From NCBI GenBank assembly GCA_963842085.1, contig CAWJET010000001.1, forward strand, positions 2,752,001 through 2,816,000: a stretch of 64,000 nucleotides of DNA, written 5' to 3'. The DNA is from an uncultured delta proteobacterium. Its GTDB lineage: Bacteria; Desulfobacterota; Binatia; Binatales; Binataceae. The position numbers and the translations under genes were made by a program. The notes beneath the pieces are model-generated. The model searched no databases. It was not told the origin of the DNA and saw only the letters and a program-made list of their open reading frames with translations. Positions 1 to 64,000 of this stretch are shown piece by piece; the stretch's first letter is position 1, and each line of letters opens with the position of its first letter.

Positions 1-986
1 GTCGGCTCGAGTCCCATCCGGTTGACGACGGTCCCGAGATAGCTCGCGTCGCGGGCGCTGTCGGTCAGAATCAGAACTTTGCGCCGCGCGCCCACTCCCA
101 CCCATCCTTTGAGCGAGTCGTCCTCGGGGTACGCGTCGAAAGCCGGATTGTCGGGCTTGTAGGTGGCGGAGTAGGAAGCCAGGCCGACGGTTTCGGTGTG
201 GACCGGGAAGTCGAGGCGCTGCGAGCCGCGCGCCAGCGTCACTTTGCGCTCATCGATTTGTGCGCCGTCGCGCTCGATTGTGATGGTGCCGGCCACCGGC
301 GCGTCGTTGAGATTTTCCAGCGTGACGCCGAGCGCGAACGGCGCGGCTTTCTCGAGCGCGGGCGGCAGCGCGAGCGCCGTCATCGCGACGTTGGGAATCG
401 AGCGCGCGCCGGGGGGCGTGAAGATGTCGAGGCGAATCTCGGCGTTGACAATCGCGCTGATCGCGCGCTCGGCGTCGCCGCGATTCTGCCAGCCGTCGGT
501 CACCATTACGGCCGGCCCGCCGTGCGCGTCGGGGTCGGCGGCGATACGGTAGAGCGCGCTCTCGAGGTTGGTCGCACCGGGCCCGCATTCGGCGCATCCG
601 GCGCCGTTGGCGAAGGCCGTTTCGACGGCGCCGATCGATTGCGGAGCGACGTCCGCCGCGAACATGTAGGCTGGATCTCCAGCGCGCAGCCCCAGGTCGT
701 CGCGCAATAGCTTGAGCGTCCAGGCGCGCATGGCAGGCGTGATACTGGCGCTCGCATCGACGATTGCGGGCCGCGCCGCGCCCTCGGAATGCATCACCTG
801 CTGCGGATTTGCGAGCGCGACGACGAACAGCGCGAGCACTATCGCGCGCATCAGCGGCGCAAACGCGCGGCGAAGTTCGCGCGCGTTGACCAGACCCCAG
901 AGCAGAACGAGCGCGGGGATCGCGAGCAGGTACAGCAACTCGCGATGCGCGAAGGTCAAGTCGTGAGGCAGGCCTGCGGGAATCAT
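1..986 (-). CDS. VWA-domain membrane protein of the MoxR operon (5' part; runs off the window start)
   Basis: Manual translation from ATG 986, which overlaps the TGA of the upstream gene (ATGA): MIPAGLPHDLTFAHRELLYLLAIPALVLLWG... with two TM helices, DASAS (MIDAS DxSxS), TNLESAL and VMVTDG. Absent from the ORF track because it is truncated. Confidence 0.8.
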   Translation of the reverse strand, partial: MIPAGLPHDLTFAHRELLYLLAIPALVLLWGLVNARELRRAFAPLMRAIVLALFVVALANPQQVMHSEGAARPAIVDASASITPAMRAWTLKLLRDDLGLRAGDPAYMFAADVAPQSIGAVETAFANGAGCAECGPGATNLESALYRIAADPDAHGGPAVMVTDGWQNRGDAERAISAIVNAEIRLDIFTPPGARSIPNVAMTALALPPALEKAAPFALGVTLENLNDAPVAGTITIERDGAQIDERKVTLARGSQRLDFPVHTETVGLASYSATYKPDNPAFDAYPEDDSLKGWVGVGARRKVLILTDSARDASYLGTVVNRMGLEP

Positions 987-2791
987 GGCGCGGCCTCGAA
1001 GATGCGCCGGCGCCGATAGACGATGAGAGCTTCCAGAGCGGTCAGCGCGATAATCGCGAAAAGCAGGTAGTCGCTCAGCGAGGATTTTTCCATCACCGGC
1101 TCGGCGGCGGAACCCGATTTTGCGGCTTCGACTTTAAGCAGCGGCGAGCTGGAGAGATCCGACTCGCTCAGGTCGGCCAGGTTCACGGCGCGCGGCGTCT
1201 TCGCGCCGCCGGGACCGACCAGCTCGTACACTCCCTGCTCTGAAACGTCGGTAAAAAGCGTGCCCGGATGGGCAGCGACTTTTCTTCCTGACGGCAGTAT
1301 CACGTGCTCGACCCCGGCGGGCACCAGCCACGGCTGTCCGGTCCGGTAGCCGCCGCTGCTCGCGCCAAGTCCGGCGAGATAACTGATCGCGTTGAGCGTC
1401 AGCACCGACATCGGAAGGTTGCGGCGCCCCAGATACGGGAAGGGATTGAAGCCGGTCGCGACGAAACGATGACCCCCGCGGTCGCCCTTTAGCAGCAGCG
1501 CGCCGCCGTCGCCACCGACCACCTGGCTCATCCACGGATGACTGCCGAAGTACTCGCCGCCGCGAAGACTGAGCAGGCGGAAATTCACCGAGTCGGTGAG
1601 GGTGTCGGTCGTGCGCCATCCGGCAATCTGGACTCTCGCGGTCGGCGTCACCGTCAATCCGAAGACGGGATCGCCCGGCGGCGGCATCACGAGCATTGTG
1701 TTCACGCCGGGGATTTCCTTGGGCGTGGCGTATTCAAAGATGGCGAGATCGAAGTTGCCGAGATCGTCGGGCGCGTAGGAGTCGGGGGTGCGCGCGGTGA
1801 CCTGGACGCCGGGAATCGAATTCAGTCCCTCGGCGTCGGCGGGAGTCGGGCTGATGAAGAGAATCGACACGTTCTTGACGGAGCCGGCGGTTGCGTAAGC
1901 GACGTTGTCGAGTGCGAGCGCGTCGTCGGGCGCGAGGTTTGCCTGGTAGCTTCGCGCGGGCGGGATCGCGGGGAACTCCAGCGTGGCGGTCTCGCGCGCG
2001 CCGAGAGCTTCTTTGGCGCGGGCCACCTCCTTGCCGTCGCCCGTCACGACGAGTTCGAGCGTGCGGGTTTCCGGGCTGAAGTTGGCGATCGTGAGACTTG
2101 CGTGAAGGGCTTCCGCGCCAAGGACTTCGCGCCGCAGCGTGAACGAGCCAATCGCGGCGTTGGCGACCGCGTCGCTCACCGCGATCGGATGAATTCGCGC
2201 CGGCACCGGCGCAGCCAGCGCGTTGGCGCCCGCGAAAATCACCTTGGCGACGCGCGCTTCCGAGGCGAGGTTGGAGAGGAAGTTCTCCAGCGTCGTTTGA
2301 TCGTTGGGCGCATCGGTTGGCTTGATTCGCCCGAGCGCCAGGCGCGCCGCAGTCAGCGTGTTGAACGGCGGCGCGACGCGGCGCGGCTGCGGCGCGGTGA
2401 CGTAAACCGAAATTTCGCCGCCGCCATCTTCGGCGGACAATTCGGCGTCCAGCTTTTCGCGCGCGACGTCGAAACGGCTCTTGCCCGATGGCGTCAGCGC
2501 CTGCATCGCGGCGGAATTGTCGATCACGACGGCGAGCGGAGCGGTTCGTTTCCAGATGAACGGACCCGCCAGCGCGAGCACCACCAGGCTCAGGATCAAA
2601 ACCTCGGCGAAGAACATCCAATCCAGCCGCGGCCATCCACCGAAACGCTCGCGCCGAAAACCGCGTAGCGCGCGAAACGCCAGCACGCTCGAGACCGTCA
2701 CGCGCGACGGCCGCTCCTTGGCGAGGTACGCCAGCACCAGCACCGGGATGAGGGCGAAAAATGCGAGTGCGCCGGGATAGAGGAGTCCCAT
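983..2791 (-). CDS. BatA-like N-terminal / VWA-domain protein with C-terminal TM anchor
   Basis: N-terminal hydrophobic BatA-type segment (PGALAFFALIPVLVLAYL...VSS), VVIDNSAAM degenerate MIDAS, LALDN motif, C-terminal ESDL then TM plus RRRR; MoxR operon context. Confidence 0.8.
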   Translation of the reverse strand: MGLLYPGALAFFALIPVLVLAYLAKERPSRVTVSSVLAFRALRGFRRERFGGWPRLDWMFFAEVLILSLVVLALAGPFIWKRTAPLAVVIDNSAAMQALTPSGKSRFDVAREKLDAELSAEDGGGEISVYVTAPQPRRVAPPFNTLTAARLALGRIKPTDAPNDQTTLENFLSNLASEARVAKVIFAGANALAAPVPARIHPIAVSDAVANAAIGSFTLRREVLGAEALHASLTIANFSPETRTLELVVTGDGKEVARAKEALGARETATLEFPAIPPARSYQANLAPDDALALDNVAYATAGSVKNVSILFISPTPADAEGLNSIPGVQVTARTPDSYAPDDLGNFDLAIFEYATPKEIPGVNTMLVMPPPGDPVFGLTVTPTARVQIAGWRTTDTLTDSVNFRLLSLRGGEYFGSHPWMSQVVGGDGGALLLKGDRGGHRFVATGFNPFPYLGRRNLPMSVLTLNAISYLAGLGASSGGYRTGQPWLVPAGVEHVILPSGRKVAAHPGTLFTDVSEQGVYELVGPGGAKTPRAVNLADLSESDLSSSPLLKVEAAKSGSAAEPVMEKSSLSDYLLFAIIALTALEALIVYRRRRIFEAAP

Positions 2792-2802
2792 CGGATAACT
2801 CT

Positions 2803-3702
2803 TCAGTGCGCCAGGCCGAGGTCGCGCACCGCGCGGACGAAGAATTGCTGGAAGTCCTGGTCGGTCGTGTAGAGCGCGTAATGCAGCCCGCGCTTGAAGC
2901 AGAACGATTTTATTTCGCGCGTGAGACGCACCATCGTCTCGCGATACTGCGTGCGTTCGCGCTCGCCGATCGAGACCCGCAGCCGCTCGCCCGACTCGGA
3001 ATCGACGACCTCGACGTCGCCATCGAGACCCTGGCCGTTGAGTTCGCGACCGCCAAGAATCTGCACCGCCGTCAGGTCCATCGAGGCCGCCGTGAACATC
3101 CCAAGTCCGCGCGTGACCGAGTTGAGCAGCATCAGGAAGTCGGAAACGATAAACACCTTGCCGGCGCGCCGAATCGCAAGCAGCTCGGTCGCCAGCGAGG
3201 TCGCGAAATCGAACTGCCCGCCCGGCCTCAGATCGTGCAGGCGTCGCGCAAGCTCGACGATTCGATGACGGCCGTTGACGAACGACGGATCGACCTTCGC
3301 GCCCTTGCCGCCCAGCACGCGCAGCATCACCCGATCGCCGCTGGCGAGCGCGACGTAGGCGAGCGCGAGCGCGGTCAGCATCGCGGATTCGAACTTGCGA
3401 TCGCCTGCTGGATATCCCATCGACGCGCTCGCATCGACGAAGATATACGTGAGCAGGTCTTCCTCTTCCTGGAAAAGCTTGATGTAGAGTTTGTCGCTGC
3501 GGCCGTACAGTCCCCAGTCGATGTAGCGGAAGTCGTCGCCGGGCGAGTAATGGCGGTAGTCGTTGAACTCGAGCGACGAGCCGCGCTTGGGCGACAAGTG
3601 CATGCCCCGGCCCACCCCGGCGTAGCGCTGGCGGGTCCTGATCCTGAGCTTTTCGAGCCGGGCAAGAAAACCCGGCGTGAATTCGTCCGGCAGTCCGAAC
3701 AT
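2803..3702 (-). CDS. DUF58 domain protein (MoxR-associated)
   Basis: GSSLEFNDYRHYSPGDDFRYIDW, VDASASM and IVSDF motifs; start moved to ATG 3702 (MFGLPDEF), just after the moxR stop. Confidence 0.9.
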   Translation of the reverse strand: MFGLPDEFTPGFLARLEKLRIRTRQRYAGVGRGMHLSPKRGSSLEFNDYRHYSPGDDFRYIDWGLYGRSDKLYIKLFQEEEDLLTYIFVDASASMGYPAGDRKFESAMLTALALAYVALASGDRVMLRVLGGKGAKVDPSFVNGRHRIVELARRLHDLRPGGQFDFATSLATELLAIRRAGKVFIVSDFLMLLNSVTRGLGMFTAASMDLTAVQILGGRELNGQGLDGDVEVVDSESGERLRVSIGERERTQYRETMVRLTREIKSFCFKRGLHYALYTTDQDFQQFFVRAVRDLGLAH

Positions 3703-3704
3703 CG

Positions 3705-4724
3705 CTACGTGCGCGGCTTCTTGAGCCGCTTTATCACCTGCTCGAGGATCGATTCCGAGGAAACACTCTCGGCCTCCGCCTGGAAGTTGAGCAGCAAGCG
3801 ATGGCGCAGGCACGGGATGACGGCGTCGTCGATATCGTCGTAACTCACGCTCACGCGGCCCGCCAGCAATGCGTTAACCTTCGCGCACAGAATCAGCGCC
3901 TGCGCGCCGCGCGGGCTCGGCCCAAAGCGCAGATATTGCGAGACCTCGGGGATGGCGCCGGGACCGCCGGGCGTGCATCCGCCGATCACACTGATGATGT
4001 AACGCTCGAGCGGCTCGGCCACCATCACCTCGCGCACCAGCGCCTTGAGCTCCTCGATCGCCCGCGGCGCGCGCGCCGGTTCGAACAGCGGCTGAATCTT
4101 GTTGTGCGCCGTGCCGGTGGTGCGGTCGAGGATTTCGCGCAACTCGTCGGGCTTGGGCGAGCCCATCACGACTTTGAAGATGAACCGATCCATCTGCGCT
4201 TCGGGCAGCGGATAGGTTCCTTCGAGCTCGATTGGATTTTGCGTGGCGAGAACTATGTACGGCGGATCGAGAACGTAGGTAGTGCCGAAGACGGTCACCT
4301 GATGCTCTTCCATCGCCTCGAGCACGGCCGACTGCGTCTTGGGCGTGGCGCGATTGATCTCGTCGCCCAGCACCATGTGCGCGAAGATCGGGCCGGGCTT
4401 GAACTGGAACTCGCGATGGCCGTCGGACTCAGTCAGCACCTGCGTGCCGATGATGTCCGAGGGCATCAGGTCGGGCGTGAACTGGATTCGTTTGAAGCTG
4501 AGTCCGAGCGTCTCGCTGGCCGCCTTGACCATCAGCGTTTTGCCCAGCCCGGGCACGCCTTCGATCAAAATATGGCCGCCGCAAAACAGCGCGGTCAGCA
4601 TCTTTCGTACGACCTCTCGATGGCCGACGATCACGCGCGCAACTTCGCTCTCGGCACGCGAGAAAATCTTGCGAAAATCCGCGACCCGCTGGTCGGGTGA
4701 AACCTGTTGAGGAGCCGCTCCCAT
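3705..4724 (-). CDS. moxR: MoxR family AAA+ ATPase
   Basis: EGVPGLGKT Walker A, RIQFTPDLMPSDI, DEINRATPKTQSA, ATQNPIELEGTYPLPEAQMDRF, GPSPR. Confidence 0.95.
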   Translation of the reverse strand: MGAAPQQVSPDQRVADFRKIFSRAESEVARVIVGHREVVRKMLTALFCGGHILIEGVPGLGKTLMVKAASETLGLSFKRIQFTPDLMPSDIIGTQVLTESDGHREFQFKPGPIFAHMVLGDEINRATPKTQSAVLEAMEEHQVTVFGTTYVLDPPYIVLATQNPIELEGTYPLPEAQMDRFIFKVVMGSPKPDELREILDRTTGTAHNKIQPLFEPARAPRAIEELKALVREVMVAEPLERYIISVIGGCTPGGPGAIPEVSQYLRFGPSPRGAQALILCAKVNALLAGRVSVSYDDIDDAVIPCLRHRLLLNFQAEAESVSSESILEQVIKRLKKPRT

Positions 4725-4748
4725 CCGTTGTCCTTCCTTGTCCTGAAG

Positions 4749-6323
4749 CTAATGAATCATGTCGCGATAGCGCGGCGGCACCAGTTGTCGTTCGTCGGGC
4801 GGCGCGTCGTCGCTGGTCGGCGCCAATGGGGCATTGACGTAAGCCGTCGTCGCCTTCGGCCGATCGGTGTCAAGTACCGTTTTCCCGCCGCTACCGGAAG
4901 AGGGCGCGCCCGGCAGCCGGAACATAACGTAACGCGCGTCCTTGATGTCGAGCGCGGCGCCCTTCTCGCCGGGCTTCAGGAAGCGCTGCGCGTTGGTTGA
5001 GGTCGGCATCTCGCCGAGATGCGTATCGCCGAGGTTCGAGCCCATGTCCTTATTGTTTTTCGGATTGCCGCCGGCGCTGGGGACATTACGATCGCCGTTG
5101 GCGCCCGGCTTGGGAATCTCGCCCGGGTGATTGAGATCGGGCTGGCTGCCGCTCTTATTCTGATCGATCTTGTCGCCGGGCTTGTTGGCGCCGCCTTGAT
5201 TCTTGTCGTTGCCGGGCTGGTTGTCGGGGCCGGGATTTCTCGCGTTGGCGGTCTCAACCTGCGCTTCGGCTTTGGCGAGTTCGTTGCGGAGTTCGATGTT
5301 CGATTGGTCGCCCTTGTTCTGATCGTTCTTTGCCGACCCCTTTCCGCCTTCGTTCTTGCCCGAATTATTGGCGTTGCCACCTTTGCCCGAGCCCGCGTTG
5401 TTGCCGCCGAGGTTCTGGCCGGCGCCGGTGCCGCTCTGGCCCTCGCCGCTGCCCGCTCCCGCGGAATTGCCCTGGCCCTGGCTCTTGCCGTTGCCATTGC
5501 CGTTTCCGTTTTGTGCGTTCGACTTGCCGGTGCCCTGATTCTTTCCCGACTGGCTGTTGTTGCGCTTTTGAGCGGCCTTGTCGGCTTGCCGCATCGCATC
5601 CTCGATACGCGTCTTTTTTACTTCGGGCGGCAGCTTGGAATTTTCCAGCGCGTCGGCGGCGGCGCGAATCTTGTCGGCCAGGGCGGTATCGTCGGAACTG
5701 GTCGCCGTTTCGGCGATTTCCTCGGCGATCGCGCGCAGCTTGGCGGCTTCTCTATTCTCCGGCGTCGGCGCGCGCACCAATCCCAACGTCGCAAGCACCA
5801 TCGCGAGCGCGACCGCGCCCGCAAAAATCGACGAACGCTTGAGCGGCTCGCCGACTTCGAGCCTGAATTCCCGGCGCACGTCGAGGCCACCGAACAATGC
5901 GATCGCGCGCCGCCACAGAATCGGGAACAGCGGTGTGCGTCGCGCACGGCTGCTCTCCGGCGTCGACGGATTGGCCAGTGTGGCGAATGTCACGATCTCC
6001 TGGTTGCCCTCCAGCAGGTCGTCGAGCTCGGCGGCGGCTGCAACAAAGTCGTTGGCGCGGCGATACGCGCGAAATGCCGTGACCAATCCGGCGGCCAGCA
6101 CCACGAGGCCCGCGCCAATCAACCCGAGGCTGAGCACGGTGGCGCGGTCGGGCGCCATCGAGTAGCCCAGTCGCCTCCAGGTCAGGTCGCCGATCGGCTC
6201 GAGCAACACTCCCAGCGCGATCGCGGTGAGCGCCGGCGCCACCGCCGATAGCATCACGCGGATTGCGGCCAGCCGCGCGATTCGCGCGCTGGCGGTGCCG
6301 ATGGTCTCGACCGGATTGTCCAC
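4749..6323 (-). CDS. Membrane protein with coiled coil and Gly/Asn/Lys/Gln-rich low-complexity C-terminal half (MoxR operon partner)
   Basis: Three N-terminal TM segments, helical region, GN-rich linker, C-terminal VPPRYRD typical of MoxR-operon partners. Confidence 0.7.
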   Translation of the reverse strand: MDNPVETIGTASARIARLAAIRVMLSAVAPALTAIALGVLLEPIGDLTWRRLGYSMAPDRATVLSLGLIGAGLVVLAAGLVTAFRAYRRANDFVAAAAELDDLLEGNQEIVTFATLANPSTPESSRARRTPLFPILWRRAIALFGGLDVRREFRLEVGEPLKRSSIFAGAVALAMVLATLGLVRAPTPENREAAKLRAIAEEIAETATSSDDTALADKIRAAADALENSKLPPEVKKTRIEDAMRQADKAAQKRNNSQSGKNQGTGKSNAQNGNGNGNGKSQGQGNSAGAGSGEGQSGTGAGQNLGGNNAGSGKGGNANNSGKNEGGKGSAKNDQNKGDQSNIELRNELAKAEAQVETANARNPGPDNQPGNDKNQGGANKPGDKIDQNKSGSQPDLNHPGEIPKPGANGDRNVPSAGGNPKNNKDMGSNLGDTHLGEMPTSTNAQRFLKPGEKGAALDIKDARYVMFRLPGAPSSGSGGKTVLDTDRPKATTAYVNAPLAPTSDDAPPDERQLVPPRYRDMIH

Positions 6324-6384
6324 AGGATGAAATTACAGACTACTTGAGACAGATGCGACCGTCCAATCGGCGGCCCGAACTGCC

Positions 6385-7401
6385 TTATCTTGCCGGCTTT
6401 ACGGCCGGTTTGCCCGCCTCCGCTTTCCGCTCGAGTGCGATCGCGCGCCGATGCTCGTCGAACGTTCTGGAAAAGACGTGAGTGCCGCCTTCGCGCGCGA
6501 CAAAATAGAGAAAATCGGTCTGCGTCGGGTATAGCGCTGCTTCGATTGATTTGAGCCCCGGATTAGCGATCGGCCCCGGCGGCAGGCCGGTAAAGTCGTA
6601 GGTGTTGAAAGCCGACGCCGTGTGGACCGCGCTCGCGGCCGGTTCCTTGCTGCCGTCGAGCTCGTACTCGGCCGTCGGATCGGATTGCAGGGGCATTCCG
6701 AGCCGCAGCCGATTGTAGAAAACACCTGCGATTAGAGGGCGCTCGCCGGCCGCTTTCGCCTCCTTCTCGACGATCGAGGCCATCGTGACCAGCCGGCGCG
6801 CGTCGAGGCCGACCGCGAACATCCGCTCTTCAACCTGCGGCGTCAGGACCTGGTAGAACCGCGCGAGCATGGCGGCGAGCACGTCGTTGGTCTTCGCGTG
6901 CGGCGAGAACCTGTAGGTCGCGGGGAACAGGTAGCCTTCCGCGCCGAGCGGCATCAGGCCAAGCGCGCGGACTATCGCGCCGTGGCGCGCGGCATCTTCG
7001 AACTGGTCCTCGCAGACCAGGCCCGTCTCGGCCAGCTTTTCTGCGATCTGATGGACGGTCAAGCCTTCGGGAATGGTGACCGTCACGACGATAAAATCAC
7101 CCCTGACCAAATGGCCCATCACGTCGGGAATCCGCTCGCCGCCGTGGAAAGCATAGTCGCCCGGCTTGATTTCGCGCGCGGTCTGGCTCATCTGGCCGTA
7201 CAATCGGAGCGCGAGTTCGCTTCGAACGACGCCGGCGTCGGCCAGCGCCCGCGCGATTTGGCGAAAGGACTCGCCCTTTTCAATCGTGAGCTCGCGCGGC
7301 GGTGAGAATCTTTCGGTAGGACTGAGCCAGAAGTACGAAAGCGCGGCGTACGAAGCGCCCAAGACGATCGCGATAACGAGAACTGTCGCCGCAAGCTTCA
7401 T
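6385..7401 (-). CDS. mltG: Endolytic transglycosylase MltG (YceG)
   Basis: N-terminal TM, VTIPEG, EGYLFPATY, ASIVEKEA, NRLRLGMPLQSDPT, GLPPGPIANPG, LYFVA. Confidence 0.95.
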   Translation of the reverse strand: MKLAATVLVIAIVLGASYAALSYFWLSPTERFSPPRELTIEKGESFRQIARALADAGVVRSELALRLYGQMSQTAREIKPGDYAFHGGERIPDVMGHLVRGDFIVVTVTIPEGLTVHQIAEKLAETGLVCEDQFEDAARHGAIVRALGLMPLGAEGYLFPATYRFSPHAKTNDVLAAMLARFYQVLTPQVEERMFAVGLDARRLVTMASIVEKEAKAAGERPLIAGVFYNRLRLGMPLQSDPTAEYELDGSKEPAASAVHTASAFNTYDFTGLPPGPIANPGLKSIEAALYPTQTDFLYFVAREGGTHVFSRTFDEHRRAIALERKAEAGKPAVKPAR

Positions 7402-7437
7402 CCAATTCGAGGATATATTTCGCGCCGTAATTTTTCA

Positions 7438-7491
7438 TTAGCAGCGGTCGCCGCGCGGAATTTTGTCCGGATCCGCCTGCATCCAGCCTTC
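7438..7491 (-). pseudogene. Orphan 3' end of a displaced ruvX copy
   Basis: Translates EGWMQADPDKIPRGDRC*, versus intact RuvX C-terminus EGWMQAHPDKVPHARS*; lies directly upstream of mltG. Confidence 0.8.
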
Positions 7492-7527
7492 GACCCCCAA
7501 GCCGTGATCGAACGGGCTATTTTCCTT

Positions 7528-7549
7528 TTATGGCATCTAATGCCATAAT
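7528..7549 (+). promoter_or_regulatory. Palindromic operator overlapping a -10-like hexamer of the TA operon
   Basis: TTATGGCAT-CTA-ATGCCATAA perfect 9-3-9 inverted repeat containing CATAAT (7544-7549). Confidence 0.6.
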
Positions 7550-7846
7550 ACCTTATGCGCCGCTGATTCTTGAGACGCGAGATGTAATTGGAGGCGGGCG
7601 TTTTCTGCAGGAAGTTGGAATTTCGAGTTTCGCGCCCACTCGCGAGCTGCACGAAGGAATCCGGTACTCTCTTTGTCTCGTGGAGCTTGAGAGCGGCAAC
7701 GTGGTTTTGCTCTACGATGTTCATCGGGGTAAGTCGCATCACCGACACTTGCGCGGCAAAGAGACCGTTACAAGTTCGTCAACGAGGACACGTTGCTCGA
7801 CGATTTCTTGCGTGACGTGAATCTGCTCCTGGAGGGTAAGTTATGA
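7530..7846 (+). pseudogene. DUF6516 (TumE-like) putative toxin, frameshifted
   Basis: GIRYSL...LLYDVHRGKSHHRHLRGKET then a one-base loss at about 7767 (GAG ACC GT TAC AAG). The shifted frame gives YKFVNEDTLLDDFLRDVNLLLEGKL*, ending in an ATGA overlap with the antitoxin. Confidence 0.75.
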
Positions 7847-8244
7847 GCGCACGGCGGCTTTACATCGGTATCCGCGCGAGTGCTGAGCGATCCAAAGCGC
7901 TTCGCGAAGCGATTCGGCGAGTCGCGCGCGGTGACCGCGCCTCGCAGGGGGCGGGGCTATATTTCGAAACCGTCGAGGAGCTTCGGCAGATTCTGACCGA
8001 GAAGCGGCTGGAACTGTTGCTCGCGATCACGCGCTACCGGCCGGCGTCGGTCCACGAACTCGCCGGGCTGCTCGAGCGTGACTACAAGAACGTGAGCACT
8101 GACATCACGCTGCTCGAACGGCTGGGACTGGTAAAGCTGGGCGCTAAGGGCGGCAAGGGAAGAGCGCAGACGCCGACTGTCCCGTATGACGAGATTCAGG
8201 TAACCATCGATCTGCGACAACCGCGCGCGGCACATGCCGCTTGA
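7843..8244 (+). CDS. HVO_A0114-family winged-HTH protein, putative antitoxin
   Basis: LYFETVEELRQILTEKRLELL...PASVHELAGLLERDYKNVSTDITLLERLGLV...PTVPYDEIQVTI; coupled to the DUF6516 gene. Confidence 0.8.
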   Translation: MSARRLYIGIRASAERSKALREAIRRVARGDRASQGAGLYFETVEELRQILTEKRLELLLAITRYRPASVHELAGLLERDYKNVSTDITLLERLGLVKLGAKGGKGRAQTPTVPYDEIQVTIDLRQPRAAHAA

Positions 8245-8251
8245 CAGCGCT

Positions 8252-8342
8252 GCATCCCGGCGATCGCCTTGAGGTCTGTTTTGAGCGCGTGCCGCTCGAC
8301 GATTGCCGTGGATGCGCTCCCCATCGAGGCCGCGTCGGTGAC
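8252..8342 (-). pseudogene. Decayed internal fragment of ruvX (copy of 10454-10544)
   Basis: 23-bp exact match CCCATCGAGGCCGCGTCGGTGAC (8320-8342 = 10522-10544), then a colinear, partly mismatched match down to GCATC[CT]CGGCGAT. Confidence 0.8.
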
Positions 8343-8586
8343 TCGATCGGCGACACCCTGTTACCTTCGGAACCACCCTGATCTCGTAGGCACGCGCGGC
8401 ACGCATCGCGGCGTGGGCTGAAGATCCAATCACTACCGATTCATTTTTCTTTTGATTTCTTTAGCGGCCGGCGATGCGCTTGGCGTGGCTCTTGCGTCTT
8501 TGAATTCGCAAGAAAAAGAGTTGAATCGAGCGCTCGCGGACCGATCACGAGCGGGCGGCGCAATGCTCGCCGCCAAGAAGGCAGTC

Positions 8587-10110
8587 ATGGCGCCATCCAA
8601 AGAATCTTTCCGGCTGAGCACCCAAGACGCGTCGTTCCTCTATGGTGAGGCGGCTAATGGACCGTTGAATATGGCGATGCTTGGCACGTTCCGCAGCCAT
8701 ATCGACTTCAAGAGCCTGCGCGCGTACGTGGATGCGCGGATGCATCTGCTGCCCCGCTATCGTCAGCGGCTCGTGTTCGCGCCGCTCAACCTTGCCCATC
8801 CGAGCCTCGAAGACGACCCCGGCTTCGACCTCGCCAATCACATGTTCTGCCATGAGCTGCCGCTCGATTCGTCGGAAGCGGTGCTGATGAAGGCGGTGAT
8901 GCAGGTCTACGAAAAGCCGCTCGATCGCGGCAAGCCGTTGTGGGAACTCCACTTGTTCACCGGCCTGAGGGGTGGACACAGCGCGATCCTTACCAAGATT
9001 CATCATTGCCTTGCCGATGGGATTTCAGGAATGGAACTGCTCGCCGCGACGACGAGCACCCGCCCGGACGCTCCCGCGCCGACGCCTCCAGATGAGCCCT
9101 GGAGGGCGGCGCCGACTCCGGGGCGCGTGGAACGGGTTGCGTCTGCGCTCACCGACCTCGCGCGCTCGCGAATCGAGTTGGCGCGCCGCGCAGCCGACGC
9201 GATCACGAATTTGCGCGATTTGGACGAGCAGGCGTCCGCGCCGGCGGCGGTCGTGCAGACAATCCGGCGAATGGGTCAGCCGATCGTAGCGGCCCCGTGG
9301 AACGCCGCGACGGTGACGGCTGCGCGCACAGTGGCGTGGCTGCGATGCCCGCTTCACGACGTCGCCCGCATACGCACCACCTTCGGCGGGACCATCAACG
9401 ACGTGGTGCTGGCCATCCTGAGCGAAGGGGCCGCGCGCTACCTGGCGTTTCACGGCTGCCCCACCGAGGGGCGTCCTATCCGAATCGGATGTCCGGTGAA
9501 CGTCCGCGCGAAAGACGAATATGGGAAGCTCGGCAACCGCGTCTCGATGATGTTCCCCGAGTTCGACGCCCGGACGATGAACACCGTCGATCGACTGAAG
9601 GCGGTCATCGAGGAGACCTCGCGGATCAAGGCCGCCAAAGAGGCGCTCGCGTTCGAGAACCTGATGTCTGCGCTCGACTACGTCCCGCCGGCAGCACTCG
9701 GGCTGGCGTCGCGGCTGCTGACCTCGGCGATCGAAGTGGGAGGACGGCTCGCCGGCGCGGCGCCACGGCTGGCGCGGCGTGCGCCGATGCTCGGCACGGG
9801 CATCAGCTTCATCGCGACCAACATCCCGGGCTCGCCGGTGCCGGTCTATCTCGCGGGCCATCAGTTGGTCGATACGGTTGGCATGGTTCCGCTCACCGCG
9901 ACGCTCGGCTATGGCGTTACGATCCTGAGCTACAACCGCAACCTCTATTTGGCGCTGACGGCGGAGCCGAACCTGATGCCGGACGTGGGCTTCATGAAGT
10001 CGCGAATCAAGGAGACGCTGCGCGAGTTGATTGCGCGGGTACCGAAGGAGATCGTGCCGGCCGCGCCGTCTGCTGTGCCGGCCTCTGCCGCGATTCGCGA
10101 GGTCGCCTGA
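8587..10110 (+). CDS. Wax ester synthase / diacylglycerol acyltransferase (WS/DGAT)
   Basis: RLSTQDASFLYGE start, PRYRQRL, LDRGKPLWE, catalytic HHCLADG, TINDVVLA, LGNRVS, TNIPG. Confidence 0.9.
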   Translation: MAPSKESFRLSTQDASFLYGEAANGPLNMAMLGTFRSHIDFKSLRAYVDARMHLLPRYRQRLVFAPLNLAHPSLEDDPGFDLANHMFCHELPLDSSEAVLMKAVMQVYEKPLDRGKPLWELHLFTGLRGGHSAILTKIHHCLADGISGMELLAATTSTRPDAPAPTPPDEPWRAAPTPGRVERVASALTDLARSRIELARRAADAITNLRDLDEQASAPAAVVQTIRRMGQPIVAAPWNAATVTAARTVAWLRCPLHDVARIRTTFGGTINDVVLAILSEGAARYLAFHGCPTEGRPIRIGCPVNVRAKDEYGKLGNRVSMMFPEFDARTMNTVDRLKAVIEETSRIKAAKEALAFENLMSALDYVPPAALGLASRLLTSAIEVGGRLAGAAPRLARRAPMLGTGISFIATNIPGSPVPVYLAGHQLVDTVGMVPLTATLGYGVTILSYNRNLYLALTAEPNLMPDVGFMKSRIKETLRELIARVPKEIVPAAPSAVPASAAIREVA

Positions 10111-10146
10111 GCCGCGAGCGCTTGCTCCGGTTGCGCGTCCGCGACG

Positions 10147-10181
10147 AAAGTCCCCCGCTAACTGCGAGCGTGGGGGACTTT
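10147..10181. terminator. Hairpin between convergent WS/DGAT and ruvX
   Basis: AAAGTCCCCC...GGGGGACTTT inverted repeat overlapping the ruvX stop. Confidence 0.55.
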
Positions 10182-10592
10182 GTCCGGATGCGCTTGCATC
10201 CATCCTTCCAGGATGACGACTGCCGCAAGGGCGTCGACGCCGCTCTTGCGCGTGCCCTTCCTCGCCGGCATATCCGCCAGACGATCGCGGGCTTCGAAGC
10301 TTGTCAGCCGCTCGTCGAATAACTCGACGGTGACGCGCAGCTCGAGCGCGAGGTGCGCGGCGAACTTGCGCGCGGAGCGGGCCGCAGGGCCTTCGCTGCC
10401 ATCCATGTTGAGCGGCAGGCCGACGACGATCATGCTCACGCGGCGGTCACCAAGCATCTCGGCGATTGCGTCGAGGTCGCGCTTGAGTGCGCGCCGTTCG
10501 ACGATTCCCAGCGGATACGCACCCATCGAGGCCGCGTCGGTGACAGCAACCCCGATTCGACGGCTGCCGAGATCAAGCGCTGCTATTGGCAT
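10158..10592 (-). CDS. ruvX: RuvX/YqgF pre-16S rRNA nuclease
   Basis: ALDLGSRRIGVAVTD, VVGLPLNMDGSEG, DERLTS, VDALAAVVILEG. Confidence 0.95.
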   Translation of the reverse strand: MPIAALDLGSRRIGVAVTDAASMGAYPLGIVERRALKRDLDAIAEMLGDRRVSMIVVGLPLNMDGSEGPAARSARKFAAHLALELRVTVELFDERLTSFEARDRLADMPARKGTRKSGVDALAAVVILEGWMQAHPDKVPHARS

Positions 10593-10706
10593 CCGCGTCC
10601 CTCTCCAATCGCGTCGGGTGCGCTTGATACTCACGATTCATAGATGATCTCCCTCGTCTGGCGGGACAGTAACAATTTTTATGGCCGCTGATACTATAGG
10701 TGCCGC

Positions 10707-11819
10707 ATGCGTTCCCCGGCGCTTTGTTTTGCGAATGTCGTATTGGCGGTGCTGCTCTGCCCTGCATCGGCGTGGGCCTGGGGAAATGACGGGCACGAAA
10801 TCGTTGCAGTCATCGCGGCTGATAATCTCACGCCGGCGGCGGCGAGCCACGTGGCAAACATCCTGGACGTGCCCGCGAATAAAAGAGCAATTGCAACCGC
10901 GATGGAGGCGTCTTCGATCCGTCCGGATACCGAATTCCGCGATGAAGATAAATCGACCGCCTCGTGGCATTTTATCGACATTTGTCTGCAGGACCGGCGA
11001 ACCGACGTTCCGGCGCGATGCCCCGGCGGCAACTGCATAACCCGGAAAATTGACGAATACTCCAAGCGCTTGAAAGAGGGGAAGTACGACCGATGGGGTG
11101 CGGCCGATGATTTGGCGTTCCTGATTCATTTTGTCGGTGACATCCACCAACCGTTGCACGCCGCGAATGACGAAGACCGCGGCGGCAATTGCGTGACCGT
11201 CGATTCGCGTTATCGAGAAACGAATCTTCACGCCATTTGGGACACCACTGTCGTGCGCCGCCTCGAATACGATATCGATTCCGGAAGGCCCGAGACTACA
11301 GCCCACAAGTTGGAACGAACATATGCGGATGAGAAAGAGGCCGATTCGTGGATTCCTGCAGACGATATCGCATGGGGATCGAATCAAATTGCGCGTTCCG
11401 ACATCTACGCCGCGCTGCAAATCCGGATCGAACCCTGCCAACCCACAGCCGATGTATGCCGCAATCCCTTAGGCCATCCCGTTGAGCTCAACGCTGCTTA
11501 CCTGGACCACGCTGACGCGGTCGCGGGTCATCAGCTTGCGAAAGCGGGATTCAGGCTGGCGAGCCTCTTGAATGAGATCTGGACACAGCCCGTTCGTCCG
11601 AACGATGCGACGGGTGCCGCGAAAGCCAATTCGGCCCCGGCGGAAGTTCCTCCGTCGGATACCGCATTGGGCCAAATCGTCGGTAATCGACGAAGCAAGA
11701 TTTACGCGTGGCCGGGGTGCGGAAGCTACGACAAGATGGCGCCTGGGAATCGAGTCGTGTTTCCCAGTCGTGGAGCGGCGGAACAGGCGGGGTTTCGGGC
11801 GGCTCGGAATTGTCCTTAA
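10707..11819 (+). CDS. Exported S1/P1 nuclease with C-terminal Ada-like metal-binding domain
   Basis: Signal peptide then WGNDGH, WHFID, HFVGDIHQPLH, NLHAIWD zinc motifs; C-terminus GNRRSKIY..PGC..Y..M...NRVVF.S...AEQAGFRAARNCP. Confidence 0.9.
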   Translation: MRSPALCFANVVLAVLLCPASAWAWGNDGHEIVAVIAADNLTPAAASHVANILDVPANKRAIATAMEASSIRPDTEFRDEDKSTASWHFIDICLQDRRTDVPARCPGGNCITRKIDEYSKRLKEGKYDRWGAADDLAFLIHFVGDIHQPLHAANDEDRGGNCVTVDSRYRETNLHAIWDTTVVRRLEYDIDSGRPETTAHKLERTYADEKEADSWIPADDIAWGSNQIARSDIYAALQIRIEPCQPTADVCRNPLGHPVELNAAYLDHADAVAGHQLAKAGFRLASLLNEIWTQPVRPNDATGAAKANSAPAEVPPSDTALGQIVGNRRSKIYAWPGCGSYDKMAPGNRVVFPSRGAAEQAGFRAARNCP

Positions 11820-11934
11820 CGGTGCCAATCTAACGACGGATGCGTGAATTGGTGTCGCTGCCGTAACCGGAACATCAAATATCTGACATGTTGGGGTTGC
11901 GTTGAGTCGCCAAATCACTTACGTTCGCTAAACG

Positions 11935-13413
11935 ATGGCGGCTCGGGGGAGAAGCTTCGCGGGATATCCACGCGCGTTGGTGGGGTTGGTCGTTGCCCTG
12001 GTCGCGACCACCACCGCTCTGTTTCTTTTTTTTCAAACAAATCCGCAGGTTTTTTCCTCGCCGCTCGACACGCTCAGCTCCGAAATGGACGCCGGCAAGG
12101 AGATTCCTGACGTAGTCGAACAATCCGAATCCGCCCAGCCCGCTCCTCCATCGATCACAATCAGCACGACGCTCGATCGTACCGCGCCCATCGAGAGCTA
12201 CCTGCGCGAAGCCGGGATGGAGCCGGCCGACGCGCACCAGTGGGCGTCGTACCTCCAGCGCATCCTCGCGAACCGGTATTTTCACAGCGGGCATCCGCTG
12301 ACGCTATACAAGGATCCCGAGACCGGCGAGATGCGCGGGCTCAAATACGATCTTGACGAAAAGACCGCGGTGACCGCGGCGAGCCTCGGCGCAGGCGTGC
12401 TGAAGGCCGGGCTGCGGCCCATCGAATATTTCATTCGGCCGATCAAGATGACGTTCGGGGTCAAGGACAGCTTTCAGCATGCGGCCGCTGAGAACGGGAT
12501 ACCCAAGCCAATTGTTGAATCGCTGCAGGACGCCTTCTCGGACCGCCACGATCTCAACCGGCTGGCGCCCGGGTCGGCGGTCAAGTTGATTTACGACGAA
12601 AAGGTGAGCCGCGACGGCTCGTACACGCTGGTCGGCGGCGTGCAGGCGGCGCAAATCCGGTTTGGCAGCCGCACGTTGACGGCGATCTCGTTTGCGGACG
12701 AGCAGGGCCGCCCGCATTTGTATGACGAACAAGGACATGCGCTCGGTCCGCAGTCGCTGAAGTTTCCGCTCAATTTTGAGTACATATCTTCCGGCTTCAC
12801 GTTCCATCGCTATCATCCGATTCTGCACGAGTTCCGCCCGCATTTCGGTGTCGACCTGGTGGCGAAATACGGCGAGCCGGTCAAAGCCGTTGCCGATGGC
12901 CAGGTTATAAGCGCCGGATGGCAGGGCGAGCTCGGCAATTGCATCCGCCTCCAGCATCAGCATGAGATGGTCAGCCTTTACGGTCATCTGTCGAAGATTA
13001 GTCCCGAGGTGAGGCCGGGCGCCTACGTCCATGTCGGGCAGGTGATTGGCAATGTCGGTTCGACCGGCCTGTCGACCGGGCCGCATCTCCACTTCGGGAT
13101 GGAAAAAGCGGGAATGTGGGTCAATCCCCTGACCGAGAAACTCGGCGAGAATCACCAGGTGTCGCCGCGGATGAAGGCGCTGTTCGACGACATCAAGGAC
13201 CAATACCAATCCGCGCTGGCCGAACTTCCCGACCTCGGCAGCCACTTCATCGCGTCCGGAGAGCGCAAGCCCGCAATCTCGAAGTTCGCCGACATGTACC
13301 ACGTGACGCTCGGCCGCAGCTTGGGCAGGAGCAGGCATCTGCGGGGACAGAGAATTTCGAGCCTCCGCAGCGGCCGGGCGCTCGGAGCCGCACAGTCCGA
13401 CGGCGCTCTTTGA
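11935..13413 (+). CDS. M23 family peptidoglycan endopeptidase (MepM-like)
   Basis: N-terminal TM; ISSGF..HRYHPIL, HFGVD (HxxxD), YGHLS, GSTGLSTGPHLHF. Confidence 0.9.
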   Translation: MAARGRSFAGYPRALVGLVVALVATTTALFLFFQTNPQVFSSPLDTLSSEMDAGKEIPDVVEQSESAQPAPPSITISTTLDRTAPIESYLREAGMEPADAHQWASYLQRILANRYFHSGHPLTLYKDPETGEMRGLKYDLDEKTAVTAASLGAGVLKAGLRPIEYFIRPIKMTFGVKDSFQHAAAENGIPKPIVESLQDAFSDRHDLNRLAPGSAVKLIYDEKVSRDGSYTLVGGVQAAQIRFGSRTLTAISFADEQGRPHLYDEQGHALGPQSLKFPLNFEYISSGFTFHRYHPILHEFRPHFGVDLVAKYGEPVKAVADGQVISAGWQGELGNCIRLQHQHEMVSLYGHLSKISPEVRPGAYVHVGQVIGNVGSTGLSTGPHLHFGMEKAGMWVNPLTEKLGENHQVSPRMKALFDDIKDQYQSALAELPDLGSHFIASGERKPAISKFADMYHVTLGRSLGRSRHLRGQRISSLRSGRALGAAQSDGAL

Positions 13414-13510
13414 TCTGAACGTCCCTACGTTTTCGCTCCAATCTTCCGCCGCCGTTGCCAGTTCGCGGTTTCCCGGCTACTGCTGAGAGCGCGACGCGTC
13501 GCATCTGAAA

Positions 13511-14323
13511 ATGCGCGAGCATCCGAATACCGACTTCTTCACGCCCGCGGCGCCGCGCGTTTTTGGGCATCGCGGTTCCGCCGGCACGCATCCCGAGAAT
13601 ACGCTCGAATCGTTTGGGGCCGCCGCCGCGAGCGGCGCCGAGTATCTCGAATTCGACATCCACATGACGCGCGACGGCGAAGTCGTTGTCAGTCACGACG
13701 ACCATCTGGAGCGCACCTGCGGACGCACCGGCGTCATCCGCGAGATGACATACGCCGAGCTCGCGGCGGCGGACGCGGGCCGGACGTTCACGCTCGACAG
13801 CGCAACATTTCCATTCAGGGACAAGGGCATCCGCGTGCCGCGCCTGGCCGAGGTCCTGGCGGCTTTTCCAAAAATGCGGATGATAGTGGAGGTCAAGCAG
13901 ATAGCACCAAGCGTGGTCGCCCCGATGCTCGACGTGATCGATCGCGCCGGGATGCGCCGCAACGTGCTCGTCGCCAGCGAGCATCAGCAGCCGCTCGACG
14001 AGGTCCGGATGCTGGCGCCGGAAATTCCGACAAACTTTTCGTATCTCGAAGCGGGCGGATTCTTTCAGGCGATGGTGAGCCGCGACAACTATCGGCCGCC
14101 CGGCGACGCACTTCAAATCTCGCACTTTTACGAGAACTGGGAACTGGTCACTCGCCAGAGTGTCGAATTCGCGCACAGCGTTGGAATCGAAATGCACGTC
14201 TGGACGGTGAACGAGGAAGCCGAGATGCGGCAACTGCTCGACATGGGCGTCGACGGCCTGATCAGCGACTATCCACGCCGCGCGCTCGATGTGATTCGCC
14301 GGCGCGCATCTGCACAGCGCTGA
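13511..14323 (+). CDS. Glycerophosphodiester phosphodiesterase
   Basis: GHRG...PENT, EFDIHMTRDG.VVVSHD, VWTVN, GVDGLISDYP. Confidence 0.92.
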   Translation: MREHPNTDFFTPAAPRVFGHRGSAGTHPENTLESFGAAAASGAEYLEFDIHMTRDGEVVVSHDDHLERTCGRTGVIREMTYAELAAADAGRTFTLDSATFPFRDKGIRVPRLAEVLAAFPKMRMIVEVKQIAPSVVAPMLDVIDRAGMRRNVLVASEHQQPLDEVRMLAPEIPTNFSYLEAGGFFQAMVSRDNYRPPGDALQISHFYENWELVTRQSVEFAHSVGIEMHVWTVNEEAEMRQLLDMGVDGLISDYPRRALDVIRRRASAQR

Positions 14324-14416
14324 GCGCGCTTTTCTATCTGCCGCCGGCTTTGCCAGTTTGGCGCGGGCTTTGTTACGATTTCGCCCGCTCATCGAAGATT
14401 TACGCGGGAGAAAATT

Positions 14417-15436
14417 ATGAAACTCGATACCGGTCTCTCGACGCGCAATTTGCGCGATGTTCCGGCCGCCGCGCGCGCGGCAGAAGCGGCTGGATTCGAT
14501 GCGATCTGGATCCCCGAGGCCGGCAACGACGGTTTCCTCCCCGCCGCGCTGATCGCGGAGCATACCAGGCGAATCAAAATGGGGACGTCGGTTGCGATTG
14601 CGTTTCCGCGCAGCCCGATGATTACCGCGGCGACTGCGTGGGATCTCGCCGGACTTTCGGAGGGCCGGTTCATCCTCGGGCTCGGCACCCAGGTGAAGGG
14701 CCATATCGAGCGGCGCTACAGCACCAAGTGGGAAGCGCCGGTGCCGCGCCTGCGCGAGTACCTGCTGTCGCTTCGTGCGATTTTCAAATGCTGGTCGGAG
14801 GGCGGCGCGAAGCTTTCGTTCCAGGGCAAGTACTACAACTTCTCGCTGATGACGCCGTTCTTCACTCCCGCCAGGCACAACTTTCCCAACGTGCCGATTC
14901 ACATCGCGGGCGTCAACGAACATGTCATCCGGCTCGCCGGCGAACTGTGCGAGGGCCTGCATGCGCATCCGTTCAACTCGCCCAAGTACCTGCGCGAATT
15001 CGTACTGCCGAACGTCGAGAAGGGGCTAAAAAAGGCGGGGCGTGCGCGCAAGGACTTCGAAATCCAATCGACGGCGTTCGTGATCACCGGGCGCAACCAG
15101 GACGAAATAAAAAAAGCGCGCGAAGCGGTCCGGCAGCAGATCTCGTTCTACGCCTCAACGCGCACCTACAAGGTCGTGCTCGACATGCATGGATGGGGCG
15201 ACGTCGCGCAGCGGCTGAACGAAAAGGCGGCCAAGGGCGAGTGGGTCGCGATGGCCAAAGAGATCACGGACGAGATGCTCGACGTGTACACGGTCGCGGG
15301 CACCTACGACGAAATCGCGGACAAGGTGATGCAGCGTTACGGCGGGCTGCTCGACCGGGTCGCGTTTTACCTCCCGTATCGCGCGGGAACCGACGACGCC
15401 GAGTGGGCAAAGCTTGCGAAGCGATTCAATGGCTGA
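14417..15436 (+). CDS. LLM-class, probably F420-dependent oxidoreductase (TIGR03617-like)
   Basis: VAIAFPRSPM, GRFILGLGTQVKGHIERRY, FSLMTPFF, QISFYASTRTY. Confidence 0.85.
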   Translation: MKLDTGLSTRNLRDVPAAARAAEAAGFDAIWIPEAGNDGFLPAALIAEHTRRIKMGTSVAIAFPRSPMITAATAWDLAGLSEGRFILGLGTQVKGHIERRYSTKWEAPVPRLREYLLSLRAIFKCWSEGGAKLSFQGKYYNFSLMTPFFTPARHNFPNVPIHIAGVNEHVIRLAGELCEGLHAHPFNSPKYLREFVLPNVEKGLKKAGRARKDFEIQSTAFVITGRNQDEIKKAREAVRQQISFYASTRTYKVVLDMHGWGDVAQRLNEKAAKGEWVAMAKEITDEMLDVYTVAGTYDEIADKVMQRYGGLLDRVAFYLPYRAGTDDAEWAKLAKRFNG

Positions 15437-15493
15437 GTCTCACCATCGTCGTGACAGATTTTCTTGAATCGGCTTAACAAGGAGAGAACTTCG

Positions 15494-15925
15494 ATGAGCA
15501 AGGCAAGGTTGAAAACGATGGCCGCGATTGCGGCCGTGGCGGCGTTGATGCTCCCGAGCGTTAGCCGAATCGCAATGGCGCAGGGCGCAGCTCCCTCAGC
15601 CGCCGCGGCGCCCGCGATGGAAGAACCCGGCACGAGGAGCTTCAAGCTCGTCTCAGTCGAGGTGGATGGCGCGAAAATCTGGCTGCCCAGCGTGATCGCG
15701 GTCGAGCAGGGCGACAAGGTAAAGCTCACGCTCGAGAACCTGGTGCCGGGCGCGTCGAATCAGCACGGCTTTACGATTCCGGCATACAACATCACGGAAG
15801 TCGTGACCCGCGGCGAACCCAAGACGGTCACGTTCGTCGCCGACAAGCCGGGCGTATACCAGTACTTCTGTCAGTTGCATCCCGCGCACATCGGCGGTTC
15901 GCTAATCGTCGAACCCGGGAAGTAG
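15494..15925 (+). CDS. Exported cupredoxin, nitrosocyanin-like
   Basis: Signal peptide; PSVIAVEQGDKVKLTLEN, HGFTI, FVADKPGVY.YFCQLHPAH. Confidence 0.8.
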   Translation: MSKARLKTMAAIAAVAALMLPSVSRIAMAQGAAPSAAAAPAMEEPGTRSFKLVSVEVDGAKIWLPSVIAVEQGDKVKLTLENLVPGASNQHGFTIPAYNITEVVTRGEPKTVTFVADKPGVYQYFCQLHPAHIGGSLIVEPGK

Positions 15926-16005
15926 CAGGCGCGGGAGCTTGGGTTGCGTCTCGCCGGCGCGTCCCCGATGCCATCGGCGCGCGAAAGGGCTAGGCTTGAT
16001 CGCAC

Positions 16006-16830
16006 ATGCGCACGGTAGTCCTCTATGCGCGCTCGCCGGATTGGCGCGCAGTGGTCGAGCGCGCCGACCAGTTGATGGCGTCGCCGGATTTTCGCGTGCT
16101 CAAGACTGAAGGACGGACGCGCGCGGGATTTCTCGACGTTCCCGGCGCGGGGACCGCGTTTATAAAGCGCGTCGAGGTTCCGTCATGGAGCCGCGGCGTG
16201 TACGCGCGACTTCGGGGATCTCGCGCCAGGCGATCGCTCGCGGGCGCGTTGATGCTCGAGGCGCACGGGATCGCGCATCCGCAGCCGCTGGCGGCGATGG
16301 ATTTGTATCAAGCGGGTGCGATTCGAGCCTCGTATGTCGTCAGCCGCGCGCTCGTCAACGCCGACTCTCTGAGCCGCTTCATGCTCGGGCCGGGAGAAAT
16401 CAAGGGGCGCAACGTGCATCGGCGTAAACAAATCTCCGACGCGGTGGCCGCGCAAATTCGGCGCCTCCACGAGTCCGGGCTTTACACGCGCGATCTGCAA
16501 GAGACCAACATCATGGTCGAGGAAAACGAGGCTGGCGGCTTCAACGTGTACTTCATCGACCTCGAGGATTTCCGCCGCGCCGCCAACGTCTCGTGGGACC
16601 GCAGAGTTACGAACCTGGTGCATCTCGATCGCAGCATCGGGCGATTTCTCTGCCGCGCGGCGCGCCTCGATTTTCTGTACTCCTACCTGGGGCATCGGCC
16701 CGACCGCGCGGCCGCGCGCAGGATGGTTGCCGAAGTCAAGGCGACGCGCGAGTCGATCGATCGCCGCAAGCGCCGCGGCGCGCCGGCTGCCGAGCGGGTC
16801 GTGGCGCCGCTTGCTGGAGGAACAAAGTAG
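16006..16830 (+). CDS. Kdo/WaaP/InaA-family LPS kinase-like protein
   Basis: AFIKR, SRARR, LHESGLYTRDLQETNIMV, FIDLED, NLVHLDRS. Confidence 0.75.
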   Translation: MRTVVLYARSPDWRAVVERADQLMASPDFRVLKTEGRTRAGFLDVPGAGTAFIKRVEVPSWSRGVYARLRGSRARRSLAGALMLEAHGIAHPQPLAAMDLYQAGAIRASYVVSRALVNADSLSRFMLGPGEIKGRNVHRRKQISDAVAAQIRRLHESGLYTRDLQETNIMVEENEAGGFNVYFIDLEDFRRAANVSWDRRVTNLVHLDRSIGRFLCRAARLDFLYSYLGHRPDRAAARRMVAEVKATRESIDRRKRRGAPAAERVVAPLAGGTK

Positions 16831-17552
16831 TGGCTTTTTCGATCCTCAGCCGCGAGTACGACCATCACACCGAGCAGGTCCACGCCGCCGGCGGAAGCTG
16901 GGTGCGCGACTTGATGCTGGGGCTGAACGACGGATTGGTCGCGTCGTTCGCGGTCACCTCCGGCGTGGCGGGCGCATTCGTGACCGGCAACGCGGCGATG
17001 ATGGCGGGGCTGTCGGAGATGCTCGGCGGCGCGGTCGCGATGGGGCTCGCGGCATTCATCTCGGCGCGCTCGCAGATCGAATTCTACAAGAGCGAGATAG
17101 AACGCGAGCACGACGAAATCCGCCGATGGCCCGAACGCGAGCGCGAAGAGATCAGCACCATCTATCGAAAAAAAGGATTCGCGGGGCCGCTGCTGGATCA
17201 GATTGTCGCGCACATCACTTCAGATCCCCAGCGCTGGAGCAACGTCATGATGCGCGAGGAGCTGGGCTTCAACGAAGAATCGTTCGACAACCCGATCCGC
17301 TCCGCGTTTGCCGTCGGCTTGTCATATCTCACCGGCGCGGCAGTGCCGGTGTGGGCGTATATTTTCTTTGAGCCGGGCCAGGCGCTGAAAGTGTCGGCCA
17401 TCTCGACGGTCGCGGTGCTGTTCGCGGTCGGCGCGCTCAAGACGATCATCACCAGCCGTTCATGGTGGCGCAGCGGACTTGAAAGCATGTTGGTCGGAGT
17501 AGCAGCGGCGGGTGCGACTTACGCCGCGGGCCGCATGTTTGCCGCGCGCTGA
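16830..17552 (+). CDS. VIT1/CCC1 iron/manganese transporter
   Basis: RDLMLGLNDGLV, AGLSEMLGGAVAMG, EREEISTIY..KG, MMREELG; GTG start overlaps the kinase stop. Confidence 0.9.
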   Translation: MAFSILSREYDHHTEQVHAAGGSWVRDLMLGLNDGLVASFAVTSGVAGAFVTGNAAMMAGLSEMLGGAVAMGLAAFISARSQIEFYKSEIEREHDEIRRWPEREREEISTIYRKKGFAGPLLDQIVAHITSDPQRWSNVMMREELGFNEESFDNPIRSAFAVGLSYLTGAAVPVWAYIFFEPGQALKVSAISTVAVLFAVGALKTIITSRSWWRSGLESMLVGVAAAGATYAAGRMFAAR

Positions 17553-17572
17553 GTCTCCGCGCGGTGCGCGCG

Positions 17573-17878
17573 TTACGCTTCGACGAGAATGTCGTCGCCG
17601 TCGGCCTTCACCGCGTAACATCCGAGCTTGACGCTCGGGTCGTCGAGGTTCGCGCCAGTCGTGACGTCGTACTCCCATCCGTGCCACGGGCAGGTGACGG
17701 TGGTGCCGTCGAGCTCGCCCTCGGCGAGCGGGCCGCCGCGATGCTTGCAGGTGTTGTCGATCGCGTAGAATTTCCCGCCCGCGTTGAACAGCGCGATCTG
17801 TTTGCCCGCGGCTTCGACAAGTTTGGCGCTGCCCTCGGGCAGGTCAGCCACCTTTGCAACTTTGATGAAGCTTGCCAT
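17573..17878 (-). CDS. Rieske [2Fe-2S] ferredoxin
   Basis: CKH...CPWHGW motifs. Confidence 0.93.
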   Translation of the reverse strand: MASFIKVAKVADLPEGSAKLVEAAGKQIALFNAGGKFYAIDNTCKHRGGPLAEGELDGTTVTCPWHGWEYDVTTGANLDDPSVKLGCYAVKADGDDILVEA

Positions 17879-17894
17879 CCGGATTTGCCTCCGC

Positions 17895-19091
17895 TCAGGT
17901 CGTATATTCCGCGTTGATTCGCACGTAATCGTAGCTCAGGTCGCAAGTCAGAATAGTGGCGGTTGATTTCCCCAACCGCAGATCGAGGCGCACCGCGAAT
18001 TCGCGCGCCTTCATCGCGGCCCCCGCGCCGGGCAGCGCCTCGGTCAGCAGCCGGCCGTGCGCGGCGACCTTCACTCCGCCGATCGACAGTACCAGCTTGT
18101 CGGACTCGACGTAGGCGCCCGACGAGCCCGCGGCCATCAGTATTCGGCCGACATTCGGATCGCATCCGAAGAACGCCGTCTTGACCAGCGGCGAGTTGGC
18201 GATTTGCCGGGCCGCCCGCTCAGCGTCGGCGGGAGTGCGAGCGCCGCGCACCTCGACGGTGACGAGCTTGGTAGCGCCCTCGCCGTCGCGCACGAGTTCG
18301 CGCGCGAGCGCCGCCGAGATTTCCGCGACCGCGCTATCGAACGCAGCCTGATCGCGCGCGCCGAACGCGCGATTTTCCGCGGCGCCGCTCGCCATGATTA
18401 TCACGGTGTCATTGGTCGACATGTCGCCGTCCACGGTGATCGCGTTGAAGCTCTTGGGCAGCGCGGCCTTGAGCGATTTTTTCAGGAAAGAGGGAGCGAT
18501 CATCGCGTCTGTGACCAGATACCCGAGCATCGTCGCCATCTTCGGCGAGATCATGCCGACGCCCTTCACTGCGCCGGCGAGCGTGATGGTCGAGCCTCCG
18601 GCCGTGAAAGTTGTCGAGGCGGTCTTGGCGCGCGTGTCGGTCGTCATGATCGCGTGCGCGAAGTCGGCGAGCCCGTCTTCGCGCAGCGCTCGTACGGCAT
18701 CGGCGGCGCCGCTTTTGAATTTCGCGAGGTCGTAGAGATGGCCGATCACGCCGGTCGAGGATGGCGCGACGAGTTGCGGCGCGCATCCGAGCAGTCGCGC
18801 TACGTGCGCGCATGAATCGCGCGCGAGCCGCGTTCCCGCTTCGCCGGTGAAACTGTTGGCGCATCCCGAGTTCGCGACCACCGCCTGCAAGCGGCCCGCC
18901 TTGACGCGCTCCGCCGTCACATAGACCGGTGCGGCTTTCACGCGATTGGCGCTGAACACCGCGGCTGCGGCGGCCGGGCGATCGGCTGCGATGATGCCCA
19001 GGTCCAGCGCGCCGGCCGTGGTCTTGAGGCCCGCGCTGACGCCGGCGAATCGAAATCCGCGCACGGCGGCGGGCTCGAGTGCGACTTTCAT
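17895..19091 (-). CDS. argJ: Ornithine acetyltransferase ArgJ
   Basis: NSGCANSFTG, STGVIG, IMTTDT, KGVGMISPKMATML, VDGDMSTND, DGEGATK, YVRINAEYTT. Confidence 0.96.
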   Translation of the reverse strand: MKVALEPAAVRGFRFAGVSAGLKTTAGALDLGIIAADRPAAAAAVFSANRVKAAPVYVTAERVKAGRLQAVVANSGCANSFTGEAGTRLARDSCAHVARLLGCAPQLVAPSSTGVIGHLYDLAKFKSGAADAVRALREDGLADFAHAIMTTDTRAKTASTTFTAGGSTITLAGAVKGVGMISPKMATMLGYLVTDAMIAPSFLKKSLKAALPKSFNAITVDGDMSTNDTVIIMASGAAENRAFGARDQAAFDSAVAEISAALARELVRDGEGATKLVTVEVRGARTPADAERAARQIANSPLVKTAFFGCDPNVGRILMAAGSSGAYVESDKLVLSIGGVKVAAHGRLLTEALPGAGAAMKAREFAVRLDLRLGKSTATILTCDLSYDYVRINAEYTT

Positions 19092-19173
19092 CCGGCAGGA
19101 ATCCTCCGTGCGCCGAACTATACGCGGACCGAGGGTGGGTGCAAATGGAAGACTGCCGGGACCCTTCTCGGCG

Positions 19174-21855
<2,682 letters not shown>

Positions 21856-21976
21856 CTTATCTGAGCGATTTATCCGGCAAGTTTGAAGGTTGTGAGCGCG
21901 CCAAATCGATGCGGCGTACAAAGTTTAGCTGGAAATCATCTTATCGTGAAATCGGAAGATTGGAGAGAGGGGCTTG

Positions 21977-22064
21977 CTAACGTTCGATGCGGACGGCGGA
22001 TTCGACTTGCGGGCCGAGAAATCTGCGGCCGACGCGGACGAAGCGGTCCGGCGTCTCGGTGACG
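21977..22064 (-). pseudogene. Orphan duplicate of the murI 3' end
   Basis: Encodes VTETPDRFVRVGRRFLGPQVESAVRIER*, the same as the MurI C-terminus. 21996-22064 is identical to 22717-22785 (69 bp); the last codons differ only synonymously. Confidence 0.93.
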
Positions 22065-22071
22065 CGAAATA

Positions 22072-22329
22072 TCACGCGCGTTTCCGCTGCACCGCGTCTT
22101 CCAGCGCCTGCCGGATGAAGCGCTGATAGGGAACTCCTGCCCTGGCCGCGGAGGCTCTCACTGCGTCGAGCAGCAGCCGTGGCAGGCGCATGTTCACCCG
22201 CTCGCTCTTGGGCTGAAACTCGAAACGGATTGGCCGCATGCCGGACAGATCGTATTCAGTCAGGTCGGCCTTCTCGACAAACTCCTCGGCGCTTTTATCG
22301 CTTTTGAAGCGTGGCAGTTTCTTTTTCAT
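22072..22329 (-). CDS. CopG/BrnA-like ribbon-helix-helix antitoxin
   Basis: LPRFKSD..AEEF...DLTEY, VNMRLP..LLDAVRASA...GVPYQRFIRQALE. Confidence 0.85.
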   Translation of the reverse strand: MKKKLPRFKSDKSAEEFVEKADLTEYDLSGMRPIRFEFQPKSERVNMRLPRLLLDAVRASAARAGVPYQRFIRQALEDAVQRKRA

Positions 22330-22603
22330 AGTGCTCTACCTCCTTATTGTGCATGAAGCGCGCGCTGATTGGTCGCACGAGTCGCTTGCCCCGTCGCGTC
22401 CGCAGAGCGAACACGAGGAAGATCCAGCGATCGTCGTTGCTCTTGCCAATTGCCTTGAACCGTTCCTCGGACTTCGAGTGGAGAGGGTCGGGCAGCACGG
22501 CGATTGAGCCGCGGAAGACGGACTCGATCGCGGCCTGAGAGACGCCGTGCTTTTGGCACTTGGACCGGTTGCCATCGTCCCAATCAAAGCCGGCTATCTC
22601 CAT
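22295..22603 (-). CDS. BrnT family ribonuclease toxin
   Basis: GFDWDDGNRSKCQKHGVS, DPLHS.SEERFKAIG, VRPISARFMH.KE; overlaps the antitoxin. Confidence 0.9.
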   Translation of the reverse strand: MEIAGFDWDDGNRSKCQKHGVSQAAIESVFRGSIAVLPDPLHSKSEERFKAIGKSNDDRWIFLVFALRTRRGKRLVRPISARFMHNKEVEHYEKETATLQKR

Positions 22604-22630
22604 CGGAGCGCTAACCAAAAGGCGTAATTA

Positions 22631-22660
22631 AGTATGGACCGTTGTACAGCCATTCGTCAA
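22631..22660 (-). promoter_or_regulatory. Sigma70-like promoter of the BrnT/BrnA operon
   Basis: Minus strand TTGACG-N18-CATACT about 28 bp upstream of the toxin ATG. Confidence 0.5.
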
Positions 22661-22697
22661 CCGTGAACCGTGCGTACGATTCGTCGACGATCGCTAT

Positions 22698-23564
22698 CTA
22701 GCGCTCGATCCTCACCGCGGATTCGACTTGCGGGCCGAGAAATCTGCGGCCGACGCGGACGAAGCGGTCCGGCGTCTCGGTGACGAAGAAACTCTGGCTG
22801 CCATCGCCGCCGCGCCGAGCGAGCTTGAGCGTCCGCAGCCGTTCGCGCACTTCGGCTGCGGTCGCCGTCGCCGAGTCCACGATCTTCACGCGGGGCCCAA
22901 GGATTAGCGCGAACATATCGCGCAGCAGCGGGTAGTGCGTGCATCCCAATAGTAACGTGTCGATGCCGCTCTGCTTGAGACTCTCCAGGTAGTGGGCGAC
23001 GGTCAGTTCCGCGACCGCATTGTCGGTCCATCCTTCTTCGGCCAGCGGCACCAGCAGCGGGCATGCGCGCGTGTAGATTTCGGCGCGTGCGCTGAGCCGC
23101 TGGATCGCGCGGGTGTAGGCGCCTGACGCGATCGTCGCCTCGGTGCCGATCACGCCGATCTTGCCGATGCGCGAGGCCCGGGCCGCCGCGCGTGCGCCCG
23201 GCTCGATCACACCGATAACCGGGACCATCGTGTCAGAGGCGATCGCGTCGAGCGCGACTGCGCTGGAGGTGTTGCAGGCGACCACCAGCATTTTGATTCC
23301 CTTGGCGAGCAGGAATCCGGTGTTCTCTTTCGAGTAACGGACGATGACCTCGTTGGATTTCGTGCCGTACGGCAGGCGCGCCGTGTCGCCGAGGTAGATG
23401 AAGTCTTCGTTGGGCAGGGCCGCGGTCAGCGCTTTCAGGACCGTGAGTCCGCCGATGCCCGAATCGAACACGCCGATCGGCCGGTCGATTGCCGCGCGTG
23501 CGCCGCGCAGAAGTCCGTTCGAAGCGGCGATCGAATTTGATCGAGTTTTTCTGCGCGTAGGCAT
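22698..23564 (-). CDS. murI: Glutamate racemase
   Basis: IGVFDSGIGGLTV, DTARLPYGTKS, VACNT, LGCTHYP. Confidence 0.97.
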   Translation of the reverse strand: MPTRRKTRSNSIAASNGLLRGARAAIDRPIGVFDSGIGGLTVLKALTAALPNEDFIYLGDTARLPYGTKSNEVIVRYSKENTGFLLAKGIKMLVVACNTSSAVALDAIASDTMVPVIGVIEPGARAAARASRIGKIGVIGTEATIASGAYTRAIQRLSARAEIYTRACPLLVPLAEEGWTDNAVAELTVAHYLESLKQSGIDTLLLGCTHYPLLRDMFALILGPRVKIVDSATATAAEVRERLRTLKLARRGGDGSQSFFVTETPDRFVRVGRRFLGPQVESAVRIER

Positions 23565-23576
23565 CTTATCCGCGCG

Positions 23577-24665
23577 CTAGCGCTGGCCGATTGTAGCCGC
23601 TCGCGCTGGCTCTGCGCCAAAGACGTGTTGGTGGACGCTGGCCGGTTCCATGCACAGGTAGGCGGGAATTTCCGCGCCGGCTTTTTTGAAACGATCCGCA
23701 AGCGTGCGGTAAAGACTTAAGCGCAGCGGAGTAAAGGCCCGAAAACGGCCGTCGGCGGCGAGTACGTCCTCGCCGCATAGCATCGGATCGTCGGGGAAAC
23801 GGCCGCGCGCGATGCCGCGCAATCGCGGCGTCATCCGGAGCCCGCCCATGCTGATGAACGAGATCTGTTTCGCCGGAATAATGTCGAGCAGCTCGTCGAT
23901 CAAGCGCAAATAGTCGCGCTCCGCCCCGGGATAGGCGATCAGCGGATCAAAATGGAACGCGACGCGGTAGCCGGCGTCGAGCACGGCGCGCGCCGCCGCG
24001 ATTCGCGCAGAGGGCGCGGCGGTAAGATGCTCCGAGCTGCGGTATACGGCGTCGGGCGACAAGGTCCACGAGACAAGCACGCGGCCGCGCGGGTCCATGC
24101 TGAGAAGATTTTCGATTTCGTCGGTCTTGGTCTTGAGCTCGAGCGTGAGATTTTCGCGGGCGGCAAAGAAATCGATCAGATCCCGGCTGACCGAGGTAAT
24201 CGAGTCGAACGCGAGCGAATCCGCCAGCTCGCCGGTGCCGACGCGGAAGCTGCGCCCACGCGCGTTGTGGCAGAGCCGGTCGAGCTCGTCGAACGAGTCG
24301 GCGAAATTCGCATAAACCTGGAAGGCGGGATTGTCCGCGAGATATTCCTGCAGAAAGCAGTACGTGCAATCCATCGGGCAGTTAGACGCCAGCGTGAGCA
24401 CCAGGTATCCGCAGCAGGCGAATTTCGAGGAACCCGCCGGACACGGCATCAGGAACGGGGTCTTGCGGCGCGCGATCACGAGGCGGCGCTTGCCTGCCCC
24501 GAACGGATCGGGCACGCCGGATGCGGGCCGGGCGGCCTCTCGCGTGTCGTTGTCGGCGAGATGCGTCACGGGCACCTCGCGCGGAAGCGCGCGCAGGATG
24601 CGAGTCGCCAGCGTGGAGTTGGCGCATCCGTGTTCGACGAAAACGGCGTCGAGATCGAATTTCAT
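23577..24665 (-). CDS. Spore photoproduct lyase-family radical SAM protein
   Basis: NCPMDCTYCFLQ (CxxxCxxC), GELADSL, LELKTK, SWTLSP, RIAAA....AGY.VAFHFDP. Confidence 0.85.
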   Translation of the reverse strand: MKFDLDAVFVEHGCANSTLATRILRALPREVPVTHLADNDTREAARPASGVPDPFGAGKRRLVIARRKTPFLMPCPAGSSKFACCGYLVLTLASNCPMDCTYCFLQEYLADNPAFQVYANFADSFDELDRLCHNARGRSFRVGTGELADSLAFDSITSVSRDLIDFFAARENLTLELKTKTDEIENLLSMDPRGRVLVSWTLSPDAVYRSSEHLTAAPSARIAAARAVLDAGYRVAFHFDPLIAYPGAERDYLRLIDELLDIIPAKQISFISMGGLRMTPRLRGIARGRFPDDPMLCGEDVLAADGRFRAFTPLRLSLYRTLADRFKKAGAEIPAYLCMEPASVHQHVFGAEPARAATIGQR

Positions 24666-24692
24666 TTTTTCACTCTTTTATTCTTTCACGCT

Positions 24693-25229
24693 TCACTTCT
24701 TACCGCCCAGCATTCCAATAATCCGCGTCAATCCCGGGCGCGAGCGATCGAGTGCGTCGAGCAGATGCGCCAGTTCGGCGCTGCTTCGCACCCGAAGCGA
24801 AACCGTGAGCTCATCAGAGCCAAGCTCTTTGGGCAAGTCCAGCGAAATCCCGCGCGGTAGCTTCAGCGCGGAAATCTCAGAGCGCAACTGCTCCTGCATT
24901 TTTTTTAAGAGAGGGTAGCGAAGCGTTCGCAGCGCCTCCAGGAGTGCGCTGGCACGCGACGGGGCGGAACCGGGGCCGCCAGCAATACGCCGGATTTCGG
25001 GGCGGTCGAGAACGGCGGCTACTGTGACATGCTCGCGCACGGCGATTTCCTCGAGTGTGTCGAGGGCCGTTACCAATTGACCGGTGCGCAGACGCAGTAC
25101 GCGCGCGATATGGAGCAGCGCGCCGCGCGATGAGATATCCATCGCGAGCCATCGCGCAAGATGGCTCGGCGGCAGCCGCCGCCCGGCAGCGAGCATCCGA
25201 ATCTGTGCGTCGACCTCGTCAGCATTCAT
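24693..25229 (-). CDS. Helical protein resembling the C-terminal part of ParB-like proteins found beside SPL-like genes
   Basis: EALRTLRYPLL...ALKLPRGISL motif; start overlaps the GT2 stop. Family assignment is from memory. Confidence 0.5.
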   Translation of the reverse strand: MNADEVDAQIRMLAAGRRLPPSHLARWLAMDISSRGALLHIARVLRLRTGQLVTALDTLEEIAVREHVTVAAVLDRPEIRRIAGGPGSAPSRASALLEALRTLRYPLLKKMQEQLRSEISALKLPRGISLDLPKELGSDELTVSLRVRSSAELAHLLDALDRSRPGLTRIIGMLGGKK

Positions 25230-26127
25230 GTGAAATTTCGCGAAGCATGGAGCGCATCGACTCGATCGCGCATCCGATTTCAGGAACAGCGCCAGTGTCC
25301 CAGCCGCGCGCACGATCGGCGACCCATTCGTACCGCCGAGCTTCTTTGATTCTGCCTCGTCGCACGAGGCCGCCCGCGTAGATGCGGCACTTCTCGGCGA
25401 GCACTTCGACGACCGCAGTTCGGCGCGCCGGCGAAAGCCGATCGTCCGCGAGCAATTTCGTTAGCGCGAGGATGCGGAAGCGATCGAGCGCGGGAGTCGT
25501 CGCCGAGGTTTGATCGTGATGCCCGCCGCGGCGCGTCACCAGCGGCTCGTCGAGCAGGTAGGCTTCGTGGTCGATTAGAATTCGCAGCCACAAGTCGTAG
25601 TCCTCGGCGGCGGTCATGATCTCGTCGAAGCCGCCGAGCGAGCGGAACAGCTCGGTGCGCATCATCACCGACGACATGCTGATCAGGCAGGTGCGGAGCG
25701 AGTCGATGAAAATATCGCCGGCGCGCTTGCGATGGCGCAATCCGGGATTCACGCGGCGTCCGTTGCGGATCCAGATTTCGTTGGTTTGCGAGATCGCGCA
25801 GCCGGGATTCGCGCGCATGAACGCGAACTGGCGTTCGAGCTTGGTCGGCGACCAGAGATCGTCGGAATCGAGGAACGCAATCAGCGGCCCGCGCGCAATT
25901 GCGACGCCACGGTTTCGCGCCGCCGCAGGACCGCGATGCTCGATGCGCTCGATCCGGATCGTTTTGTCGAAGCGCGTCAGTTGCTCGGCCGTTCCATCGG
26001 TCGAGCCGTCGTCGACGACGATCAACTCGAACGCGCGGGACGTCTGCGCGAGCACGGAGTCGATCGCCTCGCGCAGCATCGCGCATCGATTATACGTCGG
26101 GATGATTACTGAGACTTCGGGAGTCAT
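25219..26127 (-). CDS. Glycosyltransferase family 2
   Basis: VSVIIPTYNR, VVDDGSTDGT, AARNRG, AFLDSDD, GGFDE, EDYDLWLR; ATGA overlap with engB. Confidence 0.93.
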   Translation of the reverse strand: MTPEVSVIIPTYNRCAMLREAIDSVLAQTSRAFELIVVDDGSTDGTAEQLTRFDKTIRIERIEHRGPAAARNRGVAIARGPLIAFLDSDDLWSPTKLERQFAFMRANPGCAISQTNEIWIRNGRRVNPGLRHRKRAGDIFIDSLRTCLISMSSVMMRTELFRSLGGFDEIMTAAEDYDLWLRILIDHEAYLLDEPLVTRRGGHHDQTSATTPALDRFRILALTKLLADDRLSPARRTAVVEVLAEKCRIYAGGLVRRGRIKEARRYEWVADRARGWDTGAVPEIGCAIESMRSMLREISHEC

Positions 26128-26723
26128 CGCGCCTCCGCGCGTTTGACGTGGTCGGCGTGATCGACAGCAAGGATTCGCCGGCGCAGCTCGTCGATTCCCT
26201 CGCCGGAAGTTGCCGAGGATAAAATCGGCGCCACGCGCATCGCGTCGAAGCGTTTGAGCGCGGCAGCGCGCTCCGAGCGGCGCAACTTGTCGCACTTGGT
26301 CGCGACCGGAATCACTTCGATGTCGCGCTCCATAGCCATCGCCGCCAGCTCTAGTTCGTCGTGGTGAGGCCCGCGGCGGCAATCGATCAGAATCGCGATA
26401 GCGGCAAGATTGACGCGCTCGTGGATGTATTCGTGCATCATCGACGCGATTTTCGCGGCGTCCTCGTGACTCATTTTCGCGTAGCCGAAACCCGGGAGAT
26501 CGCACAGCGCGAGCGTGTCGCCGACCGCGAAGAAGTTGAGGCATCGCGTGCGGCCCGGAGTTTTGCTCGTGCGCGCGAGACCCTTAACTCCGGCGAGCGC
26601 GTTGAGCAACGAGCTCTTGCCGACGTTGGAGCGGCCAGCGAGCGCGACCTCCGCCCGTTTCCATCGCGGGCATCCGTCGAGCGCGAATGCGGACGTTACG
26701 AACTCTGCCGTGAAGCGAATCAT
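26124..26723 (-). CDS. engB: Ribosome biogenesis GTPase EngB/YihA/YsxC
   Basis: GRSNVGKSSLLN, SKTPGRT, DLPGFGYA, TKCDK. Confidence 0.96.
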   Translation of the reverse strand: MIRFTAEFVTSAFALDGCPRWKRAEVALAGRSNVGKSSLLNALAGVKGLARTSKTPGRTRCLNFFAVGDTLALCDLPGFGYAKMSHEDAAKIASMMHEYIHERVNLAAIAILIDCRRGPHHDELELAAMAMERDIEVIPVATKCDKLRRSERAAALKRFDAMRVAPILSSATSGEGIDELRRRILAVDHADHVKRAEAR

Positions 26724-26736
26724 GTCGAGCGGCGGT

Positions 26737-27093
26737 TCAGCCGGCGAGCTCGATACGCGGCGAGACGACCGTGGTCGCCTGAGAATCGAGACGCGCCAGT
26801 TCTGCCGTGAGTGCGCTGCGAAACTCGCGCAACTTGATGCCGCGATGGCGGTCGGGATAGCGCGCGAGGAATTTCAGCGCGGCGCGCAGATGCAATCGAG
26901 CGCTGGACAGTTCGCCGTCGCGAAGCTTGTGATTGGCGACCGACGCGCGCAACAGGCCGAGGCAGAAATCCCAATCGCCGGTATCATCATTGAGCAGGTT
27001 CATCGCATCTTCCATCGCTTCATGCGCTTCGAAAAACTCGCCGCGATTGAACAGCTCGACGCCGAGGGCGAGCTGCGCGTCAATTTCGTTCAT
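26737..27093 (-). CDS. DUF309 family protein
   Basis: GVELFNRGEFFEAHEAMED...GLL..SVA.H. Confidence 0.85.
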   Translation of the reverse strand: MNEIDAQLALGVELFNRGEFFEAHEAMEDAMNLLNDDTGDWDFCLGLLRASVANHKLRDGELSSARLHLRAALKFLARYPDRHRGIKLREFRSALTAELARLDSQATTVVSPRIELAG

Positions 27094-27125
27094 GCTGATG
27101 CTCGCGCCGCAACTGCCGCCGCCGC

Positions 27126-27722
27126 TCAAGGCTCGTCGTCGCTGTCGGCCTGGTCGGCGGTCTTGATGTTGAGCGCGCTCTTCAAGCTTTCGAGCTGTGC
27201 GACAAAAATGCTGCGAATGACCTGCTTGATGATGCCGTCGGGGACGGGAATCGACTGCAGCATATGGGTGGTCTGGTGGTAGTCGATAAACGTGCTCGCG
27301 CCTTCATCGCTGAGCTGGTACGCGGCCTGAGTATCGAGCATCGGATTGTTGACCGTGTGATAGACGATCTTCTTGTCGTCGGGCAGGTACTCGAACGCGA
27401 GCTCGGTGGTGATCGTTTGTCCGCCTGGTCCCGCGATATCCATGTCGACGGTCTTTTCATTTCCGCTCTGGGACACGACGCGCACCGACTTGACCTGGGC
27501 GTTGTGCGTGTTTTCGACATTGCGAATCGTGTCGAACACAGTTTGCTCCGGCGCCGGAATGCGCGCGGTGAAATCGGCCTTCCACACATCGCCGTCGTGC
27601 GTGATGTTCTCCGTCAGCAGGCCGGCCTGCCGCGCACGACGCAACTGATAGTAGTGCCATCCGACGATCGCAACGACCGCGATGACGATCACTCCAGCCA
27701 GGATTCTGACAACCGTCTTCAT
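27126..27722 (-). CDS. Membrane-anchored SRPBCC/START-like protein
   Basis: N-terminal TM, IPAPEQTVFD..., C-terminal helix LESLKSAL. Confidence 0.6.
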   Translation of the reverse strand: MKTVVRILAGVIVIAVVAIVGWHYYQLRRARQAGLLTENITHDGDVWKADFTARIPAPEQTVFDTIRNVENTHNAQVKSVRVVSQSGNEKTVDMDIAGPGGQTITTELAFEYLPDDKKIVYHTVNNPMLDTQAAYQLSDEGASTFIDYHQTTHMLQSIPVPDGIIKQVIRSIFVAQLESLKSALNIKTADQADSDDEP

Positions 27723-27740
27723 CGATGAACCGTTTTCACC

Positions 27741-28295
27741 TTATCGTTGGAACGTGCCGACCAATTCCGCGGTGGCGATCACGTGACCCTTCATCGCGGA
27801 CCGCACGGCGTCAGCGTCGGCATTGTCACCGGGAGTCAGCATCGAGTCGAGCGCGTAGAGATGAAAATGATAGTGATGCGTCTTCCCCGGCGGCGGACAC
27901 GGTCCATTGTAGCCGATATGATCGAAGGCGTTGATTCCGTTTTTTCCGCCACCTGCGATTTCCTCGGTTTGTGGCAAGCCTGAGGGCAGCGAAGTTACCT
28001 GAGGCGGAATATTGTACGCTACCCAATGAATAAATGTTCCACCGGGTGCGTCGGGATCATCAACGACGAGAGCAAACGATTTCGTCGATTGCGGCGGGTT
28101 GCTCCATTGGAGCGCGGGAGAACGATCGGCGCCGGTGCAAGTGAAATCATCGGCAATTGTGGCTCCGGGAGCGAACGACGGACTGGTCAGGGTTAATTGG
28201 GCTTGGGCCGGACGGGCATAAAGGACTAAAATACAGCTTAGCGCAATTGAAATTCGGTGGAGATTTGGCATACTTATGATCATTTCAAGGCTCAC
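27741..28295 (-). CDS. YbhB/YbcL (PEBP/RKIP-like) exported protein
   Basis: SPALQW, DDPDAPGGTFIHWV, YNGPCPP..HHYHFHLYALD. Confidence 0.93.
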   Translation of the reverse strand: MSLEMIISMPNLHRISIALSCILVLYARPAQAQLTLTSPSFAPGATIADDFTCTGADRSPALQWSNPPQSTKSFALVVDDPDAPGGTFIHWVAYNIPPQVTSLPSGLPQTEEIAGGGKNGINAFDHIGYNGPCPPPGKTHHYHFHLYALDSMLTPGDNADADAVRSAMKGHVIATAELVGTFQR

Positions 28296-28561
28296 AGGCG
28301 CTGTTTAGAGCTTTGACGTGCATTTTGTATCGAAATCTCTGCTAAATTGAGTGACTTCGGACATAATCAAATCGTAAAAAATGGCGGAAAGTATCAGGAA
28401 TCCTCTTAGGTTGCTCTTGACCTTCGGCGACGATTTTGAGACCTTCAAAGAGACTCATGGTGGGCGTAAGGGGCGGATGTACCATCATTTGAACGATGCG
28501 AAAAAAGGCATCAAATCCAGGGAGTAGGCGGCAGACGGGACTTACGTTACCGGGAGATATC

Positions 28562-28783
28562 ATGGCTAGTGAAACAAAGTATAGCTTGCCGCGCGTGATG
28601 ACGGTCAAGGAATTGTCCGAATACCTGCGCGTGCATCCATCGACAATCTACAAGCTGCTCCGTCGTGGAGAGCTGCCGGGCTTCAGGATCGGCACCGACT
28701 GGCGTTTCAACGCCGAGGTGATCGACCGTTGGTGTCTGGAGCGAAACATGAAAGCTCCCGACGGCTCGTCCAGCCAGAACTGA
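28562..28783 (+). CDS. HTH_17 (excisionase/BldC-like) small DNA-binding protein
   Basis: MTVKELSEYLRVHPSTIYKLLRRGELPGFRIGTDWRF; GGAG RBS upstream. Confidence 0.88.
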   Translation: MASETKYSLPRVMTVKELSEYLRVHPSTIYKLLRRGELPGFRIGTDWRFNAEVIDRWCLERNMKAPDGSSSQN

Positions 28784-28952
28784 CACACGCGAACATAAAG
28801 TCGCCTGCGCTTCGGAGGCGGCCCGGCACGAATGCGGAGCAGTCTCCGCTGCCTGACACACGCGCTTCAATCGACGCGCGCAACAATCGGCTCGCGCTTC
28901 ATCTCGCCCTTGACCTGGGCACCCGCGGTGCCTCACCATACCGATCGTTCAG

Positions 28953-29600
28953 ATGATATCACCAGTTCGCAAGAACGCGACGCCGGCACCGCAGCAGACG
29001 CGCCGGCGCGGCTCGCTCGACCAGGTGTTGATCGACGCGGCGATGGATCTGTTCGCATCGTACGGATACCGCGGCACCTCGCTGGCGCGAATTGCGCGCG
29101 CGGCGGGCGTCACCAAGGGTGCGCTGTATTGGCATTTCACCGACAAGGAAGAATTTTTCATCGCGGTCGTGGCCAAGGTGCTCGGCGAATGGGAGCTGAT
29201 ATTCGAGAAATCGGCGCATGCCTCCAACGCGGTCGAGTTCCGCGCGGAGTTCGGTCGGATGTTCGACACGATGGCTGCGCTCAACGAGAAAAATCCTTGG
29301 GTCAGCCGGCTGCTGCTGATCATCGCGCTCGAGTCGCACAAGATCGGGCCGCGGGTGCTGCGCTCGATGCGCAAGGCGAACCTGCATGGAATCGCGAGCT
29401 TTCGCGAGCTGGTCGAGCACGGGCAGCGGTTGGGGATTTTTGACGCGGAGCTCGATCCGGGCTGGGCGGCGACCCAGATTTTCTCGAGCTACCTGGGACT
29501 CGCGATGCTCTGGTATCTGCACGGGCCGCGCTTCGATTTGCGCCGCTCGCTGCGCCGCCAGGCGCGCGAGTTCATGCGCCAATGGAGCATCGCCAAATGA
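28953..29600 (+). CDS. TetR/AcrR family regulator
   Basis: AAMDLFASYGYRGTSLARIARAAGVTKGALYWHFTDKEE. Confidence 0.93.
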   Translation: MISPVRKNATPAPQQTRRRGSLDQVLIDAAMDLFASYGYRGTSLARIARAAGVTKGALYWHFTDKEEFFIAVVAKVLGEWELIFEKSAHASNAVEFRAEFGRMFDTMAALNEKNPWVSRLLLIIALESHKIGPRVLRSMRKANLHGIASFRELVEHGQRLGIFDAELDPGWAATQIFSSYLGLAMLWYLHGPRFDLRRSLRRQAREFMRQWSIAK

Positions 29601-30745
29601 AGGCGGGACTCATCTACGAAATCGAGTCGGTCAAGCCGCATGCCGCCGATCACGAATATCGCGTGTTCTGGGACACGATGGAGCAGATCGAGCTAGCCGA
29701 TCGGCTCGGCTTCGACTCGGTGTGGACCGTCGAGCATCATTTCCTGAACGAATTTTCGTACTGCTCGGCGCCGGAGGTTTTTCTCGCCTGCGTTACGCAG
29801 CGCACCAGGCAGATTCGCGTCGGCCACGGCGTCGTGGTGCTGCCGTTCAACCATCCAATCCACGTCGCGGAACGGATCGCTGTGCTCGACATCATGTCGA
29901 ACGGACGCGTCGAATTCGGCACCGGGCGCGCGACCACGATGGACGAGCTGCTCGGCTTCGGTGTGCGTCCCGAAGAGACGCGGCCGCGATGGGCCGAGGC
30001 GGTCGAGGCGATCCCGCGGATGTGGCGCGAGGATCCGTTCACGATGCGCGGCAAGTACTGGACCGTCGATCCGCCGGTCTCCGTGATTCCCAAGCCCATT
30101 CAGCAACCGCATCCTCCCATGTGGGTGGCCGCGACTAATCCGACCACGTTCGGGCTGGCCGCGGAGCGCGGTCTTGGCGTGCTTTGCTTCACGCTCGGCG
30201 TCGAGCTGGCGCAGGTGGCGGAGCGAATCAATATCTATCGCGAGGGAATCAAAAGCGCTCGGCCGGTCGGGCAGACGGTAAACAACCAGGTCTCGATGAA
30301 CATCATGGGGCTGGTCGGCGACGACCCCTACGAGGCCGAGCATATCGCGCGCGAAGCCGTGTTGTGGTACGTGCGCAGGGGCTTCGAGCTGGTTTCCAGT
30401 ATCGCGGCGGCGAGCCAGAGCGACGATTCGTACAAATATCTGAAGACCGCGTCCAAGTTCGATCCCGCCAAGTTCACGCTCGACTACTACGACTTTTTGA
30501 AGGACGGCGACCTGATCGCGGTCGGCGCGCCGGACGAGGCCGTGCGCGTCGCGCGCCGCTATCGCGAGCTCGGCGCAGACCAGGTGTTATTTTTTCTGCA
30601 GTACGGCGGCATTGCGCACGATCGCATCATGAAGTCGATCGAGCTTATTGGCCGTCATGCACTTGGCGAAATTCATTCGTGGAAAACGCCGGGCGGAATA
30701 ACTGCCGCACAACCCGCCGCGCGCCCGGACGCGACGCATGCCTGA
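29597..30745 (+). CDS. Luciferase-like (LLM) flavin-dependent monooxygenase
   Basis: ADRLGFDSVWTVEHHF, HPIHVAERIAVLDIMSNGRVEFGTGR, PKPIQQPHPP; ATGA overlap with tetR. Confidence 0.9.
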   Translation: MKAGLIYEIESVKPHAADHEYRVFWDTMEQIELADRLGFDSVWTVEHHFLNEFSYCSAPEVFLACVTQRTRQIRVGHGVVVLPFNHPIHVAERIAVLDIMSNGRVEFGTGRATTMDELLGFGVRPEETRPRWAEAVEAIPRMWREDPFTMRGKYWTVDPPVSVIPKPIQQPHPPMWVAATNPTTFGLAAERGLGVLCFTLGVELAQVAERINIYREGIKSARPVGQTVNNQVSMNIMGLVGDDPYEAEHIAREAVLWYVRRGFELVSSIAAASQSDDSYKYLKTASKFDPAKFTLDYYDFLKDGDLIAVGAPDEAVRVARRYRELGADQVLFFLQYGGIAHDRIMKSIELIGRHALGEIHSWKTPGGITAAQPAARPDATHA

Positions 30746-30768
30746 CAAACCGACGGAGGACTGAGTTG

Positions 30769-31905
30769 ATGGAATTTGCGCTGCAATACGAGATCCAGCG
30801 GAGCCGGCCGCATTACCCCGGCTTCATGTACGACATCTACCATCAGGCGACCGAGCAGGTGAAACTTGCGGACCGGCTCGGCTACCACTCGGTCTGGACG
30901 GTCGAGCATCACTTCTTGAGCGAATGGTCGTACTCGTCTGCGCCCGAGGTCTGGTACGGCGCGCTCAGCCAGGTGACGAGCCGGATTCGGCTCGGCCACG
31001 GCATCGTGTTGCTGCCGATTCCGTTCAACCATCCCGCGCGCGTGGCCGAGCGAATCGCGGTGCTCGACATCATGTCGAACGGGCGCGTGGAATTCGGCTC
31101 GGGCCGCTCGATCACCGAGCAGGAACTGGGCGGCTTCCAGGTCAACCCGGAGGACTCGCGTGCGATGTGGGAAGAGGCGGTCGCCGCGATTCCGAAGATG
31201 TGGATGAATGAGACGTTCAGCCACGACGGCAGGTTTTTCAAGATGCCGGAGCGCGAGGTGATTCCGAAACCGATCCAGAAACCGCATCCGCCGATGTGGG
31301 TGGCGGCGACGCAGCCTGCGACGTGGGAAATCGCGGGTCAGAAAGGAATCGGCGCGCTCGGCTTCGGAATCTCCGAGCCGGGAATGCTCGACAAGCTGAT
31401 CGCGATTTACAAGAAAGCGATCAGCACCTGCGAGCCGGTCGGAGCATTCGTGAACGATCGCACGGCCGCGGCGACGATATGCGTATGCGCGCCCGCGCGC
31501 GAGGAAGCCAAGCTGATCGCGAAGGACGCGATCGATTTTACCACGCGCAAAGCCGCCGAGCTGTTCACGCCCTTCGCCAAGCAGGAAGTGAAGGGCTACG
31601 AGTACTACAAGAAGATGGCGGAGCAGGCGGTCGCAATCGGCGACTACCGCCTCTCGATGGCGGACCTGGACAAACGAATCGAAGCAGGTGCCGTGATGGT
31701 CGGCGATCCCGAGGACTGCCTGAAGGTCGCGAAAATTTACGAGTCGGCGGGAGTCGATTTGATCCTGATGCTGGTGCAGGTCGGCGCGGTCCCGCACGAG
31801 AAGGTGATGCAGACGATCGACCTGATCGGCAAGCACGTGATGCCGAAGTTGAGCGCGAGCTCGAAGGCGTTCCAGGCGGAATCCGCAGCAGCCGGCGCCC
31901 GCTGA
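30769..31905 (+). CDS. Second LLM monooxygenase (paralogue)
   Basis: MEFALQYE after GGAGG; same VEHHF, VAERIAVLDIMSNGRVEFG and PKPIQKPHPP motifs. Confidence 0.9.
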   Translation: MEFALQYEIQRSRPHYPGFMYDIYHQATEQVKLADRLGYHSVWTVEHHFLSEWSYSSAPEVWYGALSQVTSRIRLGHGIVLLPIPFNHPARVAERIAVLDIMSNGRVEFGSGRSITEQELGGFQVNPEDSRAMWEEAVAAIPKMWMNETFSHDGRFFKMPEREVIPKPIQKPHPPMWVAATQPATWEIAGQKGIGALGFGISEPGMLDKLIAIYKKAISTCEPVGAFVNDRTAAATICVCAPAREEAKLIAKDAIDFTTRKAAELFTPFAKQEVKGYEYYKKMAEQAVAIGDYRLSMADLDKRIEAGAVMVGDPEDCLKVAKIYESAGVDLILMLVQVGAVPHEKVMQTIDLIGKHVMPKLSASSKAFQAESAAAGAR

Positions 31906-31993
31906 TCCAGATCTCTGAAGCTGGGCCTACAGAGCGGCGCGGTCCGAGCATTTACCTCGCTCGCTCCTCCCTCATTCTGAGCGGTCGGAATAC

Positions 31994-32767
31994 TTACCTT
32001 CTCGAGCCGGGGGCGGGGCGGGGTTCCACGATCTGGCGGCCGGTGGGGCGCACCTCTAGCGCGCAGCCAAAGAGCGAGTCGTCGCGCACGAGGCTCACCA
32101 CCGCGTCCGCGATTTCTTCGGGCTGGATTATTTTTGATGGCATCCAGCTCTTGATGCCGTGTTGCGCCGCCAGCTCGAGGCCTCTGCGCACCAGCGGCGT
32201 ATCGACGATTCCCGGGCAGATGCAGTTGACGCGGATTTTCCGTTCCGCCGCCCAGAACGCCAGCGAATGAGTGAAGTTCACAACGCCGCCCTTGGCCGCG
32301 CCGTAAACCGCGTCCTGGCGATGCGGATACAAACCCGCCATCGAGGCGGTGTTGATGATGGTGCCGCCGCCGTTCTTTTGCATCAGCGGCGCCGCGAGAC
32401 CGGTGCCGAGAACTACCGCCTGCAGATCGATCTCGATCACAAGGTGCCATCGCTCCGGCGGCGCGTCGGGAAAGCCGGGCGCGCCGACGCCGATGCCGGC
32501 GTTGTTGTGCAGAATGTCGAGGCGGCCGAACTTCGAGACCGCCGTGTCGAGCATCCGGCGCGCGTCGTCGAGCCGGGTGACGTCCGCCTTGACAAAGACG
32601 GCGCGGCCGCCCGCGCTCTCGATTCGCTTGACGGTCTCGGCGCCGCCGGCTTCGTCGAGATCGGCGACCACGATCGCGGCGCCTTCCTTGGCCAATCGCT
32701 CCGACGTTGCACGTCCGATTCCCGACGAACCGCCGGTGATGACGCCGACCTTTCCTTTAATCTCCAT
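31994..32767 (-). CDS. Short-chain dehydrogenase/reductase
   Basis: TGGSSGIG, NNAG, NTAS, YGAAK. Confidence 0.93.
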   Translation of the reverse strand: MEIKGKVGVITGGSSGIGRATSERLAKEGAAIVVADLDEAGGAETVKRIESAGGRAVFVKADVTRLDDARRMLDTAVSKFGRLDILHNNAGIGVGAPGFPDAPPERWHLVIEIDLQAVVLGTGLAAPLMQKNGGGTIINTASMAGLYPHRQDAVYGAAKGGVVNFTHSLAFWAAERKIRVNCICPGIVDTPLVRRGLELAAQHGIKSWMPSKIIQPEEIADAVVSLVRDDSLFGCALEVRPTGRQIVEPRPAPGSRR

Positions 32768-32800
32768 TGCGCGATCCTCCGTCAGAATGCCAGTCGATCA

Positions 32801-33190
32801 TTAACCAATACTGCCCACCAGCACGCCAACGATCAGTCCTGCGAGCACGTAAGCAGTGAAAGCGACATAGGTGTAGTCGCGTTCCGTGATGAAGAGGAAG
32901 AAGCAGAACGCGACCCGCGCCAGCGGAACCAGCGTCAGCACGAACAGCCCGATTGTCAGAACCGCATGCGGATTGCCGGTCCGAACTCTGTCGAACAACA
33001 GGGCGAACTTTTCTCTGCCGAGCAACTGACCGTGTTGCGCCGCCTGGTAGCGCTCGACGTAGTAGTCGGGTGCCGAGGTGTAGGTCAGGAAAAGTCCGGT
33101 AACTAGCGTGATCATCGCAGCGATCAGAATCGTGCGCAGCAGAATCGGCGTCCACACCCTGAGTATTCGATCTTCTTCCTGTTTCGGCAT
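32801..33190 (-). CDS. DUF1634 membrane protein
   Basis: Four TM segments, GL.VL.LVPLARV...ERD; usual partner of TauE. Confidence 0.8.
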   Translation of the reverse strand: MPKQEEDRILRVWTPILLRTILIAAMITLVTGLFLTYTSAPDYYVERYQAAQHGQLLGREKFALLFDRVRTGNPHAVLTIGLFVLTLVPLARVAFCFFLFITERDYTYVAFTAYVLAGLIVGVLVGSIG

Positions 33191-33193
33191 CGC

Positions 33194-34021
33194 TTAGATT
33201 CCCGACAACGCGCGCCAACCCATCTCGGCTGCGATCAGCAAAAGAATTATCACGAAAGTGGTTCTGAGATACTCGACCTTGACGTACGGCAGGAGGCGGC
33301 TGCCGGTCAACGCTCCTGCCGTCACTCCTATCGCCACCGGGGCCGCGATAGTGGTGGCAACGTCGCCACGCGCCAGGAACACGAGCGCGCCGGCCCCGGC
33401 GGTGACGCCAATCATGAAGTTGCTGGTCGCGCTTGAGACCTTGAGCGGCAGGTGCATGATGTAGTCCATCGCCAGAACTTTGAGCGCGCCCGCTCCGATC
33501 CCAAGCATCCCGGACATGAGCCCCGCGACGACCATCAGAGCGCCGCCCTGTTGTACTTTCACGACTTCATAATGAACCGCGTTGCCGCTGAGATCGGGCA
33601 CCTCGCCGGCAAGTTCCAGCCGCACGGCGAGCGGGTCGCCCTTGGTGAGGATGTCGTCGCCGCGCTTGGTAACCGTGAAGTACGCGGACTGTAGCATCAT
33701 GGCGGCGAACAGCAATTCGAGCACCACCGTGGGCACGACGCCGGCGAGATAGGCGCCGATCACTGCACCGGTGACGGTCGCGCATTCGAGCACCATCGCG
33801 ACTTTCAGGTTGGTCCATCCGTCGCGCACAAAGGCGACGCTGGCGCCGGCGCTGGTCGCAACGACGGAGATAAGGCTCGCACCAACGGCGACTTTCATCG
33901 GCATGTGCGCGAAAATAACCAGGCCGGGCACGATGAAAACGCCGCCACCGAGGCCGGAGAGCGCACCGATGAATCCGGCTCCGATTGAAAGCGCGAACAG
34001 GTTGATCAGGATTTCGAGCAA
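33194..34021 (-). CDS. TauE/SafE (TSUP) family transporter
   Basis: GLGGGVFIVP, AVGASLISVVATS, SGMLGIGAG, KVSSATSNFMIGVT. Confidence 0.92.
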   Translation of the reverse strand: MLEILINLFALSIGAGFIGALSGLGGGVFIVPGLVIFAHMPMKVAVGASLISVVATSAGASVAFVRDGWTNLKVAMVLECATVTGAVIGAYLAGVVPTVVLELLFAAMMLQSAYFTVTKRGDDILTKGDPLAVRLELAGEVPDLSGNAVHYEVVKVQQGGALMVVAGLMSGMLGIGAGALKVLAMDYIMHLPLKVSSATSNFMIGVTAGAGALVFLARGDVATTIAAPVAIGVTAGALTGSRLLPYVKVEYLRTTFVIILLLIAAEMGWRALSGI

Positions 34022-34104
34022 GTACCGGCTCCGAGTCCAGGCATTTCGCGCAATCGTAGTTTGCTTCGAATCAGAAAGACAAACGCGGACAAAACGAACG
34101 CAGA

Positions 34105-34914
34105 CTATACGGGACGGGGGTTGAGAATTTCAAACGTGCGCCGGGGACTGTTGCGCAAGCCACGCTCGATGTCGTCGGTAATCTCGCGCACGGCGCGCAG
34201 CGGCTCGGCCGCGCGCCAGATCGGACTGCCGACGACGACATAGTCGGCGCCCGCGCGGATGGCGTCGGCGGCGGTGATCGCATGCGAGGCCGAATTGGCG
34301 ATCTCGCGCAGCCGCACGCCCGACGTCACGATAATGAATCGGCGTCCGCAAGTGTTGCGCACGCGCGTTACTTCATGCGGCCAGGTGACGACGCCGTCGA
34401 GCGAGGCGTCGGCGGCGAAGCGCGCGATCTCCGTGACCCGGTCGGGTGACTCCGGCGTGCGCCGGATTGAATTCGCGGACTTCATTTCGGCGAGCGTCGC
34501 CACCGCCAGGATACTCGGGCGACGCAGACCTTCGGTCCTGCAAATGCGCGCGACCTCGACGCGCGTCCGGGTCATCATCTCGGTCGAGCCGCAGGTCGAA
34601 CCGTAGGGGTGGATGTCGAACATCTTGACGCCGAGCCGGGTGGCCTCGACCGCGGCGCGGAGCACCTTTTGCGGGCTGTCGTGGAATTTGAGGTCGAGAA
34701 AAACTTCGGCGCCGCGCCGGCGAATCTCACGAACGAACTCAGGGCCGCCACCGATGAACAGCGCGCGCCCGACTCTGAACATCCCGACCACTCGGGCCAG
34801 ACGGTCCACCAGCTTGAGCGCGTCCTCCCGGTCGCGCAGGTCCAGCGACACGATCAGCCGCTCGCGCAGCGCGCCTTGTCGCATCAGGCCCGAAAATGGC
34901 CAGTACTGGGTCAT
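34105..34914 (-). CDS. Divergent OMP decarboxylase (PyrF)-like protein
   Basis: LIVSLD, FLDLKFHD and GADYVVVG are present, but several conserved residues are substituted (see findings). Confidence 0.8.
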   Translation of the reverse strand: MTQYWPFSGLMRQGALRERLIVSLDLRDREDALKLVDRLARVVGMFRVGRALFIGGGPEFVREIRRRGAEVFLDLKFHDSPQKVLRAAVEATRLGVKMFDIHPYGSTCGSTEMMTRTRVEVARICRTEGLRRPSILAVATLAEMKSANSIRRTPESPDRVTEIARFAADASLDGVVTWPHEVTRVRNTCGRRFIIVTSGVRLREIANSASHAITAADAIRAGADYVVVGSPIWRAAEPLRAVREITDDIERGLRNSPRRTFEILNPRPV

Positions 34915-35016
34915 CGAATCCTTCTGTCGCGGACACGAACCGGCTTCATTCATGAAAATAGGCCGATCACGGTCGAAGTCAAGGAACTGCGGAAGTGGCG
35001 CGGCGGTTCAACCTCG

Positions 35017-35036
35017 ATGCAGTACAGAGACTGCAT
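35017..35036. promoter_or_regulatory. Candidate enhancer (UAS) for a sigma54 activator
   Basis: ATGCAGT-N6-ACTGCAT palindrome about 90-105 bp upstream of a -24/-12 element. Confidence 0.45.
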
Positions 35037-35121
35037 TGCGGCTACTGCACTGGGCCGTGGCGCACACGCGGATGATCATTGGAAGGCGCACGAATACACT
35101 GGTTTTTGAGGGATCAGGGCT

Positions 35122-35137
35122 CGGCATCGGCTTTGCA
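35122..35137 (+). promoter_or_regulatory. Sigma54 (-24/-12) promoter upstream of the kinase-regulator operon
   Basis: CGGCATCGGCTTTGCA: GG-N10-GC, close to TGGCAC-N5-TTGCA. Confidence 0.6.
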
Positions 35138-35239
35138 GTTAGAGGCCAGGACTCGAAAATGGCATCGATTGTCTTAGTTCTGGCGATTAACGATAGTTCA
35201 GTTACACGGACCGGCATTTCCGGCCCCAGGTGAGGCAGG

Positions 35240-36768
35240 ATGTTCGGCATCTTTCTAATAGCACTGATCATTTACGCCGTCGTGCAACATCGAAAGCGCA
35301 ACCGCATCCGCTGGATGAAGTACGGCGACTGGTCGAAGTACGACTGGTCCAAGCACGACTGGTCGCAGTACGGCAACTACTCGAAGTGGTCGCGTGACTG
35401 GTCGAAGTGGACCGAGCACGCGAAGGCGTCCACGACGGCGTCTGCCGAGCGCTTCGCAAGCGACCTGCACGCCAAGATAAAGCGCGACTTCGACAGCAAG
35501 ATGGCGCGCAAGTTCGAGGCCAAGGCCGAGAAATTCGAGCGCAAGCTCAAGGCGCGATTCGATCGTCAGACGCAGAAGTACAGCGGCGTCAGCGCGGATC
35601 CAGCGCAGGATTTGCCGCCGCCACCGCAGTTCAAGAACGACGCCGAGCGCCAGACCTACGAGCGCGCGCGCAAACGCGCCCAGGCCGAGGCCGGCTTCTT
35701 CATCCACCTGATGTGGTACGGCATCATCATCGGCTTCCTGTTCATCATCAATCTGATGACGGGCGGGTTTGGCGGATATCCGTGGTTCCTGTGGCCGGCG
35801 CTCGCCTGGGGATTCGGAATCGCAAGCCACTTCGCGGCGGTGTACGGCTGGCGCTGGGTTCACGACCGGGTTTTCCAGCCTACGATCGCGCGCGAAGTTC
35901 AGCGCGAAGTTTTGCAGGAGAAGGAGCAGTTGCGGACCGAGAAGCAGGCGTCGCTCGACGAGCTGACCGCAACCTTCGCCCACGAAATCCGAAACCCGAT
36001 CGCGGCGGCCAAGAGCCTGGTGCAGCAGATGGGCGAGGATCCCACTTCGCACGAGAACGTCGAATACGCCAAGGTCGCGCTCGACGAGCTCGCACGGGTC
36101 GAGCGCAGCGTGTCGCATCTGCTGAAATACGCGAAAGAAGAAGACTACAAGTTCGAAGACGTGAATCTCGCCTCGGTGGTCGACGGCGCCCTGACGCAGA
36201 TGCGCGGCAAGCTGGAGGCAAACTCGGTTATGGTGTCGCGCGCCTACCTGAGCGGTCCCACGGTGCGCGCCGACGCCGACAAGCTGCGGCAGGTGTTCTC
36301 GAACATCATCGACAACGCGATCGACGCGATGGAATCGACGACCGGCGAGCGGCGGCTCGAGTTCGCGATCCAGAACAACGGCGCGGGAATGGCGGCGGTC
36401 AGGATTCGCGACAACGGCTGCGGGATTCCGGACGACAAGATCGCGAAGATTTTTAATCCGTTCTACACGTCGAAGACCAACGGCACCGGGCTCGGCCTGG
36501 GGGTCGCGAAAAAAGTGATCGACTCGCATCGTGGAACGATCGAGGTGCATAGCAAGGTTGGGCAGGGCACTGAATTCGTGCTGTCGATTCCCCTCAGCGA
36601 TGCGGTGCGCGAGAGCGCCGATCAATCGAGCGAGGAAGCATCAAGCGACGTGGTCGGAGCATCGGCAGAACCGGCATCGCAAAGCAGCGGCCGCGGTGCG
36701 GCTGAAACGACGCCGATCGTTGCGCTGGCCGCCGGCGCGCAGACCACTGAAAGTTCGAGGACACGCAA

Positions 36769-36772
<4 letters not shown>
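35240..36772 (+). CDS. Sensor histidine kinase with N-terminal TM, DWSKY repeats and a 2TM-like domain
   Basis: FAHEIRNP H-box, [26 protein letters not shown]; 2TM-like YERARKR...GFFIHL...INL...[17 protein letters not shown]. Confidence 0.92.
35327..35410 (+). repeat. Intragenic 15-bp tandem repeat (GACTGGTCGAAGTAC-like, about 5 copies)
   Basis: gactggtcgaagtac, gactggtccaagcac, gactggtcgcagtac, then aactactcgaagtgg and gactggtcgaagtgg. Confidence 0.8.
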
Positions 36773-38223
<1,451 letters not shown>

Positions 38224-38251
38224 TTTCGCGCCGCCGCGGAGACGATAAGCT

Positions 38252-38734
38252 ATGAACTCCACCGAACCTCAGGCCCCGAGCACCACGCTCACCACGATGA
38301 AGATTCACCCGCCGCTGCTGGCGGGAGCGCTGTTGCTGGTCACGCTGCTGCTGCATTTCATGCTGCCCGAAGAGCGCTCCGTGGGATGGTACCAAGTGAT
38401 CGGCCTGCTCGTGGTCGCGGCCGGCGAGGGTGTGTGCTGTTTCGCAGCCGCGATTTTCCAGGCGCGCGAGACCACCCGGAAGCCCTGGGGCGAGCCGACT
38501 CAGTTCGTCGTGCAATCGCCGTACACGTGGACGCGAAATCCCATGTACCTCGGCGTCGTAACGGTGTTGATGGGACTGGCGATTTTCTTCTCTTCGATCG
38601 CGATGCTGCTGGCGCCGGCCGTGTTCTTTGCGGTGATCGATCGGATGGTGATTCCGCGCGAAGAGGAAACGATGGAGCGGCTCTTCGGCCAGGACTACGT
38701 GGCTTACAAGGGTCGCGTCCGGCGTTGGATCTGA
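38252..38734 (+). CDS. Isoprenylcysteine/phospholipid methyltransferase (ICMT/PEMT) family membrane protein
   Basis: PYTWTRNPMYLG, IPREE..MERLFGQDY..YK.RVRRWI. Confidence 0.9.
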   Translation: MNSTEPQAPSTTLTTMKIHPPLLAGALLLVTLLLHFMLPEERSVGWYQVIGLLVVAAGEGVCCFAAAIFQARETTRKPWGEPTQFVVQSPYTWTRNPMYLGVVTVLMGLAIFFSSIAMLLAPAVFFAVIDRMVIPREEETMERLFGQDYVAYKGRVRRWI

Positions 38735-38794
38735 AAATTTTAGCAACTGTCGGCCGCGCGAGCGGATCACCTCGCGGCCCAAAGGAGAACGAAA

Positions 38795-39535
38795 GTGCTA
38801 TCAAGATTTTTCAAATTGCTCGGAGGCAAGTTCAGCCGCTGGATTAAAGCGCGCGAGGCGCGCGACCCCGAGGCGGTGTACGAGTCCGCAATCTCGGACC
38901 GCGTGCGCCGCTATCATCAGCTCAAGACCGCGGCGGCCGGCGTCATCTACATGCGCAACAAGCTCGAGCGCGAGCTGCGTGGAAAGCTCGCCGAGATGAA
39001 GGAAGTCGACGAAGAAGCGGGGCAGGCCGCCGACATGAATGAGGATCAATGCGCGCTGATCCTGATTCAGCGCAAGCACATCCTCGACGGCGACTGCACG
39101 CGCCTGCGCGAAGAACTCGGCGAGCTGACTACAGAGGCCGAGGACGCGAAGAAGAATTTGATCGCGTTCAAGGGCGAGATCGAGAAGCTCAAGGTCGAAA
39201 AAGTGCGAATGATCGCGCGGCTGAAGAATGCGCAGGCGCGCGTGCGAATCCAGCGCGCGCTCGAGGAGATTTCGTACGACGACGACGTCCGCGCGCTTGA
39301 AGAAGTGCGCGAGTCGATTCAGCGGATGCTCGCGCAGGCGGGCGTCAATCACGAAATCGCCGGCTCCGAACTCGGCGACAAGCTCGAGGCAATCCGCCAG
39401 CGCAACGCCGAGGCCAAGGCCCAGGCCGAGCTCGCGGACTTGAAGCGCAAACGCCGCCCGCCGCTGGCGCCGATGGATATCTTCACGGCCGCCGCCAGCG
39501 CCGCGGCCAACGGCGACGTCAAGCACGCGAACTGA
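38795..39535 (+). CDS. PspA/IM30 (ESCRT-III-like) family protein
   Basis: Amphipathic N-terminus MLSRFFKLLGGKFSRWI, DPEAVYE, long coiled coils, C-terminal AQAELADLKRK; AAGGAG RBS. Confidence 0.8.
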   Translation: MLSRFFKLLGGKFSRWIKAREARDPEAVYESAISDRVRRYHQLKTAAAGVIYMRNKLERELRGKLAEMKEVDEEAGQAADMNEDQCALILIQRKHILDGDCTRLREELGELTTEAEDAKKNLIAFKGEIEKLKVEKVRMIARLKNAQARVRIQRALEEISYDDDVRALEEVRESIQRMLAQAGVNHEIAGSELGDKLEAIRQRNAEAKAQAELADLKRKRRPPLAPMDIFTAAASAAANGDVKHAN

Positions 39536-39551
39536 GACGGAGACGCGAACG

Positions 39552-39923
39552 ATGCGGCCCATAGTTATTGTGCTGGCGTTGTGTGCCTTGATCGCGAGCG
39601 CAGGGTGCGCTCGTGGGCCGTATCCCGAGCCTACGCAGCGTCCGGGCGAACCTGGCGCGGCGGCGAATGAACCGCGCGGCATATGGGCAAACAGCGTATT
39701 TGGTGGTGTCAGTGTAAGCGCGACGACCGATGTCTGCGCCGGACGCGTGCAACTCGCTCAAGGCGCCGCGACGGCCAACGATACGTGCTTCACCGGCGAC
39801 ACCAACGTCGTGCTGTGCACCGACACGTCATCGGCTAACGCGGTCCAATGCGCCGCGGCGAACGGGAAGCTTGTGCTGGCCGGGACCGGGAGCGATCTGA
39901 TCAACTACGCCCGCGTCAGATGA
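39552..39923 (+). CDS. Small Cys-rich putative lipoprotein
   Basis: Signal peptide with lipobox-like SAGC; four further Cys. Confidence 0.65.
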   Translation: MRPIVIVLALCALIASAGCARGPYPEPTQRPGEPGAAANEPRGIWANSVFGGVSVSATTDVCAGRVQLAQGAATANDTCFTGDTNVVLCTDTSSANAVQCAAANGKLVLAGTGSDLINYARVR

Positions 39924-39926
39924 GAG

Positions 39927-41210
39927 CTAGCGGCGGAACAGCGTCGAGTCCGCGATCGGCAGGCCGAGCGCGTATCGCCGCAACCAGTCGAGCGCGACCT
40001 GCGAGGTGATCAGCTTCACCCAGTCGCGAGTGCCGCGGAACTGGTATCGCCGCGTAAAGCTCTGATCGTCGGCGGACAGCGCGATGCACACGGTGCCGAC
40101 CGGCTTGTCCGGCGTGCCGCCGTCGGGGCCCGCGATTCCCGAGGTGGCGACCGACACGCTCGCCCCCGTGCGTTTTCGCACGCCCGCCGCCATCTCGCGC
40201 ACGCATTCCTCGCTCACGGCGCCGTGCGCTTTCAGCGTCTCCTCCGAAACGCCGAGCACGCCGGACTTCACGTCGTTGGAGTAGGTGACCAGGTCGCTTT
40301 TGAAATATCGCGAGCAGCCGGGAACGTTGGTGATGCGATGTCCGATCAGTCCGCCGGTGCATGACTCGGCGACCGCCAGCGTGAATTTCTTCTCGACGAA
40401 CAGGCGTCCGACGACTTCTTCCATCGAGGTGTCGCCCTCGGCGTAGACGAACTGCGAGATTTTCTCGCGCACCCGATGCGACAGCTCTTCGGCCCTGCGC
40501 TCGACTTCGCCAGGTTGTCCTTCGACTCTGATCTTGAGCGAAATCTGCGGGAAGCTCGCGCGGAACGAGACCTTCGCCTCTTCCGGCTTGATCAATCCCG
40601 CCACCGCCTCGTCGAGCGCCGACTCGCTCATCCCGAAAGTCTGGAAGATGCGCACCGCGTAAACCTTGTCGGTGCCGCGATTCGCCGCGATCCACGGTAT
40701 GACCGTGTTTTCCATCATCGGTTTCATCTCACGCGGCACGCCGGGCAGGACGATCAGATGCGCGGTGTGGCCGTGCATCGTCACCGGCATCCTGAAGCCG
40801 GGCGCGGTGCCGAGCGGATTCTGGATGACCGTCGCGCCTTCGGGAAAGAGCGCTTGCTTAAGATTGTTCTCCGGCATCGGGCGGCCGATCGTCGCGAACA
40901 GGCGCTTCATGTGCTCGACGGTGGCCTCGTCGCGCCACAACTTCACCCCCGCGACCCGCGCAATCGTTTCGGTGGTCAGGTCGTCGGCGGTTGGCCCGAT
41001 GCCGCCGGTTGAAATCACCACATCGCCCATCCCGATCGCCGTGCGCCACGCCCATTCCAGCCGGTCGGGAACGTCGCCGACCGTAAGCACCGCAACCAGA
41101 TCGATTCCAATTTCCGCGAGCTTGTCGGAAAGGTAGTTGGCGTTGGTGTCGACGACCTTGCCGGTGGTGATTTCGTCGCCGGTGGAAAGAATCACAGCGT
41201 TCTGAATCAT
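39927..41210 (-). CDS. cinA: CinA competence/damage-inducible protein (NMN deamidase fusion)
   Basis: STGDEITTG..VDTN, TGGIGPTADDLT, LPGVPREM, VAESCTGG, SGIAGPDGG. Confidence 0.95.
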   Translation of the reverse strand: MIQNAVILSTGDEITTGKVVDTNANYLSDKLAEIGIDLVAVLTVGDVPDRLEWAWRTAIGMGDVVISTGGIGPTADDLTTETIARVAGVKLWRDEATVEHMKRLFATIGRPMPENNLKQALFPEGATVIQNPLGTAPGFRMPVTMHGHTAHLIVLPGVPREMKPMMENTVIPWIAANRGTDKVYAVRIFQTFGMSESALDEAVAGLIKPEEAKVSFRASFPQISLKIRVEGQPGEVERRAEELSHRVREKISQFVYAEGDTSMEEVVGRLFVEKKFTLAVAESCTGGLIGHRITNVPGCSRYFKSDLVTYSNDVKSGVLGVSEETLKAHGAVSEECVREMAAGVRKRTGASVSVATSGIAGPDGGTPDKPVGTVCIALSADDQSFTRRYQFRGTRDWVKLITSQVALDWLRRYALGLPIADSTLFRR

Positions 41211-41236
41211 CGAGAACTCCTTGCGGGCGCGTGCGT

Positions 41237-41698
41237 TCAGAGCACGCGCACGATCACCTGCAGCACAATATTCGCATAAATCGCGGCAGCCAAATCATCC
41301 AGCATGACGCCCGCGCCGTTGCGCATGCGGCGGTCGATCAGGCTCGCCGGCCACGGTTTGATCACGTCGGCCACTCGAAACAGGAGGAATCCGAGCATCA
41401 GCCAGCCGAACGCGATCGGATTGCCGAACATGGTCGCGGCCATGCCGAGCACTTCATCGATCACGATCCGCGAATCGTCGTGATTGTCGAAAATCTTCTC
41501 GGCGCGATCCGAAATCCAGCACGCGATCGCAAACGCGATCGCGAACACCATCAAGCATAGCGCCGGCGAATGCATCCAAAGCGGGCCGAACCCGAGCCAC
41601 ACGACTGCCAGCCCGACCACCGAGCCCGCCGTTCCCGGCGCAATCGGAACGTAACCGGAATAGATTCCGGTGGCGAAGAAGATGATGAGCGAACGCAT
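41237..41698 (-). CDS. pgpA: Phosphatidylglycerophosphatase A
   Basis: PIAPGTAGS, DD..IVIDEVLG, FR..DVIKPWP, GVMLDDLAA. Confidence 0.94.
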   Translation of the reverse strand: MRSLIIFFATGIYSGYVPIAPGTAGSVVGLAVVWLGFGPLWMHSPALCLMVFAIAFAIACWISDRAEKIFDNHDDSRIVIDEVLGMAATMFGNPIAFGWLMLGFLLFRVADVIKPWPASLIDRRMRNGAGVMLDDLAAAIYANIVLQVIVRVL

Positions 41699-41708
41699 CC
41701 GGGGGCAG

Positions 41709-42527
41709 TCAGCTGGTAGTCAGCGTTATCGGATCTTCTTCGGCGCCGACTTCGACCGATGCGACTCCTTCAATCGTTCGCGCGACTCCGATCACGAGCT
41801 CGTCCCACGGCGGCACCAGTCCCGGACCGCTCACGCGCACGCATCCCGCCGAGCAGTTGACCGACATCTGCGCGTCGCGAATTTTCGGATGCGCCATCAG
41901 CGCCGCGTGCACCTGCGCGCCGATCGCGGTGTCGCGCATCAGTTTCGTTCGCTCCGGGTTGCCCTCGCTGTCGATATTAGTCGCGAGCGCCGCAAGAGTG
42001 TTCGCGTGCGACGCCAGCGGCAGCCGCGCGGTGTTGATCACCAGGTCGTAAATCGCGGGGTCGTCCAGATCTTTCCCGAACAAACTCAGCGTGCGTGCCC
42101 TTACTTCGGTGTCGAAGTCGCGAACCCGTTTCTCCGCCGCCGCCGGCGCGAGTTTCTCGTCCTTCGCCACCTGCTTGATGCGCTCGGCAATTGGAGCCAT
42201 CGCGCGCACTCGAATGCCGCATCCGCCGTCGGGGAGAAAATGCGCCGACCCGCGCCCAGCGAAGACGATCCGATCTTGCGCCGCCTCCTGCAGGAACACG
42301 GCCCGGTAGTAGCCGGCGAACCGGCTGCTGTCGGTCTTCCGCTCCCAGAAGTGCGGGTTGTGAACGTCAAACCATTTCACCTGCTCGGCGCTGACGTTGA
42401 AGCGCCTGGCAGTTTCGGCAATCAATTGCTCGCCGGTCTGGAAGCGATAACCGAGTTCCCGCGCCGCGAGTTCGCCGAGTTCGATACCCCGGCTGCCAAT
42501 CTGTTGACTGATCGCAATAACCGCCAT
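41709..42527 (-). CDS. Cytidylate-kinase-like protein with C-terminal BON domain
   Basis: IAISQQIGSRG, VFAGRG, DP.IYDLVINT; C-terminal VHAALMAHP...VRVSG...ARTIEGVASV. Confidence 0.8.
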   Translation of the reverse strand: MAVIAISQQIGSRGIELGELAARELGYRFQTGEQLIAETARRFNVSAEQVKWFDVHNPHFWERKTDSSRFAGYYRAVFLQEAAQDRIVFAGRGSAHFLPDGGCGIRVRAMAPIAERIKQVAKDEKLAPAAAEKRVRDFDTEVRARTLSLFGKDLDDPAIYDLVINTARLPLASHANTLAALATNIDSEGNPERTKLMRDTAIGAQVHAALMAHPKIRDAQMSVNCSAGCVRVSGPGLVPPWDELVIGVARTIEGVASVEVGAEEDPITLTTS

Positions 42528-42629
42528 CGATGCTCCCCAAGGCGGGCGAATTTTTTCGATCGCCGAGGCCATCTTAGGTTGATGGCCGCCGAAACATCAA
42601 ACCATCCATTCTGAGAGTCCGTCTTTTGT

Positions 42630-42660
42630 GTCATTCAGAGCCGTCGCGGCGAGGAATCCC
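42630..42660 (+). repeat. REP-like element GTCATTCAGAGCCG...GAATC
   Basis: 14-bp exact inverted copy at 44084-44097; related sequence at 51707-51751. Confidence 0.6.
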
Positions 42661-43014
42661 GAATTGACGGCAGCACTTCTGAGCGGTCGATTCGCCGGAA
42701 AAATGACAAATTACACAATTGGTTGTGGTTTCTGGATGACGGCCCTCTACCGGTAGCTTCGTTCCGTCAAATTTTGTTTTTCTTCGAAGCGTTATCGCAC
42801 GCGCCGGTCGTGAGGATTTCTGGGCAGGCTCGCGAACGTGTAGCGCCGAGGTCGTTGACCATATCGATTACGTAACACGGTGCGCAGCATGAGTGTAAGG
42901 CTGAGAAGTTCATCCTGAACTATTCCGGCCTAGCGCGCTTCGCCGGCTCTATTCGGCAGATGGAATCGCCGCCCAGGTGCAGATAGGATTTCCGCGACTG
43001 ACGGGCCTGGAACA

Positions 43015-43863
<849 letters not shown>

Positions 43864-44100
43864 CCCCTAACCCCTTCCCATAGGGGGAAGGGGAACCAGA
43901 GGCGGAATCGCGGACGATGCGTGCATCCTAACCCCTAGCCCCTTCCCGAAAACGGGAAGGGGGACAAGAACAAGACGCGGAGGCGGAATCTTGAATCGCG
44001 CGCGAGAGAAGTCGCGCGCTGAATAAGGACCCTCACCTTCGATCCTCTCCCTTGGAGGGAGAGGGGAACGATTCGCCGCGCGGCGGCTCTGAATGACAAA
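43864..44100. repeat. Cluster of REP-like hairpins between convergent cysQ and MFS genes
   Basis: CCCCTAACCCCTTCCC..GGGAAGGGG, CCCCTAGCCCCTTCCCG..CGGGAAGGGG and CCCTCACC..CCTCTCCC..GGGAGAGG, with GAGGCGGAATC twice. Confidence 0.75.
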
Positions 44101-44105
44101 GGGAA

Positions 44106-45365
44106 CTACGAGGCGGAGGCGGCGGCAATCTGGTAGCGCGTGCGGCCGGGACCCGTCTCCGGCAGGAAGTACATCGTCACGATCGGCAGGAACTGGAAAA
44201 CCAGGAAGCCGAGCATCACGGTCCGCAGCCCGATATGCGCCGCGAGCGCGCCGCCCAGGAACGGCGAGATGAACGCGCCGAAGTAGCCGATCGCCCATAC
44301 GAAGCCCATTGCGGCGCCTACGCGCGTCGGATTCATGCCCGGCAATTCCATCAACAGCGTAGTGATCGCGGCGAGCGAGCCCGCCGCCCCGATCCCGACC
44401 AGCACCAGCGACAGCCTGATCCATATCGGATCGGGCAGCGTAATCGCGCCGGCGCATCCGAACAGCGTTGCGAACGCGATCGGCCACGTGAACGGCTTGC
44501 GCAGTCCCGACATCCCCGTGCCGATTCCGCCGCCCAACGCCGCGAACAGGCCGGTGAACGGCAGCACCTGCGTCATCAGCGACGCTTCCGACAGCGACAT
44601 GCCGCGGTAAGTGCGGAAGAACTCGGGGAGAAACGCGGTGTAAATCTGGAACACCCACATCCCGCCGAACAGCCCCGCCGCGATCAACAGCACGTTGCGC
44701 ATCTTTGCGACTTCCATCAGCGCCGACCCGCGCTCGGCCGGCGCTTCGATTGGGCCGGGCGTGGGCGGGGGCACGCTGTATCGGCCCTGATGCTCGCGGC
44801 CGAAGAGCGTCCACAGCAGCGCGACTCCCGCCGACCCGACGCCGTACCACATCAGAGTCATCCGCCACGACCCGACCGCGGCGAACAGCGCCGGCGTCGC
44901 GCGGAACACGAGCGTAAGTCCCACGTAGCCGAACGAGAAGTTGACCATGTTGATGTACGGCCATTCGCCTTCGCCGAACCATTGCATTACGAGTGTGCCT
45001 GGCGGCGCGATCACGAGTCCGTAGCCGACTCCCTCCAGCACGCGGCACGCGAGTAGCGCAGCGAAATTCGGCGCGTAGCCGCTGGCGAGCTGTCCGATCG
45101 CCATCAGCCAGATTCCAATGATCAACGCGCGCAGCGCCCCGATCCGCTCGGCAACCACGGCGCCCAGCAGTGAGAAGATGCCGATGCAGAGCGCGATGAT
45201 CGAGATGATCAGGCCGGCACTACTGAGCGAGATTCCGAGCCCGTTCTTTATTTCCTGGAGTATGGGCGCCGGCGCGAGCCAGGCGAACGACTGCGCCGTC
45301 AGCAACAGCAGCAGCAGGACCTCGACAATCCATCGGTAGGACGAGAGTTTGCTCGCTTGGCTCAT
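44106..45365 (-). CDS. MFS transporter (CynX-like)
   Basis: About 12 TM; motif A GAVVAERIGALR; RVLEGVG. Confidence 0.88.
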   Translation of the reverse strand: MSQASKLSSYRWIVEVLLLLLLTAQSFAWLAPAPILQEIKNGLGISLSSAGLIISIIALCIGIFSLLGAVVAERIGALRALIIGIWLMAIGQLASGYAPNFAALLACRVLEGVGYGLVIAPPGTLVMQWFGEGEWPYINMVNFSFGYVGLTLVFRATPALFAAVGSWRMTLMWYGVGSAGVALLWTLFGREHQGRYSVPPPTPGPIEAPAERGSALMEVAKMRNVLLIAAGLFGGMWVFQIYTAFLPEFFRTYRGMSLSEASLMTQVLPFTGLFAALGGGIGTGMSGLRKPFTWPIAFATLFGCAGAITLPDPIWIRLSLVLVGIGAAGSLAAITTLLMELPGMNPTRVGAAMGFVWAIGYFGAFISPFLGGALAAHIGLRTVMLGFLVFQFLPIVTMYFLPETGPGRTRYQIAAASAS

Positions 45366-45455
45366 CGACGAATCACGCTTCTGCTCCTCTCACCGTATAT
45401 CCCGACTCGCGACCACCGCGCCAACGGAAACCCGGGTCGCATCGCGCGCGAGATT

Positions 45456-46748
45456 TCAAATCCTCTGATCGCCGCTCGCCCATCGCAGGTAGAAAAACAT
45501 CCCGACGGCATAGACGGCCGCTATCAGGAAGAAGACCGCGCTGAAGGACTTCGTCGCCTGCACGATCAACCCCGCGGCCGCGACGCCGATGATGCCGGGG
45601 AGGGTCGCGAAGGTGTTCGAGATTCCCATCAGGATTCCGGCATAAGTCGGGGCGACGTCAAGATGATTCACTCCGAAGGCGGCGGAGCCGATGCCATTGG
45701 ACGAGGCCGCCACTGTCAGCAGTGCCACCGCCATCGCCGCCGAACCCGCTGCGGGCACGACCAGCAGCGAGATCGCGCCGAGCGCAAATGCCGCGCTCTG
45801 CATCGACTTGCGCACGGTGCCGACCGCGAGGCCGCTCTCGATAAGGGTATCCGCCAGCCAGCCCGAGAAAGTTATCGTGAAGAACGTCACGATCCACGGA
45901 ATGATCGAGAACACGCCGACGCGTTCCAGCGGCACGCTGAAGGTGTGATGCAGGTAGGTCGGCATCCAGAGCAGCAGGATGTTGAATCCGAAGTTGCTGC
46001 AGAAATGCGCGACGACGATCGCCCATACCGCTTTCTCTCGCGCGATTGCCGCCCACGGCACCCGGAGCGCGCGCGGCTCGGCCGTGCGCAACGACACGAT
46101 CAATTCGAGTTCGGCGGCGCTGACGCGGGTCGAGGTCTCGGGCCGGTCGGCGGCCAGATACAGCCAGACCGCGACCCACACCGCGCCGAGCGCGCCTGAA
46201 ATGTAGAACAACGCGGGCCATCCGAATGCCTTGATAATCGCCGGGCTCGCGCCGAGCGCCGCGACCGTGCCCACGTACATCCCGCTGTAGTTCACCGACA
46301 ACACGCGCGCGCGCTCGGACGGCAGCGTCCAGCGCGAAGTCAGGCTGTGAATCGATGGGAAGTTCACGCCCTCGCCCAGCCCGAGCAGCACGCGAGCGGC
46401 GAGCAGCGCGGAAAACGTCGCGGCGGCGGCGAGCGGGGTGACGAAGGTTGCCAGCGACCAGATCGCGACGCCGCCCGCCAGCACGCGATGGCCACCGAAT
46501 CGATCGGCCATCCATCCGCCGACGAGCTGCGTCCACAGGTATCCCCAGAACACCGCCGACAGCACCAGTCCCTGCGCGGCGGAGTCGTAGCCGAATTGGC
46601 GGGCGAGCGGGATTATCGCGACCGAGATGCTGATGCGGTCGATGTAGCAAAGCGCGGTGCCGAGAAAGAACAGCGCAACGACCGTGTAGCGTTGCGGCCA
46701 TCGCGAAATTCCTGAGGCGGCATCGCGCGCTGGTGCGGGCTCGCCCAT
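45456..46748 (-). CDS. MFS transporter, anion:cation symporter (ACS) family
   Basis: CYIDRISISVAI, FWGY..TQ..GGWMADRFGG, GLGEGVNFP, WMPTY, NHLDVAP.YAG.LMGISNT. Confidence 0.9.
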   Translation of the reverse strand: MGEPAPARDAASGISRWPQRYTVVALFFLGTALCYIDRISISVAIIPLARQFGYDSAAQGLVLSAVFWGYLWTQLVGGWMADRFGGHRVLAGGVAIWSLATFVTPLAAAATFSALLAARVLLGLGEGVNFPSIHSLTSRWTLPSERARVLSVNYSGMYVGTVAALGASPAIIKAFGWPALFYISGALGAVWVAVWLYLAADRPETSTRVSAAELELIVSLRTAEPRALRVPWAAIAREKAVWAIVVAHFCSNFGFNILLLWMPTYLHHTFSVPLERVGVFSIIPWIVTFFTITFSGWLADTLIESGLAVGTVRKSMQSAAFALGAISLLVVPAAGSAAMAVALLTVAASSNGIGSAAFGVNHLDVAPTYAGILMGISNTFATLPGIIGVAAAGLIVQATKSFSAVFFLIAAVYAVGMFFYLRWASGDQRI

Positions 46749-46812
46749 GATGCGGTGGAGCTTAGGCTCGGCGATGTAACGTTGACCAGACCGGCCATTT
46801 GGAAAGCGCAAC

Positions 46813-46845
46813 AAAAAGACGCGGGAGGCAATCCTCCCGCGTCTT
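46813..46845 (-). terminator. Rho-independent terminator after the XRE regulator
   Basis: AAGACGCGGGAGG-CAAT-CCTCCCGCGTCTT 13-bp stem with a U-tract on the minus strand. Confidence 0.8.
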
Positions 46846-46875
46846 CAAGAAAGCAGGTGCGTTTGCGGATGCTTC

Positions 46876-47304
46876 CTATCTTCCGACTGCGTGGCGCACG
46901 GTATTCAGGATGTAGATGAAATCGCGCGTTGAACGCACGTCGCCGAGCAGCGCGACTCGCGAAAGCATCTCCATCTCGTCGTTCGTGATGTTGTGAACGC
47001 GCCGCAGTTGCTCGTTCTTCCTGAAATCATCCCAGGCCGAATCGGGCGCCGCCGCAACTTCGGGATTCAGCAGCGCCTGCGCGCGAGGATTGGCGAGGAA
47101 AAACAGTTGGCGGCTATCGAGTCCAAGCACTTCCCCCAGGCGCGTCACAATCTTGTCGGAAGGATGGCGTTTACCTGATTCCAGGTGGCCGACGTAGGGC
47201 GTGGAGGTCTTGATGCGACGGGCCACTTCCTCCTGGGTGAGGTCGAGTTGCCGTCTGCGCTCGCGAATAACGTGTCCGAAAGTCCGTTCCTTGATGCGTG
47301 CCAT
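46876..47304 (-). CDS. XRE-family HTH regulator
   Basis: FGHVIRERRRQLDLTQEEVARRIKTSTPYVGHLESGKRHPS. Confidence 0.9.
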   Translation of the reverse strand: MARIKERTFGHVIRERRRQLDLTQEEVARRIKTSTPYVGHLESGKRHPSDKIVTRLGEVLGLDSRQLFFLANPRAQALLNPEVAAAPDSAWDDFRKNEQLRRVHNITNDEMEMLSRVALLGDVRSTRDFIYILNTVRHAVGR

Positions 47305-47579
47305 TGATCCTCTTCCCCTTGTTTTGTGCCGAGTTCATGCGGCGATGCGACCGCACGTCACCAAAATGATATTATTCGACACTTACAGTTAGTACCATCA
47401 AAACAACTTAAAGGCAACCATACTGCCGGTGGATTTGTCGCGACGCCTTCAACCGCGCCAAACATACGCCGACTCATTATCCTACAAACTGTGTAGACTT
47501 AACGACTTTCGAAATATTCAATGAAAAGCAACTTATTTTGTAAATAAGTTATATTCAGGCCAAGGAGGGGTGGTTCCGG

Positions 47580-47933
47580 TCAATTTCCGTAGGGATTTCG
47601 ACCGTGATTGAGATAAATGGAAAAATCCGCGACGCCAAGGTCGGGACGCGGTGAACTTCTGAAATGAGTGACGGCGCCGCCACGGAGGCCGTCTATCGAT
47701 ACGACATCCTTACCGCTGGCGCGCCCGTCGCGGTCGAAATAATGGATCTCCACCTGGAAAGGGCCGGTGTCGTTGCCCGTGTTGCGAACCTCGCCTTCGA
47801 CCGACACCTGGCCGCCGCTTCGCACCATGCGAGTATCGGCCACCTTCACCGGTTCTGTGCTGACGAGCGAGTAGAATACGTAGCCCGCGAAGCATAGCCC
47901 GCCGAGCAGAACGATGAGCGCGCCTTTACGCAT
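47580..47933 (-). CDS. Small membrane-anchored FxLYD-like Ig-fold protein
   Basis: N-terminal TM; VEGEVRNTG...IHYFDRDG. Confidence 0.65.
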   Translation of the reverse strand: MRKGALIVLLGGLCFAGYVFYSLVSTEPVKVADTRMVRSGGQVSVEGEVRNTGNDTGPFQVEIHYFDRDGRASGKDVVSIDGLRGGAVTHFRSSPRPDLGVADFSIYLNHGRNPYGN

Positions 47934-48311
47934 GGGGAGGCTGGTACGACCGTGGCAGGCCTGGGACGTTCACCTGCCGGACGATTTCGTCATGTGCTTC
48001 GGTCAATTCAAAATTCATATTCAACCCATCTCAGAATGAAGTGTTGACGCGTTCTGCGCGAGGCACCGACGCGTGCTTGACGAACCAACTTCCATCTGGT
48101 TAATCACGCGGCAAATGCATCATATACGGGCATCACCAATGGTTATCACAGGTCGAAATTCCTTGCGAACACAAGGGATTTTCGACGCGGCTCAATTATT
48201 ACTCCGGTATGAATCTTGTTACCAAGCCAGCCGGTTTTCACAACCGCAGCCCGCTACGTGTGGGCGCAGGAAGCCGCGACCTAGCGTCGCGCATCTCGGA
48301 GGGAGGAGATA

Positions 48312-49766
48312 GTGAACAGAAGGAGAACGACCCGGGGCGTTGCCTGGATTCACCTGGTTGCCGGCGTCGCAGTGATTGGATTGCTGTGCAATGTTGCCTG
48401 GGCGGCAGATCCGGCAGATCCAGCGACGACGAGGAGACATCACCACCACGTGGTCACCACGACCACAACCACTACTGCCATCGGCCCCAGCGAGGAGCAG
48501 CGGCTTAACGCGCTGTCTGGCCAGGTGAGCAATCTGCAGAAGCAGTCCGACGACACAACCAGCGAGGTCAAAAAGATAGAGGCGGCGATGACGGTCACGG
48601 TGCCGGCACAGGCCGATGCGAAGCCGGCGACGATTGGCGAGCACGTAGGCCTGGTCGAAAAGGACGTCGGCGATATCAAGAAGAATCTGTCGGACAACCT
48701 TGGTATCAGCGTCCACGCCATGGTTGATGCGGGCTACGAGCATAACTTCAATCAGCCGGTCAACAACATCAATGCCATTCGCGTCTTCGACGAGGATGGA
48801 TTCCAGCTCACGCAGGGCAACCTGCACATCGAGCGCGATGGAACCGTTGGATTCGTGACCGACCTCAACTTCGGCCAGGTTGCGAACACGCTTTCGGGCG
48901 CCACTCGCTACTCGAACATCAACCACGTCGGCCCGGAATGGTTCGATCCGACGCAGTACTATCTGACCTATACCGCGCCGGTCGGTTCGGGCATCAGCTT
49001 CCAGGCGGGCCGCTTCGTGACGTTGCTGGGCGCAGAAACGATCAACACCTACAACAATCTGAACTTCAACGAAACCAAGAGCATCCTCTTCGGCTATGCG
49101 ATCCCATTCACGCACACCGGAGTCCGGGCATCGTACACCTTCAACGACTACGTTGCGTTCACCGGTGGGCTGAACAACGGATGGGACAATCCCGCCAGCG
49201 CCAACAATGGCGGTCCCAACTATGAAGGCGAGTTGGCGCTCAACAACAAGGACAAGTCGATCAGCCTGCTGATCAACGGCATCTGGGGTCCGAATCTGGT
49301 GAATCCGACGACCGGGTTGGGCCAGGGCAACTCGAATCTCGGCGCGATCAATCCGGTCTGGACCTGGAAGCCGTCGTTCGTGCCCAATCTGACGCTTCAG
49401 GGTGATTATGTGTACGGAACCCAAAGCGGGCCGGTAGTCAACGGGCATAGCGGCTCGTGGAGCGGCTATGCGCAGTACCTGGTGTACGATTGGACGCCCT
49501 CGATCGAGACGGCGACGCGCGGCGAAGTCTTCGACGACAAGGACGGATCGCGCACCGGAACTGCCCAGACGCTGTGGGAAATTACCCAGACGCTGTCCTA
49601 CAAGATACCCGAAGTGACGGGGCTGCTCGCCCGGCTGGAGTACCGGCATGACAATTCCAGCCAGAACTATTTCTTCAACAACAATTTCATCGACCCGACG
49701 ACCGGCGCGCAGCATCTGTGGCACGGCCAGGACACTTTGAGCGCGAACGTAATTTACGCCTTCTAA
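48312..49766 (+). CDS. Outer-membrane beta-barrel porin (BBP2-like)
   Basis: Signal peptide, coiled coil, AGRFVTLLGAE, IPFTHTGVR, NNGWD, RLEYRHD, terminal IYAF. Confidence 0.85.
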   Translation: MNRRRTTRGVAWIHLVAGVAVIGLLCNVAWAADPADPATTRRHHHHVVTTTTTTTAIGPSEEQRLNALSGQVSNLQKQSDDTTSEVKKIEAAMTVTVPAQADAKPATIGEHVGLVEKDVGDIKKNLSDNLGISVHAMVDAGYEHNFNQPVNNINAIRVFDEDGFQLTQGNLHIERDGTVGFVTDLNFGQVANTLSGATRYSNINHVGPEWFDPTQYYLTYTAPVGSGISFQAGRFVTLLGAETINTYNNLNFNETKSILFGYAIPFTHTGVRASYTFNDYVAFTGGLNNGWDNPASANNGGPNYEGELALNNKDKSISLLINGIWGPNLVNPTTGLGQGNSNLGAINPVWTWKPSFVPNLTLQGDYVYGTQSGPVVNGHSGSWSGYAQYLVYDWTPSIETATRGEVFDDKDGSRTGTAQTLWEITQTLSYKIPEVTGLLARLEYRHDNSSQNYFFNNNFIDPTTGAQHLWHGQDTLSANVIYAF

Positions 49767-49810
49767 CGCTCGGCAGAGGAGTTAACGAGTCAGTCGCGCA
49801 GCGATGCGCC

Positions 49811-49851
49811 AAGCGGCGGGTCCGAAGCAGCGGACCCGCCGCTTCTCTTTT
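49811..49851 (+). terminator. Rho-independent terminator after the porin
   Basis: AAGCGGCGGGTCCG-AAGCAG-CGGACCCGCCGCTT then CTCTTTT. Confidence 0.8.
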
Positions 49852-49942
49852 GATAACGCTGCCCTGGCTCGACCGGGTCTTCAGGCGCCTGCGCACGCGA
49901 ATGTCGCGACCCCTTTGGAGTGCCGATGGGTATGGTCGTGCT

Positions 49943-49958
49943 AGGCATTTGTTTTGCT
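49943..49958 (+). promoter_or_regulatory. Sigma54 (-24/-12) promoter of glnA
   Basis: AGGCATTTGTTTTGCT: GG-N10-GC; glnA is a classic sigma54 target. Confidence 0.65.
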
Positions 49959-50186
49959 GTAATAAAAATTTATGGGCTGATTCAGGGAAAAAATAAGCCC
50001 CGTTGCACCGGATCATTAACCGAGCCGCAAGTCTTTGTGCAGGGAAAGCTGCTTGAATATGCGTCAAATGCCCGTTGGATGGGCGTTGCGTTATCGGGGC
50101 TTTCATGACAGAAAACGGGATTCAGGGATCGATTAACCACTACGAATACGCCGCCCCGTTAAGCGGCCAGGAGGGTTACGGGTTCG

Positions 50187-51614
50187 ATGACGCCTAAACA
50201 AGTTCTCCAAATGATCAAGGACAAGGGCGTGGTGATGGTCGATATCAAGTTCATCGACCTGCTCGGCACGTGGCAGCATTTCACTGCCCCGATTTCCGAG
50301 TTCAAGGATGAAGCGCCGTTCGATGAGGGCCTCGGCTTCGACGGCTCGTCGATTCGCGGCTGGCAGGCGATCGACAACAGCGACATGCTGGTGATCCCCG
50401 ATCCGGAGACGGCAGTTATGGATCCTTTCACCAAGGATCCCACGCTGAGCATGATCGCCAACATCTCCGATCCTATTACACGCGCCGACTATACGCGCGA
50501 CCCGCGCAACATCTCGCGCAAGGCCGAGGCGTACTTGAAGACCACTGGTATCGGCGACTCGGCATTCTTCGGCCCCGAGCCGGAGTTTTTCATCTTCGAC
50601 TCGCTGCGCTACGACACGACGCAGAATTCGAGCTACTACTACATTGATTCGAACGAAGGTAACTGGAACAGCGGGCGCGAGGGCGCGGTCAAGGAAGGCG
50701 CGAATCTCGGTTTCAAAGTCAAGAACAAGGCCGGCTACTTCCCGGTCCCGCCGGTGGACACCCTGCAGGACATCCGCACCGAGATGGTGCTCGAGATGGA
50801 GCGGGTAGGGATCCGGGTCGAGAAACAGCATCACGAAGTTGCCACCGCCGGCCAGGCTGAAATCGACATGCGCTTTCAGACGCTGACCAGGATGGCCGAC
50901 TGGCTGACCTGGTACAAATACATCGTCAAGAACGTCGCGGTGCGTCACGGGATGACGGCGACCTTCATGCCCAAGCCGATCTTCGGCGACAACGGCACCG
51001 GCATGCACACCCATCAGAGCATCTGGAAGGGCGAGACGCCGCTGTTCGCGGGCAACGGCTACGCCGGGATGTCGGAAACGGCGATGCACTACATCGCGGG
51101 CATCCTGCATCACGCGCCGACGATCGCGGCGTTTACCAATCCGGGGACGAACTCGTACCGCCGGCTGGTGCCGGGGTTCGAGGCGCCGATCAACCTGGCA
51201 TACTCGTCGCGCAACCGCTCGGCGTCGGTGCGAATCCCGATGTATTCGCCGTCGCCAAAGGCCAAGCGAATCGAAGTGCGGTTCCCCGACCCGACCTGCA
51301 ATCCGTACCTCGCGTTCTCGGCGATGCTGATGGCGGGAATCGACGGAATTCAGCGCCGGCTCGATCCGGGCCAGCCGCTCGACAAGGACATCTACGCACT
51401 CACGCCGGCCGAGCTGGCCGAGGTGCCGAGCATGCCCGCGTCGCTCGAGGAATCACTGGGCAACCTCAAGAAGGATCACGAGTTCCTGCTGAAGGGCGAC
51501 GTGTTCACGGAGGACCTGATCGAGACGTGGATTGAGTACAAGATGGCGAACGAAGTCAGCGCGATTCGGTTGCGGCCCCATCCGTACGAATTCGCGCTCT
51601 ATTACGACGCGTAA
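50187..51614 (+). CDS. glnA: Glutamine synthetase type I
   Basis: [54 protein letters not shown], adenylylation-type DKDIY. Confidence 0.98.
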
Positions 51615-51640
51615 GCACACCACTGCGCGCCGACAAAACG

Positions 51641-51673
51641 AAGTGGCGGGCCAAATGGCCCGCCGCTTTTTTT
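51641..51673 (+). terminator. Rho-independent terminator after glnA
   Basis: GCGGGCCA-AA-TGGCCCGC stem followed by a T7 tract. Confidence 0.85.
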
Positions 51674-51706
51674 CTGTCTCGGACAGAATTGCCGGCGTGA
51701 TGCTTT

Positions 51707-51751
51707 GTCATCCTGACGAAGCGAGCGAACGCGAGCGGCAGGAAGGATCTC
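51707..51751 (+). repeat. REP-like element GTCATCCTGA...GAAGGATCTC
   Basis: Same GTCAT[TC]C[AT]GA start as the 42630 and 44097 elements; lies between convergent genes. Confidence 0.5.
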
Positions 51752-51825
51752 GGACAGCTGCGCGTAAGCGCAGCCGGTACCGGTTTTGAAATCGCGAAGC
51801 GGTCCTTACGACGCCGTGACCGGGC

Positions 51826-54423
51826 TCAGACCGAGTTGTCGCGTGCGAGCGCTTCGACCTTTTCGAGCCGCTCCTGCAACTTCTTATTGTCCTCGCGAAG
51901 CTTGTCGAGGTCTTCGCGGAGTCTCTGGCCCTCCTCGACGCGGCTGCGGCCCTCGCCGATCGACGCGATCGCGTCGTTCGCATGGCGCTGCACGCGGCCG
52001 TCGAGATCGCGATCAGCCAGCCGTCGCAGGGCGGGCAGCGCGCGCGGGTCGCCAATCTCGGCAAAGGCGGACGGGATACGCATCCGCACCATGAATTCGC
52101 GATCGTCGACGAGCGGAGTCATGAAATCGAGAATTTCGATGCGCCGGTTGTCTTTGAGCGCCGCAAATCGCGCCAGCGCACCCACCGCGGCCACGCGAGC
52201 CCGCGGCGGTTGGCCGTAAGCCGAGCAATCGCGGGCGACGTCGATCGCGCGCTCGTCGCGCAGCTCGGCCATCCCGGACAACGCGTGCGTTCGTATCACA
52301 TCGAGATACGAGTCGCGCCCGAGGGCTTCGGTCAGATGGACGAATGCGCGTTCGTCACGCGTCTTGCCGAGTGCGAGGACCGCCTCGGCCTCGACGAAGT
52401 AGCTTTCGTCGCCGGCCGCGACGACGCCGGCCAGCGCCGACGCCGCTCGCGCGTCGCCGCGGAAATTGCCGAGTGCGCGCACGACGGCGCGGCGCGCCTT
52501 CGGATGCGGCAGCTTGAGTCCTTCGAGCAGTGCGTCGAGCGCGGCGGTCGTTCGAATCGCGCCGAGCGCGGTCGCCGCGTCTGCCTGCACGCCCCAGAAC
52601 TTGTCGGTGAGCATCGTGTCGCGCAGAGCCGCGGTGGCCTGCGGGCTACCCTCGGTACCGAGCTCGCGCGCGGCTGCGGCGCGGCCGATCGCTTCAGGAG
52701 CATGGCGCATTTCGGTTTCGAGCGCCTCGCGTCCGCGCTTGTGCTTGAGGGTCTTCAGGATGTCGTGTTCGGGATCGAAGCGCACCGCCTTGGGCGCCTT
52801 GTCCATCACAAAATTAAAGCCCTGCTCGCGGTCCTTGATTTCGACGCGATGGCGGGTCTCATGACCGTCGGCATCCATCAGCGCAATCGTGACGGGAAAG
52901 CTGAACGCGGAAACAATCGCGTCGCCCGTCTTATGCGTCTGCTTGACCGTGACGCTGAGCAGTTTTTTCTTGTCGTCGAAGGAACTGGAAACCTCGATTT
53001 CAGGATGCCCTTCCTTGTACACCCACTGGTCGAAGAAAAAATCGAGGTTGCGGCCGGTCGTGTCCTCGAACGCGCGCTGCAAGTCCTGCGTGATCACGTT
53101 GGCGCCGCGATGCCGCGTGCAATAGAGGTTGAGCGACTTGAAGAACAGATCGTCGCCGGTGACGCGACGCAGCATGTGCAGGACCAGGCTGCCTTTTTCG
53201 TAGAGATGACGATCGAACAATTCGATCGGCGTGCGATAGCGGTTGCATACGATCGGGCGGCGGTAGCGATTCGCGTCCTCGTCGAGGTAGCCTTCGCGAT
53301 CCTGCCGGACATTCCACGCGAACTCGTCGGCGCCGAGATTTTCCTCGCACCAGAGCGCCTCGAAATATGTCGCGAAGCCCTCGTTGAGCCACGCGTGCGC
53401 CCAATCGCGGCAGGTCAGCAGATCGCCCCACCATTGATGAGCGAGCTCGTGCGCGACCAGCGGATCGCTCTTGACGTCGAGATGCGCGCGCGCGTCGTGC
53501 AGGGTGTCGGCGGTTTGCGTGGTCGCTGAGGTGTTTTCCATCCCGCCGAAAATAAAATCGTTGACCGCCACCTGCGCATACTTGGCGTACGGATAGGGCA
53601 CGCCGATCGCACGCTCGAAGAACTGGATCATCTTGGGTGTGTTGCCAAACGCGCGGCGCGCGTCGTCATCGCGCCCGGGCGCAACGTAGTAGGTGACGGG
53701 GACGTTGCCGGCGCGTTCCTCAATCATCGTGAACTCGCCGGCGGCCAGCGTGATCAGATATGACGAGTGCGGCACGTCATGACGCCAGTGGAAGGTGCGG
53801 GTCTTCGCCGCGGCATTGGATGACGTGCCGACCAAGGCGCCGTTGGAAACCGCCGTGAACTTTTCGGGCACAGTTGCGATGATCTCGCTGGTGGTTCGAT
53901 TGTTCGGATAGTCGTAGCAGGGGAACCAGTAGCGCGAGTCCTCGTCTTCGCCCTGCGTCCAGGCTTGCGGCGGCTTGTTCGGATAGCCGGCATCAGGGCC
54001 GACAAAATATAGTCCGCGCCGCGGCTGGCCCGCGTAGTCGATCGCGATTTCGATTTCTTCGCCGGCGCCGAGCGCGCGCGGCAGCGCGATCCGCAGCTTG
54101 CCGTCGGCGGTCTCGAATGTGGCGGGTTCGCCACCCTCGCGCACCGCGCGAATATCGAGTTCGGCGGCGTCGAATTCGAGACGCTCGAGCGGACCGGCGA
54201 TCGCGGACAGCCGATGGGTCGCGGTGCCGGCGATTTTTTTCGCGTCGAAGTCGAGCGTGACTTCGAGCTTGATATGCTTGATGTTGGCGGCGCGATCGCG
54301 CGCCCATTTTGCCTCGACGTGCTCGGGCTGAAACGCGCGGCGTCCACGGGCGAAGGCGACGGTAAAGGCCTCGCGATCGCCAAGCTCCATCGCCAATTGG
54401 TCGAGAAATCGCGGCTTGTGCAT
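51826..54423 (-). CDS. M1 family aminopeptidase with HEAT repeats and C-terminal coiled coil
   Basis: GGMEN, HELAHQWWGD...WLNEGFA (HExxH-18-E), YEKG; HEAT-like repeats. Confidence 0.92.
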   Translation of the reverse strand: MHKPRFLDQLAMELGDREAFTVAFARGRRAFQPEHVEAKWARDRAANIKHIKLEVTLDFDAKKIAGTATHRLSAIAGPLERLEFDAAELDIRAVREGGEPATFETADGKLRIALPRALGAGEEIEIAIDYAGQPRRGLYFVGPDAGYPNKPPQAWTQGEDEDSRYWFPCYDYPNNRTTSEIIATVPEKFTAVSNGALVGTSSNAAAKTRTFHWRHDVPHSSYLITLAAGEFTMIEERAGNVPVTYYVAPGRDDDARRAFGNTPKMIQFFERAIGVPYPYAKYAQVAVNDFIFGGMENTSATTQTADTLHDARAHLDVKSDPLVAHELAHQWWGDLLTCRDWAHAWLNEGFATYFEALWCEENLGADEFAWNVRQDREGYLDEDANRYRRPIVCNRYRTPIELFDRHLYEKGSLVLHMLRRVTGDDLFFKSLNLYCTRHRGANVITQDLQRAFEDTTGRNLDFFFDQWVYKEGHPEIEVSSSFDDKKKLLSVTVKQTHKTGDAIVSAFSFPVTIALMDADGHETRHRVEIKDREQGFNFVMDKAPKAVRFDPEHDILKTLKHKRGREALETEMRHAPEAIGRAAAARELGTEGSPQATAALRDTMLTDKFWGVQADAATALGAIRTTAALDALLEGLKLPHPKARRAVVRALGNFRGDARAASALAGVVAAGDESYFVEAEAVLALGKTRDERAFVHLTEALGRDSYLDVIRTHALSGMAELRDERAIDVARDCSAYGQPPRARVAAVGALARFAALKDNRRIEILDFMTPLVDDREFMVRMRIPSAFAEIGDPRALPALRRLADRDLDGRVQRHANDAIASIGEGRSRVEEGQRLREDLDKLREDNKKLQERLEKVEALARDNSV

Positions 54424-54477
54424 GGCCGTGATGTTATGAACCGCGCTGCCCGCGCGCAAACGCGAAAGTTCAGTTTT

Positions 54478-56061
54478 TCACTTCGTCTCGATGATGATGG
54501 CTTCGTTCGGCGCGAGCGTTAGTGGAGATTTCGTCGCGCCGGCTGAACGCGCGGCGATCGTGCTCAGCAGGATTCTGCCGGCAGGCATCGCGATCTCGCG
54601 CGGCTCGGCGGTGAAATTCAGCGCGACGATCAGATGCTGCGCGGGCGTATCGCGATGGAACACCAGGCAATCTTCGCGCGCGCCGTCGAAAGCGCGATAG
54701 CTGCCCTCGACCATCGCCGGCGTTGATTTGCGGATTTGGATGAGCCGGCGATAGAGCGAGAGCATCGAGTGCGGATCGTTCAACTGGCGCGCGACATTGA
54801 CGCCCTTGAAGTCCCCGCATGGCAGCCAGGTTTTAGCGCTTGCCGAGAACCCGCCGTTACGGGCGTCGGACCATTGCATCGGTGAGCGGCAACCGTCGCG
54901 CCCGACCGGATCGCGTTTGCGAGCGGCGGGAATTTTCGCATCGCGCATTCCGATTTCCTCGCCGTAGTAAACGAAGGGTGTGCCGCGGAATGCGAAAAGC
55001 ATCACGGCCGCGACGCGCGCACGCGCATCACCGTCGCCGTCGCGCGAGTAGCGCGAGATGTGCCGCGGAAAATCGTGATTCGACAGCGTCCAGGTGGGCC
55101 ACGCGCCGGGTCCGAAGGATTTTTCAGTCAGCTCGATCGCGGCGCGGAAGCGGCGCGCGTCGTAGCGCGCGAGCAGAAAGCGGAAGTTGAACGCGAGCTG
55201 CAGTTCGTCGGGACGCAGATAGTCGGCCAGCCGCGCCTGCTCGCGCGGCCACGTCTCGCCCACCAGTATGCGATCCCTGTAACTGTCCGAGACGCGACGG
55301 AACCCGCGAATGATGTCATGCACCTCGGGACGGTCATGGCTGTAGAGCGGATCCTGCGTGCCCTTCGCGTACCACGGGATATCAGGGTCGCTGGCAGTGC
55401 GGACCGGATTGTCACGAAACTCGGCGTCCTTGATAAGACCGGCGATCACGTCGACCCGAAAACCGTCGGCGCCGCGCTCGAGCCAGAAGCGGATGACGTC
55501 GTGCATTGCCTCGCCCACTTCGGCATTTCGAAAATTCAGGTCGGGCTGCTGCTCGAGGAACATGTGCAGGTACCATGCCGCGGTCGCGCGATCGTACTGC
55601 CACGCCCGACCGCCGAAGTTGCTTTGCCAATTGTTGGGCGGGCGATCCGGCGCGCCGGCAATCCAGATGTACCAGTCGCGTTTCGGATTGCCCTGCGACG
55701 CTCGCGACTCGATGAACCATGGATGCTCGTGCGAGGTATGGTTTGGCACCAGGTCGACGATCACGCGGATGCCACGGCGGTGCGCCTCGGCGACCAGGCG
55801 GTCGAACGCCGCGAGGTCGCCAAGCTCCGGATGGATGCCGCAGTAGTCGCTGACGTCGTAGCCCCAGTCGTAGAGCGGCGAAGGGTTGATCGGGTTCAGC
55901 CAGATGGCGTCGATGCCGAGCGAGTTCGGCGTGCCGTCATTGAGGTAGTCGAGGTGTGCGGTGATACCGTCGAGATCGCCGATGCCATCGCCGTTCGAGT
56001 CGGCAAAGGAGCGCGGGTAGATTTGATAGAAGACGGCGCGCTGCCACCATTGAAGAGCCAT
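54478..56061 (-). CDS. GH13 alpha-glucosidase
   Basis: YQIYPRSFADSNGDGIGDL, DLVPNHTS, DGFRVDV, VGE, LSNHD, YYGEEIG, GRDGCRSPMQW. Confidence 0.93.
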   Translation of the reverse strand: MALQWWQRAVFYQIYPRSFADSNGDGIGDLDGITAHLDYLNDGTPNSLGIDAIWLNPINPSPLYDWGYDVSDYCGIHPELGDLAAFDRLVAEAHRRGIRVIVDLVPNHTSHEHPWFIESRASQGNPKRDWYIWIAGAPDRPPNNWQSNFGGRAWQYDRATAAWYLHMFLEQQPDLNFRNAEVGEAMHDVIRFWLERGADGFRVDVIAGLIKDAEFRDNPVRTASDPDIPWYAKGTQDPLYSHDRPEVHDIIRGFRRVSDSYRDRILVGETWPREQARLADYLRPDELQLAFNFRFLLARYDARRFRAAIELTEKSFGPGAWPTWTLSNHDFPRHISRYSRDGDGDARARVAAVMLFAFRGTPFVYYGEEIGMRDAKIPAARKRDPVGRDGCRSPMQWSDARNGGFSASAKTWLPCGDFKGVNVARQLNDPHSMLSLYRRLIQIRKSTPAMVEGSYRAFDGAREDCLVFHRDTPAQHLIVALNFTAEPREIAMPAGRILLSTIAARSAGATKSPLTLAPNEAIIIETK

Positions 56062-56083
56062 CGCACGGTTCGCGGCGGCGCGA

Positions 56084-57244
56084 TCAGGCGCAGCGCGAGC
56101 CCATCATGTCGGCGAAGTTGGTGGCGTAGAATTTTTCCTTGGCGTCCTCCGAGAGATTCGGCGTCGACAGCGCGAAGCGCTTGAGCGGATTGCGCCCGCC
56201 CTCGATGTGCGGGTAGTCCGACGAAAACATGCACAGCTCCGGGCCCGCCTGCTCGACGATCCATCCCACGGGCTCGTGCGGATAGGGCGTAAAGCGCAGA
56301 TTGCGCCGCACGTAGTCCGACGCCTTCATCGGCAAGCGCAGATATCTTTCCGACTTCACGAAAGTCTCCTGTGAGATGTCGAGCCGCCGCAGCCACGGCC
56401 CGATCCACATCGCGCCCTGCTCGATGCATCCGCCGCGCAGCCGCGGGAACTGCTCGAACATGCCGTCGAGCACCATCGTCGAGAGAAAGATCTCCGGCAT
56501 CACGTGGATCGCCATGAAATCTTTGGACCGGATGTTCTCGCCGCCGCCCAGGAAGTCGGTCACCGGGCGATCGTTGTTGTGAAATGCGCGGGGGATCGTG
56601 CGGCCGCCGCCGCCAATGTGCAGCACGAAGGGAACGTCGGCGTCCTGCAGGCGCCCCCATACGCCGTTGTAGTCGGGGTGAGTCGGAGACTTCTTGCCGG
56701 GCGGTAGCGAGGGGATGTGGATTGCGGCGCATCCCAACCGAATCGCCTCGTCGATCTCCTTTTCGGCAAGCTCGGGAAGGTCCAGCGGCACGAAGCCGAC
56801 CGCGAGCAGCCGCTTGTCACCGCGGCAGAAGTCGGCGATGGCGCGGTTGTGCGCGCGCGTGCCGCCGTAGAGGACCTCGGGCGTCGAACGGACCTGGTCG
56901 AACTCACCCCAGAAATGCGTGGTGGCGAAGGTGGTGAAAACCAACTGCGAGCTGAAGCCGAGCAGATCGAGCGCGCGGCTGCGTTCGTCGGGGTCGAAAG
57001 CGCCGAGCGCTTCCCATCCCTTGCGCAGCATCAGGTTCTGCTCCGCGTCGGCGACGGCGGCGGGATCGTTGTGGCGGTCGGTGGCATGCGCGATCGCCTT
57101 CTCGACCAGCCGGCCGCCCGAGCCGATCGCGAGCGGATGCAGCTTCGCGCGGATGTCGGGGTCGGCGTAGGAAATCATCCAGTCCCGGGTCTCCATGATG
57201 TGGCTGTCGGCGTCGTTGAAGATTCGGCCTTCGGCGTATGGCAT
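56084..57244 (-). CDS. Amidohydrolase family 2 protein
   Basis: DADSH, LHIG, FSSDYPHIEG. Confidence 0.9.
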   Translation of the reverse strand: MPYAEGRIFNDADSHIMETRDWMISYADPDIRAKLHPLAIGSGGRLVEKAIAHATDRHNDPAAVADAEQNLMLRKGWEALGAFDPDERSRALDLLGFSSQLVFTTFATTHFWGEFDQVRSTPEVLYGGTRAHNRAIADFCRGDKRLLAVGFVPLDLPELAEKEIDEAIRLGCAAIHIPSLPPGKKSPTHPDYNGVWGRLQDADVPFVLHIGGGGRTIPRAFHNNDRPVTDFLGGGENIRSKDFMAIHVMPEIFLSTMVLDGMFEQFPRLRGGCIEQGAMWIGPWLRRLDISQETFVKSERYLRLPMKASDYVRRNLRFTPYPHEPVGWIVEQAGPELCMFSSDYPHIEGGRNPLKRFALSTPNLSEDAKEKFYATNFADMMGSRCA

Positions 57245-57348
57245 CGCGATAACCTCGGCGCGCGTCGAATTCGCGCGGCGGCCCGCCTGCGCGTTTCGGC
57301 TTCAAGATAATGGAGGAAACGTGTGTCGTACAGAGGCGAGGGCGACGC

Positions 57349-57594
57349 TCACTTCTGCGTGAAGCCGAGATCGTTCAGGCGGTCGCGCGCGTCCTTGGCG
57401 GCGTCGCGATGAACCATCAAGCGCGTCGGCACGGCGGCAGTCGTGCCGAGCAGCCGCGACGAGGCCGCGTCGAAGACGAACGACTCGATGCCGGCTTCGT
57501 TCAGGTAATCATGCGCCATCCGGACCGGGGTCGGGTCGATGCTGGCGAATATTTCCTCGAGTTCGGATGGGTCGGGCGTTTCTTTGTCGGGCAT
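57349..57594 (-). CDS. DUF2007-like small protein
   Basis: MAHDYLNEAGIESFVFD...RLMVH..AAKDAR..L. Confidence 0.75.
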   Translation of the reverse strand: MPDKETPDPSELEEIFASIDPTPVRMAHDYLNEAGIESFVFDAASSRLLGTTAAVPTRLMVHRDAAKDARDRLNDLGFTQK

Positions 57595-57621
57595 TCGGTT
57601 CTGTGCCTGCTCGCGAAGCTG

Positions 57622-58257
57622 TCAATTGGCGGAGGTCGATGCTGACGTCATTCCCTTCACCCGATTATAGATGAGGGCGGCGGCGCCGACTACCAACAGT
57701 ATCGCGATCAGTGCGTCGAAGCGATGAAAATACGGCGCGAGGTCCTTCCACTGCTGCCCGAGTTTCATCCCGCCGTACGCCAGCGCGAGACACCATATGT
57801 ACGACCCGATCAGCGTGTAGATGGTGAACGGGAGAAGTCTCATCCGCGACACGCCCGCCGGAAACGCGATGAAGGTGCGCACCACCGGCAACATCCGGCT
57901 CCAGAAAACGGTGTGCGAACCCCATCGCTCGAAAAAGCGGTCGGCGATTTCGAGTTCGTGCTCGGCGATGAGGACATACTTGCCGTAGCGCTCGATGAAC
58001 GGGCGTCCGCCCCGGGAGCCGACGAAATATGCGACGTATGAGCCGAGCAGGCATCCCACGGCGCCCGCGATCGCGACCATATTCAGACCGAAGCGGCCGG
58101 TCGCGACCAGGTAGCCCGAGAACGGCATGATTATTTCGGAGGGCAGCGGGATGCATGCGCTTTCGATCGCCATCATCAGGACGACACCGCCATAGCCGAG
58201 CGCGGAAATCGTCGCGATGATGAGGGCAGAGAGCCCGGAAATGATTTTATCGATCAT
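57622..58257 (-). CDS. DedA family membrane protein
   Basis: IESACIPLPSEIIMPFSG, FFERWG, RMLPVVRTFI.FPAG. Confidence 0.94.
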   Translation of the reverse strand: MIDKIISGLSALIIATISALGYGGVVLMMAIESACIPLPSEIIMPFSGYLVATGRFGLNMVAIAGAVGCLLGSYVAYFVGSRGGRPFIERYGKYVLIAEHELEIADRFFERWGSHTVFWSRMLPVVRTFIAFPAGVSRMRLLPFTIYTLIGSYIWCLALAYGGMKLGQQWKDLAPYFHRFDALIAILLVVGAAALIYNRVKGMTSASTSAN

Positions 58258-58428
58258 TTATTCGATGCGCTCTTCTTACGAAAGCGCAAGCGCACACAGT
58301 GGCATGGTGCGAGGCTGGTTGCGAGACGGCGAACGGCTCAAGCAACACGTGCGCGGGCTTGAACATAAAATGTCGCATACTGTAGATATGTTGAACGCAA
58401 ACGTCACCAACCAGTCGAGGAAACTTCG

Positions 58429-59760
58429 ATGGCAAATAACACGCTGACCATCACCGACAATCGCACCGGCAAAAAATACGAGCTGCCGATCGAAGAGGGC
58501 GGGGTGATTCGCGCCGCCGATTTGCGCCAGATTAGAACCGGCGCCGACGACTTCGGCCTGATGTCCTACGATCCGGCGTTCACCAACACCGCCTCCTGCC
58601 GCAGCCGCATCACCTTCATCGACGGCGACAAGGGAATCCTGCGCTACCGCGGATATCCGATCGAAGAACTCGCCGAGAAAAGCAACTACCTCGAGACCGC
58701 GTACCTGATCGTCAAGGGCGAGCTGCCGGACAAGGAGCACTACGCGCGCTGGGAAAACAACATCACGATTCACACGATGGTGCACGAGAATATCAAGAAG
58801 TTCATGGAGGGCTACCGCTACGACGCGCATCCGATGGGCATGCTGCTCGGTACGGTCGGCGCGCTCTCGACCTTTTATCCCGACGCGAGCGATATTCACG
58901 ACCTCGAATCGCGCCGGCTGCAGACCCGCCGGCTGATCGGCAAAATGCCCACGCTGGCGGCGTTCGCCTATCGGCATACGCGTGGGCTGCCCTACGTCTA
59001 TCCCGACAACGAGCTCAGCTATACCGGCAACCTGCTCGCGATGCTGTTCAAAATGACGGAGCTCAAGTACCAGCCGAACCCGGTGCTCGAGCGCGCGCTT
59101 GACGTGCTGTTCATCCTGCACGCCGATCACGAGCAGAACTGCTCCGCCAATGCGATGCGCGCGGTGGGCAGCTCGCAGCCCGATCCGTATGCCTGCGCGG
59201 CGGCGGCGATCGCCGCGCTTTACGGCCCTCTGCATGGTGGCGCGAACGAAGCCGCCATCCGGATGCTGATGGAAATCGGTTCGGTCTCAAATGTCCCCGC
59301 GATGATCAGGAAGGTGAAAGAGGGCGAGCGCCGGCTGATGGGTTTTGGGCATCGCGTGTACAAGAATTACGATCCGCGCGCGAAGATTCTCAAGGAGATG
59401 GCGGCGCAGGTATTCGCGGTGACGGGGCGCAACCCGCTGATCGATATTGCGATCGAGCTGGAACGAATCGCCCTGCAGGACGACTACTTCATCATGCACA
59501 AACTGTATCCCAACGTCGATTTCTACTCGGGGATAATTTACCAGGCGATGGGTTTCCCGATGACGATGTTTCCCGTGCTGTTCGCGATTCCGCGGACTTC
59601 GGGATGGATGGCGCAGTGGGCGGAGATGGTGCGCGATTCCGAACAAAAGATCGCCCGCCCGCGTCAGGTTTACGTCGGCGAATCGACCCGGCACTACACC
59701 CCGGTAGAATCGCGCCCCAAGCCAACGCAGCGCGAAGATGCGGTGAGCGAAGCAATCTAA
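58429..59760 (+). CDS. gltA: Citrate synthase
   Basis: YDPAFTNTASC, LHADHEQNCS, GPLHGGANEA, LMGFGHRVYKNYDPRA, YPNVDFYSG. Confidence 0.97.
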   Translation: MANNTLTITDNRTGKKYELPIEEGGVIRAADLRQIRTGADDFGLMSYDPAFTNTASCRSRITFIDGDKGILRYRGYPIEELAEKSNYLETAYLIVKGELPDKEHYARWENNITIHTMVHENIKKFMEGYRYDAHPMGMLLGTVGALSTFYPDASDIHDLESRRLQTRRLIGKMPTLAAFAYRHTRGLPYVYPDNELSYTGNLLAMLFKMTELKYQPNPVLERALDVLFILHADHEQNCSANAMRAVGSSQPDPYACAAAAIAALYGPLHGGANEAAIRMLMEIGSVSNVPAMIRKVKEGERRLMGFGHRVYKNYDPRAKILKEMAAQVFAVTGRNPLIDIAIELERIALQDDYFIMHKLYPNVDFYSGIIYQAMGFPMTMFPVLFAIPRTSGWMAQWAEMVRDSEQKIARPRQVYVGESTRHYTPVESRPKPTQREDAVSEAI

Positions 59761-59911
59761 CGATAGTTAGATAATTTCAAAAGCGTCGCGCGGCCGCTGT
59801 TGGCAACTGCGCAATCCAAGGTTGGCCTAAGGCGCAATTCCCTGCTATGAGTAGTGGAGGCGCTTCGATGAACTTCAGGGGCGCCAAATCAAGAAGGACG
59901 GCGGTGCTGCG

Positions 59912-61075
59912 ATGGGAAAAAACGGCGGCAAGCCAGCTGATACCATCCTGACGCTTGAAGAAGCGCTTATGCGCTTCAAGCGCAAGAGGGAAGCTGGCGC
60001 AGAAACCAGGAGCGAGGCGGTCCCGGACTCCAACGTCTATCAGGCTGACTTTTCTGCCACGGTCAAGCGTGAGGACCAGGAGATTCCGGCGGGCAGCCTT
60101 AAGGCGGCAGATGACAGCGCGAGTGCGAGTGCTTCCGCTCAGCACGACGAACCGAACGCCGCGATGCCGGCGGGCGAAGATATCGTCGCGGTGATCGAAG
60201 GCATTCCGCGCACGCTCGAGGAACTCGAGCGAATCGCGGCTGCTGAACAGGCTTACGAGCAGGACTTTCCCGAGACAGCGCTCGTGAGTGCCGAGGTCGA
60301 AGACGACGCAGAGCTTGGCGCGATGGACGGCGTGGCGCTCGCCGATCGCGGCGCCCTTATTCGCGACTACGCGTTCACCGCGATGGGCACGGCATTGATG
60401 GTGTTGGTCGCGTTCCTGATGACGCGCGTGCCAATCGTCAATAACCGGCCAACGTTGGTCGCGCAGAGCATCGCGACGCCGGCGCTCAAGGCATCCGAGC
60501 CGATGAGCGCGGAGGACCTGATAGCGACCTGGGTCATAATCCCGGATTCCGACGTGCAACTGGCGTCGGCTTCGCACCGGCTCAAATCCGACGAGCTCGA
60601 GGCCCGGATCAAGGACACGCTCAAATCGGTTGCCTTCCCGGATATCGGCGTATCTGTGTCAAAGCACGGCGACGCGTACCTGGCGGGCGAAGTCTACAGC
60701 CTTGACGAGGCGCGCAGGATCAGCCAAATCGTGCACCGGGTAAACGGTGTGAACCGGGTTCACTTTCTGCATCCCGATGTTCGAGTCCCGGTGGGTCCCG
60801 CTTACTTTGGCGTGACGACGGCGTGGGCCCCCGACGTCTGGGGGGCGAAGGTGCGGGCCGTGTTCATCGGGTCGCCGGCGGACAAGGCCGGCATCCAGCC
60901 GGGCGACGTCATCAGCGAGTTTGACGGCCAGACGATCCCCGATGGGAAAACACTTAGTCATCTGCTCGCGCAGTATTCTCCCGGGCAGCGCGTGCAATTC
61001 CGGGTATGGCATGACGGCCAGCCCGAGTACCTGGTAGCGCGGATGGGCGAGCTGGCGACGGTGGCAAGCCGGTAA
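59912..61075 (+). CDS. Single-TM protein with acidic N-terminus, BON and PDZ domains
   Basis: TM near residue 155-170; BON-like (ELEARIKDTL...AYLAGEV...VNGVNRV); PDZ (YFGV...GSPADKAGIQPGDVISEFDG). Confidence 0.8.
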   Translation: MGKNGGKPADTILTLEEALMRFKRKREAGAETRSEAVPDSNVYQADFSATVKREDQEIPAGSLKAADDSASASASAQHDEPNAAMPAGEDIVAVIEGIPRTLEELERIAAAEQAYEQDFPETALVSAEVEDDAELGAMDGVALADRGALIRDYAFTAMGTALMVLVAFLMTRVPIVNNRPTLVAQSIATPALKASEPMSAEDLIATWVIIPDSDVQLASASHRLKSDELEARIKDTLKSVAFPDIGVSVSKHGDAYLAGEVYSLDEARRISQIVHRVNGVNRVHFLHPDVRVPVGPAYFGVTTAWAPDVWGAKVRAVFIGSPADKAGIQPGDVISEFDGQTIPDGKTLSHLLAQYSPGQRVQFRVWHDGQPEYLVARMGELATVASR

Positions 61076-61104
61076 AGCAGCGGCGCTTTTCTTGTGAGTG
61101 ATTC

Positions 61105-61131
61105 AGGGGCGGTCTATCGACCGCCCCTTTT
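61105..61131 (+). terminator. Terminator between convergent genes
   Basis: AGGGGCGGTC-TATC-GACCGCCCCT followed by TTT. Confidence 0.8.
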
Positions 61132-61135
61132 CTTG

Positions 61136-61942
61136 TCAGGCGCGCGGGGCGAAGCGCGGCTTGCGCTTCTCCAGGAACGCGCGGGCCCCTTCCTCGATGT
61201 AGCCGGCGCGAACGCAGAGCACCTGGTTGCGATCCTCGATGGCGAGCGCCTGCTCCAGGCTGCCGGCGTCGATGCTCATCGAGAGGCATTCCTTCGTCAG
61301 GCGCAGCCCCAACGGCGAAGTTTCCGTCATCTCGAGCGCCAGCTTGGCCGCCGTCGCCTCGAGCTCCGCATCCGGCACCAATTCCGAAACCAGGCCCGTG
61401 GCGAATGCGCGCTGCGCATTGATGAACCGTCCCGTCAGCATCAGCTCGGACGCAACCGAGCTGCCCACTGCCCGCGGCAGAAAATAGCTGACGCCCATGT
61501 CGCACGCGCTCAGCCCGATGCGGATGAATGCGGCGTTGAAGCGGGCCGACTCACCTGCGATGCGCACGTCGCAGGCGAGCGCCAGTGCAAAGCCGCCGCC
61601 CGCCGCGGGTCCGCGGACCGCCGCGATGAACGGCTGCGGTGCGCGGCGAATCGCGACGACCAGCTCGCTCATCCGGCGCTGGCTTTCCACGGTGTCGGTG
61701 GTTGAAGCGCCCAAACCGGTACCGCCGCGGTTCTGTTCCTTGAGATCGAGCCCGGCGCAAAAAGCGCGTCCCGCACCCTTCATCACGACCACGCGCGTCT
61801 CAGTCTGTGTCGGCAGCCCATGCAGGAAGTCCTCGAGCTCGGCGACCATCTGCGCGCTGAGCGCGTTGAGATTGTGCGGACGGTTAAGTGTCAGCCACAC
61901 CACTGCGCCGTCTCTTTTGATTTCAATATCTTGATATGTCAT
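61136..61942 (-). CDS. Enoyl-CoA hydratase/isomerase family protein
   Basis: LTLNRP..LNAL, GRAFCAGLDL, GPAAGGG..LALACD, AFLEKRKP.F. Confidence 0.93.
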   Translation of the reverse strand: MTYQDIEIKRDGAVVWLTLNRPHNLNALSAQMVAELEDFLHGLPTQTETRVVVMKGAGRAFCAGLDLKEQNRGGTGLGASTTDTVESQRRMSELVVAIRRAPQPFIAAVRGPAAGGGFALALACDVRIAGESARFNAAFIRIGLSACDMGVSYFLPRAVGSSVASELMLTGRFINAQRAFATGLVSELVPDAELEATAAKLALEMTETSPLGLRLTKECLSMSIDAGSLEQALAIEDRNQVLCVRAGYIEEGARAFLEKRKPRFAPRA

Positions 61943-62068
61943 CGCAAGTCGGCTCCTTGACGCGCGGCATTCTTTTCTTTTGCCCGTCTTTCGCAAACCA
62001 TAACGCAACATGACGCACATTCGCCAAGCCTCTCAACCTCTGACAGGCGTGAATGGTCAGTATTGACT

Positions 62069-62085
62069 TAACCGTGGCACGGTTA
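62069..62085. promoter_or_regulatory. Palindromic operator candidate next to a -35-like TTGACT
   Basis: TAACCGTG-G-CACGGTTA perfect 8-1-8 inverted repeat directly after TTGACT (62063-62068). Confidence 0.5.
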
Positions 62086-62178
62086 GAGGCTGAATATTGG
62101 GCTTTTGTGCGACATCGAGCGATACGGCTCGTTTAAGGGGGAACCGGTAAAATCTCCCCGCGGGGAGGTTGGACTACA

Positions 62179-62424
62179 ATGGCGTCCTCAATGGCATCCT
62201 CGGAAGAAATCCTCACCATCTCGGAGTTGTCGGAGCATCTGCGCGTCCATCCGACTACGATTTACCGGTTGCTCCGCGAAGGACGAATACCCGGCTTCCG
62301 CGTCGGCAGCGCGTGGCGATTCAGCCGTGCGGCGATCGAAATATGGGAGCACGGGCAAATCGATCCAATCGACGAAGATTCCGCGCGCACGCGCAAAGCC
62401 AAAGGCCGCAAGCCTCGCAAGTAG
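62179..62424 (+). CDS. HTH_17 (excisionase/BldC-like) small DNA-binding protein, paralogue of 28562-28783
   Basis: LTISELSEHLRVHPTTIYRLLREGRIPGFRVGSAWRF; GGAGG RBS; basic tail. Confidence 0.88.
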   Translation: MASSMASSEEILTISELSEHLRVHPTTIYRLLREGRIPGFRVGSAWRFSRAAIEIWEHGQIDPIDEDSARTRKAKGRKPRK

Positions 62425-62471
62425 CCCGCGCAGTATTCACGGCGCGCTTGTTTTTCTGTCATTCTCGACAG

Positions 62472-63287
62472 GTGGACTCCAACGAAGGCGAGCCCGCGCG
62501 GCATCGCCCACATTCACAAATAGCAGCGTACTTCGTCCGTTTAGCCGACACTTACGGTGACGGCGCATACTACGGAAATCGGCGGCGCGCAGTGCTCGAG
62601 TCGATCGCGGGCGAAGTGGCGCAGGCGCGCGACGTGCTCGACGTCGGATGCGGCAACGGCGCGTATCTCGCGAACTTTGCGCAGGTGCCTGGAAATCGCC
62701 GGGTGACCGGCGCCGACATGTCAATCGACATGCTGTTGTCAGCGCGCAATCGGGTCGGTGCGAAATGCCGCCTGCTCCGCGCGGACGCGTCGCGACTGCC
62801 GTTCAAGCCGGAGTCGTTCGATTTGGTCTTCGCGAGCCACGTGCTTCAGTTCGTTGCCGATACCGATCTCGATGGCGTCGTGGCGGAGATCGCGCGATGC
62901 CTGCAGCATCCCGGGGTGCTAATCGCGACCGGGCAGCGTGACGACAGCGTTCGGCAGATGCTGAGCGCGATCGTCGGGCCGGAGCGCTGGCGCGAATATC
63001 GCGAGGTAATCTTCCGGCGCGCGCCGCGCCGCGAAGCCGATGCGCGTCCCAAGGATCGCTACCAGCAGGCGTTCGCCAAGGCCGGTCTGCGCGTCGAGGA
63101 ACGTGCCGCGCGGTTTACGGTCACGTGGCCGGATATCGCAGAGTGGATCCGGCTCAGATGGATCGCACTGATCCCCGACGCCGAGCGTGATCGGGCCGAT
63201 GCGATGCTGGTGGAACTCGCGAAGGCGGGTGCGCCGCGGAGTTTGACCCTGCACGAGCCGCTGATCCTCGGCCGGCGGGATAGCTGA
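62472..63287 (+). CDS. Class I SAM-dependent methyltransferase
   Basis: VLDVGCGNG, GADMS..ML, RADASRLPF..ESFDLV; start codon uncertain. Confidence 0.85.
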   Translation: MDSNEGEPARHRPHSQIAAYFVRLADTYGDGAYYGNRRRAVLESIAGEVAQARDVLDVGCGNGAYLANFAQVPGNRRVTGADMSIDMLLSARNRVGAKCRLLRADASRLPFKPESFDLVFASHVLQFVADTDLDGVVAEIARCLQHPGVLIATGQRDDSVRQMLSAIVGPERWREYREVIFRRAPRREADARPKDRYQQAFAKAGLRVEERAARFTVTWPDIAEWIRLRWIALIPDAERDRADAMLVELAKAGAPRSLTLHEPLILGRRDS

Positions 63288-63364
63288 GCGCGCGGCCGTT
63301 TGACAAGCGCGCGGTCAACCTAATACCTAACCCTCAAAAGCACATGGCGGAGAGTTTCGCGCCG

Positions 63365-64000
63365 ATGCCAACGCAAACGAAATACACCGAGGTTAAGGGA
63401 TACGCGACTTACTATTACTACAGCGGCGCGACGACGCTGCCGGACGTGGTGCCGGACTTCTCGCGCGGCCGCAAAATTTTGTTCGTCCACGGCGCGGGCT
63501 CGAACGGCCACACGTGGCATCGGCAGATCGACGCGTTCGGCGGCAAGCACAGTCCGATCGCGCTCGACCTGCCCGGGCATGGCCGTTCGGCGGGCGTCGA
63601 GGGGCTGCGCACGGTTCACGACTACGCCGATTTCGTCGCCGCGTTTCTCGATGCGCTGAAGATCAAGTCGGCGGTGATACTGGGGCACTCGATGGGCGGC
63701 GCGATCGCGATGGATCTCGCGCTGCGGCATGCCGCGCGCGTCGAGGCCCTGATTCTCAGTTGCACGGCGGCGAAGTTTAACCTCACGCCCGATCGAATCG
63801 AGGCGCTGCGGGCGATCACGATGGGCCGTGCGCCGCAGGCCTTCAACACCGACGGCTACTCGCCCAAGACGGTGAAAGAAAACTTCGACGTCGTGCGCGA
63901 AGGCTGGATGGAGCAAATCAAGACCGACCCGCGCGTGCGCTATACCGACATCCTGGCGTGCTCGCAGGTCGATTTGCGCGACGCAATCGCGAAAATCGAC
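63365..64000 (+). CDS. Alpha/beta hydrolase (runs off the window end)
   Basis: Manual translation MPTQTKYTEVKG...LFVHGAGSNG..W, ALDLPGHGRS, GHSMGG. Confidence 0.9.
   Translation, partial: MPTQTKYTEVKGYATYYYYSGATTLPDVVPDFSRGRKILFVHGAGSNGHTWHRQIDAFGGKHSPIALDLPGHGRSAGVEGLRTVHDYADFVAAFLDALKIKSAVILGHSMGGAIAMDLALRHAARVEALILSCTAAKFNLTPDRIEALRAITMGRAPQAFNTDGYSPKTVKENFDVVREGWMEQIKTDPRVRYTDILACSQVDLRDAIAKID

Follow-up and report, generated by a model that had tools for sequence, protein, structure and literature searches.

How do two housekeeping genes of one genome come to have second, displaced copies of their 3' ends, each lying beyond inserted genes, and why do both of these orphan copies begin at the same octamer, GTCACCGA, on the minus strand? 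The genes are murI and ruvX. The window (the whole stretch of DNA that was analysed, 64,000 nt) belongs to a Candidatus Binatus genome of 4.93 Mb (G000). A first-pass annotation explained the pattern by one trans-acting recombinase or hot-spot enzyme that puts minimal toxin-antitoxin (TA) cassettes at the core GTCACCGA within coding genes, as a dispersed, integron-like system. The descriptive part of that proposal stands in part. Repeat comparison confirms both 3'-end duplications, Pfam matches uphold the identities of murI, BrnT/BrnA, secA, RuvX and YceG/MltG, the two insertions are independent, and profile searches (PF00589, PF00239) find no tyrosine or serine recombinase gene in the window. 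Both pairs are unique two-copy repeats and are not dispersed (neither exceeds 2 self-hits when the whole genome is compared with itself by BLAST).

At the murI site all features are on the minus strand. Intact murI (glutamate racemase; 22698..23564; Pfam PF01177) carries the gene-proximal repeat copy (22693..22785), which is followed by a brnTA cassette (22065..22692), the orphan copy (21972..22064) and the downstream core gene secA (19174..21921; Pfam SecA domains). The two copies are 91% identical over 93 nt. Their leading 68 nt are identical, even at sites that are polymorphic in the genus, and all 8 mismatches fall within the final 25 nt (hypergeometric P=1e-5). The last 8 codons of the gene-proximal copy are synonymously recoded, as in an imported end; the orphan is the native final 93 nt of murI, with the genus consensus in its final 25 nt, and is continuous with the native murI-secA spacer. 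The 0.63-kb insert has its own promoter-like region and contains adjoining antitoxin and toxin genes of recognised families, brnA (22072-22329; PF12441 CopG_antitoxin, E=1.2e-26) and brnT (22298-22603; PF04365 BrnT_toxin, E=1.4e-16), that is, a type II TA pair. Non-coding DNA upstream of brnT amounts to about 30 nt plus the promoter. Copies of brnTA that are 72-82% identical are present at other loci in five congeners (G007, G008, G002, G017 and G010), which indicates that the cassette is mobile.

The ruvX site contains two inserts, of 2.1 kb and 0.75 kb. Intact ruvX (10158..10590, minus strand; Pfam PF03652), which ends in codons and a TAG stop of the cargo-linked type seen in G001, is followed by a first cargo segment (8343..10157, plus strand) with a WS/DGAT acyltransferase ORF (8452-10110; Pfam PF03007, PF06974). 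Beyond it are two orphan pieces on the minus strand, split by a 750-bp two-gene cassette, and then the downstream core gene mltG (YceG family; 6385..7401, minus strand; Pfam PF02618, E=7e-84). Piece 1 (8252..8342) corresponds to codons about 16-46 of the old ruvX and starts GTCACCGA, with GTCA overlapping the cargo end. Piece 2 (7452..7491; 40 nt, 83% identical to 10169-10208) holds the native last codons of the old ruvX and runs into the native ruvX-stop/mltG-start junction, collinear with the empty sites of G002 and G007. The copies at 10454-10544 and 8252-8342 are 81.5% identical over 92 nt (17 mismatches); the first 23 nt are identical, and the copies differ throughout.

The cassette between the pieces consists of a TumE-like ORF (7530..7846, plus strand) and its partner, an HVO_A0114-family winged-helix gene and putative antitoxin (7843..8244, plus strand; Pfam PF25212, E=2.5e-26). 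The TumE-like ORF has no Pfam match in this genome, and a three-frame translation against the G007 copy shows that it is frameshifted near its C-terminus. The G007 copy has a weak match to PF20126 (TumE) that is below the cut-off (E=0.0046), a paralogous cassette at C1:2476504-2477256 matches the same family at E=3.5e-11, and NCBIfam provides no TA name for the pair. Only the HVO_A0114 half of the cassette is thus recognisable as part of a type II TA module here. The cargo had been described as including a TA pair at both sites; this is correct for murI, but at ruvX a WS/DGAT gene on the opposite strand precedes the first orphan.

Related genomes supply the empty sites. Genes murI and secA are contiguous in G001, G004, G006, G007, G008, G009, G013 and G014, and ruvX and mltG in G002, G003, G005, G007, G008, G011, G012, G013 and G014. 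Empty sites are found in congeners at six of six sites (murI, ruvX, a ClpA-like gene, an APH-family gene, glmS and an MBL-sulfatase/uvrB pair). The murI and ruvX sites, empty or with other cargo in congeners, are hot spots on these comparisons. That the repeats reflect an assembly artefact or chance similarity is improbable in the extreme. The copies differ mutually (8 and 17 mismatches), which excludes collapsed or duplicated reads as their source, other genomes have empty-site sequence with which the orphans are collinear, and like structures are present in the independent assemblies G002, L067 and L063.

Nor are the two sites alone in this genome. Whole-genome self-BLAST, with pairs kept if they had at most 2 self-hits, reveals 56 families of short two-copy direct repeats with copies 0.2-10 kb apart, and 57 repeat rows have an ORF stop in the gene-side copy. 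From these rows about 20 gene-3'-end duplications around inserts of 0.5-4.6 kb were picked out by eye. Repeat length over the 20 curated cases is 25-176 nt, and several repeats are 98-100% identical between copies. Duplicated 5' ends of genes also occur. The cargo includes BrnTA, HicAB, HigBA-like and TumE-like pairs as well as oxygenases, an epimerase and a wax-ester synthase. A TA-specific system, as first supposed, is ruled out by the Pfam matches on the cargo of 8 sites, which include monooxygenases, an epimerase, an AurF-like oxygenase, WS/DGAT and large secreted proteins.

Which of the two copies is native can be read from their differences. At murI, the ClpA-like gene and ruvX the orphan corresponds to the genus empty-site sequence and the gene-attached copy has the foreign end. 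As judged from these alignments, the 3' end of each intact gene has been imported, with mostly synonymous changes, and its displaced native counterpart now lies next to secA or mltG; the first-pass annotation had likewise described a replacement end and a displaced old one. It had also described identity that begins abruptly and decays towards the gene's 3' end. The abrupt, identical starts are borne out at both sites, but simple decay of a self-duplicated copy is excluded by codon positions. At 14 analysable junctions the copies differ at codon positions 1/2/3 in the numbers 8/3/33 (33 of 44 at third positions; P=2e-8 against equal thirds, 5e-5 against a 45% model), and the differing codons are synonymous in 29 cases and non-synonymous in 13. 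Because of this third-position bias, the repeat copies are best regarded as alleles shaped in two lineages and not as decaying self-copies. For the repeats that are 98-100% identical, donor and recipient alleles are not distinguishable.

The curated junctions also put the shared octamer in proportion. It occurs 5 times in the window against 2.59 expected, 4 of the 5 being the four repeat copies, and at 2 of the 20 curated junctions, murI and ruvX only. For one given pair of junctions such sharing is rare, about 0.004 by chance (the probability that two random 16-nt gene-3'-end windows of this genome have any 8-mer in common is 0.0038), which speaks for a common core; at least one shared 8-mer, however, is found in 49% of random sets of 20 junctions. 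The glmS junction (C1:2655216), which starts GCGGCACCGACG and has CACCGACG in common with ruvX, could be counted for a core as well, yet CACCGA is present at only 3 of the 20 junctions, and a 6-mer common to at least 3 junctions is found in 51% of random sets. No motif or k-mer is common to the 20 junction starts beyond chance, save for a modest excess of pairwise 8-mer sharing (4 pairs of junction windows against 0.71 in random sets, P=0.012). A weak sequence or composition preference at the junctions may conceivably exist.

Other genomes break the duplications at other points. L067 and L063 have murI duplications as well, but these begin 40 and 64 nt farther downstream and are without the octamer, which makes three different breakpoints in three genomes. 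In G002 leuS-like duplications around the same brnTA cassette start GGGCGCTTC and GCCACCTC; they form a stack of leuS-like end, brnTA, 128-nt orphan, second cargo and 70-nt orphan, in which all differences are synonymous. At ruvX the octamer is partly cargo. The same WS/DGAT cargo lies behind ruvX in G001 and G009, neither of which has a duplication there, and its end reads ...CGAGTCA in both and in this genome. Since ruvX itself reads GTCACCGA, the junction at ruvX amounts to a 4-nt microhomology. Donor-like arrangements are also present. The gene order in G001 is ruvX-WS/DGAT-mltG with a single ruvX end and no orphan, and relatives have the higBA-like cassette after the gene that it follows in this genome, with a single end of that gene. 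Tandem duplication of the G001-like order was considered for this genome and rejected, as the distal orphan enters a ruvX/mltG junction of the empty-site type.

On these comparisons the common octamer start looks like a coincidence and not a recombination site. The shared-core recombinase model is already largely refuted, and we consider it scarcely credible: the octamer is missing from 18 of the 20 junctions, GTCA at ruvX is part of the cargo end, and the cargo extends beyond TA modules. The checks that the first-pass annotation had named for its core site, genome-wide self-alignment and comparison of murI junctions across relatives, reveal differing start sequences and different breakpoints respectively, and the idea of dispersed, integron-like cassettes with an 8-bp core in common has to be given up. 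Its search for orphan recombinases is answered in part: the genome encodes 14 tyrosine and 9 serine recombinases (PF00589, PF00239), which might be cited in favour of a trans-acting enzyme, and all 23 lie elsewhere than in the window, the closest PF00589 match being at C1:2661804, about 90 kb off.

These enzymes bear equally on site-specific integration. Phage 21 and e14 integrate within icd by means of an integrase of their own at a single fixed core, and the 3' end that they supply in place of the old one differs from it silently. An element of this type, or a cis-mobilisable one, would have an attP that mimics the gene 3' end and an integrase that is lost or encoded elsewhere. The housekeeping-gene targets, the silent replacement 3' ends and the native ends displaced downstream mirror the icd case, and this genome has a genuine integrase island with a tRNA-end duplication at C2:1041679-1050241. 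A cognate integrase acting in trans on the inserts is possible, and the recombinases of the genome could in principle do so. Unlike phage 21 and e14, however, the inserts have no integrase of their own and no fixed core, their targets are many, and breakpoints at one site differ between genomes. At least 20 target genes would demand as many specificities, the inserts are almost devoid of non-coding DNA for arm sites, duplications of 5' ends exist too, and the abutting permuted orphans described below are no att product. In this genome and in G002 the next repeat follows the brnA stop after only 8-24 nt, the point at which homology between cassette copies ends, and this leaves no room for att arms. 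Site-specific integration is therefore improbable, and the need for a dedicated trans-acting recombinase is not supported; the junction anatomy fits homologous plus illegitimate recombination. Integron cassettes resemble the inserts in having 1-2 genes, with or without a promoter, in often carrying TA pairs, and in being stacked at one site with the newest beside the entry point. The inserts differ from them in that intI, attI and attC are missing (no PF00589 match in the window; attC judged by the 8-24-nt spacing) and the inter-cassette repeat is a host gene end, different at each locus.

A closer counterpart is insertion with long target duplication, which Nobusato and colleagues reportedly described in 2000 (Gene 259:99). 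Furuta, Abe and Kobayashi (2010, NAR 38:2428; PMC2853133) treat it, in the text available, as a class of small units without a mobility gene, with restriction-modification cargo and unique direct repeats of 30 to about 420 bp; the empty site in a related genome has one repeat copy, the repeats often span a start or stop with the target gene intact, and the mechanism is left open. The repeats here exceed 30 bp (93 nt at murI, 92 nt at ruvX), the murI-secA and ruvX-mltG sites with one copy exist in related genomes, and the inserts are below 20 kb and free of mobility genes (cargo ORFs by Pfam; PF00589 and PF00239 in the window). Membership of the murI and ruvX structures in this class, with its unique flanking repeats, spared target gene and addiction-type cargo, is the best reading. 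By comparison with what is available of that paper, they differ in carrying type II TA pairs along with ordinary genes for metabolism or secreted proteins instead of restriction-modification systems, in numbering about 20 events in one genome, with stacking, and in having copies that act as donor and recipient alleles, with permuted orphans at one locus. The repeats are not both target-derived, the gene-attached copies having foreign ends with mostly synonymous differences; this questions the name of the class and not structural membership.

Duplication of the target in the literal sense could arise from a staggered break, with nicks tens to hundreds of nt apart, filled in round foreign DNA, or in one step by break-induced or template-switch copying of a short donor tail plus cargo from a linear donor, in the manner of homology-facilitated illegitimate recombination (HFIR). 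The 68-nt identity followed by a diverged tail at murI and the several 98-100% repeats fit a self-duplicated block with a short donor tail, the genome has Ku, and the published class carries that name in the available text (PMC2853133). This explanation is unlikely, if less so than an integrase. Third-position bias extends into the long left parts of repeats (5/5 at C1:2317071, 4/4 at glmS, 4/4 in the coding part of C2:661037), which points to two selected alleles, the ruvX copies diverge over their whole length, and orphans of two genes in permuted order call for an intermediate that is circular or tandem.

Such orphans are present at C2:767570-772972, in the order gene1-a1-cargoA-orphan of gene2-orphan of gene1-cargoB-a2-gene2, with 4 nt between the orphans. 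In G002, G014, G035 and G004 the same pair of genes lies side by side in convergent orientation, with 71-263 nt in between. The permuted order is that predicted by integration of a circle a1'-cargo-a2'. When the whole genome was scanned for more loci of this kind, 7 rows emerged, of which only C2:768777/769627 is convincing; the others are repeated protein domains or fall in a dispersed-repeat region at C1:2555-2563 kb. Together with the donor- and recipient-like copies, the permuted orphans suggest circular-fragment integration rather than target duplication.

Two known processes have parts of this anatomy. HFIR uses one homologous anchor; its other junction is illegitimate, with microhomology of a few bases, and the usual outcome is insertion with deletion. 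Campbell insertion-duplication, in which a circle integrates by a single crossover and the homologous segment is thereby doubled, is familiar chiefly as a laboratory tool. The loci here share the homologous anchor, the microhomology junction and the duplicated segment; they differ from HFIR in showing duplication and not deletion, and would differ from the laboratory tool as a recurrent natural route. TA loci flanked by repeats are said to have been mentioned by Pandey and Gerdes in 2005. Literature searches returned no directly relevant paper on HFIR or insertion-duplication in transformable bacteria and nothing on TA cassettes with gene-end duplications or on Binatia mobile elements, and "long target duplication" together with TA appeared only in papers centred on restriction-modification, as far as their available text extends.

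Each locus is probably the scar of an integrase-independent, homology-anchored insertion, namely single-crossover integration of a circularised fragment. The source would be DNA of a related Binatus lineage consisting of a conserved gene end (murI or ruvX) and the accessory gene or genes behind it. The fragment would close illegitimately into a circle through microhomology of 2-4 nt, either in the donor or once it had entered the recipient, a step that Ku of this genome could perform. A single homologous crossover of the RecA type inside the gene end would then integrate the circle and give the Campbell-type order of intact gene with partly imported 3' end, cargo, circle-closure junction, displaced native end and native downstream gene. 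The target gene would stay intact only if the fragment included the stop (or start) codon, which would explain why the repeats always span a gene end, and repeat length would be set by a chance fragment break, hence the lack of a core that all loci share. Cassettes would stack where such events recur at the same gene end. For the route of entry, the genome encodes ComEC and DprA in addition to Ku; these are near-universal (ComEC in 10 and DprA in 11 of 14 control genomes). Against circle integration, the 68-nt identical block with its diverged 25-nt tail at murI demands that the donor was mosaic or very closely related, or that gene conversion followed, and would fit a staggered break as well.

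With about 20 events in one genome and more in congeners, these loci form a dense natural data set on a little-studied route by which genes enter bacterial chromosomes without a mobile-element enzyme. Three lines, the allele-like repeat differences, the microhomology at one junction and the permuted orphans at a convergent pair, make the proposed mechanism, single-crossover integration of circularised fragments, testable. The loci widen the phenomenon, described for restriction-modification genes, to toxin-antitoxin and metabolic cargo in an uncultured phylum of soil bacteria, and short intergenic gene-end copies can serve in annotation as flags of recent insertions and their polarity. More tentatively, and with some doubt on our part, Binatus genomes may run a recombinase-free cassette traffic, in which a gene with a core-gene stub is excised, circularised and reinserted by one RecA crossover in a naive relative. 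If so, circularisation by Ku/LigD or repeat-mediated excision would produce integron-like stacks at core-gene ends, the gene-end repeats would make a cassette self-propagating, since excision between them restores the integrating circle, TA modules would ride the excision and reinsertion cycle as selfish elements, and insertion with long target duplication would gain the mechanism it has been missing since 2000.

The murI and ruvX loci of the genome under study (G000, Candidatus Binatus; 4.93 Mb, two contigs, C1 and C2, 61% G+C) both carry genuine duplications of gene ends. Bare coordinates are positions in the window, which spans C1:2752001-2816000, and the genes were assigned from Pfam matches. 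murI (22698-23564, minus strand) is followed by brnT (22298-22603, minus), brnA (22072-22329, minus) and secA (19174-21921, minus). The final 93 nt of murI (22693-22785) are repeated at 21972-22064 with 91% identity; the first 68 nt of the pair are identical, and all eight mismatches fall in the last 25 nt (P=1e-5). ruvX (10158-10590, minus) and mltG/YceG (6385-7401, minus) are separated by a WS/DGAT acyltransferase gene (8452-10110, plus) and an HVO_A0114 winged-helix gene (7843-8244, plus). ruvX codons ~16-46 (10454-10544) are repeated at 8252-8342 (81.5%) and its last ~13 codons (10169-10208) at 7452-7491 (83%), with a two-gene TumE-like/HVO_A0114 cassette between these two left-over, or orphan, pieces. 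The first-pass annotation had described both inserts as toxin-antitoxin (TA) cargo. This holds for brnT/brnA at murI, but the intact ruvX is adjoined by the acyltransferase gene and not by a TA pair.

The TumE-like ORF (7530-7846, plus) has a frameshift close to its C-terminus relative to the copy in the congener G007, and may encode a toxin that has been inactivated, next to an HVO_A0114 wHTH gene that is still intact. A second TumE (PF20126, E=3.5e-11)/HVO_A0114 cassette is intact and lies between 176-nt repeats at C1:2476504-2477256. Elsewhere in the window, a direct repeat of 240 nt (29702-29937 and 30874-31115; copies 75% identical and 0.9 kb apart) probably represents two paralogous gene segments.

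Whole-genome self-BLAST returned 56 two-copy direct-repeat families of up to 600 nt with copies 150 nt to 10 kb apart, and scanning window by window, at higher sensitivity, yielded 57 rows with a long, high-GC3 ORF that ends inside the gene-side copy. From these, 20 duplications of gene 3' ends were picked by eye. Apparent paralogous domains (e.g. C1:651720 and C1:2959014), intergenic palindromes or dispersed repeats (C1:3238288, C1:2664362 and C2:1213387), and duplications of gene 5' ends (C1:91836 and C1:2980301) and tRNA ends (C1:2124675 and C2:1041679) were left out. The repeats in the set measure 25-176 nt and the inserts 0.5-4.6 kb. Target genes, by Pfam, include those for an FAA hydrolase, an APH-family kinase, an Rrf2 regulator, an ABC permease, a GlmS-like protein (GATase and SIS domains), a glycogen synthase-like protein, a ClpA/B-type ATPase, an MBL/alkyl-sulfatase and UvrB. 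The cargo comprises TA-type pairs (BrnT/BrnA, HicA/HicB, Gp49(HigB-like)/HTH and TumE/HVO_A0114), a luciferase-like monooxygenase, an AurF-like di-iron oxygenase, an NAD-epimerase/NmrA protein and WS/DGAT, all by Pfam, and large secreted or membrane proteins judged by ORF size only. This mixture shows that the insertions are not specific to TA genes, contrary to the earlier suggestion of dedicated TA cassettes.

Several other repeats were seen in the same genome. Two gene 5' ends are duplicated, one of 54 nt (C1:91836-91889 and 92366-92419; 100%) around a 0.5-kb insert and one of 109 nt (C1:2980301-2980409 and 2984505-2984613; 98%) around a 4.1-kb insert; judged from their first residues, these genes resemble serS and one for a TrmJ-like methyltransferase. 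Such duplications would mirror those of gene 3' ends. What look like duplicated tRNA 3' ends bound a segment of ~2 kb (C1:2124675-2124796 and 2126774-2126895), among whose ORFs no integrase was found, and an 8.4-kb island (C2:1041679-1041740 and 1050180-1050241) that contains a tyrosine recombinase gene at C2:1049264 and is a classical integrase island. A large array of perfect 36-41-nt repeats spaced ~70-75 nt apart in the self-BLAST (C1:2051552-2057333) is presumably a CRISPR array. Dispersed families of ~100 and 118 nt (C1:2655060-2655164 and C1:2656715-2656832; positions 661-765 and 2316-2433 of locus L037) occur in many copies per genome across the genus at 85-94% identity, and one adjoins the glmS orphan. 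Clustered multi-copy repeats of 45-135 nt alternate with small ORFs at C1:2555100-2563000, which is not a simple gene-end duplication.

Comparison of the murI-secA and ruvX-mltG regions across related genomes, all of them metagenome-derived assemblies, revealed both empty sites and sites with other cargo. murI and secA are contiguous in 8 of 18 congeners (G001, G004, G006, G007, G008, G009, G013 and G014); other inserts occur, for example, in G012 (1.5 kb) and G015 (2.4 kb), and in 8 of 32 named loci there is more than 1 kb behind murI or the secA leader is missing from the next 2.5 kb. The ~600-bp brnTA unit, from the promoter to 8 nt beyond the brnA stop, is found elsewhere in G007, G008, G002, G017 and G010 (72-82% identity). 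A decayed brnTA remnant (the brnT end and brnA, 89% to G000) lies directly 3' of murI in G003 (L018, G003:C3:238008-242600), where murI has a native-type end and no orphan. ruvX and mltG are contiguous in nine of the 18 congeners (G002, G003, G005, G007, G008, G011, G012, G013 and G014). G001 has the order ruvX-WS/DGAT-mltG with a single ruvX end, and G009 has WS/DGAT plus further cargo. The TumE-like/HVO_A0114 cassette lies upstream of ruvX, between it and the preceding gene, in G007 (L024, G007:C1:1932002-1935733) and G003 (L031), so across species it is found on both sides of ruvX. Empty versions were present in congeners at all four further sites examined: the ClpA-like gene with hicAB (G001, G005, G007, G008, G009, G014 and probably G034), the APH-family gene with the higBA-like pair (G013 and G037), the glmS-like gene (G001, G011 and G033) and the MBL-sulfatase/uvrB pair (G002, G004, G014 and the unpublished G035). 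hicAB is also present at the ClpA-like site in G018 (unpublished) and G010 (published), and the higBA-like cassette lies behind the same APH-family gene in G035, G001, G033 and G037.

The first-pass annotation had attributed the insertions to a trans-acting recombinase using the octamer GTCACCGA as a shared core. Both the murI and ruvX orphans do begin with it on the minus strand, and four of its five copies in the window are the murI and ruvX repeat copies; the genome holds 336. Among the 20 junctions, however, GTCACCGA marks these two only, and CACCGA marks three, the third being the glmS-like junction. When 20 random 16-nt windows were drawn from 2611 confident ORFs, within their last 30-200 nt, 49% of such sets contained some shared 8-mer and 51% a 6-mer common to at least three windows. 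A single given pair of windows has an 8-mer in common with a probability of 0.0038. Four junction pairs share some 8-mer against 0.71 expected (P=0.012), but the 8-mers differ among pairs, which indicates a weak compositional preference at most. Breakpoints also differ in relatives. Two others among 32 Binatus-like loci examined have a duplicated murI end, of 53 nt starting at CTCGGCCCGCA (L067) and of 29 nt (L063), and both begin downstream of the octamer. In G002 a brnTA cassette of the murI type lies behind a gene that, from its C-terminal sequence, we take to be LeuRS-like; a 128-nt duplication that begins at GGGCGCTTC flanks the cassette, and beyond it come another cargo and a third copy, 70 nt long, that begins at GCCACCTC. 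At ruvX the WS/DGAT cargo ends in ...CCGATCGAGTCA, with small differences in G001 and G009, where it runs on into unrelated sequence and ruvX is not duplicated. Native ruvX reads GCTGTCACCGACG at the breakpoint, so that GTCA is a 4-nt overlap of cargo and gene, the hallmark of an illegitimate junction. A shared-core recombinase system is not supported.

The two copies of each end differ in a way that bears on their origin. The last 25 nt of the murI orphan (..GCCGTCCGCATCGAACGTTAG) match the genus consensus; the attached copy ends in ..GCGGTGAGGATCGAGCGCTAG with an unchanged peptide, ESAVRIER*. The ClpA-like orphan has the consensus C-terminus and native downstream sequence, and its attached copy deviates over the last ~12 nt. 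The attached ruvX end is G001-like (..ARS*, TAG, then cargo), and the second orphan piece continues into the overlapping ruvX-stop/mltG-start junction, as at empty sites. Of 19 junctions entered in a codon-position test, 14 gave usable results (indels removed four, and ruvX had no assigned ORF). Differences between copies at codon positions 1, 2 and 3 numbered 8, 3 and 33, and differing codons were synonymous in 29 cases versus 13 non-synonymous. The third-position excess rules out unconstrained decay of a self-copy (P=2e-8) and also a mixed model that constrains the functional copy alone (45% third positions, our estimate; P=5e-5). It follows that the two copies are alleles, each shaped as a functional gene end in a lineage of its own. 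The DNA that arrived brought a gene end with it.

An MBL-sulfatase gene (plus) facing uvrB (minus) at C2:767570-772972 has a permuted arrangement. The two genes are adjacent, with 71-263 nt between stops, in G002, G014, G035 and G004. In G000 the order is sulfatase gene, cargo A (837 bp), uvrB-end orphan, 4 nt (CTCA), sulfatase-end orphan, cargo B (1089 bp; NmrA-like by eye) and uvrB. Each orphan retains its stop codon and codes for a variant C-terminus. Had two end insertions occurred independently, one after the other, the orphans would lie the other way round; the order seen is exactly that produced by a single crossover of the chromosome with a circle closed stub to stub (sulfatase stub, cargo, uvrB stub). 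Scanning the whole of G000 for further loci of this kind turned up none that was convincing.

These features are explained most economically by Campbell-type integration that depends on RecA. A fragment from a related lineage, consisting of a gene-end stub and neighbouring accessory genes, would be closed into a circle by illegitimate joining and would then recombine into the chromosome. Repeats would always include the stop (or start) codon because other insertions would disrupt the gene. The same route would yield variable repeat lengths without a core, an imported gene end with the native end displaced, donor-like arrangements that lack a duplication, microhomology where cargo meets orphan and stacked cassettes, and would leave the window without a recombinase gene. 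No tyrosine or serine recombinase gene was found in the 64-kb window. The genome encodes 14 tyrosine and 9 serine recombinases; the nearest is ~90 kb away, and one sits within the true tRNA island at C2:1041679-1050241. G000 has genes for Ku, ComEC and DprA (Ku in only one of 14 control genomes), which may take part in insertion. For the 68-nt identical block at murI, Campbell-type integration calls for a donor that is mosaic or nearly identical, or else for gene conversion; a staggered-break or copy-choice variant would suit this block as well.

Phage 21 and e14 integrate in icd with an outcome that resembles the present loci, but they use an integrase and a fixed core, and the present loci have neither. 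Stacking is shared with integron arrays, but intI, attI and attC are absent. Insertion with long target duplication was reportedly described by Nobusato et al. in 2000. In structure the murI/ruvX-type loci are such insertions. In the open-access papers searched, no account of this structure for type II TA or metabolic genes turned up, nor anything on mobile elements of Binatia. Furuta et al. 2010 (PMC2853133) describe it for the restriction-modification genes of Helicobacter, Haemophilus, Neisseria and others, with 30-420-bp repeats that often lie across start or stop codons, no mobility genes and an unknown mechanism, and a 2013 review restates it for RM systems (PMC3874152). The loci are new members of this known but poorly understood class, and the comparative data indicate a concrete, testable mechanism for it.
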